A stretch of DNA of 42,290 bases, filler included, from Candidatus Woesearchaeota archaeon (GTDB lineage: Archaea; Nanobdellota; Nanobdellia; Woesearchaeales; BM511), in NCBI GenBank assembly GCA_023266675.1. It is 3 parts of 3 records of this genome, joined end to end, with 100 filler letters (N's around TTAATTAATTAA, not from the genome) between each part and the next. Parts side by side here need not be neighbours in the genome. Positions count along the whole stretch, not along the records: positions 28,477 to 42,290 come from JAHFPP010000038.1; 2 more parts are not named here. One strand, written 5' to 3'. The position numbers were made by a program, and so were the translations under genes. This document shows positions 1 through 42,290 of the stretch, in pieces (position 1 is the stretch's first letter; every line of letters begins with the position of its first letter). A model generated the notes under the pieces. The model was not told the origin of the DNA and made no database searches. It worked only from the letters and a program-made list of their open reading frames with translations.

Positions 1-501
1 ATCGCCTATCTTGTACCCATGTAATGGTTCAAATCTTGTTTCTTTACTTCCTTTTGAATTATATACTACCTCGATAGGAATATCTTTGACATCATTTATA
101 TTTAATCCGGCTCTTCTAAAAATAAGAAATTTCACTTCATCTGGTGTTAATCGGTCCGGCATATTATCGTTATCGCCTGTTGAAAGTCTTACAGTATCCA
201 TGGTGTCATTATACATAAATAATAGGTCATACAGAGTTCTTTCTTTAGTTATTAATGAGATTTTTTCAGAATTAATATGTGTTAATGATGGGATATCACC
301 TAATTTTTCTATTCTTCCACAATTTTTTTTAAAATAGTTAATATCACTTTGATAATCTTCCAATCCTGTTTGAAATAAATATAATCCCCCATATTTAGAA
401 AAATCATTTGGTGAGAGAGATGATTCTAATGTCACGCCTGCATCAGTATGTCCATACGGCACAGGTATATAACTACCATCTAGTTTTAAATTCAATAACA
501 T
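1..501 (-). CDS. hypothetical protein, 3'-truncated by window edge
   Basis: Manually translated: ATG at 501 opens MLLNLKLDGSYIPVPYGHTDAG...PLHGYKIGD, 167 codons with no stop to position 1. AT-rich TATA-like sequence lies upstream. Not in the ORF track. Confidence 0.7.
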   Translation of the reverse strand, partial: MLLNLKLDGSYIPVPYGHTDAGVTLESSLSPNDFSKYGGLYLFQTGLEDYQSDINYFKKNCGRIEKLGDIPSLTHINSEKISLITKERTLYDLLFMYNDTMDTVRLSTGDNDNMPDRLTPDEVKFLIFRRAGLNINDVKDIPIEVVYNSKGSKETRFEPLHGYKIGD

Positions 502-647
502 AATATTAAAATTTTTGATTTATATTTAAATTTATCTATCTAAACCTATCCTTAAGTGGTAACATATTCTAAGTCTTACGAATTTAAAATTTCTTGATTA
601 AGATTACACAGAATTAAACAAAAAAAAATAATTAGAACTTAATAAAA

Positions 648-1367
648 TCATTTGTTCTGGTTTTCTTTCTCATCATTCTTTTTCTTGTTAAATCGTTCCC
701 TCATTAAGTCAAAGAATCTTCTGCCTGCTTTTGAAAGCTTCTTAGCGCTGTCCTGGGTGTTATCTATTGTTCGTCCAAGCACGTTGTAATGCCATACTGC
801 CCAGTCAAGGTCTTTGATTCTTCCGCCGCCACCGTTTCCGCCAGCTCTTTGGTCTTCAAAGATTACAAGGTTTTCTATCCTTAATTTTAATGGCTCAGGA
901 ACTGTTTCATCAGGGTATCCTAGAGGAAGAACAACTTGTGGTCTGTATCTATGCCCCATATTCAAAGTTTTATTTATTGATTCTTCATTGAAAGCACTTA
1001 TCCAGCAGCTTGAAAGTCCTTGAGCGTGCGCTGCAAGAAGCATGTTCTCAGCTACTGCTGCGCAATTTTGAATTGAGTATAACCTTTCTCCTCTGACTCC
1101 GTAGAATTGGGATGCCTTGTCTGGCTCTGATGCAATGACTATTATTACAGGTGCAGTCGCTATCCATCCCTGCTGCACGCACGCATCTGCAATTTTCTGT
1201 TTTAAGTCCATTTGTGTAACATAAAAGAATTTCCAGTTTTGAATGTTACCGCTGCTTGGCGCTTTTGCTCCTGCTTCAAAAATTATACCAAGCTTAGTCC
1301 TTTCTATCTCCACATCCATAAATTTACGAATGGAGCGGCGGGTCATTATACATTCAATTGCATCCAT
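648..1367 (-). CDS. nitroreductase family protein
   Basis: RRSIRKF FMN-binding motif, APSSGNIQNWKF, LLAAHAQGLSSCWI, LPLGYP. Confidence 0.9.
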   Translation of the reverse strand: MDAIECIMTRRSIRKFMDVEIERTKLGIIFEAGAKAPSSGNIQNWKFFYVTQMDLKQKIADACVQQGWIATAPVIIVIASEPDKASQFYGVRGERLYSIQNCAAVAENMLLAAHAQGLSSCWISAFNEESINKTLNMGHRYRPQVVLPLGYPDETVPEPLKLRIENLVIFEDQRAGGNGGGGRIKDLDWAVWHYNVLGRTIDNTQDSAKKLSKAGRRFFDLMRERFNKKKNDEKENQNK

Positions 1368-1415
1368 ATGGATATATTTTTAAATATTCTACTATTTATA
1401 TCTTTTTATAATCGA

Positions 1416-1539
1416 CCTCATAAAAACTGAAAAACAGTTTTTAGGACGCAGAAAATGCTTTTTGCATTTTCAAGCGTTTTAGAAAAAGCTCGAGCAAAAC
1501 ATGGCCTATTCAAATATGTTTGAATAGTCCTCATAAAAA
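1416..1539. repeat. multi-hairpin palindromic element bounded by 11-bp direct repeat CCTCATAAAAA
   Basis: Direct repeats at 1416-1426 and 1529-1539. Hairpins TAAAAACTG/CAGTTTTTA, GAAAATGC/GCATTTTC and CTATTCAAA/TTTGAATAG; palindrome GCTCGAGC. Confidence 0.6.
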
Positions 1540-1550
1540 AAACATCTAAA

Positions 1551-3335
1551 ATGGATTACTCAGAACTCGTAGAAGTATATGAAAAGATTGAAGGAACAAG
1601 TAAGCGTCTTCTTAAAACGTATTATATCTCTGAGCTATTAAAAAAGACAAGCGTTGAAGACCTGGAGATAATTATGCTTCTGCTTCAAGGAAAAATTTTT
1701 CCTGCGTGGGATGAAACAAAGATAGGCATGTCTGACAAGCTAATCCTTAAAGCAATAAACAAAGCAACTGGCGCTGATGCCAAAAAGATTGAATCTGAAT
1801 GGAAAAAAATTGGAGACTTGGGAAAAGTCACTTATAACCTAACGCACACAAAAAGCCAGGCTACTTTGTTTTCTTCAAAATTAACAATAAAAAAAGTTTT
1901 TGATAATATCAGAAAACTTGCAACACTTACTGGCGAAGGCACAGTTGACAAAAAAGTCTCGCTAGTTTCTGAGCTTATGACAAGCGCAAGTCCATCTGAA
2001 GCCAAGTATATAGTAAGAACTGTTCTTGAGGAACTCAGGGTTGGCGTTGGCGAAAGCTCATTAAGGGATGCGATTGTCTGGGCTTACTTTGGAGAAGAGA
2101 TAGGTGTAAAGTATGATTTTGAGAAGAATGATATCATGCTTGATGATGAAAAAAGAGAGAAGTACAAAGATATTGTTGACACAACCCAAAGGGCGTTTGA
2201 CCTTACAAACGAGTTTTCAGAGGTTGCAAAGGCTGCCAAAACAGTAGGTATCACTGGTCTTCTTGATATGAAGCTTTTACCAGGTAAGCCAATTAAAGTC
2301 ATGCTTTGCCAAAAGGTTGCATCAGTTGAAGAAGGTTTTGAAACAGTTGGAACGCCAGCCCAGATTGAATATAAGTATGATGGGTTTCGGATGCAGATTC
2401 ATAAAATTGATAATAAAATTAATATATATACAAGGCGCCTTGAGAACGTTACAGCCCAGTTTCCTGAAGTTGCGGCCACAGTTTCAAAGCATGTTAAAGG
2501 TGAAGAATTCTTAATAGATGGCGAGGCAGTAGGTTTTGACCCATCAACATCCAAATATCTACCTTTTCAAAGCGTGTCTCAAAGGATAAGGCGAAAATAT
2601 GATATTGAAGAGACTGCCAAAGACCTTCCGATTGAGCTTAATCTTTTTGATATATTATACCATGATGGAAAAGATTACTCCGAAGTCCCTTTAAATGAAA
2701 GAAGGGAGTTTTTGGAAAAGATAGTTGAGCAGGTCAAGCGAAAGATTGTGATTGCAAAAGTTGATTATACTGATAACGTTGAAGAAGCAAGAAGATTCTA
2801 TGAAGAAGCCTTGAAAGCCGGAAATGAAGGAATCATTATGAAAAGGCATGACTCTGTTTACAAGCCAGGCTCAAGGGTTGGCGGATGGGTCAAGATTAAA
2901 CCGGTTATGGAATCTTTGGATGTTGTTATTGTTGGCGCGGAGTGGGGCGAAGGCAAAAGATCTGGCTGGCTTACAAGCTTCACAATCGGAGTACTTGATG
3001 AATCTGGCTTACCAGTTGAGATTGGTAAAGTTGGAACAGGCATAAAAGAACTTGACCAAACTGAGCTTGAAGGTGAAGGGGTTACGTTTGAAGTGCTTAC
3101 TAATTTATTGAAACCTTTGATTATAAGCGAGAAAGGCAAGGAAGTAAAGGTCAAACCTAAGATTGTGATTGAAGTTCATTATGAAGAAATTCAGAAAAGC
3201 CCAACCTATAGTTCAGGGTACGCGCTACGGTTTCCTAGGCTAACAAGGCTTCGGGCTGACAGAGGTGTTGATGACGCAAGCACGCTTGACCTCGTTGAAG
3301 AATTTTATTTTGCACAAAGAGGACGCGGGAATTAA
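1551..3335 (+). CDS. lig: ATP-dependent DNA ligase
   Basis: Motif I EYKYDGFR, IDGEAV, FDILY, EGIIMK, WVKIK, OB-fold LRFPRLTRLRAD; archaeal size of 594 aa. Confidence 0.97.
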   Translation: MDYSELVEVYEKIEGTSKRLLKTYYISELLKKTSVEDLEIIMLLLQGKIFPAWDETKIGMSDKLILKAINKATGADAKKIESEWKKIGDLGKVTYNLTHTKSQATLFSSKLTIKKVFDNIRKLATLTGEGTVDKKVSLVSELMTSASPSEAKYIVRTVLEELRVGVGESSLRDAIVWAYFGEEIGVKYDFEKNDIMLDDEKREKYKDIVDTTQRAFDLTNEFSEVAKAAKTVGITGLLDMKLLPGKPIKVMLCQKVASVEEGFETVGTPAQIEYKYDGFRMQIHKIDNKINIYTRRLENVTAQFPEVAATVSKHVKGEEFLIDGEAVGFDPSTSKYLPFQSVSQRIRRKYDIEETAKDLPIELNLFDILYHDGKDYSEVPLNERREFLEKIVEQVKRKIVIAKVDYTDNVEEARRFYEEALKAGNEGIIMKRHDSVYKPGSRVGGWVKIKPVMESLDVVIVGAEWGEGKRSGWLTSFTIGVLDESGLPVEIGKVGTGIKELDQTELEGEGVTFEVLTNLLKPLIISEKGKEVKVKPKIVIEVHYEEIQKSPTYSSGYALRFPRLTRLRADRGVDDASTLDLVEEFYFAQRGRGN

Positions 3336-3398
3336 ATAAGTAATTTAAATCGTTTTTTGACTAAATAAAATGCTTGGTTGAATTTTTTTAACCACTGT

Positions 3399-3444
3399 TA
3401 TTTCATTTATGGAATAGTATTTCAAAAATGGAAACATTTAAATA
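3399..3444 (+). promoter_or_regulatory. tandem palindromic operator sites overlapping the BRE/TATA promoter of the HTH gene
   Basis: TATTTCA-N4-TGGAA at 3399 and 3418 (19-bp period), followed by GAAACATTTAAATA about 25 nt before ATG 3470. Confidence 0.55.
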
Positions 3445-3469
3445 GTTGCTATGTTAAGATAATTTTTTA

Positions 3470-4009
3470 ATGGAACAGCTAACGCTTTTGGAAAAACTTA
3501 TTGAACCAAAAGTTTTGAAGATTTTACAGGTATTTTTTGAAGATGAAGATAAAGATTTTTACCTAATTGAGTTATCCAAGCGCTGCGGCACACCGCCTGC
3601 CTCAACGTTTAGGATAATCAAAAAACTTAGCTCACTTGGCATAATAACCCTTGTCATGGTTAGCAAGTTTAAGTTTTACCGATTCAACAAAACAAAGGAG
3701 ACTGATGCGCTTCGAAACATCATAAAAAAGGATAAAAAGATACTTGACCTCTTTGTCGAGAAAGCAAGGGAGATTGAAGGACTTCGCCAGATAGTGCTCC
3801 ATGGCGCTGAAACAAAGGACAAGGCAGACATATTGCTTGTTGGGGAAGCTATAGATACCACCTTTGTCAAATCAATAGTATTTGAGATTAAAGAGAAATA
3901 TAACTTCACAATATCATGGCTGCCACTAGCTGAATCACAATATGAACAAATGATCTCAATGGGGCTTTACAATGAAGAAAAGAGAACTTTATTTTTGCGA
4001 AAAACATGA
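3470..4009 (+). CDS. winged-helix DNA-binding protein with degenerate nucleotidyltransferase-like C-terminal domain
   Basis: N-terminal wHTH (FYLIELSKRCGTPPASTFRIIKKLSSLGII). C-terminal IVLHGA...KADILLVG resembles an MNT fold lacking intact GS/DxD motifs. Confidence 0.7.
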   Translation: MEQLTLLEKLIEPKVLKILQVFFEDEDKDFYLIELSKRCGTPPASTFRIIKKLSSLGIITLVMVSKFKFYRFNKTKETDALRNIIKKDKKILDLFVEKAREIEGLRQIVLHGAETKDKADILLVGEAIDTTFVKSIVFEIKEKYNFTISWLPLAESQYEQMISMGLYNEEKRTLFLRKT

Positions 4010-4444
4010 AAAATATTTTAAAAATGAAAAAAGCCGTTTTTATCCTCAGAAAACAGAATGCCAAACCAGTATACATTTTAGGTAAATAATAGCGAAAATA
4101 GAAACATTTAAATACTAGTAATATGTATATAAAAAAAGAAGTGTGAGTTTTTTTGGCGAAAAACCCTACTTTATTTGGCGCGTATCGACGATAAATTTTT
4201 TGACAATTTGTTTTCAAATAGTTAAAAAAATTGTCTGAATTAATACCGAAAGACCTTTTGGCGAAGGTAATTGGCTGTTTTCTGAAAAGAATAGAGTATT
4301 AGGTAGTATATAAATCTTTTGATTTATAGCTAAAGCTATGCTAAACCTGTTCAAAAGTAAAGTAAGTATTACACTCATAATATATCACAAGATATATTAT
4401 CATGGCAAAAGAGAAAAAAAACACCTAAAAGGGGGCACGAAAAA

Positions 4445-5518
4445 ATGGAATTCATGGCGGAAAATAAAAGAACTCCAGGAAAACTGGAAGATTATGGAAT
4501 ACAAGTAGGACATGCAAACATTAAAGTAATTGGATGCGGTGGCGCAGGTAACAATATGGTTAACTGGCTATATAAGAAAGGCATCAAAGGAGCAGAAATA
4601 ATTGCTTGCAACACAGATTTACAACATCTTCAGATAACTGAAGCTGATAAAAAATTCCTTATAGGCAAGGAAGTCACAAGAGGACTAGGATGCGGAGGCT
4701 TCCCAGAAAGAGGAGCAGAAGCGGCACAGGAAAGCCTAACAGAAATCAAAGAATCACTTAGAGGCGCAGATATGTGCTTTGTATGCGCAGGTATGGGTGG
4801 CGGAACAGGAACAGGTTCAGCACCAGTAGTAGCAGGCGTAGCAAAAGACGTTGGCGCTATAGTAATTGGAACAGTAACAATGCCATTCAAGATTGAACGA
4901 GCAAGAGTAGACAAAGCAGAATTTGGACTGCAGCAGCTAAGACAAGTCTCAGACACAGTAATAGTAATTGACAACAACAGACTAGTCCAAATCGCTGGCG
5001 ACCTACCTGTACAGCAGGCTTTCGCAGTAGCAAACGAGCTAGTTTCAACAATGATTAAAGGAATCGTTGAAACAATCGCAGTACCATCCCTAGTCAACCT
5101 TGACTTTGCAGACGTAAAGGCAATAATGACAAACGGTGGAGTAGCAGTAATTGGTGTTGGTGCATCAGACACAAACAACAAAGTTGAAGAAGCTGTAAAA
5201 GGAGCTTTATCAAACCCGCTGCTTGAAATAAGCTATGAAGGAGCAACAGGAGCATTAATCCATGTTGAAGGAGGCCCTGATTTAACACTCGAAGAAATCG
5301 CACGAGTCGGTGAACTAGTAACCGAAAGCTTAGACGAAGACGCAAACGTCATCTGGGGCGCAAGAGTCACAGAAGACATGAAAGGAAAGTTAACAGTAAT
5401 GACAATAATTACTGGAGTCAAAAGCCCATGGATTCTAGGACGATCCGAAAACAAAAAAGTTCAACGCCAAAGAGCCGCCATGATGAGCGATGAACTAGGA
5501 ATAGAAATCGTGAGGTAA
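4445..5518 (+). CDS. ftsZ: cell division protein FtsZ
   Basis: VIGCGGAGNN, tubulin signature GMGGGTGTG, T7 loop NLDFADV, VIWGAR. Confidence 0.98.
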   Translation: MEFMAENKRTPGKLEDYGIQVGHANIKVIGCGGAGNNMVNWLYKKGIKGAEIIACNTDLQHLQITEADKKFLIGKEVTRGLGCGGFPERGAEAAQESLTEIKESLRGADMCFVCAGMGGGTGTGSAPVVAGVAKDVGAIVIGTVTMPFKIERARVDKAEFGLQQLRQVSDTVIVIDNNRLVQIAGDLPVQQAFAVANELVSTMIKGIVETIAVPSLVNLDFADVKAIMTNGGVAVIGVGASDTNNKVEEAVKGALSNPLLEISYEGATGALIHVEGGPDLTLEEIARVGELVTESLDEDANVIWGARVTEDMKGKLTVMTIITGVKSPWILGRSENKKVQRQRAAMMSDELGIEIVR

Positions 5519-5534
5519 AAATCAAGAACTTCTT

Positions 5535-5620
5535 GCCTTCACCATTTCTAAATCACCCCCGACGATAAAGAGCGGTGAAGGCGCATTTTTCTATCTCTCC
5601 GCAAGGAGAGATTCTTTTTT
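5535..5620 (+). terminator. double stem-loop plus U tract downstream of ftsZ
   Basis: GCCTTCACC (5535-5543) pairs with GGTGAAGGC (5574-5582). ATCTCTCC-GCAA-GGAGAGAT (5593-5612) is followed by TCTTTTTT. Confidence 0.65.
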
Positions 5621-5643
5621 AATTATTCAGAAAAAAATAAGAA

Positions 5644-5904
5644 TTATTTTAGTTTTTGTATTTCTCCTATACCAATAACACGAGTCATATCTAGTCTTAA
5701 AGGTATACCTTCCTCTTTATTTAGTAAAAATTCAAGTCCCTTATCGGTAGGACATATATCCATGATGTTTTGTGCATTAGTTAATACTAAAGCATGTTCA
5801 TTTCCATAGCTTAAAATCCCAATATAATTTGGATTTACATGTGCATCTGTTAAGACTACAACATAACTTTGTTCTTTTGGAAACCCAATTTTATCATATT
5901 TCAT
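5644..5904 (-). CDS. hypothetical protein
   Basis: 86-aa ORF with AGGTGAT Shine-Dalgarno and an upstream TTTATAAA box. Confidence 0.7.
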   Translation of the reverse strand: MKYDKIGFPKEQSYVVVLTDAHVNPNYIGILSYGNEHALVLTNAQNIMDICPTDKGLEFLLNKEEGIPLRLDMTRVIGIGEIQKLK

Positions 5905-6044
5905 ATTATCACCTTTTTTATTATCTCTTTGTTATTATGATTTATGTCTTAGAATATGATGAATACTTTCAACTTTATAAACTTTTCTATAATTTAGTAC
6001 TTTAAAGTGACAAATTTATAAATAAGAACATTTTTCTATATTTT

Positions 6045-6647
6045 ATGTTAATAATTCCTTTTGATAATCAACCTTTAGAGGATAGATGCGTTGAACTAGA
6101 TGGAGAAGGTATTGATAAGAATTGTTTTGCTGGTCAAGATTCAGTTGTATTTAAAGATGTAAGAAACAACAATGCAATTCATGTTTATGGCAATGGTGTT
6201 TCACTTGATAGAATTGTAGGGTATGCGAAATGTGTTAATCATGCTGAAGAATTTCTAAAAGTGCATCCTTTTGAAGAAACAGCAACATTTGATGAAACCA
6301 AGTATAATGTACAAGTTTATGTAAATCCCATAGCTGACGTTGGTGAAAAGGAGTTTAGCGCAAAAAACAGAAGAGATAAACGTGTTTATTCTGTTAGTCC
6401 TTTTATAGATGGATCATCTTTATGTTGGCCCGGCAGATCAGATGATAAAGAGCAACTTGAAGTTGCTAAATGTTTTAATATATTATTTTACGATAGACTC
6501 AATGAGTATATGCTTTCTAAAAGTGGATTAGGCGGGGTAGATATTCATCCTGTTAATGTCAAATACAGAGTTGATAAAGAACAAAAAAGAATAACATTGA
6601 TAATTACTGACCTTGCTAAAGATATAAATATTGTTTATATGAAATGA
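6045..6647 (+). CDS. hypothetical protein
   Basis: 200-aa ORF with TTTATAAA about 23 nt upstream; no recognised motif. Confidence 0.7.
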   Translation: MLIIPFDNQPLEDRCVELDGEGIDKNCFAGQDSVVFKDVRNNNAIHVYGNGVSLDRIVGYAKCVNHAEEFLKVHPFEETATFDETKYNVQVYVNPIADVGEKEFSAKNRRDKRVYSVSPFIDGSSLCWPGRSDDKEQLEVAKCFNILFYDRLNEYMLSKSGLGGVDIHPVNVKYRVDKEQKRITLIITDLAKDINIVYMK

Positions 6648-6700
6648 TTATATAGTTATAACTAATTTATGTTCTCTAGTTTAAAAAAATTCTAAGAATT

Positions 6701-7219
6701 TCAAATATGTTTATACAGTCTTGTAGTCGTTTCAAGCATTACCATAAATGGCAAATCAGTAGCTTTGCTTGTATCGACAACTCTGATAGGTTTTAAGTTT
6801 GAGGTTTCAAATGCTATAGCTACACCAATATCTTCTTCCGGAATTTGTGCAATAACTTCTGCAATAGTGCCTTGAAAATGATTAAAATTATAATGTTGGA
6901 ATTCGTGCAAAGTTGTTATATCCTTATAGGGAGTTAATCCTTTTGCAAGAGTTGTAGGTCTTGAATATTGTGTAAATGGTTGATTTTTAAGTGCCTTTAA
7001 GTCAGTACTTAAAATAGCTATATAATATAGCTCCCCTGTAATATCTTCCCATGTAAATTTTGCGCCTTTATGAAAATCACCATGATGCGGAGGGAAATTT
7101 AATACTCGTCTAACTGGTTTTATTGAATTAAGTCTTTCTACGAGAGTCTTGTCAGATATTTCAGGTATTTTTTCACCATTCCAGGGAATCCATGGACCAA
7201 AATCATTTAATTGTGCCAT
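6701..7219 (-). CDS. hypothetical protein
   Basis: 172-aa ORF with a TATA box about 25 nt upstream; no recognised motif. Confidence 0.7.
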   Translation of the reverse strand: MAQLNDFGPWIPWNGEKIPEISDKTLVERLNSIKPVRRVLNFPPHHGDFHKGAKFTWEDITGELYYIAILSTDLKALKNQPFTQYSRPTTLAKGLTPYKDITTLHEFQHYNFNHFQGTIAEVIAQIPEEDIGVAIAFETSNLKPIRVVDTSKATDLPFMVMLETTTRLYKHI

Positions 7220-7318
7220 TTAAAGTAAGAAATAAAAAGATTATTTATAAATATTTCTACGTTTAAGTGATGAAAATAAATCTCAATGTTTAAATAGAAA
7301 ACTTTATTCTCGTTTATC

Positions 7319-8128
7319 ATGACATTATATATGATTGGGCTTGGGCTTTATGATGAGAAAGACATAACAGTTAAAGGTCTTGAGACTGTAAAGAAGTGCG
7401 ACTACGTATATCTAGAGCATTATACTAGTGTTCTTGGTGTGAAAGTTGGGAAGTTAGAACATTTTTATCGTAAAAAGATTATTATTGCTGACAGGGATTT
7501 GGTTGAAAAACAGGCTGATGAGATTGTCTTAAAAGCCAAAACAAAGAACGTTGCCTTTCTTGTTGTTGGAGACGTGTTTTCCGCAACAACCCACACTGAT
7601 TTGGTAATCCGTGCAAAAGAGGAGGATGTCAAAGTTGAAGTCATAAACAACACGTCTGTAATGACAGCTGTGGGCATCACTGGTCTTGAGCTTTACAAAT
7701 TTGGCAAAACAACATCGATAACGTTTCCTGAAAGTGGGTTTAATCCGACAACACCTTATGAAGTCATCTCAAAAAACAAGCTTCACGGACTTCACACTCT
7801 TTGCCTTCTTGATATAAAAATGGCTGAGTCATCAAAAGAGGATTTAATGAAAGGAGTAAAAAATCCTTTGCCGCCAAAGTTTATGACGGTGAGTGAAGGA
7901 ATAAATTATCTGCTTGAGATTGAAAATGATAAAAAACAGAATGTTTTTACTGAGAACACAATAATTGTTGGATGTGCAAGGCTTGGAGCACCAGACCAGA
8001 AAATCGTTTCAGGCACTGTAAAAGAGCTTTTATCAATTGATTTTGGAAAACCTTTGCATTGTCTTATTGTTACTGGAAATCTTCATTTTATTGAGGAACA
8101 GGCGCTTGAATATTATAGGAAAAGATAA
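7319..8128 (+). CDS. dph5: diphthine synthase
   Basis: LYMIGLGLYDEKDITVKG, LEHYTS, GDVFSATTH, LYKFGKT, GLHTLCLLDIK, PLHCLIV. Confidence 0.97.
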   Translation: MTLYMIGLGLYDEKDITVKGLETVKKCDYVYLEHYTSVLGVKVGKLEHFYRKKIIIADRDLVEKQADEIVLKAKTKNVAFLVVGDVFSATTHTDLVIRAKEEDVKVEVINNTSVMTAVGITGLELYKFGKTTSITFPESGFNPTTPYEVISKNKLHGLHTLCLLDIKMAESSKEDLMKGVKNPLPPKFMTVSEGINYLLEIENDKKQNVFTENTIIVGCARLGAPDQKIVSGTVKELLSIDFGKPLHCLIVTGNLHFIEEQALEYYRKR

Positions 8129-8333
8129 AAAAAATTCTAGGCTATTTAGTCAAATAAGATATCAGTATACAAATAGATATATTTATATAGAGGTTATATC
8201 ATAAGTTAAAGGTTAATGAGTCAAAATCGATTAACAAGTCTTGAAGTTTTAAATAATAAATTTATAGATAAACAGATTATTTCCAGAAATCTTTCTTTTC
8301 ATTTGTCGGGATATAAGGTATATAATGTAGGAG

Positions 8334-8639
8334 ATGGTAAAAGTGGCAAGTCTTAATGGTTTAGATGCGAGAGTTGAAAGTGCTCCGATACAATGGGTAA
8401 CTATTGATAGAAGAGTGGAACATAACGAGAGCGGTGCTATACAACCATGTTTATACCAGTTAGCGCCAAATGAAGGACTTGTAAGTGCCCATATAATGGG
8501 TAAAACACCTGATGGAAGACCTGTTGGTAATTGTTATGAATGTAAAAGTAATGTTTTAAATCGTAGATGCGGAGATTATAGAGTTATATCTCCTCTTTCT
8601 TCGGATATGAGACATGAACCTTATGTATACGATGAGTGA
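8334..8639 (+). CDS. hypothetical protein
   Basis: 101-aa ORF with an upstream GGAG and a CxxC (CYEC) motif. Confidence 0.55.
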   Translation: MVKVASLNGLDARVESAPIQWVTIDRRVEHNESGAIQPCLYQLAPNEGLVSAHIMGKTPDGRPVGNCYECKSNVLNRRCGDYRVISPLSSDMRHEPYVYDE

Positions 8640-8747
8640 TTTAGGTCTTAAAAAAATTTGTTTATTATTTTTATAGTACATATTCTTAAAACAACAATCT
8701 ATTTAAATAAGTAGTTATTATATAGTGATAACATTTATAAAAATTAG

Positions 8748-9179
8748 ATGGATGTGAAAAAGATGGCTCAAATTGTTGATAATATTAAAGGAAGAATTCA
8801 AAGTTTGGAATCTGTTTTTGGAGATTTTGAAAAAAACCCAACACCTGAAGGTTTTGCAACTTCAATTCGCGCATTATGCAATGATGACCCTGAGTTTAAA
8901 ACAGTTTATGGACGTGTAGGTTCAAATACTGCATTGCAATTATATATTAGTGCTCTTAATAAAGCAGCGAACAATGAATGGAATATTATGAATGAGATCA
9001 CATTAAAATTAAATCAAGTAAAATATGACGGTGCATCGCTTCTTTTAGGATATGAAGTAACACACCAAGTAGATATTCCGCAAGGATTTAACCCTGATTT
9101 ACCTCCTGCTTTTTTTGATAGAGAAAGCAGTTTTTCAGTAGCGTATGACAGACCGGATGGAAATTTTGGAAATCATTAA
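8748..9179 (+). CDS. hypothetical protein
   Basis: 143-aa ORF with upstream TTTAAATA. Confidence 0.65.
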   Translation: MDVKKMAQIVDNIKGRIQSLESVFGDFEKNPTPEGFATSIRALCNDDPEFKTVYGRVGSNTALQLYISALNKAANNEWNIMNEITLKLNQVKYDGASLLLGYEVTHQVDIPQGFNPDLPPAFFDRESSFSVAYDRPDGNFGNH

Positions 9180-9202
9180 TTTAGTTTTTTACAATTTTTA
9201 GT

Positions 9203-10084
9203 TTAGATAGTTGCGGCTTCAACAATTTTTTCTATATCCTCTACTGTTTTTGCGTCATTTATTTCTGCACGAACAGATGCACCACCAACTATATGCATTG
9301 TCAGCCATGAAAGATTTCTTTTTACTGTTGCAATCTGCGTATCTTTTGATAGAGAAAGAAATTTAAGAATAACTTCTTTTTTTGACGGATACGGTTTTGA
9401 TTTTAATTTCAGGAAAATTGTCGGGTCATTTAATGCTGCGCGACCGATTAATACACCTGAACACGTTGTAACTGAGATTGCTTTGTTAAATGAAGTTATA
9501 TCAGTTACATCTCCGTTAACTACTATTTCAATTCCTTCTATTCCTTTTAAAGGGTCATAATTTGCTGCTTTAACGTACCCTTGTGTTAGTGTTCTTGCAT
9601 GAATATATACTTTGGAGACTCCTGCTTCCTTGATTATATCAATATAACTTTGAAGGTCAGGAAAGTCGACTCCTGTTCTTATTTTTAGGCTTGATTTAAA
9701 CCCGTATTTATTACATGCCTTAAAAAGCTCAGATGAGTACTCCCTCATTTTTATTTTGTCTTTTAAGATTCCACCGCCAATGCATTTCTGTGAAAGTGAG
9801 CTTTGCGGGCACCCCATGTTGAAATTTATTTCTGGAACGTTTGGAAACCTTTTTTTAATAATTTTCAAAAATGGCTCAATGTTTTTAGTGTCTTCAGTTA
9901 TCATCTGAATAATTGTCATTTTTTCGTCATCAATTGCGAGCTTTTTTTCTTCATACTCATTTCCTTCAATTATTCTTTCCGCCCACACCATCTCAGTAAA
10001 GACATAATCTGCTTCATAGACAGTACAGAGCTTTCTAAACGCGTATGTTGAAAGCGAGTTTATTGGTGCAAGGTATAGATCCAT
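9203..10084 (-). CDS. dus: tRNA-dihydrouridine synthase family protein
   Basis: LAP...VFTEMV, catalytic INFNMGCP, SLKIRTG, IHART, VVNGDV, GVLIGRAALNDP; ATG at 10084 preferred as start. Confidence 0.93.
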   Translation of the reverse strand: MDLYLAPINSLSTYAFRKLCTVYEADYVFTEMVWAERIIEGNEYEEKKLAIDDEKMTIIQMITEDTKNIEPFLKIIKKRFPNVPEINFNMGCPQSSLSQKCIGGGILKDKIKMREYSSELFKACNKYGFKSSLKIRTGVDFPDLQSYIDIIKEAGVSKVYIHARTLTQGYVKAANYDPLKGIEGIEIVVNGDVTDITSFNKAISVTTCSGVLIGRAALNDPTIFLKLKSKPYPSKKEVILKFLSLSKDTQIATVKRNLSWLTMHIVGGASVRAEINDAKTVEDIEKIVEAATI

Positions 10085-10107
10085 AAGTTTCAAGAATTTA
10101 AAGTTGA

Positions 10108-10527
10108 TTAAAAAAGTTTGCTTAAATTATTATTATCTGACATAAAAAGTGAGTATTCAATGTCATCCATATTTTTGATATAATCAAGAAATTTTTGTTT
10201 TTTCTCATTATTCCATTCAGTGTTAAAAAGAAATGATGTTTTACATTCGTATAATATGTCGCATGTGCGTAGTTCCTTCTTTGCCTGCTTTGGATGACCG
10301 GGACACCCGATTGTGCCGTCTTTTAACGTTATTAGGTTTCTGCAAAGGCCTGATTGTCGAAGTTTGCCGTCTTGCATGAACGATTTGAGTGATTTCTTGT
10401 GTTTATACTCTAAGTTGTTCTTTTTTATTGACTCGTTAAGCTCTTCTTTTGTGCCAAAATGATGTCCGCAGCATCCAAAGCAGCTTTTGCCGTTTATCCT
10501 GCATAAAGAAACTTGAGTATATTCCAT
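10108..10527 (-). CDS. cysteine-rich putative Zn/Fe-S binding protein (CxxCC, YkgJ-like)
   Basis: C-x6-CFGCC, then CRNL, CPGHP and CDILYEC. Confidence 0.65.
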   Translation of the reverse strand: MEYTQVSLCRINGKSCFGCCGHHFGTKEELNESIKKNNLEYKHKKSLKSFMQDGKLRQSGLCRNLITLKDGTIGCPGHPKQAKKELRTCDILYECKTSFLFNTEWNNEKKQKFLDYIKNMDDIEYSLFMSDNNNLSKLF

Positions 10528-10615
10528 AAGAACAGGATTATTTTGGTTAATATAATATTTTCTTTTAGAAAGGAGTATAACAAAGTTTTTATATGGTATT
10601 GTTTTAAGTTTATTG

Positions 10616-11119
10616 ATGAAGGGAAGAAGCCATATTATAGTAACTTTTGCAATAATGGTTTTTGCCGTTTTTTATCTTTACAATTTTATTTTTGAAGATA
10701 TTAATTTAATTATAGTAGGATTTGGAGTGTTATGCGTGATTATAGGCTCAATTCTTCCTGACGCAGACATTGAAGACGGGAAATCAAAAATATTTTACAT
10801 GTTTTTTCCAATAGCAATCGTTGTAAGGCTTCTTGAGTATCCTTTGGCGTTCATGTTTAATAAACGCGCAAAACACAGAGGGGTTCTTCACTCGCATGTT
10901 GGAATAGTTTTCTCTTCATTGATTGCTGTAATGATTTTGTCAGTTGTTTTATATTTTATCAAAGAATTATCTTTGCTTGTTGTTGTGTATATGTACATAC
11001 TGACTTTTTTATCACAAGAACTTCATTTGTTTGAGGACAAATTCTCAGATAACTGGATTTATATTATTATAATTATAGTACTAGTAATTGTTTCATATTT
11101 TTTTATGAAACCACTTTAA
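10616..11119 (+). CDS. membrane-bound metal-dependent hydrolase (YdjM/YbcI-like)
   Basis: N-terminal His (GRSH), GSILPDAD, HRGVLHS, LHLFED, multiple TM segments. Confidence 0.85.
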   Translation: MKGRSHIIVTFAIMVFAVFYLYNFIFEDINLIIVGFGVLCVIIGSILPDADIEDGKSKIFYMFFPIAIVVRLLEYPLAFMFNKRAKHRGVLHSHVGIVFSSLIAVMILSVVLYFIKELSLLVVVYMYILTFLSQELHLFEDKFSDNWIYIIIIIVLVIVSYFFMKPL

Positions 11120-11166
11120 AGTATATCACAGTCATCTTTTTATACTCTGCAGAATAACTCTGTTTT

Positions 11167-11916
11167 ATGGCAAACTTTTGGGACCTTGTAAATAAAGTAA
11201 TTCGTAATGCGGATATACTTTTGCTTGTTCTTGATTCAAGAATGGCGGAGTCTACAAGAAACCTTGAGATAGAGGACAAGGTGGCTCAGTCTGGTAAGCC
11301 GTTGATTTACGTCCTAAACAAATGCGACCTTGTTGATAAAGAGTACATTGAAAAATACAAAAAAACTCTTCCAAATTCAATATTTGTTTCTGCAAAAGAG
11401 CATCTTGGAACTACAAAACTGCGGCAGAAGATTTTTATAAATGCAAGCAGGTTAAAAATTGATGAGATAAAAGTTGGTGTTCTTGGTTATCCTAATGTCG
11501 GCAAATCATCAATTATTAATGCGCTTAAAGGAAAAGGTTCAACTCCGACAAGTAGTGTGAGCGGTTATACGAAGGCTTTGCAAAATGTGAACGTTGGCGG
11601 AAAAATAACGTTAATTGACACGCCAGGAGTTATTCCTTACAAAGAGCATGATGGTGTGAAGCACAACATGATTGCAACAATTGACCATATCAAGGAAAAA
11701 GACCCTGATGTTGTTGCACAGAAGTTAATGCAGGAGTTTCCAGGAAGCATTGAGCAGTGTTATGGTATGGAAATTATTGACGACAAAGAAGAAACTTTGG
11801 AATTGATTGCAAAAAAATTCAACATGATGCTTAAAGGCAATGAGCCTGATGTGATGCGCGCTGCAAGAAAAATATTATATGACTGGCAAACTGGGAAGAT
11901 AAAGCATAAGTCTTGA
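11167..11916 (+). CDS. circularly permuted ribosome-biogenesis GTPase (YlqF/RbgA family)
   Basis: Motif order G4 NKCD, G5 SAK, G1 GYPNVGKS, G3 DTPG; C-terminal AARKILYDWQTGKI. Confidence 0.93.
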   Translation: MANFWDLVNKVIRNADILLLVLDSRMAESTRNLEIEDKVAQSGKPLIYVLNKCDLVDKEYIEKYKKTLPNSIFVSAKEHLGTTKLRQKIFINASRLKIDEIKVGVLGYPNVGKSSIINALKGKGSTPTSSVSGYTKALQNVNVGGKITLIDTPGVIPYKEHDGVKHNMIATIDHIKEKDPDVVAQKLMQEFPGSIEQCYGMEIIDDKEETLELIAKKFNMMLKGNEPDVMRAARKILYDWQTGKIKHKS

Positions 11917-11963
11917 TTTCTTAAACTAAAATGTTATAAATAGATTAAAGATAACTTCTTTTT

Positions 11964-12800
11964 ATGATTCGAAAAGTTTTATTTGCAGAGAAAAGCGTTC
12001 CAACAATAGAAGGCGCTGGAGTTAGATTAAACCGCGTATTTGGTAACGGCAATGAAGAAGTTACTGACCCTTTTTTACTTCTTGATCATTTTAAAAGCAT
12101 GAATTCTGATGATTATATCGCCGGGTTTCCATGGCATCCTCATCGTGGAATTGAAACAGTCACTTACATGATTTCAGGAAAAGTCAGTCATGAGGATAAT
12201 TTGGGAAATAAAGGTGTTATAAATGCTGGCGACGTTCAGTGGATGACTGCGGGTAGCGGGATAATACACCAGGAAATGCCTATTAAAACTAAAGAGGAAA
12301 ATCATGGTTTTCAGCTTTGGGTGAATCTTCCAAAGAAAAACAAGATGATGAAGCCAAGATACAGAGGGATAGAGGCAAAGGATATTCCTCTTGTTAAAAT
12401 TAGTGAAGGCGTTGAAGCAAAAGTGATTAGTGGAGAAGTAAAAAGTATTAAAGGTCCTGTCAAAGATTTGATTGTTCCAATAGAATACTTTGATGTATCA
12501 GTTAAAAAAGGAAAAGATTTTTCCTGCAAAACAATAAAAGATAATTCTGTTTTTTTATACGTGCATCAGGGAAAAGTTATGGTTAACGGGTCAGAGCATG
12601 GCGAGAAAACGCTTCTTATTTTTGATGATGGTGAAGAAGTAAAAGTTGAGGGAGTCACTGATTCTAAATTCATATTTGTTTCCGGAAAAAAATTGAGAGA
12701 GCCAATTGCGTGGTATGGCCCTATTGTTATGAATACTGAGGAAGAGATTAAAACAGCTTTTGAAGAATACCGAAATGGAACGTTTATCAAAAAGGACTAG
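11964..12800 (+). CDS. pirin family protein
   Basis: DPFLLLD, GFPWHPHRGIETVTY, QWMTAGSGIIHQE, FQLWVNLP, YGPIVMNT. Confidence 0.97.
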   Translation: MIRKVLFAEKSVPTIEGAGVRLNRVFGNGNEEVTDPFLLLDHFKSMNSDDYIAGFPWHPHRGIETVTYMISGKVSHEDNLGNKGVINAGDVQWMTAGSGIIHQEMPIKTKEENHGFQLWVNLPKKNKMMKPRYRGIEAKDIPLVKISEGVEAKVISGEVKSIKGPVKDLIVPIEYFDVSVKKGKDFSCKTIKDNSVFLYVHQGKVMVNGSEHGEKTLLIFDDGEEVKVEGVTDSKFIFVSGKKLREPIAWYGPIVMNTEEEIKTAFEEYRNGTFIKKD

Positions 12801-13200
12801 ATTTACTGTATATGCAATCGAATCCTTCATATTCCACGGTTCCTATTGCTCCACTTACACCGTCGGGACTTACATACGTAATATCTTTAATCTGAAAACC
12901 ATTTAATCCTAACTGAGCTAATCGTCTTTTTATTCCCTCAACAGCTTTACCATATTTATTGGTTTCACATGGTATCTCTCCAGTATATTTTAAAGACTGA
13001 GTCTTAGAATTATCCCTTATTAATACAGATTCATTTGTTCCTTTTATGAGTTTAAATTCTCCATCCGGAGAGTCTTCAAGTTCATGAATTGAACTTTCTA
13101 AATTATCTGATATTATATTTCCTGCACTTACAATTTGGTCAATGCCAAGTGTTGGGATACCATCAATATTGCCTGTAACTGGAAATTGATTGAAATTCAT
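12787..13200 (-). CDS. hypothetical protein
   Basis: Start reassigned to ATG 13200, which has an AGGTGAT SD and TATA at 13233-13240; 14-nt tail-to-tail overlap with pirin. Confidence 0.65.
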   Translation of the reverse strand: MNFNQFPVTGNIDGIPTLGIDQIVSAGNIISDNLESSIHELEDSPDGEFKLIKGTNESVLIRDNSKTQSLKYTGEIPCETNKYGKAVEGIKRRLAQLGLNGFQIKDITYVSPDGVSGAIGTVEYEGFDCIYSKSSPF

Positions 13201-13306
13201 TATATCACCTGCAATGAGGATAATGAAAAATATATATAAATCTATCACTTTTTTACTACTATAAAATTTATATTAGGTAAATTATAATTTATCAGAAAGA
13301 GAATTA

Positions 13307-14044
13307 CTAAAAATCGTTTAGTCCCATCTGGCTTTTTTTATAAGTCTCAAGTCTTTTTGGCGGATTCACAGAGACAAATTTAAAACCCCAGTCGTCAAGC
13401 ATTTTTAGCGCATTTGGAGAGATTTTTGGAGCTGCAATTATTCCATGAACTGTTTTTAGTCCGCGAAGGGATTTTATCTTTTCAACATACCGTCGTAATT
13501 GTGTTACGGCGTCAGGTCCTGCTGTATATCTCTTGCACTCTATGACTACAAGTTCGCCTTTTTTGTTGTAACCAAAGACATCGATAAATCCGTATTTTGT
13601 GTGCTCTTCTCTTGCTAAAGGTTTAAAATCTTTTGAAATTAATGAAGGGTTGTCATATATCATGTCGCTCATATCTTTTTCGCTTCCTTCAAGATGTATT
13701 TTTTGACCATCTTCAAGCCGCTGTGATATAAAATTATGAATAAGATAGATTTCAATCTGAAGTGAATCCTTGTGTTTCTGGTTGTAGGATTTTATGAACG
13801 CATGATTATCTTTGTTGTCTATCTCAATTGATGAGCCTTCCTTCATGTAGTTTACAGGCACCGAACCATTTGGCTGATGAACAAGAATTGTGTTGTCTGA
13901 TTTTATGATTATTATTCTGTCCCCAGTTGGCAAATGCGCTTCTGCGCGTCCTGAGTATTTTATTTCGCAGCTGCAAAAGAATGCCATGCACTCATTTGAG
14001 GACAATGATTTTTTTGCTTTTTGTATAAAATCGTCAGACTGCAT
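13307..14044 (-). CDS. nucS: endonuclease NucS/EndoMS
   Basis: YSGRA, DRIIIIKSDNTILVH, PVNY, SEKDM, G-x-ID-(x)n-IECKR, QLRRY, GIIAAP. Confidence 0.95.
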   Translation of the reverse strand: MQSDDFIQKAKKSLSSNECMAFFCSCEIKYSGRAEAHLPTGDRIIIIKSDNTILVHQPNGSVPVNYMKEGSSIEIDNKDNHAFIKSYNQKHKDSLQIEIYLIHNFISQRLEDGQKIHLEGSEKDMSDMIYDNPSLISKDFKPLAREEHTKYGFIDVFGYNKKGELVVIECKRYTAGPDAVTQLRRYVEKIKSLRGLKTVHGIIAAPKISPNALKMLDDWGFKFVSVNPPKRLETYKKSQMGLNDF

Positions 14045-14230
14045 AATATTCAAAGAATAGGAAGTTATTAAAAATGTTTTTGTTTGGAAGATGGTGAAGG
14101 AAGATTAGACAAGTTTTGTAATATGTAATCTAATTATTGGTTATATCTGTGCAGGTTACATACTCAGTATGAATAGATAGTATGTCATTAATATATAGCA
14201 CTACCTTGTCTGAATTATGAATTATAATTT

Positions 14231-14401
14231 TCAAGGTGATCCCTCCAAACAGATCGCTTGTGTGTAGGTAGATGTGCCGCGATACCCTGCTACTGCCATC
14301 GCGTCATAAAGGGTGCAGACACTGTTATATGTCGAGCCGGCAGAAGAATTAACTACTAGCAGTGTTCCCGCAGTAACTGTAGTACCGTCGATTGCGATAC
14401 G
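14231..14401 (-). CDS. C-terminal fragment of a Thr/Ser-rich (probably surface) protein cut by the contig end
   Basis: Open frame RIAIDGTTVTAGTLLVVNSSAGSTYNSVC...QAICLEGSP* runs from the N gap and is higher in GC than its flanks. Confidence 0.5.
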   Translation of the reverse strand, partial: RIAIDGTTVTAGTLLVVNSSAGSTYNSVCTLYDAMAVAGYRGTSTYTQAICLEGSP

Positions 14402-14403
14402 AA

Positions 14404-14503
14404 NNNNNNNNNNNNNNNNNNNNNNNNNNNNNNNNNNNNNNNNNNNNTTAATTAATTAANNNNNNNNNNNNNNNNNNNNNNNNNNNNNNNNNNNNNNNNN
14501 NNN
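14404..14503. other. artificial contig spacer
   Basis: 100 nt: N44-TTAATTAATTAA-N44, with stops in all frames. Confidence 0.95.
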
Positions 14504-14669
14504 TACGGGGTCCCAATATTTTCAGATAATAATAAAAAGAAGATAAAACAAAAGATTTCACAGATAAAGACTCATCCTCAAAAAGACATTGCAGAGTTTA
14601 TATAAACTAAAGTTTTATACCTGTCCATAGATAGATTTATAAAAAAAAGAGTTTCAAATTAATAATATC

Positions 14670-15866
14670 ATGATAATAACTCACGGAAATTTTGGATATG
14701 ACAGCAAGAAAATAGAGCAGAAAATAAAAAAAATATCAAAATTGGAAGAGCCGGAATTTGCACGCTATCTGCCTGACACTCCTTTTTTTAAAAAAGCATT
14801 GAATAAATATACGGGAATAAGAAATGTAATCGTTCTTGGTCACGGCGGGTCTATAACAACAACACAAGGGTTCTATGGTGCATTAAAAAAAGAAGGCAAA
14901 AAATTATACATAATAGACACTCCTGAACCAGATTTTATAAATGATGTTAAGCATGCATGTAAAAAAAATAATAGTATTGTAATCGTTGTTTCCAAATCAG
15001 GGTCAACCGTGGATATCCTTGAAGTCATGATGGACTTTTTGGATTATAGGCTAATAGTAATAACCAATCCTGAAGAAGGAGCGCTTTTGCAGGTAGCAAA
15101 AATATTAAAAGCGCAAATGATAGAGCATCCTCCTCTTGGTGGACGGTTCTCCGGATTCACTTCAAGCGCGCTTGTTCCGTGTGCGCTTCTTGGTATGGAC
15201 ATTGAAAAAATTTGTCAAGGCGCAAAAGATATGTATAAACGATGTTCCTTTGATAAGGGGGTAAGAGACAATCCCGCGCTTGGCATAGCAGTAAATCTAT
15301 TTTTAGCTGATAATAATGGAAAAAATGAGATATTTGCGCCAATATACTCTAAAAAAATGCTTGAATTCTCAAATTTATTGATTCAGCTTCTCCATGAAAG
15401 CAGCTGCAAGGAAGGCAAAGGACAGACGATTTACGTTTCTTCAGCGCCTGAATCACAGCATCATACTAACCAAAGGTTTTTTGGTGGAAGAAAGAATGTC
15501 TGCGGTGTTTTTATAACGACAGAGCCAAAAATACAAAAAAATGACAAACTCATAAAGATACCTCAAAAATTAAGGAATATTCCATTAAGAGATGGGGAGT
15601 TAAAATCTTTGGGCGCCAATAAATATTCTGATGTTTTGCTGTTTGAATACCTTGGGGTTTTATCACATGCCAAAAAGGCAAAGATACCAAATATTGAGAT
15701 AAAAATGGAGAAGTGTGATGAGTATGAGCTTGGAGCATTTGTGGCTCTTTGGCATTATATTGCTGTCTATGCATCACTTCTTCGCGATGTTAATCCATTT
15801 GATCAGCCTGAAGTTGAATATTCAAAGAATATAAGCTTTGAAATGAGAAAGAAAAAGAAGAAATAA
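14670..15866 (+). CDS. pgi: glucose-6-phosphate isomerase (PGI superfamily)
   Basis: LGHGGS, VSKSGST, GGRFS, QLLHES, SQHH, VNPFDQPEVEYSK. Confidence 0.9.
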   Translation: MIITHGNFGYDSKKIEQKIKKISKLEEPEFARYLPDTPFFKKALNKYTGIRNVIVLGHGGSITTTQGFYGALKKEGKKLYIIDTPEPDFINDVKHACKKNNSIVIVVSKSGSTVDILEVMMDFLDYRLIVITNPEEGALLQVAKILKAQMIEHPPLGGRFSGFTSSALVPCALLGMDIEKICQGAKDMYKRCSFDKGVRDNPALGIAVNLFLADNNGKNEIFAPIYSKKMLEFSNLLIQLLHESSCKEGKGQTIYVSSAPESQHHTNQRFFGGRKNVCGVFITTEPKIQKNDKLIKIPQKLRNIPLRDGELKSLGANKYSDVLLFEYLGVLSHAKKAKIPNIEIKMEKCDEYELGAFVALWHYIAVYASLLRDVNPFDQPEVEYSKNISFEMRKKKKK

Positions 15867-15907
15867 TTAACAATAATAATTTCTTAAATATAAATTATTT
15901 TAAAAGT

Positions 15908-16696
15908 TTATCCTATATAATTAACTCGAGACGGATTATCTTTGTCTTTCTTTGATGAACCGGACGAATTTATTTCTTCGTCTTTCTTCATTTCTTTGTC
16001 AAGCGCAGCTATTTCCTTGTCAAGCTTTTTTATGTTTATTTTAAGGCCTAATTTTTTGTCAAGAACATAGAGTGTTTCTTTTGCGCCTTTAACTCCTAGA
16101 TACATTGGGTGTCCAAGCGTTTCTGCAAGTAGCGATATTGCTTTAATCTTCTTTTTTTCTGATATACCAACTAAAAGCCCTGATACACCAACTATTGGAC
16201 CGACAAATCCATAAACCTGTGTGTTTATATTTGTTCCTTCTTTATATTTTTTTATTAATTCGTGGGAGTTTCCTGTGCAAAACACTCTGGCTTTTTTTGG
16301 CACTTCGCCAAGGCCAATGCCGCCAAGCGTGATTATCTCCGAAACTTTATATCCCACCGATAACTCTGCTAGCTCTTCACAGAATTCATAGCATGATTCC
16401 TCATCAATTGGTTGAACATCACCTGTCAATAAAATTAGGTCTTTATTGTTTTTTAAGTGTTTATAATACATCTCGATCTTTGGAAGTTCAACGAGATTTT
16501 CCTCATTTACAAAGACAGAGTTCGGCATAGAGTGGCCGGATATTTCGTATAGTTTTACGGCTTTCAATTCTTCAATCATGAAGTCAACAACAATTTTTCC
16601 AACATTGCCTATGCCGGGTAGACCAACAATTAGAATAGGATTTTTTAAAAAAGGCTTTTTTGAAGATAACTCAAAATTCCAGTTATTATTTTTCAT
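15908..16696 (-). CDS. proteasome assembly chaperone PAC2 family protein
   Basis: GLPGIGNVGKI, LTGDVQP, IITLGG, GPIVGVSGLL, C-terminal YIG; conserved position after nop10. Confidence 0.92.
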   Translation of the reverse strand: MKNNNWNFELSSKKPFLKNPILIVGLPGIGNVGKIVVDFMIEELKAVKLYEISGHSMPNSVFVNEENLVELPKIEMYYKHLKNNKDLILLTGDVQPIDEESCYEFCEELAELSVGYKVSEIITLGGIGLGEVPKKARVFCTGNSHELIKKYKEGTNINTQVYGFVGPIVGVSGLLVGISEKKKIKAISLLAETLGHPMYLGVKGAKETLYVLDKKLGLKINIKKLDKEIAALDKEMKKDEEINSSGSSKKDKDNPSRVNYIG

Positions 16697-16870
16697 TTAA
16701 ACCAATCCTTCTTTTTTTAACTCTTCTTTTTTTGCTATTCTCCTATATTTTCCATATGCATCTTCAGGAGAATATTTCTGGGGTTTTGGATTAACGGCTT
16801 TTCCGCCGCATAAACATTTTTGAGTTATAAGGTATTTTTTGCAATTTTCACATTTTAAGATGTGTCTCAT
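16697..16870 (-). CDS. nop10: H/ACA RNP protein Nop10
   Basis: Manually translated 57 aa: MRHILKCENCKKYLITQKCLCGGKAVNPKPQKYSPEDAYGKYRR..., lying between aIF2alpha and PAC2. Confidence 0.93.
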   Translation of the reverse strand: MRHILKCENCKKYLITQKCLCGGKAVNPKPQKYSPEDAYGKYRRIAKKEELKKEGLV

Positions 16871-16871
16871 C

Positions 16872-17648
16872 TTATTCTATCCTCAAAAATTCACCAAGAC
16901 CATCGGATTTTTCAATATAAGATATTGCGGTCGTGTACGCTTTTTTTAGTATGTCTTCTGCTTCTTTGTACTCGTTGGCTTTTACTATCATTCTATACTT
17001 TCCGCCGCCTTCATATATTATTTCAAGCTTGTCGCTTGTTTTTTCTGCGGATTCAAGAGCATGTTTGATTAATTCAACGCCATTTTGTGAATATGATTCA
17101 AGTTTTAAGTCTCCCTTTATCTCAACTTCCTGAGGCTTTATTCTCTGTCTTATTATCTCTTCAAGCTTCTTGTTTATCTTTTCGTCAAGTCCAAGTGTTT
17201 CAATTGAAATTTCTCCTTCAACAAATCCTTTGAATGCAGGGTAGATAGAGTCATATTGGTCTTTTATCTTTGAAAGTATTGTGCCTATTATGGTGTTCTT
17301 GTCTGTTTTAGTCTCTTTTGCCACAAATTCAATGATTTTCTCTGCCAATTGTTCTTGCTTTAGCCAGTTGACTTTTGCACGCCTTTGGGCTTCAGAAACC
17401 CGTCTTAATGATAAATCTATATGTCCTCTCTGTGTATCAACTCTAAGGACTTTGCATACAATCATTTTGCCTTCTTCGACAAAATCTCTTAGGTTTCTGA
17501 TCCTTCCTGGGCTTATCTCAGAAATATGTATCATTCCTTGCTTGTCATATTCGTTAAGCTGGACTAGAACTGAGTTAAACTGTATCTTTGTTACATTACA
17601 GAGCACTATATCTGACTCTTGCGGCAAACCTGACTTTTGTATAAGCAT
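16872..17648 (-). CDS. eif2a: translation initiation factor aIF-2 alpha subunit
   Basis: S1 domain GMIHISEISPGRIRN, KVLRVDTQRGHIDLSLRRV; conserved gene order. Confidence 0.96.
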   Translation of the reverse strand: MLIQKSGLPQESDIVLCNVTKIQFNSVLVQLNEYDKQGMIHISEISPGRIRNLRDFVEEGKMIVCKVLRVDTQRGHIDLSLRRVSEAQRRAKVNWLKQEQLAEKIIEFVAKETKTDKNTIIGTILSKIKDQYDSIYPAFKGFVEGEISIETLGLDEKINKKLEEIIRQRIKPQEVEIKGDLKLESYSQNGVELIKHALESAEKTSDKLEIIYEGGGKYRMIVKANEYKEAEDILKKAYTTAISYIEKSDGLGEFLRIE

Positions 17649-17837
17649 TTATTCGAGTACCTCTAGCACTCTTCCTTTTACTCTTGATTTTCCACCTGTT
17701 GGTGTAGCAAGTGATTTTCCGCATACAAGGCAGTTTATCTCTGTAGCTGTTTTGCCGAATATTATCTGTTCATTTTTACATTTTGAGCATCTTGTTTTTA
17801 TAAACTTTGATGTCGGTTCTTTTATTATGTCTCCCAT
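17649..17837 (-). CDS. rps27e: 30S ribosomal protein S27e
   Basis: SKFIKTRCSKCKNEQIIF...CLVCGKSLATPTGGK; GGAGG SD. Confidence 0.97.
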   Translation of the reverse strand: MGDIIKEPTSKFIKTRCSKCKNEQIIFGKTATEINCLVCGKSLATPTGGKSRVKGRVLEVLE

Positions 17838-17969
17838 TTTTTTATTCCTCCTGTTTTACTCGGAAAAAAATTGAGGCTTGAAAATTGTTTTCTAAATTTT
17901 CATTGTGTTGCTTTTTAGCAACTTTTGAAAATCTTAAATTTTCATTGTCTCCCATTTTTTTATTCCTCC
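17828..17969. repeat. multi-hairpin insert flanked by a perfect 24-bp direct repeat
   Basis: TGTCTCCCATTTTTTTATTCCTCC at 17828-17851 and 17946-17969; three internal hairpins. Confidence 0.8.
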
Positions 17970-18107
17970 ATATTAACTTGATTCTTTTGACAAAATGATA
18001 GGTTTAGGAATCATGCCTGATTTAAAAATGTTTAGTTTTGAATCCACTATTTTTATGACGATTAAGATATAAAAAATGAATATATTAATAAAAAATTGTA
18101 AAGAAAT

Positions 18108-18422
18108 TTAGACTATCTCTACTTTTCTTGCCCGCTTGCCGCCTTTTGATGATCCTTGGGTTTTTTTGCAAACAGTACATTGATATCTAAAATCAGTTTT
18201 CTTGGATGTTTTTGCGCCGGTTCTCTTGAATTTTGAGACTGCTGGTTTTGAACCGTATTTTCCTAGGTTTCCAAATCCTTTTCCAAATCCAGACCTTATT
18301 TTCTGTGATTTAGCTAGAGGATGCGCGGATCCTGGTGTTCTTCTTTTAGCCTGTGAAACTTTCTGGTCAGTGTGTGTTTTGCATTTAGGGCAGTATCGTT
18401 TGATTTGTTTTGGAATCTTCAT
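18108..18422 (-). CDS. rpl44e: 50S ribosomal protein L44e
   Basis: MKIPKQIKRYCPKCKTHT, KTSKKTDFRYQCTVCKK. Confidence 0.96.
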   Translation of the reverse strand: MKIPKQIKRYCPKCKTHTDQKVSQAKRRTPGSAHPLAKSQKIRSGFGKGFGNLGKYGSKPAVSKFKRTGAKTSKKTDFRYQCTVCKKTQGSSKGGKRARKVEIV

Positions 18423-18530
18423 AGCTTCTAGAAAAAGGTGGCTATTTATAAATTTAACGGTGGAGCAAGGTAATGAAATAAAAAATAAATTTCGCTTATA
18501 CTTTATATATTACTTCAAAGTTACTCTTGT

Positions 18531-19073
18531 ATGGTAGACATAAGTGATTATCTTCCGGACGGGCAATTAAATTTATTTGAAAATGATAAATTGTTATCTT
18601 ATGAGTCACCTTATGATCATTTTAAAGACAGATATACTCTTTCAGATTTATTTTTCTTATGGGCAAATGATATGGAAATAAGTGTTGTATCACGATTATC
18701 ACATATAACATTTGGGGAAGACCTCTATGAAAATGGTCGTATAGAGATAGGGAAAAAAGGATATCTATCAGATGTTGTTTATTATAATAGGCTTAATGGA
18801 AGGTTTAGGCGTTATGTCATCTGTGTAGACTGGGAGGTTGGGGGGCGAGTGTTTGCAGATTATGTACAGGGTTTGGAGCCAAGGCATGATTCTTCTGATG
18901 AAGAGGATGATGTAGACATAATCGGGTTAGAAGAATTATTTTCTATACACAAAATAGTTCCTTTAAAACTAAATAATAATAAAGAGCGTATGATTCATGA
19001 TTATTCTTATGATTTATTTCCTGAAGAATTAGAAGCCACATTTAAAAAAGAATTAAATGACTTACCATTTTGA
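18531..19073 (+). CDS. hypothetical protein
   Basis: 180-aa acidic ORF with TTTATATA about 22 nt upstream. Confidence 0.7.
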   Translation: MVDISDYLPDGQLNLFENDKLLSYESPYDHFKDRYTLSDLFFLWANDMEISVVSRLSHITFGEDLYENGRIEIGKKGYLSDVVYYNRLNGRFRRYVICVDWEVGGRVFADYVQGLEPRHDSSDEEDDVDIIGLEELFSIHKIVPLKLNNNKERMIHDYSYDLFPEELEATFKKELNDLPF

Positions 19074-19125
19074 GATAATATCTTTATCTATTCAGATTTA
19101 AGTTCTTCAGCTATTTCATTTTTCA

Positions 19126-19959
19126 TTATTTAAAGAATAAATGCGCATTAATCTTTGCCTTTTCCATTAAAGTTTCATAGGATGGTATGATTACTGAAGG
19201 AGAAGTACCTTTAAGAGATACGTATTCATCATAAAATGAGCGTGTTATAATATCTAATTGTTGTATTCTTTTATCCCTATATCCTTCTGACTGTTTTTCT
19301 TCTTCCTGCGTTTGTATCTTCGGGTTAACATAATCAACGTTTGCACCAATTACTCTTCTGCCATCAGCAATTGCGCGTAGTACAGGAATATTTATCGCAT
19401 CCCAACTATCACCGTATTTTCCGTCATAATCTAAAAAATAATCGGTCACGCCTCTATCCCATGATCTGGAACCCATAAAAACATCTAATTTGTATCCTGT
19501 TAGTTCATTAAAAAATGAATTTCCTATTGGTTCTGTCTCTTGCTGAAGTGTAGGGTATGACGTTAAATCTTTTCTTTTAGGAATTACTATCTCTCCTTCG
19601 CCATTAAGGATTGGTTTTGCAGTTTTTGCAATGTCATCTAAATAAGTGGTTTTTTCAGGTTCAGTCCATGCAATAATTTGTTTTCCTAAATCTTTTGCTA
19701 ATTGAAAAGCATGTCTTCTTTGGGCACCCATTTTAAATGTGGGAACATAATCTGTAATCGCGCCATAACCTTGAATTTCTCTTATGAACTTGTCATTTGG
19801 TCCGTTGTCAACAACAACTGTTGTATAACCCATTTCTATCGCCGATTTTATCATCTCTCTTGCAAGAAGTGTTCTAAAATTATTTGGGTCAGGATGATGC
19901 GTTCCGGTAACTAAAACTGTGTGTTCTATAGTTTCTCTTTTATCATCTTTTATTGCCAT
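19126..19959 (-). CDS. glycosyltransferase-like (GT-A fold) protein
   Basis: VVVDNG, MGAQRRHA, IAWTEPEK in place of DxD, IVIPKR. Confidence 0.6.
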   Translation of the reverse strand: MAIKDDKRETIEHTVLVTGTHHPDPNNFRTLLAREMIKSAIEMGYTTVVVDNGPNDKFIREIQGYGAITDYVPTFKMGAQRRHAFQLAKDLGKQIIAWTEPEKTTYLDDIAKTAKPILNGEGEIVIPKRKDLTSYPTLQQETEPIGNSFFNELTGYKLDVFMGSRSWDRGVTDYFLDYDGKYGDSWDAINIPVLRAIADGRRVIGANVDYVNPKIQTQEEEKQSEGYRDKRIQQLDIITRSFYDEYVSLKGTSPSVIIPSYETLMEKAKINAHLFFK

Positions 19960-20102
19960 ACTGCCTTGTAATAATCAGTGGTTTATAAATGTTTCTATAA
20001 ATTTACTACTATTAAGTTAATAAATTATCTTTTTTTAAATTGATATTAACTACTACTCGTTTATTGTTTAACTTAATAGAAAACAAAATCTAGACTTAAC
20101 CT

Positions 20103-20840
20103 TTATTCGGATTTAAGTTCTTCTGCTCTTCCTTTTTTTATAAGAATGTCTGCTATTTCATTTGGAAGGCTTGCCATATCATCAGGGTTAAAAGGGCCGT
20201 AGACTTCAAGCTCTTTTCCCATGAATTTAGGTATCTGTGAGAGTATTCTTAGTGTTTTTGTGTTTTTATTTGCGCCTGTATTTATCTGAAGAAAATGGCT
20301 TTCTTTTTCACGGTCGTCTTCACGTTTTTGGTCTTCAAGTGCCTCTTTTTTGTCTTTTATTTCCTTGCTTTGAAAGTTTTGAAATGAAGCGGTGTTTGCC
20401 TGTGAAAATGATCTATCACTAATCATTTTGCTAAGGATATAGTTTCTGTATTCTGAGAACGTGTCGGTTAATTTGTGGAAGAATTCTTTTTCATCATGAA
20501 GCATTGCGCTTGTGTCTGTTATTGCTGACGCGGTCCTTACTTTGTTTAGTGCAAGTATTATTATTTTTTTCTCTCTTCGTTCAAATAACTCCGTTATCAT
20601 TTTTTTTGTATTTGAAACCTGTTTCATGGTTTTTTCGCTGTCAAGGTCAGAAAATGAGCTTGAAGAGTGAGTTAATAACGAATTGTTTTTCTCTTGAAGG
20701 TATAGCTGAATATCTTGATAGAATGTTTCGTTTAGTTTTTGGAGTTCGTCGCGGTTTTTCTCACGTCTTAACAGCTCAAATATTGTCTCATACGTGATAT
20801 TGATTGTGTTTCCACTTTCACCGTTATTATTGTCCCCCAT
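20103..20840 (-). CDS. GINS complex subunit (Gins51-type)
   Basis: ITYETI...EKNRDELQKLNETFY, RREKKII, C-terminal B domain IPKFMG...YGPF...LPNEIADILIKKGRAE. Confidence 0.9.
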   Translation of the reverse strand: MGDNNNGESGNTINITYETIFELLRREKNRDELQKLNETFYQDIQLYLQEKNNSLLTHSSSSFSDLDSEKTMKQVSNTKKMITELFERREKKIIILALNKVRTASAITDTSAMLHDEKEFFHKLTDTFSEYRNYILSKMISDRSFSQANTASFQNFQSKEIKDKKEALEDQKREDDREKESHFLQINTGANKNTKTLRILSQIPKFMGKELEVYGPFNPDDMASLPNEIADILIKKGRAEELKSE

Positions 20841-20954
20841 AAAATTGATGTAAAACAGATTATTTATAAATCTTTTTGGTTGAGGTTATCGGATATGTTA
20901 AGTTAACTCCTGTTAAGGCAATTATTTATAAACATTATTGAAACCCTAAAAGGT

Positions 20955-22148
20955 ATGGTACTGCTTGAATTCAAGGATTTGGAGTTTATTGATGAGAAAG
21001 AAAGGGTTAAGATTCTCTTTTTAAGACACTTTTATTTTTACATAGATAAAGTCACACTCTTAAAGATTGGTCCGTTAAAAGTGCATAAGCATGCGCTTGA
21101 GTTTGATTCCAGCGAGAAACGGGCGTTAAAATTTTATGAATTGCTTGATTATGGGCTTAATAATCTTAAAAACAAGATTACAGGAAAGCCAACTGTTTAT
21201 CTGCATAAGGGGTGCGGCATCCCTTTAATTGGAAACGGTTCTTTTGGCATAGTTGACCGTGGCTCAAACCTTATTGAAATTAAGCCTGTCTGTGGATGCA
21301 ATATCTCCTGCATCTACTGTTCTGTTGACCAGGATAAGCGTGGTGTTGATTTTGTGATTGAGAAAGATTACCTTGTGCAGGAGCTTAGGAAAGTTGTTGC
21401 CATAAAGAAAAACGAAGTTGAAATTCACATAGGGTGCCATGGAGAACCATTATTATATGCACCGCTTAGTGAGCTTATAGCTTCGGTTAGGGAGATACCG
21501 AACGTTGTAAGGGTTTCTATGGATACAAATGCAACACTTATAACTAAAGACGTTGCAGACTCACTCATCAATTCTGGTATGACAAGGTTTAACATCTCAA
21601 TAAACGCGTCTAGTGACGAGAATGCTGTAAAAATCGCAGGCGGTCCTTATTCTTTAAAGCATGTTATGAATATTGCTGAATATATTTCTAAAAAAAATGT
21701 TTCTTTGACTATTGCGCCTGTATGGCTTAAAGGAATCAATGACTCTGATATTGAAGAACTTGTTAAGTTTGGCAAACGAATAGGCGCTGATATAGGCATT
21801 CAGAATTTCCTTGGCTACCAATTCGGGAAAAACCCGGTAAAAGAAGTGCCTATGGAAGATTTTATTGAAAACCTTAAAGCGCTTGAAAAAAAATATGACG
21901 TTAAGCTTGTTTTGAAAGCTTCGGATTTTAGCATAAAAGATGATGTTTTATACCCAAAAGTTTTTGACAAAGGTGAAGTTGTTGAAGCGACATTGGTTTG
22001 TGTTGGACGTTTTCCCGGTGAAAAAATTGGCGTTGCAAAAGACAGAACGATATCTGTTTTTGAATGCAACAAAGCTATTGGTTCAAGGGTTAAAATTAAG
22101 CTTACACGTTCAAAGCACAATATCTATTCTGGAAGCTTGGTAAGATAG
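20955..22148 (+). CDS. radical SAM protein with C-terminal TRAM-like domain
   Basis: CNISCIYC, GEPLLY, TNA; C-terminal beta domain ...IGSRVKIKLTRSKHNIYSG. Confidence 0.9.
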   Translation: MVLLEFKDLEFIDEKERVKILFLRHFYFYIDKVTLLKIGPLKVHKHALEFDSSEKRALKFYELLDYGLNNLKNKITGKPTVYLHKGCGIPLIGNGSFGIVDRGSNLIEIKPVCGCNISCIYCSVDQDKRGVDFVIEKDYLVQELRKVVAIKKNEVEIHIGCHGEPLLYAPLSELIASVREIPNVVRVSMDTNATLITKDVADSLINSGMTRFNISINASSDENAVKIAGGPYSLKHVMNIAEYISKKNVSLTIAPVWLKGINDSDIEELVKFGKRIGADIGIQNFLGYQFGKNPVKEVPMEDFIENLKALEKKYDVKLVLKASDFSIKDDVLYPKVFDKGEVVEATLVCVGRFPGEKIGVAKDRTISVFECNKAIGSRVKIKLTRSKHNIYSGSLVR

Positions 22149-22162
22149 ATTGGAGTTAAGGT

Positions 22163-22504
22163 TTACTTTGTTGAACTATCTTTTTCTTTTTTAATTAATT
22201 CTATTACTACCCTTTTTAATCTTGGAAGTTTGTTTGATATTATCTCAAGAATTATGTCTTTATCAATTCCAAAATATGCATGGGTGATAATATCTCTGAT
22301 TCCTATAATCCTCTTCCATTCAATATCTTTATATTCCTCTTTTAACTCTGGAGAAATACTCTTTACTGCTTCACCTATTGTCTCAAGATTTCTTAATATA
22401 GCATCAAATGCCATATCATCTTTCTTTAAATCATGCAGAGAATATCTTTCTATTTTTTTGATAGAAGAGAGTATGTCTTCAAGAAATAATTCATACTTTC
22501 GCAT
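22163..22504 (-). CDS. HEPN (HepT/DUF86) ribonuclease toxin
   Basis: DAILRNLETIGEA, W..IIGIRDIITHAYFGID (R-X4-H-X-Y). Confidence 0.93.
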   Translation of the reverse strand: MRKYELFLEDILSSIKKIERYSLHDLKKDDMAFDAILRNLETIGEAVKSISPELKEEYKDIEWKRIIGIRDIITHAYFGIDKDIILEIISNKLPRLKRVVIELIKKEKDSSTK

Positions 22505-22787
22505 AAATGGCCTCGTTTTTTACATATCTTAATGCAGGTTTTAGGTCTTCCTCCATTACAAGGTCAACCTTTCTTCTAAATTTACCCTCTAATAGAAACT
22601 TTAAATCCATATAATTATCAAAAGTCTTATTCTTGAAAACAACTAAGAAATCCAAATCACTTCCTCTTTTCTGTTCTCCTTTGGAGTATGAACCAAATAA
22701 ACCTATTTTCTTAACACTTAATGCTGTTAACTTATCCTTATTCTTCTCAAGATTCAGTATAATTACTTTAGATGTCAGTTTAGCCAT
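22491..22787 (-). CDS. minimal nucleotidyltransferase (MNT) antitoxin
   Basis: GLFGSYSKGEQKRGSDLDFLV (GS-X10-DXD), RKVDLV; overlaps the HEPN gene. Confidence 0.93.
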   Translation of the reverse strand: MAKLTSKVIILNLEKNKDKLTALSVKKIGLFGSYSKGEQKRGSDLDFLVVFKNKTFDNYMDLKFLLEGKFRRKVDLVMEEDLKPALRYVKNEAIYAKV

Positions 22788-22870
22788 AATAATATTAAGA
22801 TGTGCTTCTTTAAATAATTAATTGTTTTAGAAGAATAGAAAAAGAAAAAAATAAAAAATGTTTAAGTTGT

Positions 22871-24976
22871 TTACTTAAACTTAGGCATCTTTGAATTTAC
22901 TGTTGTCAAAGCTGCGCTTGATTTGGTTGGTAGAACTTCGTTTATTAAAGCTCTTGTTGCGCCTTGTGTATCAGCTGCTGAGTATCCAGCGACTAATAGT
23001 GCAACTTTTCCACTGTCGTCAAACATTGATAATTTAGCTTCGCCTTCAACAAATCCTTCAACGCAGTTTGCTGGGTTTCCTGCTAGTCTAGCTGCGACTG
23101 TGTTTACACATGGTCCACCTACAACTATTAGGTTAGCTGATCCTGCTGCTGGTGCATTGCTGTCTAGGACACCAAAGTCTACTCCGATTGGGTTTACTTT
23201 GTCTGTTGTTACAGATCCTGATGCGCTGCTCTGTGCTGATCCGCCGTTGCCCATTACAACAACATTAGCTTTGTAGTCTGATGTTTTGACTGGTACACTG
23301 AAGTGGTACTCGTCTGCTGAATCAGAGTCTTTGTATGAAGCTAATACAACACCTTCTGCTGTTCTTGTTGCTTTTTCCCATCCTGAGATGTCTCGTGCAC
23401 CAACTAATACATCGTTTGCAACAGTTGTGTCTGAGTCAGATTCTCCAACATAGTCAAAGTTGTTTGATGTTGTTTCTGTGTTGTAGGTTACGTTTGATGC
23501 TAATCTTAACGTCCAGTCAGCACTTGCTCCAAATGCACCTAGTGTTGCATCAACATTTATTGTTGTATCTTTGTATTCAATACTAAACAAATTGTTTGTT
23601 GTTGTTGCGTTTGCAGCTGATTTTGTTGTTCTTTTGATTTTGCTGTCAGATTTGTCTTTCCAGTACATATCAACTTTTCCAACTGAGGAGTTATAATATC
23701 CATACACTTTGTCTGTTTTGTGGCTGTCTATTAAAAATCCGTCGTCATTGCCGCCTTTTGATTCAAAGACTAACACGTGTGCTGAATCTGTTATTGAATT
23801 GTCGCCTGTTGAATCCTTTAAGTCTACAACATCTGTCATTATTGTGTAATCCTGCATTGTTGATGCCTGATTCATACTGTCAAGATAGACTGATGCATAT
23901 CCATTTGGCAAATCAAGTTTGTCGCCAGCGTATAAGACTTCGTCGTAGTTGTCAAGCAAATGGTTGTTGTCTACTCCAAGTACTGGTGTTGTTCCTGTTA
24001 GGCCTGATAGTACCCATACCCAAGCTGGATCGTCTTTGTTTTCGCCGATGTATTCATCGTCGTTTTGGTATGTCTTTGAGACGTCTTCGCCTATGATTAA
24101 GGTTGCTGAGTCGTACTGTGTTCCGTCATCGTTGAATACTGTGTCAACTTTTACTCGTAGTCCACCTGATGTTTTTGTGTTTCCTGTACTAATTGTTAAT
24201 ACTGTACCGTCAACATCTACTACTGCGCTGTCTGCACCGCATTTTACTAGTTTAACAGTGTGTGTTCCTACTTTTACTGAGTCTCCAGCGTTTAGTACTT
24301 CTGTCTGACCTATTTCAACAGTTATTGATGTTGCTGTTGCGCCTGTTATCTTTAGGTTTTTTCCTAGGAAGTCTATTTCTACTGGGTCGTCACTTGTTGC
24401 GTTTGAGATAAAGTGTCCGTTGTTTAATGCGTCAGTAAATGTGTATCTGTATCTTACTGAGTCTTTTGGAACTTCTAAAAATACTTTGTCTTCAAACTTT
24501 TCGTCTGGGCTTGTTGATGTTAATCCTGTTTCAACTGAAACTGTTGATACGTTTATTGTTTCTTTTGCATCAAAATCTTCAGCGTCTGCGTTGATGTCGA
24601 TTGATACTGTTCCGTCAAATAATGCTTTGATGTCAGAGTTGTCAAGTACGCCAAATTCAGAGCTTAAGTCTGAATCAACATTTGATTCTTCTGTTTTTCC
24701 ACCAGATACTGATACTGCATTTCCGCCGGTTGAGATTGTTGTTTTGCTTACAGCTTTTGACTGTAGGTCTGCTGCAATGTCTATTGCGCCTACTACGTCT
24801 GAAACCATAGCTTTTTCTCCTACTACTATTTTAGCATTTACTTTTCCGTCTTTGATAAAAGCGGATGGGTAATCGCTAACGTTGCTTGTTGCTGAAGCTC
24901 CTAGTATTGTTGCGCCTAACATTAATGCGCCTGTTCCTAGTGCCACTGCTTTTTTTATTGTTTGCCTTATTTTCAT
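22871..24976 (-). CDS. S-layer protein
   Basis: Signal peptide; IVVGEKAMVSDVVGAIDIA (S-layer N domain); NLIVVGGPCVN and LLVAGYSAADT (S-layer C domain); Asp/Thr/Ser-rich with N-x-S/T sequons. Confidence 0.9.
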   Translation of the reverse strand: MKIRQTIKKAVALGTGALMLGATILGASATSNVSDYPSAFIKDGKVNAKIVVGEKAMVSDVVGAIDIAADLQSKAVSKTTISTGGNAVSVSGGKTEESNVDSDLSSEFGVLDNSDIKALFDGTVSIDINADAEDFDAKETINVSTVSVETGLTSTSPDEKFEDKVFLEVPKDSVRYRYTFTDALNNGHFISNATSDDPVEIDFLGKNLKITGATATSITVEIGQTEVLNAGDSVKVGTHTVKLVKCGADSAVVDVDGTVLTISTGNTKTSGGLRVKVDTVFNDDGTQYDSATLIIGEDVSKTYQNDDEYIGENKDDPAWVWVLSGLTGTTPVLGVDNNHLLDNYDEVLYAGDKLDLPNGYASVYLDSMNQASTMQDYTIMTDVVDLKDSTGDNSITDSAHVLVFESKGGNDDGFLIDSHKTDKVYGYYNSSVGKVDMYWKDKSDSKIKRTTKSAANATTTNNLFSIEYKDTTINVDATLGAFGASADWTLRLASNVTYNTETTSNNFDYVGESDSDTTVANDVLVGARDISGWEKATRTAEGVVLASYKDSDSADEYHFSVPVKTSDYKANVVVMGNGGSAQSSASGSVTTDKVNPIGVDFGVLDSNAPAAGSANLIVVGGPCVNTVAARLAGNPANCVEGFVEGEAKLSMFDDSGKVALLVAGYSAADTQGATRALINEVLPTKSSAALTTVNSKMPKFK

Positions 24977-25163
24977 TCCTTAACACCTCCGTGTTAAATC
25001 TCTTTAAAGACATACCCTGATTTTTTTGGGTCATGTCAAAACATGCTGGCGATTTTGCCAAGCATGCTATAGGCTTTACCTCTTTAGGCAATATGCTTTC
25101 TTTGCAGTTTTCGTCGTCACTTCGGTTTTTTCAAACCGCTTGAATAGCTGTAAACTGCCAAGA
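24977..25163 (-). promoter_or_regulatory. structured 5' leader of the S-layer gene
   Basis: Four consecutive stem-loop units between the inferred transcription start and the ATG. Confidence 0.6.
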
Positions 25164-25185
25164 TTACATAAGATTTGAGTTTTGC

Positions 25186-25200
25186 TTTATAAACCTTTCG
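25186..25200 (-). promoter_or_regulatory. BRE-TATA promoter of the S-layer gene
   Basis: Minus strand reads CGAAAGG-TTTATAAA, matching the archaeal consensus. Confidence 0.7.
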
Positions 25201-25500
25201 TAAATATTTATTTGTAATTTTTATAAACATGCTTATCAAAGGCTAAAACCTTTGATAACTGCACTCTTGGATGTTTGTAACTTTGCAATAATAACGAAGC
25301 CTTTTTTGGGTTTTTACATGATTATTTATAAACCAGGATTAATGCTTTTTAAATAAAACAGATTAATCCTACTTGTTTAGTTAATATTTACTTATACGGC
25401 TTAATACAAGTCTGGCATAATGCCTATATATAATCATACCTAATTATAAGAATATCTAATTTAGTTAAGATTTAAATAGTTGTGTTAAACACTTTTTTAT

Positions 25501-26169
25501 ATGATAAAGGCTGTAATTTTTGATTTGGATAATACGCTCATTGATTTTATGAAGATGAAGCGTATTGCATGCGAGCAGGCAATTGATGCCATGATAGACT
25601 CCGGACTTACGCTTAACAAGAAAGAAGCGCTTGAAAAATTGTATAAGATATATTTTAAGGAGGGGCTTGAAGACCCAAACATATTTCAGAAATTCTTGAA
25701 AAAGACAACTGGTGACGTTGATTACAGAAAGCTTTCTCACGGGATAGTCGCGTATAGGGATGCACGGACGGGTTTTCTAAAGCCGTATCCTGGCACAAAG
25801 AAGATACTTACATCATTAAAAGATAGGGGTTTAAAGCTTGCGATTGTTTCAGACGCTCCAAAAATCAAGGCATGGATTAGGCTTGTTAATATGGGTATTG
25901 ATGACTTATTTGATATTGTTGTTGCATATGAAGACACTGGCAGGCGAAAACCTTCATCACTGCCTTTCAAGTTTGCATTAAAAAAGTTAAAGCTTAAGCC
26001 TGAAGAATGCCTGATGGTTGGCGACATGCCTCATCGTGATATGAAAGGAGCAAAGAGGATTGGGATAAAAACTTGTTTTGCAAAGTATGGTTATGAAGGC
26101 AAAACTAAAGTTGAGACTGACTACTCAATTGATAATATTGATGAGCTTCTTGATATCTTAAAGAAATAA
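25501..26169 (+). CDS. HAD-superfamily hydrolase
   Basis: FDLDNTL, IVSD, KP, MVGDMPHRDMKGA. Confidence 0.93.
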   Translation: MIKAVIFDLDNTLIDFMKMKRIACEQAIDAMIDSGLTLNKKEALEKLYKIYFKEGLEDPNIFQKFLKKTTGDVDYRKLSHGIVAYRDARTGFLKPYPGTKKILTSLKDRGLKLAIVSDAPKIKAWIRLVNMGIDDLFDIVVAYEDTGRRKPSSLPFKFALKKLKLKPEECLMVGDMPHRDMKGAKRIGIKTCFAKYGYEGKTKVETDYSIDNIDELLDILKK

Positions 26170-26174
26170 CTTTT

Positions 26175-27236
26175 TTAATTATTCGCCTTTCTTAGTGTTA
26201 TCTCAACTATTTCTGGTGTTGTTAAAAACCTCATTGGTGGTCCCCATGTGCCTGCGCCGCTTGATGTATATATATAGGTGTTATTTACTTTGTAAAGTCC
26301 GTATATATATTTGAAGCTTGTTTTTACTAGAAGATTGAATGGGAAAATTTGTCCGTTATGGGTGTGTCCTGAAAGTTGCAAATCCACTCCTTCCAAAAGT
26401 ACTGGCCAATGGTATAACAGTATTTTTGGTTTTTTCTTGTCTATTCCTGACCAATTGATTTTTACGCTGCTTTGATTTAGTTCATTTTCGGGAAAGCTTA
26501 GTCCGATAAGCTGTATTCCTTTTACTTCTTTGAATTCATTTTGAAGAACCGTCACATTCATCTGTTCTATGTATTTTATCGCTTTCTCTTTTCCTAAATA
26601 GTTTTCATGGTTTCCTGTTACAAAATACGCCTTTGTCTTAAGGCCTTTTAGTGAGGAAATCATGTCCGGAGATAATCCGTCTGTGCCATCAAATAAGTCT
26701 CCTGTTATTACAACAATATCCGGTTTTAACTCATTTGTCTTGTCAACTAGTTTCTTAAGAAAGTTATTGTCATTTATGCTTCCTATGTGTATGTCTGTCA
26801 GCTGAACTATCTTCATGCTCTCTTTTGGAAGATTATTTATTGGAACTTCAATTTTGGTTATCCTTATATTTTGGGAGTTGAATATTGAGTAAACGCATAT
26901 TACTAAAACAATAATAATAACTGCGACGCCTCCGGTTGTTTGGTTTATTTTTCCGCTAAGGGAAATTAAGTCTAATACTAAAAATCCGAAAAGAAGGAAG
27001 AATGCAACTCCAAGCCACGTTGCGCTTATAGCGTAAAATGCTCTTGTAAATATATTATTTGAGAGCCGTTCAATTATCATTGATGCTGGAAATGAGACTG
27101 CTAAAGTAATAAAGATTATCCAGAAGTGTTTTAAAAGAAATATCTTTGAAACTTTGATGTATATATAGTAATGCATAAGGGAGTATACTGAAAAAAAGAT
27201 AATAAAGAAAAGTGTGAATTGAATTATTTTTGACAT
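26175..27236 (-). CDS. membrane-anchored metallophosphoesterase
   Basis: N-terminal TM helices; DIH, GDLFD, GNHE, LLYH, GHTH motifs. Confidence 0.93.
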   Translation of the reverse strand: MSKIIQFTLFFIIFFSVYSLMHYYIYIKVSKIFLLKHFWIIFITLAVSFPASMIIERLSNNIFTRAFYAISATWLGVAFFLLFGFLVLDLISLSGKINQTTGGVAVIIIVLVICVYSIFNSQNIRITKIEVPINNLPKESMKIVQLTDIHIGSINDNNFLKKLVDKTNELKPDIVVITGDLFDGTDGLSPDMISSLKGLKTKAYFVTGNHENYLGKEKAIKYIEQMNVTVLQNEFKEVKGIQLIGLSFPENELNQSSVKINWSGIDKKKPKILLYHWPVLLEGVDLQLSGHTHNGQIFPFNLLVKTSFKYIYGLYKVNNTYIYTSSGAGTWGPPMRFLTTPEIVEITLRKANN

Positions 27237-27357
27237 TCTTTTGGGAAATAAGAATTATTTATAATGGTTTACCTGTATTGTATAGTGGCAGTTTTGGAAA
27301 TGATTTTAAGGGAATATTCCCAAATCATCCTATTATTCTTATTAGTTTATGTTATTT

Positions 27358-27651
27358 TTATGATTTTATCTTCTTTGCATAGAACGGCGCGATTACTGAG
27401 AGTATAATTCCTATGCTTCCAATTGACATCAAACTTGTTATGCTGAGGTTATTTGAGAATATTGAAAGAAATATGTGCGCAATCAGGCTTAGGATTCCAA
27501 CTCCTGAACCTATTTTGATGAATACTGTTCCAATAAAAACTTTGTTTCTTCCTATTAATATGCCGCCAAGGATTACTGATATCCCTCCAAGTGATGCTAT
27601 CATTAAGAGTATTGTAAAAATTAGCATGATAACATAGTTGTAGAAGAGCAA
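27358..27651 (-). CDS. small integral membrane protein (start uncertain; frame stays open upstream to about 27820)
   Basis: Hydrophobic Gly-rich helices; the in-frame upstream extension encodes another TM-like segment. Confidence 0.55.
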   Translation of the reverse strand: MLFYNYVIMLIFTILLMIASLGGISVILGGILIGRNKVFIGTVFIKIGSGVGILSLIAHIFLSIFSNNLSITSLMSIGSIGIILSVIAPFYAKKIKS

Positions 27652-27904
27652 GTTTGCAACAAACGATTCTGTCTCTTTTACAAATCCAACCCCTGTTATT
27701 CCGGATATTAATAGTAATATTCCTGATATAATCGCTAGTCTTTTTGCTGTTTTGTTGTTTTTTCTTTGTGTATTATAGTATGATGCGTATGTTTTTATTG
27801 ATTGCGTAAAATTGAATGTATTCTATATTAATATATTAAAGATTAATATATTAAAGAAATATATTAAAGAAATGATTAAATAGTTGAGACATATACATAT
27901 CATA

Positions 27905-28376
27905 ATGGCTAAACGATTAAAGGTTGGACTCGCACTTGGATCAGGTGCTGCAAGGGGACTTGCACATATCGGAGTAATAAACATTCTAAAAAAGAACAAT
28001 ATCAAAATAGATTATATTGCAGGCACAAGTGTTGGCGCAATGGTTGGGGCGTATTATGCGTTAAATTGTGAGCTAATTAAGTTTGAGGAAAAAGTTGTGG
28101 GGCTTACCAAATCAGGAGTGTTTAGACTTATTGATTTGACAACACCAAACCAATCAATCATAAAGGGTGTTAAAGTTAAAAGATTCCTTGAAGAATGTTA
28201 TGGTAATAAAACGTTTAATAATTTAAAGATTCCCTTGACTGTAATTACAACTGACTTATATTCTGGAGAGGAGTTTATAATAACGGATGGAAACTTAGTT
28301 GATGCTGTTATGGCAAGTATTAGTGTTCCGGGAGTTTTTCCTCCGCAAAAACTTAAAAGAAGATACCTCGTTGATG
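27905..28376 (+). CDS. patatin-like phospholipase, 3'-truncated by contig end
   Basis: LALGSGAARG, GTSVG nucleophile elbow, ASISVPGVF, LVD(G) at the break. Confidence 0.92.
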
Positions 28377-28476
28377 NNNNNNNNNNNNNNNNNNNNNNNN
28401 NNNNNNNNNNNNNNNNNNNNTTAATTAATTAANNNNNNNNNNNNNNNNNNNNNNNNNNNNNNNNNNNNNNNNNNNN
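28377..28476. other. artificial contig spacer
   Basis: 100 nt: N44-TTAATTAATTAA-N44. Confidence 0.95.
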
Positions 28477-28477
28477 A

Positions 28478-28975
28478 GTTGTAAACCAGTTGCTTACAGA
28501 AATTGACGGCCTTGTTGAAATGCATGACGTCGTTATAATTGGGGCAACAAACAGACCTGACATACTTGATACAGCACTGCTTCGACCAGGACGTTTTGAC
28601 AGGATAATACTTGCAGGTGTACCTGACGAAAAGAACAGATTAAAGATATTTAATATTCATACAAAGAATATGCCGCTTGATAAAGATGTTAATTTAAATG
28701 AGCTTGCAAAGAAAACTGAAGGTTATGTTGGCGCAGACATACAGGCAATATGCAGGGAAGCAGCAATATTCACATTGCGAAAAGAGGAGCTAGTAAAAGA
28801 GAAAGAAGTAAGGGATGACATAAAGATAAGCATGTCAAGCTTTGAAGAAGCATTAAAGAAAGTTAGACCATCAGTATCACGAGACGTTGAAGAGATGTAC
28901 AAAACAATGAAAGACCAGTTCTCAGCTGCGAAATCAAAAGAAATGCTTGCAGACAAACCTAATTATTACGGATAG
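28478..28975 (+). CDS. CDC48/VCP-family AAA+ ATPase, C-terminal fragment
   Basis: VVNQLLTEIDG, GATNRPDILDTALLRPGRFD, GYVGADI, KVRPSV, C-terminal YYG (HbYX). Confidence 0.92.
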   Translation, partial: VVNQLLTEIDGLVEMHDVVIIGATNRPDILDTALLRPGRFDRIILAGVPDEKNRLKIFNIHTKNMPLDKDVNLNELAKKTEGYVGADIQAICREAAIFTLRKEELVKEKEVRDDIKISMSSFEEALKKVRPSVSRDVEEMYKTMKDQFSAAKSKEMLADKPNYYG

Positions 28976-29045
28976 CTTGTATTATAATTTAAATTCTTAG
29001 AAATTATTTAAAAATATTAAAATAAAAAAAATATTAAAAGTAAAA

Positions 29046-29450
29046 TTATTCAGTGACTTTTAAAGTTCCCCACTGACCGCCTGCTCTGTGCCCTGGAACT
29101 GAACAGTAGTAGATGAAGTCTCCAACTTTGTCAGCTGTGAATTCAATAACTGTTTCCTGATTTAAAGGTGTCATTTCCTTAATTCCGTATTCATCAATTG
29201 TAAAATCGTGACTTCCTTTTGTGTTTGTGATTTTTACTCGAACTTTGTCTCCTTTCTTAACGTCAATTTCTTTAAGTGAGAACCATTTTCCTTTGTCATC
29301 ATAATAAGACGTCATGGAAAATTCTTTGACAGCTGCGGCGTTTTGTGCAGTATTTGCTGCTGTGTTGGTTGCTTGTCCTTGCTGCTGGCTGCATCCTGCT
29401 AGGGCAACTAATCCAAGCACTAAAAACATTATTAAAACATATTTTCTCAT
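29046..29450 (-). CDS. cupredoxin-domain lipoprotein
   Basis: Lipobox LAGC; HDF...YYCSVPGHRAGGQ type-1 Cu ligand set. Confidence 0.88.
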   Translation of the reverse strand: MRKYVLIMFLVLGLVALAGCSQQQGQATNTAANTAQNAAAVKEFSMTSYYDDKGKWFSLKEIDVKKGDKVRVKITNTKGSHDFTIDEYGIKEMTPLNQETVIEFTADKVGDFIYYCSVPGHRAGGQWGTLKVTE

Positions 29451-29686
29451 TTTTCCACCTCAAAAGTGCATATTTGCACAATTATACTCTAAACAACTTT
29501 GAAGGGTGATTTCGTATTTTATTTAAATATGATGTTTAACAAGAATTAATATAGATGAGATTGTAAGAGGATAAATGAATAATTTTAATATAAAAAAGTA
29601 GAAAGTACTCAAAAAGTTTAAATGGTTCTGTAAGATACCATATTGTTTCCAAAAAGTTTATAACAAACAATTATTTAATCTAGTTT

Positions 29687-30439
29687 ATGGCAGAAAGAGA
29701 TGATATTGTAAAGTTCCTTAACAAAGAGTTAAATGTAAAAAAAATTAGAGATTCATCCAAAAATGGACTTCAGGTTAAAGGAAACCATGAAATTAAAAAA
29801 ATTGGTTTTGCTGTTGACGCGTGCCTTGAGACTTTTGAAAAAGCAAAAAAAGAAGGATGTGATATGGTGATTGTCCACCACGGAATCTACTGGAAAAAAA
29901 GTTATTCATCAGATAAGATAACAAACAAGAGAGCTGATTACTTAAGAAAAAATAATATATCGCTTTACGCATCGCATCTTCCTTTGGATTTGCACAATAA
30001 ATATGGAAACAACATTGAACTTTGTAGGATACTTGGATTGAAAAATGTAAAGAAGTTCGGAAAATATCATGGTGTCCCAATAGGATACCAAGGGAGATTT
30101 GATAAGCCTGTTAATATTATTAGTATATCAAAAAGTCTAGATAAAAAACTTAATACTAAATCTGTAATTTCTGCCAAAAAAGTTATGATAAGAAGCGTTG
30201 GTGTAATTAGCGGCGGCGGAATCTCATGCCTTGAAGAAGCAGAATATAAAAAGCTAGACTGTTTCATTACAGGCGAAGAATACCATTCGTCATTTCATGA
30301 CATAAAGGAATCAAAAATCAGTGTTATTCTTTCAGGCCACTACGCAACCGAAACACTTGGTGTCAAGGCACTGATACCGCTTCTTAAAGAAAAGTTTAAT
30401 GTAAATACAGTGTTTATTGACGCACCGACAAAATTATAG
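29687..30439 (+). CDS. Nif3-like dinuclear metal-centre protein (YbgI family)
   Basis: NGLQV, VHHG, SHLPLDLH, GNN, TGE, GHYATE. Confidence 0.95.
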   Translation: MAERDDIVKFLNKELNVKKIRDSSKNGLQVKGNHEIKKIGFAVDACLETFEKAKKEGCDMVIVHHGIYWKKSYSSDKITNKRADYLRKNNISLYASHLPLDLHNKYGNNIELCRILGLKNVKKFGKYHGVPIGYQGRFDKPVNIISISKSLDKKLNTKSVISAKKVMIRSVGVISGGGISCLEEAEYKKLDCFITGEEYHSSFHDIKESKISVILSGHYATETLGVKALIPLLKEKFNVNTVFIDAPTKL

Positions 30440-30576
30440 AGTTAGTATTATGGATAAATATTTCTTCATTAATAGTATTAGTGCCCCTATACTTTGTCGT
30501 TATAAGAAATATGTCATGATAATTAAGTTATGAGATATAGAAATCTTTAAATAAAGTCTTAATTCTTTTTGTCTTT

Positions 30577-31872
30577 ATGACATATAAGCCGGGCGACAGC
30601 GTAAAAGTTTTTACAAAAGAAGAGACTATTGAAGGAGTAGTGCTGCCAAGACCTGAAATGCTTGAAGGAGATTTTCTGATAATAAAGCTTGAAAATGGTT
30701 ATAATATAGGAGTAGACAAGAAAAAAATTGAAAAAATTGAATTAATAAAGAAAGCAATACCTCCACTTATTCAAAAAAAAGAAATTATAACCAATCCTAA
30801 TCTTCCAAATATTTCAATCCTCTCTTATGGAGGAACAATATCGTCAAAAATAGATTACAAGACAGGAGGGGTTTACGCAGACCTCACAGCAGAGGATTTT
30901 GTAGCTATGTGCCCTGAACTCGAAAAAATAGCTAATCTTAAGGCAAAAAAAGAGATGAACATGATGTCTGAAGATTTTGATTGGAACGTTTGGGAGCGCA
31001 TCGCAAAGGATGTTGAAAGAGAGCTAAACAGCGGACAGGATGGGGTTGTCATTACACAAGGTACTGACACTCTCCATTACACAACTGCAGCGCTATCATT
31101 TTTTCTAAGAAATATTTCAAAACCAATAATAGTAACAGCATCACAGCGTAGCATTGACCGCGGTTCAAGCGACGCTTTCATAAACCTTATCTGCTCAGTA
31201 AAAGCAGCTGCAAATTTTGACGGCGCTGGAGTGTATTCATGTCTTCATGGAACTAACAATGATGATTACTGCCTCCTGATAAGAGGAACAAAAGTTCGAA
31301 AGATGCATACATCAAGAAGAGATGCGTTTAGACCAATAAACGAACTCCCAATAGCAAAAGTGTATCCTTCTGAAAAAGAAATTGAGATAATCAATAAGAA
31401 TTATGTTAATAAAAACAATGGGAAAGTAATTCATAATACTAATCATGAAAAAAAGATTGCAATGATATATGTGCATCCAGGTATAAATCCAAAAATAATA
31501 GATTTCTATCTTGAGAATAATTATAAAGGGATAGTTATAATGGCAACTGCCCTAGGACACGTTCCTACAATAATAGAAGAAAACTCATTTTTACCGTTTC
31601 TAAAAAAATGCAAAGAGAAAGCAATACCTGTTGTTATTGCAACCCAAACAGTATATGGTCGAGTTCACCCGCTTGTATATACAAACCTAAGAAAACTGTC
31701 AATTGAATATGACTGCATTTATGTCGAAGACATGCTTCCTGAAGTAGCTTACATAAAGCTTGGATGGGCGCTTGGACAAACACAAAACAAAAAGGAAGTT
31801 AAAGAATTAATGCAAAAAAATATTTCATATGAAATGAATGAAAGAATTGATGAAGAAAACTTTTTGTACTAA
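30577..31872 (+). CDS. gatD: Glu-tRNA(Gln) amidotransferase subunit D
   Basis: KLENGYNIG, GGTISSKIDY, GTDT, SQRSIDRGSSD, KMHTSRRDAF. Confidence 0.97.
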   Translation: MTYKPGDSVKVFTKEETIEGVVLPRPEMLEGDFLIIKLENGYNIGVDKKKIEKIELIKKAIPPLIQKKEIITNPNLPNISILSYGGTISSKIDYKTGGVYADLTAEDFVAMCPELEKIANLKAKKEMNMMSEDFDWNVWERIAKDVERELNSGQDGVVITQGTDTLHYTTAALSFFLRNISKPIIVTASQRSIDRGSSDAFINLICSVKAAANFDGAGVYSCLHGTNNDDYCLLIRGTKVRKMHTSRRDAFRPINELPIAKVYPSEKEIEIINKNYVNKNNGKVIHNTNHEKKIAMIYVHPGINPKIIDFYLENNYKGIVIMATALGHVPTIIEENSFLPFLKKCKEKAIPVVIATQTVYGRVHPLVYTNLRKLSIEYDCIYVEDMLPEVAYIKLGWALGQTQNKKEVKELMQKNISYEMNERIDEENFLY

Positions 31873-31887
31873 ACAAAGAATAAAAAA

Positions 31888-33684
31888 ATGACTGAAAAAA
31901 TTGATTATGAAAAGATTGGATTAATGTGCGGCATTGAAGTTCACCAGCAGATTGATACGAATAAGTTATTTTGCAGCTGCCCAAGCATTGTAAGAGATGA
32001 CAAGCATGAGTATGAGGTAAAAAGAAACCTCCGGGCAGTAGTTGGCGAAACTGGAGAAATAGACGTGGCAGCTGCGCATGAACAAAGCAAAGAAAAACAT
32101 TTTCTGTATTACGGATACAAGGATTCTACATGCCTTGTAGAGCTTGATGAAGAACCACCGCATGTCATGAATAAGGAAGCGCTTGATATCGTTCTTCAAA
32201 CATCATTAATGCTTAATGCAAAGATAGTTGACGAAATACAGGTTATGCGTAAAACAGTAATTGACGGCTCAAACACCACAGGTTTTCAAAGAACTGCGCT
32301 TGTTGCAAGAGGAGGAATTATAGAAACCAAAAGCGGAAAAGTCGGCATACCAACTATTTCTATTGAAGAAGAATCATGCAAAATAGTTAAGCGTGAGAAA
32401 GAATTTGATATATACAATCTTTCAAGGCTTGGAATACCACTTATTGAAATAGGGACATCCCCAGATATAAAAACACCTGTTCATGCGCGTGAAGTTGCAG
32501 AAAAATTAGGGATGATACTTCGAAGCACTGGAAAAGTAAAGAGAGGAATTGGAACAATAAGGCAGGATGTTAATATATCAATAAAAAATGGAGTACGTGT
32601 GGAAATAAAAGGCGCTCAGGATTTAAAGTCATTGGCAAAGCTTGTTGAAAATGAAGTTGTCAGACAACAAAGCCTTCACACACTTTCAAAGAATATTCAT
32701 GTCTCAAAAGTACATGACCTTACAAAAATGCTTGAAAAAACTTCATCAAAGGTGCTAAGAAAAACACTTGACAACAGTGGAGCTGTGCTTGGCATAAAGA
32801 TAGAAGGATTCTCCGGAAAATTCAAGTGGGAGATATGTGAAGGGAAAAGATTTGGAACAGAGCTGTCTGATTACGCAAAGGCAATTGCAAACGTTGGCGG
32901 ACTGTTTCATACTGACGAGCTTCCAAATTATGGAATAAGTGAGGATGAAGTTGAATCGATAAAAAAAGAACTTCATGTAAAAGAGAATGATGCATTTATA
33001 ATAATTGCTGACAACAAAAAAGTTGCAGAAAAGGCGCTTGAAGCAGTTACGTTCAGAATTCATAATCCGCTGATTAAGGAAGTAAGAAAGGCCAATGAAG
33101 ATGCAACAACAACATTTTTACGTCCTATGCCTGGTGCTGCAAGAATGTACCCGGAAACTGACACCGTACCAATAGTTCCTGATGTGAAACATATTAAGCT
33201 CCCTGAACTTATTGAGGATAAGATAAAAAGATTTGAAAAAGAGTATGGACTATCAAGTGACATCGCAACACCAATAGTGAAAGAAGGAATGGAATTTGAG
33301 GCTATTGTCAGGAAGTACAAAAAAATAACTCCGTTATTTATTGGTAATCTTTTAATAAATACCCCAAGGGAGATAAAACGAAGATATCTGAAAGATGTTG
33401 ACGTTATGATCCACATTGATGAAATACTGCCAAAACTTGAGAATGGAGAGATAACAAATGAGGCTGTCTTTGAGATATTTGTTGATATAGCAAACGGAAA
33501 CAGAATTGACTATTCAAAATACTCACAATTAAACGAGAAAGAAATTGATAAAGAAATAGAAAACATAATTTCTGATAACAAAGATAAAAGTAGCGGTGCA
33601 ATTATGGGGATTGTGATGAATAAGTTCCGTGGAAAAATTGACGGCAAAAAGGTTTCTGAAATTGTTAATAGGCATTTGAAGTAA
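31888..33684 (+). CDS. gatE: Glu-tRNA(Gln) amidotransferase subunit E
   Basis: GIEVHQQ, DEEPPH, MRKTVIDGSNTTGFQRT, RGIGTIRQDVN, RPMPGAARMYPETD. Confidence 0.97.
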   Translation: MTEKIDYEKIGLMCGIEVHQQIDTNKLFCSCPSIVRDDKHEYEVKRNLRAVVGETGEIDVAAAHEQSKEKHFLYYGYKDSTCLVELDEEPPHVMNKEALDIVLQTSLMLNAKIVDEIQVMRKTVIDGSNTTGFQRTALVARGGIIETKSGKVGIPTISIEEESCKIVKREKEFDIYNLSRLGIPLIEIGTSPDIKTPVHAREVAEKLGMILRSTGKVKRGIGTIRQDVNISIKNGVRVEIKGAQDLKSLAKLVENEVVRQQSLHTLSKNIHVSKVHDLTKMLEKTSSKVLRKTLDNSGAVLGIKIEGFSGKFKWEICEGKRFGTELSDYAKAIANVGGLFHTDELPNYGISEDEVESIKKELHVKENDAFIIIADNKKVAEKALEAVTFRIHNPLIKEVRKANEDATTTFLRPMPGAARMYPETDTVPIVPDVKHIKLPELIEDKIKRFEKEYGLSSDIATPIVKEGMEFEAIVRKYKKITPLFIGNLLINTPREIKRRYLKDVDVMIHIDEILPKLENGEITNEAVFEIFVDIANGNRIDYSKYSQLNEKEIDKEIENIISDNKDKSSGAIMGIVMNKFRGKIDGKKVSEIVNRHLK

Positions 33685-33742
33685 GCATTGATTGTCCTAA
33701 TTAGAACTGTTTTAATTATTAATTTAAAGATTATTTTCTTGT

Positions 33743-34714
33743 TTATTTAAAATCCCAAAGCCCTTTAAATGTTATTATTGAAAGACCTATAAGTGTTATA
33801 ACTGAATCTTTTGCCCTTATAATTATTGACGCCGCGATACCAAGCGAAGAGCTTAAATTCAAGATTGAAAATGCGGAAAGCTGCCCTGCTTCAAGAACCC
33901 CTACTGCAGCAGGTATCGGTATCATGTAAGCAAATCCGACAAAACTTATTACAACAAAAAGTTGTATGATGTTTGCGTTAAACCCTAGTATAAGGAAAAG
34001 AAGTTTGTACTCTAAAAACATAAATATCCACATTGAGAAACTTAGGAGCAATGATATAAAAAATGTCAATTTATGATTTCTAAAAAACATATTTATGTTA
34101 TCATCTGTTTTCTTTATATCTTCGTCTATATTCTTAAAAGATTTTATTCTGTCAAGTCTTAAAAATTTGTAAATTGAATGAAGAGTGTTTCCTTTTTTTA
34201 CAAATGCAATAAACGCCCAGACAAGGAGAATAATGCATATTGATGAAAGTATTATAAGATTAATTTTTTCCTGCCTTTGAAGTGTAAAGCTTAATATCGT
34301 AATCATTATGCCTATAAAAACAAAAAACCCGTTGGATATAATTTCAAGTGATTTGTCAATAAAAATCGACGACACTCCTTCGGAATACGGGACATTATTC
34401 TCTTTTAGCATTGCAGCCTTTAAAGGCTCCCCGCCAATGTGTGCCGTTGGAGTAATATAATTAATGCTGTACCCCATTATCTGAAAAATAAAAAGTTTTC
34501 TAAAAGGAATATTATGATTTGTTGTTTTTAGTATAATCTTCCATTTAAGTGTGTGTACGGCAAGAATCAGGAAAACCAAGAAAATGTAGGACAATAAGAT
34601 ATAAAGTGGCGCTTCCCTAAATGGAAGAAGAATTTTTCCAATTGAAGAGTATATGATAACCGTGAGTATAACTCCGAGTAATAGTGATATTGTGAAGATA
34701 AATCTTTTGTTCAT
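33743..34714 (-). CDS. lysylphosphatidylglycerol-synthase TM-domain / flippase-like membrane protein (UPF0104)
   Basis: NYITPTAHIGGEP, PAAVGVLEAG, many TMs. Start moved to ATG 34714 because the longer call overlaps the tRNA. Confidence 0.88.
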   Translation of the reverse strand: MNKRFIFTISLLLGVILTVIIYSSIGKILLPFREAPLYILLSYIFLVFLILAVHTLKWKIILKTTNHNIPFRKLFIFQIMGYSINYITPTAHIGGEPLKAAMLKENNVPYSEGVSSIFIDKSLEIISNGFFVFIGIMITILSFTLQRQEKINLIILSSICIILLVWAFIAFVKKGNTLHSIYKFLRLDRIKSFKNIDEDIKKTDDNINMFFRNHKLTFFISLLLSFSMWIFMFLEYKLLFLILGFNANIIQLFVVISFVGFAYMIPIPAAVGVLEAGQLSAFSILNLSSSLGIAASIIIRAKDSVITLIGLSIITFKGLWDFK

Positions 34715-34763
34715 ATTAATTAAATGATTTGAAGAGTTTAAATAGTTTGCTGGATTAGTAAAG

Positions 34764-34838
34764 CGCACGTGAGAGGATTTGAACCCCCGACCCTCACATT
34801 AGGAGTGTGATGCTCTATCCAGTCTGAGCTACACGTGC
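34764..34838 (-). tRNA. tRNA-Arg(CCU), intronless, no encoded CCA
   Basis: Acceptor GCACGTG/CACGTGC, D arm GCTC/GAGC, anticodon arm TCACA-CTCCTAA-TGTGA, T loop TTCAAAT. Confidence 0.96.
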
Positions 34839-34943
34839 ATTTATTATAAGAAAATACAATTATTTTTTAAAACTATAGGTAAAAAAGCAGTTTATTGTAG
34901 AAAAAGAGCTGTTTTTTAAATATATTAAAAATAATAAAGTAAA

Positions 34944-35882
34944 ATGTACAAAATCAAACAGATTCCGGAAGATTTTATTGTGATGGAGATTAATAAACTG
35001 GATTTTGACGAAAACGGCGAGTACTCATATTATCTTTTAAAAAAGAAAAACTACAATACGATTGACGCGATAAGTAAAGTTTGCAATATTTTTAGGGTTG
35101 ATGATAAATTTGCAAATTTTGCAGGTACAAAGGATAGAGTTGCAGTTACAGAGCAATATATTTCAATTAACAGAGGACCAGAAAAAGATTTGAATTTGAA
35201 TGATATTGAATTAAAATTTCTTGGGCATGGTAAAGAGCGACTTAATCTTGGAATGCTTGATGGTAATGTGTTTGAGATAACTGTAAGAAATATAATAAAG
35301 ATACCAAAGAAAAATGAAAAACTTCTGATAATAAATTATTTTGACGACCAGAGATTTGGAAAGAACAATGATAACCATATCATTGGAAAACTGATAATAA
35401 AAGGAAAATTTGAAGAAGCCTGTAAAATGCTTCCTGAATGCGAAGCTATACTAAGTGGCAGCCCAAATAATTTTGTTGGAGCTTTAAGAAGCATCCCAAA
35501 AAAAATATTGAAGCTGTACATACACGCTTATCAGTCACATCTTTGGAATAAAACTGCTGAAGAAATATCCAAAAAACAGAAAACCAACATAAAAATCCCG
35601 ATAATTGGTTTTGGAACTGAATTCAATGAGAAAAAGATAGAAAAAATATGCGAAAAAATACTAAAAGAAGAAAATGTGAATTTAAGGGAATTCATTATCA
35701 GGAAAATTCCTGACCTGTCAGATGAGGGAACAAAAAGAGATTTATATGTAATACCAAAAAATCTTGATATTGGAAAGCTTGAAGATGATGAACTTAATTC
35801 CGGAATGCAAAAAGTGAAGATAAAGTTTTTTCTGCCGCCAGGCGCATATGCGACAAATGTTATTAAGAGTTTATTTGAATAA
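34944..35882 (+). CDS. truD: tRNA pseudouridine(13) synthase TruD
   Basis: IKQIPEDFIV, catalytic AGTKDRVAVTEQ, GNVFEI, NYFDDQRFG, HAYQS, FFLPPGAYAT. Confidence 0.95.
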   Translation: MYKIKQIPEDFIVMEINKLDFDENGEYSYYLLKKKNYNTIDAISKVCNIFRVDDKFANFAGTKDRVAVTEQYISINRGPEKDLNLNDIELKFLGHGKERLNLGMLDGNVFEITVRNIIKIPKKNEKLLIINYFDDQRFGKNNDNHIIGKLIIKGKFEEACKMLPECEAILSGSPNNFVGALRSIPKKILKLYIHAYQSHLWNKTAEEISKKQKTNIKIPIIGFGTEFNEKKIEKICEKILKEENVNLREFIIRKIPDLSDEGTKRDLYVIPKNLDIGKLEDDELNSGMQKVKIKFFLPPGAYATNVIKSLFE

Positions 35883-35898
35883 TTAAAAAGAATTAAGT

Positions 35899-36525
35899 TT
35901 ATCTCTCAAGTTTCTTCACAATGTCTTTGAAGACTTTCTCTATTGGCTGCTCGCCGTTGATATCAATTATTTTTCCTAGATTAGTGTAATGCTCGATTAA
36001 TGGTTTTGTTTTCTCGTGGTAAACTTTTAGCCTTTTTCTTATTGTTTCAGGCTTGTCGTCATCTCTCTGAAAAAGCGGTTTTTGGCATACGTCACAGACG
36101 CCCATTTTCTTTGGCGGATTAAGTGTTACGTGATAAACGTGCCCATTGATACACGTTCGTCTCCCTGCAATCCGATTTATTGCTTCTTTGTCTTTTGTGC
36201 TTATGTTTATTGCAAACTCGGTCTCAAGGAATCCTTCAAGCATGTCTGCCTGCTCAATGTTTCTTGGAAAGCCATCAAGTATGTAACCGTTTTTGCAGTC
36301 ATCTTCCAAGAGTCTTTTTTTAATTATTCCAAATGTTATGTCATCAGGAACAAGCTTTCCTTGGTTTATTATATCCTCAGCAAGTTTACCAAGTTCTGTT
36401 TTTTGCTTGATGTTCTCCCTGAATATGTCACCTGTAGAAATATGAGGAATACCATATTTTAATGAAAGTCTTTTTGCCTGCGTTCCTTTTCCGCATCCCT
36501 GAGGACCTATTATTAGTAGATTCAT
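35899..36525 (-). CDS. adk: adenylate kinase (bacterial-type, with LID domain)
   Basis: GPQGCGKGTQ, HISTGDIFR, GKLVPD, ILDGFPR, QRDDD. Confidence 0.96.
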   Translation of the reverse strand: MNLLIIGPQGCGKGTQAKRLSLKYGIPHISTGDIFRENIKQKTELGKLAEDIINQGKLVPDDITFGIIKKRLLEDDCKNGYILDGFPRNIEQADMLEGFLETEFAINISTKDKEAINRIAGRRTCINGHVYHVTLNPPKKMGVCDVCQKPLFQRDDDKPETIRKRLKVYHEKTKPLIEHYTNLGKIIDINGEQPIEKVFKDIVKKLER

Positions 36526-36529
36526 AAAA

Positions 36530-37012
36530 TCAACCCAAATAATTTAAGATATCTTCGTTAGTATTTGTTTCAGAGTCCCATATATCCCGGAATAAGACAA
36601 GCTGTTTTTTTATTCCTTCTTTTAGATGCTGCCATTCTTTGTAGAATTCCTTTATGTACTCGGCTTCCGCGCGTTCATCATATGTCAAAGAAAGTATATT
36701 TGCGTCCCTACCGTACCTCATAAGTCGTTTGTATATCTTGAAAAGTTCTGTTTTGCTCTCTTCATCAAAAACTTTTGATTCGTAAATATTTGAAAGTGTT
36801 GCGTCTCCTTCAAATATATTGCCAAGAACACTAATGTAGAAATCTATCTTATCACTCATTTTTCTTCTTATCTTTGAAAGAACGTATTTGTCTGTCTCTT
36901 CATCCATCATCCCAAAATCATTTTCCAGGCTGTCAAAAGACGGCAAGTTAAACTTTTTCTGCAAGGGTTGGTATTCTTTTTTCAGTTCATTTTCATCTGT
37001 TTTTTCAGCCAT
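36530..37012 (-). CDS. hypothetical alpha-helical protein
   Basis: 160-aa ORF 4 nt upstream of adk, ending in YLG. Confidence 0.8.
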   Translation of the reverse strand: MAEKTDENELKKEYQPLQKKFNLPSFDSLENDFGMMDEETDKYVLSKIRRKMSDKIDFYISVLGNIFEGDATLSNIYESKVFDEESKTELFKIYKRLMRYGRDANILSLTYDERAEAEYIKEFYKEWQHLKEGIKKQLVLFRDIWDSETNTNEDILNYLG

Positions 37013-37123
37013 AATATCACATTTATCAGTTGATTAAACACCAAATAACCGCTTATTTATAAAAACTGCGTTTTTGTAAGTCGATAACCAAATGAATGTG
37101 ATTAATAGTAGTGAAAGCATTGA

Positions 37124-37684
37124 TTATCTATATTTGTCATGTTTTAAATTAAGAAATGATAAAGATATTATGCCTAAAAACCCTGTAAAGGCCATAATTG
37201 GAATATTAATGAATCCGAATATTGTAAGGTACCCTACAAAACAAGAAGGTCCTGAAGCTGAACATAAGGTTACAGTTGATTGATAAGTGAATATCCCTAT
37301 ATTGTGATAAATTGATATCAAAATACCGATTATGCTTAATGGAAGTGTGTAATATTGAAAATCCTTTCTTTTGAAATACAGTGCGGACGCAAGGATTGCT
37401 GCCTGCGAATACATGAATATTCTTTGAAACCAACAAAGCTTGCACGGTTCTATACCTGCGACTTCTGAGAAGAATAGGCTTCCGCATGTTGAAATTAAAG
37501 CAATTATAAAAACAAGAAGCAGTGCATTGTTTTTTAAGAACTTTATTTGCTTATCAAGAAATTTGGATGAATGTTTTGTTATTTTTTTAATTAAAAGGTA
37601 TAATGAGAAGAAGATGATAATTAAGAGCAAACATATTACTAAAACTGATAATGATTTTGATACAATGTCTACAAGCAGCGTCAT
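37124..37684 (-). CDS. disulfide bond formation protein DsbB/BdbC family
   Basis: EPCKLCWFQRIFMY, second Cys pair CSASGPSC, IPIMAF, TM helices. Confidence 0.92.
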   Translation of the reverse strand: MTLLVDIVSKSLSVLVICLLLIIIFFSLYLLIKKITKHSSKFLDKQIKFLKNNALLLVFIIALISTCGSLFFSEVAGIEPCKLCWFQRIFMYSQAAILASALYFKRKDFQYYTLPLSIIGILISIYHNIGIFTYQSTVTLCSASGPSCFVGYLTIFGFINIPIMAFTGFLGIISLSFLNLKHDKYR

Positions 37685-37743
37685 TTTTTACGTTAAATCA
37701 TGAATATTCAAGATTTTTTAAGATTTTTATTTAATATAAAAAA

Positions 37744-37863
37744 AGCCCCTGGAGGAAATTGCATCCTCGACCTGCAGATTGCTTATCTACAAAAACATTG
37801 TAGCTACAAGTTTCGACAAAGAATTTCTTCTTTCTGCCGCAATAGCTACTATGCTACAGGGGC
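37744..37863 (-). tRNA. tRNA-Thr(UGU) with two introns (37812-37833 at position 30/31; 37780-37804 at position 37/38)
   Basis: Acceptor GCCCCTG/CAGGGGC plus U73. Removing the 22-nt and 25-nt inserts gives GCAGA-CTTGTAA-TCTGC. Each insert forms a BHB-like 4-bp helix with the exon. Confidence 0.88.
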
Positions 37864-37902
37864 ATAGTTATAGACTAAAGAAAAATGTTCTATTTAAAAA
37901 TA

Positions 37903-38544
37903 TTACTCTTTAATACCTAAAATTCCAAGTTTATCTTGATGTTTCGGGTTTGGAAAACCTATTTCTTTATCCCACTTTTTAAGCATTTCATATCCATTAA
38001 TGGTAAGTCTAAGCCCTTCATTCCAATTTGGCTTATTCTTATTTATTGTCCATATTGAAGTTTTATATCCTAAATTTCTAAGAATACTGTTTATTTGTAA
38101 CATCAATTCCTTTGAAACATTGCACATTTCTATTCTTGGATAAATCTTTGTTTTATTAGCAAGAAATGTGTTTATACTTCCATCTGTACTTACAAATCCT
38201 CTTAAAAATGCTTTTTGGAGAGAAACATTTTCACATATCTTTTTAGGAATAATAACCTTATCTTTCTTGCCTAAAGGCAAACCTAATATTTTATGCTTAA
38301 AATTTACAATTTCTTTATTATGAATTCTAAATCCAATTGTTCCTTTTGACCATGGCTTTAAGTTTGGTTTTATACCATAAACTTCATTATACAAAGGAAT
38401 AATGTGATTAGTCATATACTTTTTATCATCGATATGATGACAAGCTAAAGTATAAGTATAAACTCTGTTGTAAATGTTCATGCTTCCGTCACCAACATGA
38501 ACTCCAGTTTCTTCTGCTAATTTCTCGTTAAGTTTAAATTTCAT
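37903..38544 (-). CDS. free-standing LAGLIDADG (DOD, intein-type) endonuclease-like protein
   Basis: Two motifs, LAEETGVHVGDGS and KAFLRGFVSTDGS; IGFPNPKH tail; GGAGGT SD before ATG 38544; no intein splicing domains. Confidence 0.9.
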   Translation of the reverse strand: MKFKLNEKLAEETGVHVGDGSMNIYNRVYTYTLACHHIDDKKYMTNHIIPLYNEVYGIKPNLKPWSKGTIGFRIHNKEIVNFKHKILGLPLGKKDKVIIPKKICENVSLQKAFLRGFVSTDGSINTFLANKTKIYPRIEMCNVSKELMLQINSILRNLGYKTSIWTINKNKPNWNEGLRLTINGYEMLKKWDKEIGFPNPKHQDKLGILGIKE

Positions 38545-38756
38545 TTTAAAAACCTCCAAATTTTAGTTTAATTGATACTTTGGAGTTTAATCAAAAAGAG
38601 AGCGTTTAGCATAACTGCATAATTGATTTTTGCAATAATATTCAAAAATTATTATTTAGCGGTTTTGTGTAGTCTCTTTTTAGAAAAATAAAAAGAATTA
38701 GTTTATATATTTCTCGTGCATAGCTGTCCAGTGAGTCCAGTGTATTATTATCGTCG

Positions 38757-39404
38757 CTATAGTCCTCTTTCGAGGTGGAAGTTCTTCTGGTCTTCCTGAA
38801 ATGTCGCGACATTAAAGAAGTCTTTCATTGCATCCTGAAGGTTTCTTGCACGAACTCTTATATCATTTCTATATCCTTCAAATATTGGTTTATACCATCG
38901 TTTTCGAAAGAAATGGAATAATATTGGACCCATTAGTGGGTGTTTTTTAACATCCTGGTCAAATATTTTAATATATACCTTAACCCTTACTTTAAGCTCC
39001 CCCTCCTGTGCTGTCATTTTTCTTCCGCCAACGACCGTTTCTGTATTTCTCATAAAGAGGTTTGTAAAATTTAGATCCATATAGTATCTGTATCTGCTGG
39101 TGCCTCTTGAGTGGAACTCTGGATTATATACTAGTCTCCACCATATCCTTCTCTGCATGTTGCCGTTTGGCTCACGCCACTCTTCAAAGAAAGTTTCAAC
39201 TCGTTCATCCTCTTCACCTTCGTCTTCAGCAGCTCTCCATCCTTCCTCAGTAAGGTACCAGTAAACGAATTTATAAAAATTTTTCATATGAAATACTTTG
39301 ACAACCCTGAATTCAAACTCATACAGTGATTTGCCTTCAACACCTAAAGAATCGCTTCCCTTGTCTTTGGTGCTTTTGAATCTTGGAAAATTAGGATATG
39401 CCAT
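38757..39404 (-). CDS. hypothetical protein
   Basis: About 215-aa aromatic-rich ORF with a TATA box about 25 nt upstream. Confidence 0.75.
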   Translation of the reverse strand: MAYPNFPRFKSTKDKGSDSLGVEGKSLYEFEFRVVKVFHMKNFYKFVYWYLTEEGWRAAEDEGEEDERVETFFEEWREPNGNMQRRIWWRLVYNPEFHSRGTSRYRYYMDLNFTNLFMRNTETVVGGRKMTAQEGELKVRVKVYIKIFDQDVKKHPLMGPILFHFFRKRWYKPIFEGYRNDIRVRARNLQDAMKDFFNVATFQEDQKNFHLERGL

Positions 39405-39476
39405 AAGTATATACTGCATCTAATAGTTTATATAATTAACGATTATGCCGCCAAGAAGTAGATTATATGATTAAAT

Positions 39477-40289
39477 TCAACTTTTTTTAAGTATATAGTT
39501 CTCTTTTCCATCTGTGGCCCAGTTCCATGGTCTTTCATTTACTTTATGGTCACATTTTACGTAAGTGTCACACCATATCTTCATTTTTAATTTTTCCCGC
39601 ACATCCATACAAAATATTACGTCGTCAAACCCGCCCATTGTGTTTTCCCTAAACTCTATTTTTTCGAGTACCTCGCGGTGAATAAACAGGCATCCTGAAC
39701 CGCACATTTTTATCTCGATTAATTTATCTTCTTCAACTTCTTCAGCGCTTAAGTGTCTTCGTATGTTATTAAAATTAAAATTATTTTTCTTTAATGTATT
39801 GTAAAAAGATGGTTGCTTTTTTTCTATGTTTTTAAGATTAGACATGATTTCCTTTTGTTGAATTTCACTAAACCATCCGTAAAGCAAAGGTAGTTTTCGC
39901 TCTTTGCCGTTGATAGTGAAATAATTGTAATAAATGCCTGTTAAAACCATTTTTTTATCAGATAAGAATCTTTTTAGCGTATCTTTTGGTGGAATAACAT
40001 CCTGGTCAACATTGAAAAAATATTCATAACCCTCTAAAAGAGCCTTGGTTCTAAGCATGTTTCTGCAATAAACCATTCTTTTTTTTATTCCAGTAAGATT
40101 ATATCCGTCTCTAACCATTGGAATTTTGTCTTTGAATTTATTGTAAAATTCATCATTGTCTGAGTTGTCTATCAAAAGAATGTCATAATTTGGATAATCC
40201 AGTGATAAAAGCCCCTGTATAAATTTTTCTGTGCAGTACTCATGATGGCTTGAAACAGGTGCTCCGACAAGTATTTTTGGATAATTCAT
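39477..40289 (-). CDS. glycosyltransferase family 2-like protein
   Basis: LDYPNYDILLIDNS, RNML, VDQD (DxD), GSGCLFIHREV, DDVIFC. Confidence 0.88.
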   Translation of the reverse strand: MNYPKILVGAPVSSHHEYCTEKFIQGLLSLDYPNYDILLIDNSDNDEFYNKFKDKIPMVRDGYNLTGIKKRMVYCRNMLRTKALLEGYEYFFNVDQDVIPPKDTLKRFLSDKKMVLTGIYYNYFTINGKERKLPLLYGWFSEIQQKEIMSNLKNIEKKQPSFYNTLKKNNFNFNNIRRHLSAEEVEEDKLIEIKMCGSGCLFIHREVLEKIEFRENTMGGFDDVIFCMDVREKLKMKIWCDTYVKCDHKVNERPWNWATDGKENYILKKS

Positions 40290-40338
40290 ATTATTGATAT
40301 TAATATTACAAATAAAAACTTTGCTAAAAACACTGGAG

Positions 40339-40589
40339 TTGTAGAAATCATAACTTTTACCGCGAAGTTTATGAGCGTTATATCAATAAAACATTAAAAT
40401 GCTGTTGGGGGAAGTCCCACAACGTTTTAAAAAACCTTGACTAAAACAGTTCGGACTATTTATTATAACTAAATAGTCCTTAATATCGAGCGTTAACTGA
40501 CGAAACGGTTATTCCTCATGGGGTGACAGCAGCAAGATAAAACATGTAAAAAGCGAATTTCGCGTAAAGTTAAAAGAAGATTTCTACAA
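40339..40589 (+). ncRNA. unclassified structured RNA-like element
   Basis: About 30-bp interrupted closing helix plus at least three internal hairpins, with G-U wobbles consistently on the + strand. Confidence 0.6.
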
Positions 40590-40637
40590 AGTCAAACACA
40601 GCAAAACTTTTTATATCAAGCGTAAATTCGTTGTTTT

Positions 40638-41837
40638 ATGCTAGTTGGAATTGTAGGAAAGCCGAGTTGCGGCAAAAGCACGTTTTTTAAAGCGTCAACG
40701 CTTGCTGATGTAGAGATAGCTAATTATCCTTTTACAACCATTAAGCCAAATCACGCCGTTGGTTTTGTGAGGGTAGACTGTGTTGACAAGGAATTTGGAA
40801 AGCAATGCAAGCCAAGGATAGGCTACTGCGTTGAGCACCAAAGATTCGTGCCTATCGACATGATTGACGTTGCAGGTCTTGTGCCCGGGGCACATGAAGG
40901 ACTTGGTATGGGAAACCAGTTTTTAGACGACCTTAGACAGGCGGATGTTTTAGTTCACGTAATTGACGTTAGCGGAAGCGTTAATGAAAAAGGAGAATCA
41001 GTTGTGCCTCTAAGCTATGACCCTGCAAAAGACATAAAATTTCTGGAAGAAGAACTTGACTTTTGGTATCTTAACGTTTTTAAGAAAGTTTGGGAGAAAT
41101 TTGCAAGAACAACACAAGCTGCTCATGAAGATGTTAATAAAGCGATTTCAAAACAATTTTCTGGACTGCGAGTTACAGAGAATATGGTAAAAGACACATT
41201 AAAAATGCTTACGCTTCATGAAAAACCAGTAATTAATTGGACTGATGAAGAATTATTCTCTGTTGTAAGAGAATTTAGGAAAAAAACCAAGCCAATGATT
41301 ATTTCCGCTAATAAGATTGACGTGCCTGGCGCAGACAAGAATTTTGAAAGGTTAAAAAAAGAGTTCCCTGACTACATGATTGTGCCAAGCAGCGCAGAAA
41401 GCGAACTTGCACTTCGCGAAGCCGCAAAACATGGGTTGATTGATTACGTTCCTGGCGCATCAGATTTCAAGATAAAAGATGAAACAAAACTTAATGATAA
41501 ACAAAAAAAAGCTTTGGAATTTATCAGAGCAAACATTCTTCAAAAATTTGGAAAAACTGGCGTACAGGAAGTTTTGGACAAAGCAGTTTTTGAATTTCTT
41601 GGTTATATCGCAGTCTACCCTGGCGGCGTAAATAAATTAGAGGACAGCGAAGGAAGAACTTTGCCTGACTGTTTTTTAATGCCTAAAGGCACAACAGCGC
41701 TTGACTTCGCCTTTAAGCTCCATACAGATTTTGGGAAAAACTTTGTTAAAGCAATAAATGTGAAAACAAAAATGCCAATAGGAAAAGACGTGCCTCTTGA
41801 AAACAGAAGTGTTATAGAGATTATGAGCAGTAAATAA
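40638..41837 (+). CDS. ychF: YchF/Obg-family NTPase with TGS domain
   Basis: GKPSCGKST, NYPFTTI, DVAGLVPGAHEGLGMGNQFLDDLR, NKID, DFAFKLHTD. Confidence 0.95.
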   Translation: MLVGIVGKPSCGKSTFFKASTLADVEIANYPFTTIKPNHAVGFVRVDCVDKEFGKQCKPRIGYCVEHQRFVPIDMIDVAGLVPGAHEGLGMGNQFLDDLRQADVLVHVIDVSGSVNEKGESVVPLSYDPAKDIKFLEEELDFWYLNVFKKVWEKFARTTQAAHEDVNKAISKQFSGLRVTENMVKDTLKMLTLHEKPVINWTDEELFSVVREFRKKTKPMIISANKIDVPGADKNFERLKKEFPDYMIVPSSAESELALREAAKHGLIDYVPGASDFKIKDETKLNDKQKKALEFIRANILQKFGKTGVQEVLDKAVFEFLGYIAVYPGGVNKLEDSEGRTLPDCFLMPKGTTALDFAFKLHTDFGKNFVKAINVKTKMPIGKDVPLENRSVIEIMSSK

Positions 41838-42290
41838 TTATCCTATTGCTGTTGTTACCCATGTTTGTGTTTGCGTGTATGTGCCTGCCGGCATGTATGC
41901 AGGGACTTGTGGTATGCAATAGTTTATGCTTTGATTGTTTAACGTTTCAGTTACATACGTTGTTTTTTGCATCTGAGCACCAGGAATATTAACGTCGGTG
42001 TTGTTGATTAATTGTTTTGCGCTTGAATTGCTTTCAAAATAAGTAGTCACATTATAATAAACCTTAATTGTAACGTAATCGATGTACGCTGTCGCGTAAG
42101 ACGCGTTGACTGAAATTGATACGCCGAAGTTTCCGCTGTTGATGTCTGACGCAGTCCAGTTTTCCCCCCACAAATCAGTTGATGAACCATAAGTGAAGTT
42201 TTCATCACTTACACTCCAACTTGTTGAATTAACTTTATTTGTAGAACCGATTGTGCCATTGCTTTTTACAATACTAATGCGAGAATCTTT
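41838..42290 (-). CDS. C-terminal part of a Ser/Thr/Asn-rich surface protein, 5'-truncated by window edge
   Basis: Frame open from 42290: KDSRISIVKSNG...YGSSTDLWGENWTASDINSGNFGV...PAGTYTQTQTW; many N-glycosylation sequons. Confidence 0.75.
   Translation of the reverse strand, partial: KDSRISIVKSNGTIGSTNKVNSTSWSVSDENFTYGSSTDLWGENWTASDINSGNFGVSISVNASYATAYIDYVTIKVYYNVTTYFESNSSAKQLINNTDVNIPGAQMQKTTYVTETLNNQSINYCIPQVPAYMPAGTYTQTQTWVTTAIG

Follow-up and report, generated by a model that had tools for sequence, protein, structure and literature searches.

It has long been unclear how archaeal tRNA genes gain introns, notably at non-canonical positions, and why they become fragmented; the models published so far involve intron transposition or integrase-type elements. 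The locus described here, where a gene for a LAGLIDADG protein ends just upstream of an intron-containing tRNA-Thr(UGU) gene, raises the question of whether a homing endonuclease may be the agent of such gain. An earlier note on this DNA had suggested that the enzyme could cut intron-less tRNA-Thr alleles, with the small introns of the anticodon arm protecting the resident copy, or alternatively that it is a domesticated protein. From the comparisons below, it is probable that an active, selfish LAGLIDADG gene and the mini-intron at tRNA position 30/31 form a two-part mobile element, in which the enzyme would cut intron-less alleles near 30/31 and the mini-intron would shield the resident gene.

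Organization of the locus

The window, that is, the whole stretch of DNA analysed (42,290 nucleotides, filler included, from Candidatus Woesearchaeota archaeon, GCA_023266675.1), consists of three contigs of one 1.22-Mb, 83-contig genome joined via N spacers. The locus resides on contig C83, where a coordinate equals the window position minus 28476. The coordinates (Table 1) agree with the earlier placement of the tRNA-Thr gene 39 nt downstream of the ORF end, the gap between the stop (37903) and tRNA +1 (37863), and of a TATA box beginning 2 nt past the stop (TTTTTAAATA, 37900-37891). The stop codon is 70 bp from the 30/31 intron, and the endonuclease gene lies outside this ORF-less intron, next to the gene that contains it.

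Table 1. Features of the locus, in window coordinates
Feature	Position	Strand	Basis
Conserved upstream module; probable endonuclease-gene promoter and left boundary of the inserted unit	38701..38742	-	Conserved at other Thr-clade loci
5′ untranslated region of the endonuclease gene, two inverted repeats	38545..38690	-	Folding
Gene predicted to encode a free-standing single-chain LAGLIDADG homing endonuclease, 213 aa	37903..38544	-	Pfam, alignment, AF2, fold matches
TATA-like box of the tRNA-Thr promoter, TTTTTAAATA	37891..37900	-	Sequence; 27 nt before tRNA +1
Pre-tRNA-Thr(UGU), 120 nt including discriminator U; exons 37863-37834, 37811-37805, 37779-37744	37744..37863	-	Fold, alignments, ARAGORN
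Intron 1, 22 nt, ORF-less, tRNA position 30/31	37812..37833	-	Pairing; site common to endonuclease-bearing introns
Intron 2, 25 nt, canonical position 37/38	37780..37804	-	Sequence, relatives, ARAGORN on product

The endonuclease gene and its product

The ORF is intact from ATG to TAA; upstream of the ATG its frame stays open for just 5 more codons, which would give 218 aa from a TTG. A Shine–Dalgarno sequence, GGAGG, is situated at 38557-38553, 8 nt 5′ of the ATG. The protein exceeds the cut-off of the Pfam family LAGLIDADG_3 (PF14528), 22.5 bits, with a score of 40.7 (E 2.8e-10). When 31 members of the family, with identities as low as 29%, are aligned, 13 columns are invariant and 31 nearly so. 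The Asp residues of the two motifs, D19 (GDGS) and D121 (TDGS), are kept in 31/31 members, and the triplet G18-D19-G20 and the pair T120-D121 are likewise invariant. The ORF call, the Pfam match and this alignment thus confirm the earlier description of a two-motif LAGLIDADG ORF of 213 aa with both Asp residues and its own Shine–Dalgarno sequence. An intein-encoded endonuclease was considered and rejected, because the ORF has its own ATG, Shine–Dalgarno sequence and stop, in a frame opening only those 5 codons upstream, with no flanking host frame; at this locus it is in neither an intein nor an intron, as had been claimed.

The AF2 model built from the 31-member alignment has a mean pLDDT of 95.2 and places D19 and D121 at the C-terminal ends of the motif helices 7-19 and 107-121. 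The first Foldseek matches of this model are archaeal LAGLIDADG enzymes, namely the TliVMA intein endonuclease, I-Tsp061I, PI-PfuI and I-DmoI, with E values against solved LAGLIDADG enzymes of 5e-11 to 1e-8. Over its full length the model fits the archaeal intron enzyme I-Tsp061I best (209 columns, TM 0.74/0.77, ~19% identity). A profile search of PDB sequences matched the same four proteins, in agreement with Foldseek. By motifs, profile and modelled fold, the product is predicted to be a single-chain LAGLIDADG homing endonuclease, with a presumed nuclease activity and cut site.

The upstream module, CACTGGAC ... TATA-like ATATATAAA (the latter at 38710-38702), begins 14 nt after the stop of an upstream host gene of 220 aa. 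It is conserved 5′ of Thr-clade endonuclease genes at other loci, and another contig of the source run has only 38690-38742 in common with the window, departing from it at both ends. The module probably serves as the endonuclease gene's promoter and marks the left boundary of the inserted unit. In the 5′ untranslated region, the second hairpin (about 38580-38551) covers the Shine–Dalgarno sequence. The fold of this region has a z of -1.6, weak by itself; the hairpin arms, judged by eye, are kept with compensating changes in relatives such as L008.

The tRNA-Thr(UGU) gene and its introns

The unspliced tRNA-Thr was called neither by ARAGORN, with and without intron mode, nor by Rfam at the gathering threshold or at E <= 10. 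Despite these missed calls, the gene is real. The 120-nt stretch folds far better than its shuffles (z = -6.1), into a 7-bp acceptor stem and a T arm with discriminator U, and its exons align one by one with the intron-less tRNA-Thr(UGU) genes of relatives. Deletion of RNA positions 32-53 and 60-84 allows ARAGORN to call a full-length 73-nt tRNA-Thr(tgt). In addition, a DNA contig from another sample departs from the window exactly at 37833, the end of exon 1, and continues intron-less.

Intron 1 has alternative boundaries (37832-37811) that yield an identical product. A helix can form between exon nucleotides 25-28 and intron nucleotides -7 to -4, and a 3-nt AAA bulge comes after it. This helix is preserved by two-sided changes in L155, L158 and L127, and across relatives it reads CGGC/GYCG, CGTT/GACG, CGTC/GGCG or CGAC/GTCG. 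In intron 2, at a position common to relatives, CUUG (nucleotides 32-35) can pair with intron UAAG between 3-nt bulges, with one extra unpaired A. Both introns are thus predicted to form the archaeal bulge-helix-bulge (BHB) structure, with a 4-bp central helix and 3-nt bulges. Their removal should yield a canonical tRNA-Thr(UGU), and the host encodes the splicing machinery, with two EndA genes and RtcB. The genome's other tRNA-Thr matches, by 5′-end pattern or ARAGORN, are a GGU gene and one read as CGU. As the only UGU gene found in the genome, this tRNA must therefore presumably work.

A tRNA-linked family in DPANN archaea

Among 148 candidates, 47 protein relatives were found at E <= 0.001, nearly all of 207-235 aa. 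More remote relatives sit in long frames. In species-representative genomes, 101 stretches encode relatives; the best 80 of the 101 were used and, with three copies from the genome itself, make up a linkage set of 83 loci. Neighbouring tRNAs were classed with the intron mode of ARAGORN, three Rfam hits and a custom scan for acceptor and T arms.

A same-strand tRNA starting -119 to +74 nt from the stop, typically +19 to +42, is found at 47 loci. At 13 loci the tRNA is convergent, and the ORF runs ~20 nt into its 3′ end to stop at the antisense T-loop TGA. Seven loci have a tRNA at most 350 nt upstream, 13 have none by the scan (3 of these being intron-borne) and three end at a contig boundary; L006 was re-classed in this count. 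A tRNA is therefore located at the 3′ end of the endonuclease gene in 60/80 evaluable loci. The corresponding figure is 17/887 for control ORFs of at least 150 aa from the genome itself (G000) and 20/350 for the other ORFs within the same loci. The expectation that solo LAGLIDADG genes are enriched beside tRNAs is thus borne out. For a paralog on contig C18 of the genome, the 3′ end is not beside a tRNA; the closest one is a divergent tRNA-Asp 333 nt upstream.

The neighbouring isotypes are Thr(UGU), Ile(GAU), Met/Ile2(CAU), Asn(GUU), His(GUG), Arg(GCG), Lys(CUU), Phe(GAA) and Thr(GGU), those of intron-bearing tRNAs being assigned by the authors' alignment to intron-less members and by anticodon-loop motifs, with no tRNA caller. 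Typing of intron-bearing tRNAs by running ARAGORN on every single-deletion variant was tried and rejected as too permissive. The endonuclease tree tracks the isotype of the adjacent tRNA, as the earlier note had proposed to compare: 19 label changes are required as opposed to 44.1 for shuffled labels, and 0/200 shuffles were as low. As kin share isotype labels, the tree therefore shows clustering and not co-evolution. All Thr rows (11/11) fall in one clade of a quick IQ-TREE of 79 rows, which leaves out L010 (a stop in the match) and the broken copies L077, L079 and L083. A FastTree of 132 rows, from which broken and duplicate copies, members in long frames or linked to rRNA, and matches shorter than 150 aa were removed, agrees with the isotype grouping. 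In the Ile clade, the gene may be upstream, downstream or convergent relative to tRNA-Ile, which fits specificity for the tRNA gene and not for one flank.

Empty sites and truncated tRNA genes

The upstream host gene of 220 aa is present in 13/13 relatives. In a genome of the same family (G001), its ortholog, 54% identical, is followed directly by the shared TTTTTAAATAG promoter box, at the matching distance from the tRNA, and by the orthologous tRNA-Thr, without an intervening endonuclease gene. The tRNA-Thr of this empty site has a D-loop intron and a 37/38 intron, and is without the 30/31 intron. The arrangement in G010 is like that of G001. Relative to the empty site, the window has ~850 nt of extra DNA, from the promoter module through the untranslated region to the ORF. 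Relatives differ in whether this one site is occupied, as they would for a mobile gene, with G001 and G010 empty.

At several loci, the endonuclease gene stands between a promoter with a 5′ piece of a tRNA, on its upstream side, and a complete tRNA downstream. The old pieces comprise nucleotides 1-28 in L144, 1-21 in L156, 1-9 in L158 and 1-21 in G004:C9 (L110). The old pieces of L144 and L158 are not identical in sequence to the complete tRNA. Such pieces would be left behind if a break in the anticodon stem's 5′ half were repaired from one side only, and they suggest that the tRNA gene is part of the incoming unit. The convergent copies of L017 and L029 are flanked by duplicated tRNA 3′ ends. 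No duplicated tRNA piece was found upstream of the endonuclease gene in the window itself.

Association with the 30/31 intron

A relaxed scan for acceptor and T arms gave mostly noise and, with it, the lead to copies of the endonuclease gene within introns. The gene resides inside a tRNA intron at 30/31 or 31/32 in L020 (Lys-UUU), L025 (Lys-CUU) and L027 (Asn-GUU), where long helices join the two ends of the intron. Of 274 relatives found in a metagenome scan, the best 80 were kept, some duplicating genome loci. The scan added nine intron-borne copies by script and one by eye (L162, L165, L185, L188, L193-196, L203 and L221), with tRNA-Thr(UGU) as the host in L165 and L162 and tRNA-Ile(GAU) in L221. 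The endonuclease-bearing introns of L162, L165, L020, L025, L027 and L221 occupy the same site as intron 1, whose helix and bulge match theirs. In the 132-row FastTree, L165 and L162 are basal branches of the Thr clade. In the Lys(CUU) clade (support 100), intron-borne and free-standing copies are mixed, and the tRNA beside the free-standing members keeps an ORF-less mini-intron at the same site.

The earlier note had expected endonuclease and intron to co-occur, as the counts for the Thr clade suggest. The 30/31 intron is present in 20/24 distinct Thr(UGU) alleles beside a free-standing endonuclease and in 4/25 alleles without one (Fisher p = 2.6e-6, uncorrected for relatedness). Both are hand counts, the latter from 151 genomes of the order, in a sample of 50 of at least 175 pattern matches with 6 unparsable loci. 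The alleles beside an endonuclease that are without the 30/31 intron are L007/L147, L148 and L014/L163, and L013 has an intron elsewhere. The intron occurs without an endonuclease in L102, L108, L118 and L127; no endonuclease remnant (E <= 1) was found beside L102, L108 or L118. Intron-less alleles with the same exon junction are found in L126 and in a contig of run X2.

The Ile(GAU) clade does not fit this pattern: of its 53 distinct neighbouring tRNAs, only 27 carry any insert on the 5′ side of the anticodon loop, and 15 have no intron at all. Some neighbouring tRNAs are also intron-less in the His and Arg clades. Shielding by an intron therefore cannot be a family-wide rule; elsewhere in the family, differences at the site or different targets must be involved. 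The link of the endonuclease is limited to the 30/31 intron, and the canonical 37/38 intron is not linked. The three comparisons suggested in the earlier note, on tRNA linkage, intron co-occurrence and isotype, came out in favour of its proposal that the enzyme helps tRNA introns to spread; the support concerns the Thr clade and its 30/31 intron, and the 37/38 intron and the Ile clade do not fit.

It is proposed that the enzyme would recognise the anticodon-stem region of tRNA-Thr(UGU) genes in which no intron interrupts it, and would cut near 30/31. The break would be repaired from the element-bearing allele, whereby the intron would always be copied and the endonuclease gene, 70 bp away, often. 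The resident gene would be safe because the intron splits the recognition site, and the host could tolerate the intron because its own splicing endonuclease and RtcB would remove it. Where upstream homology is missing, one-sided repair would leave a truncated old tRNA 5′ piece before the endonuclease gene. The lineage may descend from endonucleases encoded within that same 30/31 intron. We infer cleavage, its site, the protection by the intron and the direction of evolution from comparisons of sequence.

It has to be considered that the introns may be uninvolved. A free-standing homing endonuclease could target the tRNA-Thr gene or its flank, with base differences at the site sparing the resident copy and the 30/31 intron sharing no more than ancestry with the enzyme. 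Intron-less neighbours are indeed common (15/53 in the Ile clade, and L014 within the Thr clade), and the three intron-less Thr neighbours have anticodon stems other than the common GCAGA; the co-occurrence counts, moreover, are uncorrected for relatedness. This explanation is nevertheless judged unlikely, since members of the family are encoded inside the 30/31 intron itself, the old tRNA pieces end at nucleotides 9-28, just 5′ of 30/31, and the empty site of the same family is without exactly the 30/31 intron while keeping that at 37/38.

Activity and origin of the proposed element

The family is patchily distributed among relatives. Matches of any strength occur in 25/41 genomes of the order, and strong ones (E <= 1e-20) in 11/41 related genomes. 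The number of matches per genome (E <= 1e-5) varies from 0 to 9, and many matches lie in frames of more than 800 aa and therefore look intein-like. Broken copies are found in G004:C9 (five stops) and G019 (one stop), and also in L077, L079 and L083. In the contigs of the sequencing runs examined, no same-strain empty-site or intron-less variant was seen, no contig joined across the endonuclease gene or the intron, and an RNA run of the source sample gave no alignment; as the runs are all contigs, this absence of variants proves nothing.

The broken copies and the missing variants would both be in keeping with an intact-looking relic, once mobile and now inactive or fixed, that is slowly decaying beside the tRNA gene. 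This is improbable for the window copy, which retains a whole frame, both Asp residues and the 13 invariant and 31 nearly invariant columns of the 31 sequences, along with a conserved promoter module and Shine–Dalgarno sequence.

A domesticated host factor, binding DNA or RNA in the manner of WhiA, or an intron maturase acting on the adjacent tRNA gene or its transcript, is very improbable. The protein is highly conserved over a wide DPANN diversity, is placed tightly beside tRNA genes and weakly matches the WhiA domain; this match, however, scores 14.9 bits, below the cut-off of 23.2, and no further domain is found in the protein. BHB introns are removed by EndA, which the genome encodes. Domestication, which the earlier note had kept as its alternative, is unsupported because the catalytic Asp residues are kept, the distribution is patchy (strong matches in 11 of the 41 genomes and 0 to 9 of any strength in each), pseudogenes occur and a genome of the same family has an empty site.

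It is hardly credible that the gene is carried by an integrase-type element for which tRNA genes are the attachment sites, for although the duplicated tRNA ends at L017, L029, L110, L144 and L156 resemble att duplications and recall a published model (available text of Sugahara et al. 2012, PMC3293823), the extra DNA is only ~850 nt and without an integrase, its neighbours are host genes found in 13/13 relatives, and of 65 pattern matches in viral contigs 0 were confirmed as relatives.

Relation to known systems

The preferred reading, a homing endonuclease gene paired with a tRNA mini-intron, has its closest parallel in collaborative homing, in which an enzyme cleaves alleles that lack an intron, at the place where it inserts, and alleles carrying the intron are protected by it. 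Phage examples are the free-standing F-CphI with an ORF-less psbA group I intron in cyanophage S-PM2, and T4 mobE with the defunct I-TevIII intron (PMC6083498, PMC2790892). As in these pairs, the endonuclease gene of the window lies outside the ORF-less intron of a neighbouring gene; the presumed target of its product is an intron insertion site, and the two parts would travel jointly. Unlike the phage pairs, the host is a cellular archaeon, the enzyme is of the LAGLIDADG type and its cleavage is presumptive. The intron is also of another kind, predicted to be a protein-spliced BHB intron in a tRNA, whereas those of the phages are self-splicing group I introns in protein genes.

The enzyme has the same predicted fold and the same single-chain, two-motif build as I-DmoI and I-Tsp061I of archaeal rRNA BHB introns, and its relatives are likewise encoded inside BHB introns. 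It differs from these two in that the hosts are tRNAs and not rRNAs, and in that the window copy is outside the intron, upstream of the promoter. The T4 endonuclease SegB reportedly homes within the T4 tRNA region. It resembles the window enzyme as a free-standing homing endonuclease linked to tRNA genes, and differs in belonging to another nuclease family, in being from a phage and in having no intron partner. The text available for SegB describes it as a free-standing GIY-YIG endonuclease of the T4 tRNA gene cluster (PMC13096335).

In Caldiarchaeum subterraneum, the tRNA-Thr(GGU) locus comprises a tRNA fragment, an insertion with an 813-bp ORF and an intron-bearing tRNA, for which site-specific recombination mediated by an integrase has been proposed (available text of Sugahara et al. 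2012, PMC3293823). In the same portion of that paper, "LAGLIDADG" and "homing" have 0 occurrences. As far as this text describes it, the locus is like L110, L144 and L156, with a tRNA fragment, an ORF and a complete intron-bearing tRNA-Thr, and, as in the window family, intron gain is tied to a mobile element; the model given there is integrase recombination, unlike the homing proposed here. Full-text literature searches returned no paper on tRNA-linked or tRNA-intron-encoded archaeal LAGLIDADG genes. The kinds of system involved, namely homing endonucleases, collaborative homing and BHB introns, are known, and the locus bears directly on the spread of archaeal tRNA introns.

Significance

The locus and its family offer a concrete, testable agent for the gain of tRNA introns, an endonuclease whose relatives occupy the neighbouring intron. 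Empty sites, intron-less targets and repair scars are all available for experiment, and the family provides an extensive natural collection of LAGLIDADG enzymes that apparently recognise sequences of tRNA genes. There is about an even chance that non-canonical archaeal tRNA introns, here that at 30/31, are mobile DNA spread by LAGLIDADG homing, with the endonuclease gene moving in and out of the intron, and with faulty one-sided repair creating tRNA fragments, duplicated halves and extra introns. If true, this would be a general source of disrupted tRNA genes in DPANN and other archaea.

Possible Control Region of the Endonuclease Gene

The 5′ untranslated region of the LAGLIDADG endonuclease gene contains two conserved inverted repeats, the second of which forms a hairpin that buries the Shine–Dalgarno sequence of the gene. 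The arms of this hairpin, CUCCAAAGU/ACUUUGGAG in the window versus CUAAGUU/AACUUAG at the related locus L008, display compensating changes among the relatives. The hairpin may serve in translational control of the endonuclease. The window is composed of three separate contigs (C79, C82 and C83) with N runs at 14403-14503 and 28376-28476; thus, gene neighbourhoods that span these joints are not real.

Paralogs and Relatives of the Endonuclease

The window’s own genome holds two more paralogs of the endonuclease, at approximately 30% identity.

Location and setting of the endonuclease paralogs (G000, the window’s own genome; C, contig) and of the repeats in the 5′ untranslated region
Feature	Location	Strand	Setting
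Paralog L002	G000:C77:102-773		Overlaps an intron-bearing, opposite-strand tRNA-Phe(GAA) by 18 nt at the 3′ end of that tRNA
Paralog L003	G000:C18:4077-4700		Without a tRNA at its 3′ end; divergent tRNA-Asp 333 nt upstream
Two conserved inverted repeats	Window 38545-38690	(-)	Endonuclease 5′ untranslated region

ARAGORN in intron mode reports only 28 tRNA genes in this 95.9% complete genome, and several of its isotype calls across the whole genome appear wrong. Non-canonical introns hide many of the tRNAs of this genome from the program.

Elsewhere, a distant member of the endonuclease family (L069:151-753) lies on a Hadarchaeota contig where a 16S rRNA gene begins; the Rfam match to that gene extends over 3.6 kb (685-4345), indicating that the gene is intron-rich. 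At four loci (L046, L054, L061 and L077), the last 18 nt of tRNA-Ile are repeated 80-280 nt downstream of a complete tRNA-Ile gene; these pieces may be scars of earlier 3′-end insertions. A match to the RT-16 RNA (L022:2319-2455; Rfam, 102 bits) was noted 1.5 kb upstream of the L022 endonuclease.

tRNA-Thr Genes and Possible Target Alleles

The tRNA-Thr genes of the order (UGU, CGU and GGU; window 37744-37863 and loci L093-L141) share a UGCAAYU T loop, in which position 55 is G, and a AGUAGCUA D loop, which is without the usual GG. The contact between the two loops may have been re-paired, GC with GC.

In X2, a sequencing run on a sister sample from the source study, an 87-nt DNA contig carries a near-identical tRNA-Thr 5′ exon followed by the intron-less form, departing from the window at 37833, where intron 1 begins. 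Possible target alleles are thus present in the same habitat.

Follow-up and report, generated by a model that had tools for sequence, protein, structure and literature searches.

A probable decayed MITE with an RNA-like fold between two back-to-back promoters of a woesearchaeal genome

MITEs are non-autonomous DNA transposons that consist of no more than a palindrome-rich interior between terminal inverted repeats. Palindromic MITE-like repeats are found in bacteria, examples being Correia/NEMIS, ERIC, RUP and BOX, which are short and non-coding, have inverted ends, insert adjacent to promoters and form RNA hairpins when transcribed. These belong to another domain of life and have other termini, and we know of no sequence relation between any of them and the element described here. 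Among archaea, an extract of one report gives a Woesearchaea genome 105 MITEs per Mb, which is among the highest densities in archaea (PMC11602168), and the MITE set of that study may already include the family of elements with GGC termini that is treated below. As a high MITE density in a Woesearchaea genome is thus already published, the kind of element is known, and the copy reported here would be no more than a new, worn member of it. A full-text literature search yielded no paper joining miniature inverted repeats with Woesearchaeota, while some were found for DPANN, and the extract seen of a 2026 Nanobdellota preprint makes no mention of MITEs, insertion sequences, RNase P or SRP RNA.

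The DNA analysed here (the window, 42,290 nt in full) contains N runs with TTAATTAATTAA linkers near 14404-14503 and 28377-28476 and is therefore composed of three joined contigs. Its GC content is approximately 0.34 and its gene content is archaeal, including GatD/GatE, an ATP-dependent DNA ligase, FtsZ, an S-layer protein, aIF2-alpha and a GINS subunit. A preliminary description had presented positions 40339-40589 as an unclassified structured RNA. It is proposed here that this stretch, redrawn as 40335-40593, is most likely an old and probably immobile MITE lying between two back-to-back promoters.

The element, its neighbouring genes and the ychF locus of relatives

The features of the locus are as follows.

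39477..40289, minus strand: GT-A-type glycosyltransferase gene (270 aa) with DxD-type motifs and Pfam matches, neighbour of the element
40306..40325, minus strand: BRE/TATA promoter of the glycosyltransferase gene, AGCAAAGTTTTTATTT, outside the element and directed away from it
40326..40334, no strand: left 9-nt flank AAAAACACT, candidate decayed target-site duplication
40335..40593, no strand: whole element, 259 nt, MITE-like, made up of the core 40339-40589 plus 4 nt per side
40335..40370, plus strand: left terminal inverted repeat with decayed tip GGAG, perfect 11-mer (40339-40349) and boxes TAACTTT and CGCGAAGTTT
40555..40593, minus strand: right terminal inverted repeat with GAATTTCGCG, AAAGTTA, perfect 11-mer (40579-40589) and tip AGTC
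40594..40602, no strand: right 9-nt flank AAACACAGC, candidate decayed target-site duplication
40600..40616, plus strand: BRE/TATA promoter of ychF, AGCAAAACTTTTTATATC, starting 7 nt past the right end of the element, with its T-run/TATA 11 nt past that end
40638..41837, plus strand: YchF/YGR210-type Obg-like GTPase gene (399 aa), neighbour of the element

Both neighbours had been named in the preliminary description. The assignment of ychF is firm (YGR210-like_G4, E 8.6e-39), and that of the glycosyltransferase is weak, with Anp1 falling below the Pfam cut-off at E 8.7e-6 and GT2 matching at E 1.5e-3. The glycosyltransferase has no tblastn match (E<=1e-5) in the 80 related loci introduced below. 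A weak NCBIfam Drt3a match of this protein (E 0.011) made a retron or DRT system a candidate, which was rejected given the GT-A motifs, the Pfam Anp1/GT2 matches and an empty PADLOC result. A TTTTTAT-type box lies 23-34 nt ahead of the ATG in both neighbour genes, and the promoter-to-ATG spacing of the glycosyltransferase equals that of the ychF promoter and of TTTATAAATA-type boxes elsewhere in the window. The element is therefore located upstream of both promoters and within neither UTR, and the earlier statement that the neighbours have TATA-like boxes of their own holds.

The element is small, non-coding and intergenic, with no ORF of at least 20 aa in its interior. Its left end reads GGAGTTGTAGAAATC and its right end, in reverse complement, GACTTTGTAGAAATC; folding with the added flanks gains a G-C pair, a G-U pair and a 2x2 AG/AG loop. 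The terminal inverted repeats have an 11-bp perfect core within imperfect arms of approximately 35 nt, and with the tips included the repeat extends to 15 nt with three mismatches. The two 9-nt flanks agree at 6/9 positions in register and have the 6-mer AAACAC in common, for which the chance probability is estimated at ~0.03-0.1 in A-rich DNA. When the element and one flank are removed in silico, the boxes AGCAAAG-TTTTTAT and AGCAAAAC-TTTTTAT come to stand back to back, each ~31 nt from its ATG, and the spacer shrinks to ~80-90 nt, which is the usual size in relatives.

A YchF search of genome contigs gave 80 related loci (1.18 Mb, or 1,224,838 bases with the window included), mostly labelled Woesearchaeota or Nanoarchaeota and several with other archaeal labels; these carry L numbers in what follows. 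The closest relative, L042, has a YchF that is 71% identical, the gene order adk-hyp-hyp-ychF and a 63-nt spacer in which the element is absent. Compared with L042, the window has two additional blocks, namely DsbB with a LAGLIDADG ORF, and the glycosyltransferase with the element. Of 78 relatives, 60 have a ychF-upstream spacer no longer than 150 nt. Given these short spacers and its absence at the L042 site, the element is not a conserved feature of the locus. An empty site thus appears to be supported in the relatives, although these are distant, with no YchF above 71% identity, and lack the glycosyltransferase as well.

Among the long spacers upstream of ychF in relatives, several are no less structured than that of the window, with z values of -6.2 in L001, -8.7 in L028, -5.5/-7.9 in L029 and -4.4/-4.7 in L011, and an Rfam search of 11 such long-spacer loci returned only rRNA and tRNA. 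Structured ychF spacers of relatives also prove to be repeats, that of L022 being one of five copies of a ~210-nt repeat within 21 kb; direct repeats were seen by eye to flank two of the five.

No second copy of the element was found in the window, with its three joined contigs, nor in the 80 related loci, in which blastn and nhmmer searches gave nothing significant. A single-sequence covariance model (R1), which has low power for distant homologs, recovered only the element itself from the 1,224,838 bases, the next best match being at 13.5 bits (E 0.16). A phage collection gave no match, and a plasmid collection gave three short AT-rich matches, all with E >= 0.09. As the searches of the 80 loci, the phages and the plasmids gave no homolog, no compensatory base changes could be counted.

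Helices and folding of the element

All of the pairings listed in the preliminary description are found in the sequence. The closing helix pairs TTGTAGAAATC (40339-40349) with GATTTCTACAA (40579-40589) over 11 nt at 100%, and is followed by a second box (TAACTTT, 40351-40357, with AAAGTTA, 40566-40572) and a third (40361-40370 with 40555-40564), the latter including two G-U pairs. CTTGA/TCGAG, GGAAGTCC (40410-40417), GAAACGG and GCAAG are likewise present. Inside the closing boxes lie the following structures.

40394..40430, plus strand: imperfect internal hairpin A, closing on GGGG-GAAG-UCCC, with two G-U pairs and one C/A mismatch
40453..40479, no strand: perfect 10-bp palindrome B, GGACTATTTA/TAAATAGTCC, with a 7-nt loop (inverted-repeat search, 100%)
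40493..40527, plus strand: small alternative hairpins C (TAACTG/CGGTTA) and D (GTTATTCC/GGGGTGAC, three G-U pairs), from folding

Palindrome B has a local inverted alignment score of 42 against 24.8 +/- 5.0 in 200 shuffles (maximum 44), while hairpin D forms only if G-U pairs are permitted. The 11-bp inverted repeat by itself is at chance level, since the window holds 17 pairs of 11-mers at gaps of 60-500 nt against 15.3 +/- 5.2 in Markov simulations; the closing repeat is significant solely through the nesting of its helices.

For the plus strand of the element the folding energy is -68.0 kcal/mol, whereas 200 dinucleotide shuffles give -42.6 +/- 4.1 (z -6.15, 0/200 as good); the minus strand reaches -57.9 kcal/mol (z -3.85), and as single-stranded DNA the element has a z of -3.49. 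The interior alone (40371-40554) exceeds chance folding on the plus strand (z -3.12, 1/200 shuffles as good) and not on the minus strand (z -1.28, 23/200). A strand gap of at least 10 kcal/mol occurs in 28% of the 251-nt windows of this DNA, so the difference between the two strands is commonplace. The predominance of G-U among the non-Watson-Crick stem pairs had been read as a sign of selection at the RNA level. However, this argument carries little weight, as a hand count over the well-paired helices gave 5 G-U-type against 1 A-C-type mismatches on the plus strand (one-sided p about 0.11) and the energy gap between the strands is ordinary. The GC content of the element is 0.34 and equals the background, whereas that of the window's tRNA is 0.55.

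At gathering scores, an Rfam search of the whole window gave tRNA-Arg only. A search of the 521-nt slice 40200-40720 at E<=10 with lax filters returned three chance matches of 12-17 bits against cut-offs of 61-97, and the designation of the element as unclassified therefore stands. A tRNA-like gene or intron-bearing tRNA was rejected, ARAGORN being empty in 40290-40637 with relaxed settings and introns allowed, and so was a K-turn at a 1x6 internal loop, of which the non-bulged strand was seen by eye to have no G-A step. A replication origin and an integron attC site were also discarded, with no Orc1/Cdc6, integrase or transposase in the window. Two motifs shared with other parts of the window proved not to be enriched, namely the palindrome GGACTATT, in common with the 1368-1550 spacer (28 matches against 32.5 expected), and the half-site TTGTAG, in common with 37798-37809 (29 matches against 24 expected).

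MITEs with GGC termini and their insertion sequence in relatives

A scan for long inverted repeats revealed recurrent elements in the related loci which begin with GGC and end with GCC, are 122-257 nt in length and have perfect inverted termini of 13-19 bp. Flanks were tabulated for 16 candidate elements of relatives together with the element of the window, and nine of the 16 are of the GGC class. Excluded from the family were L080, L045, L023, L054 and L005 (other termini, without an abutting repeat) as well as L029 and L047 (different terminus). The family elements and their flanks are as follows.

L011, 4467-4609: perfect abutting 9-bp direct repeats
L014, 9167-9330: perfect abutting 9-bp direct repeats
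L015, 5916-6114: perfect abutting 9-bp direct repeats
L050, 5911-6065: perfect abutting 9-bp direct repeats
L070, 8871-8992 and 9002-9180 (two in tandem): perfect abutting 9-bp direct repeats at both
L009, 605-861: flanks agree at 8/9
L076, 827-992: flanks agree at 7/9 (hand count)
L078, 2812-3056: flanks agree at 6/9 (hand count)

The nine elements are MITEs, because six of them have perfect abutting 9-bp target-site duplications. Their interiors fold strongly in 6/9 cases (z <= -3), and for this reason inner hairpins such as those of the window element are no argument for an RNA gene.

The relatives also contain a full-length insertion sequence (L052, 11919-13499) of 1,581 bp with a 15-bp inverted terminus of the GGC type. 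It encodes a DDE transposase of 436 aa with a match to Pfam DDE_Tnp_IS66 (28.3 bits, cut-off 23.1) and weaker matches to IS6, IS240 and MULE. At E<=1e-5, 707 relatives of this transposase were found. Most of them lie on contigs of ~1.5-2 kb, as expected of a repeated insertion sequence, and one is named 'ISNCY family transposase [Nanoarchaeota archaeon]'. None of the other related loci contains this transposase. Pairs of termini suggesting 1.6-kb insertion sequences in L005 and L020, obtained by a fuzzy terminus search, were discarded as they do not encode a relative of the transposase.

Origin of the element and rival explanations

Like the family MITEs, the window element is intergenic and has nested interior palindromes, and its 259 nt place it just above their size range. 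The termini also correspond in register, reading GG/GA-N-N-T-TGTAGAAA in the window element and GGCTCTGTAGAAA in the L015 MITE. Against the L015 terminus (GGCTCTGTAGAAA(A/G)T), the right end agrees at 11/13 bases and the left end, by hand count, at 10/13. Among 84,108 positions of the window, only 9 attain 11/13 to any of the nine family termini, which with ~13 registers allowed corresponds to a p of roughly 1e-3. With a PWM of the family termini, the right end ranks 31 and the left end 234 of 84,550, the PWM being diffuse owing to the heterogeneity of these termini and not decisive for the left end. The L052 insertion sequence has in its terminus the core GGC.CTGTAG, as does the L015 MITE, and of this core TGTAG is also present in the window element. 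The insertion sequence differs from both in its length of 1.58 kb and in having its own transposase, and its target-site duplication is not visible because the contig ends there. At ychF, the distance from the end of the element to the TATA box downstream is 14 nt for the independent MITEs of L011 and L076 and 11 nt for the window element, so that an insertion 11-14 nt upstream of TATA is seen three times at this gene.

There are also differences between the window element and the family. The former has the tips GGA (left) and GAC (right, reverse complement) instead of GGC, a perfect inverted terminus of 11 bp instead of 13-19 bp, a flanking repeat of 6/9 instead of 9/9 and an interior GC of 0.34 instead of 0.42-0.66, and its interior has no similarity to the L052 insertion sequence or to any family MITE. 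These departures in tips, flanks, left-end rank and interior all speak against a MITE, as do the single copy in 42 kb, the lack of any copy in 80 loci and the absence of a transposase gene from the window. The better fold of the interior on the plus strand and the 5 to 1 bias towards G-U are, moreover, the pattern to be expected of selection on a plus-strand RNA.

On balance, we nevertheless consider a decayed MITE to be the probable explanation. Under the proposed mechanism, a non-autonomous element with inverted termini of the GGC type would have been moved in trans by a DDE transposase of the L052 type, which belongs to an IS family common in Woesearchaeota/Nanoarchaeota and would have bound these termini. 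The element would have been inserted into the AT-rich DNA between the promoters, at a distance of 11 nt from the ychF TATA box, with a 9-bp duplication, and subsequent decay would have led to the three mismatches within the first five positions of the tips and to changes at 3/9 positions of the duplication. The copy would now be fixed and presumably no longer mobile, with its termini and duplication partly preserved, and its effect on both promoters would be at most one of spacing or insulating. In that case the closing helix would correspond to the two terminal inverted repeats and the hairpins within it to the internal palindromes typical of the family, and the RNA-like fold would be a by-product of MITE architecture. 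Of the 'RNA-based mobile remnant' considered in the preliminary description, the mobile remnant is consistent with the family-type ends, while a derivative of a DNA transposon is preferred to anything RNA-based. The preliminary description had also named many copies with target-site duplications as the mark of a MITE; multiple copies flanked in this way are found for the elements of the relatives but not for the window element within 42 kb of its genome.

An orphan, lineage-specific gene for a structured ncRNA of ~260-275 nt on the plus strand, possibly itself an exapted MITE, is regarded as unlikely. Its transcription would start from an AT-rich box shared with the divergent promoter of the glycosyltransferase gene and stop at the T5 run (40606-40611). 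Such an RNA would account for the fold of the plus strand and the better folding of the interior on that strand, the mainly G-U character of the non-Watson-Crick stem pairs, the lack of an ORF and the extension of the closing helix by tandem G-A pairs, and there is a AAATAAAAA box 21-28 nt ahead of 40339 as well as a T-run 17 nt past 40589. However, this box and T-run are already accounted for as the promoters of the neighbours, the energy gap between the strands is ordinary, the GC content lies at background and not near that of the tRNA, and the family MITEs fold equally well. The covariance model, blastn and nhmmer found zero homologs in the bases searched, and the element is missing from the syntenic site of L042 and from most relatives. 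With no homolog or covariation in the 80 loci, and with ends that match a MITE family flanked by target-site duplications, the functional novel ncRNA that headed the preliminary description is not upheld. That the element might be a highly diverged DPANN RNase P RNA or SRP RNA is extremely unlikely. Archaeal RNAs of these two kinds share with the element their size class, the pairing of the 5' and 3' ends by a long terminal helix and some short motif echoes, GGAAGTCC presumably resembling P4 on its 5' strand and AGCAGCAAG SRP helix 8 on its 3' side; the element differs in having no match to their covariance models, none of the conserved 3' motifs and another topology. The hallmarks of RNase P RNA are the 3' strand of P4 with the CR-V motif and the P2/P4 pseudoknot, and those of SRP RNA are helix 8, its GNAR loop and conserved internal loops. 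In 40339-40589, however, GCTTA and ACAGAA (the 3' partner of the ACAGAA...GCUUA type) are missing and the helices are strictly nested, not in the order of a P2/P4 pseudoknot; there is no GNAR-capped helix 8, the hairpin ahead of AGCAGC having a UCAU loop. RNaseP_arch, RNaseP-T, Archaea_SRP and small SRP gave no match to the 521-nt slice even at E<=10, and the GC content of 0.34 and the absence of the element at this site in relatives also argue against these RNAs. The preliminary description had already set both aside for want of the 3' partner and of a proper helix 8, in agreement with these results. The extract of one paper has the RNP form of RNase P as near-universal in Archaea (PMC6380272).

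A regulatory function at the DNA level, in which the two 35-nt arms would be mirror-image transcription factor binding sites for both divergent promoters that arose through an inverted duplication of promoter-proximal DNA, appears very unlikely. Each 11-mer lies 17-19 nt from its own TATA box, and the inverted similarity reaches into the promoters (40302-40369 against 40556-40628, score 40 against 24.5 +/- 4.6 in 500 shuffles, maximum 41). However, the promoter share of this similarity is the general BRE/TATA consensus of the genome, the 11-mer is not found again at other promoters of the window, and the 180-nt interior with its hairpins and the match to the MITE terminus would be left unexplained. 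It is also quite unlikely that a structured plus-strand RNA, be it derived from a MITE or formed de novo, lies between the outward-firing promoters and insulates or regulates the glycosyltransferase gene and ychF, or that, more broadly, the family has a preference for insertion sites lying 11-14 nt ahead of archaeal TATA boxes. Such a TATA-proximal preference, if true, would suggest that the pre-initiation complex or its bent DNA is targeted.

If the element is a decayed MITE, as we favour, it serves as a cautionary case, in that such a remnant can yield a convincing RNA-like fold with a z of about -6, nested helices, G-U pairs and no Rfam match. Quick checks for folds of this kind are a comparison with family termini, a search for target-site duplications in relatives and the reconstruction of the empty site. 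For the organisms themselves, the findings in the related loci mean that tiny Woesearchaeota-like genomes hold families of palindrome-rich MITEs with 9-bp duplications together with a matching, abundant insertion sequence, and that these MITEs repeatedly insert just upstream of promoters.

Contig make-up and gene blocks of the window

A six-frame-stop linker (TTAATTAATTAA) flanked by N runs is present at window 14404-14503 and again at 28377-28476, and the window is therefore an artificial join of three contigs. The contig carrying the element (40335-40593, read as a decayed MITE upstream of ychF) is the third, at about 28477-42290. Two further gene blocks were identified:

37124-38559: DsbB-like and free-standing LAGLIDADG ORFs, separating genes that neighbour each other in L042, the closest relative
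22163-22787, (-) strand: overlapping pair of HepT-like RNase and MNT-type nucleotidyltransferase genes

With the former, the conserved adk...ychF block in which the element lies has a second lineage-specific insertion. With the latter, the overlap of the HepT-like RNase and MNT-type genes as a pair suggests a toxin-antitoxin module.

Structured spacers and a cloverleaf-like fold

Three spacers of the window have structured folds:

37744-37863, (-) strand: cloverleaf-like structure of 120 nt, within spacer 37685-37902
24977-25500, (-) strand: spacer of 524 nt upstream of an S-layer protein gene (fold z -7.12)
1368-1550: divergent spacer flanked by nitroreductase and DNA ligase genes, with three near-perfect hairpins (z -4.56)

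The cloverleaf-like structure (fold z -4.77) possesses a 7-bp GCCCCUG/CAGGGGC stem and three arms, with a U-run following, and adjoins the DsbB and LAGLIDADG block, which is absent from L042. A search of Rfam at E<=1 gave no match. ARAGORN reported an intron-bearing tRNA with anticodon ACA at relaxed thresholds only; possible identities are an atypical tRNA with an intron and an RNA that resembles tRNA. The 524-nt S-layer spacer contains numerous hairpins and could represent a long structured leader or more repeat elements. One of the hairpins at 1368-1550 opens with GGACTATT, as does hairpin B, the 10-bp palindrome inside the element; no enrichment was found for this shared motif.

Further repeat families and an IS in relatives

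Among the relatives' loci found with YchF, L022 has a repeat of about 210 nt with GTGCATAGC-type inverted ends, present in five copies within 21 kb, which looks like a second MITE family. Flanking direct repeats were seen by eye at two copies (GAACTAT and GGCAC). A third terminus type, GTA[A/T]TTGTTTAG[C/T]T, is common to several genomes, and for its L047 element an abutting AAAAGAAA duplication was seen by eye in the flanks, not reported by the longest-word test.

Repeat copies by relative's locus
L022, repeat of about 210 nt: 9740-9960, 2539-2750, 20285-20396, 8281-8390, 3677-3771
L029, third terminus type: 9556-9954
L047, third terminus type: 2001-2184
L004, third terminus type: 9047 and 11452

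In the relative's locus L052, a full-length IS of 1,581 bp (11919-13499) has 15-bp GGC-type inverted ends and codes for a 436-aa DDE transposase, whose family comprises at least 707 proteins, the majority from contigs roughly 1.5-2 kb long. Locus L070 carries a tandem pair of different family MITEs (8871-9180), which have a single CTTTTTTAT duplication copy as well as the internal motifs CGTCTGTGCCACGAGA and GGCCAGGCG in common.

MITE position at the ychF promoter

Five of the nine family MITEs (GGC-terminus elements of 122-257 nt) lie <=1.2 kb upstream of ychF, in loci that were retrieved with YchF. The elements at L011 4467-4609, L076 827-992 and window 40335-40593, which are different copies in three lineages, all terminate 11-14 nt before the TATA box of ychF. 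The occurrence of MITEs near this TATA box hints at a promoter-proximal target preference or a permissive hotspot.
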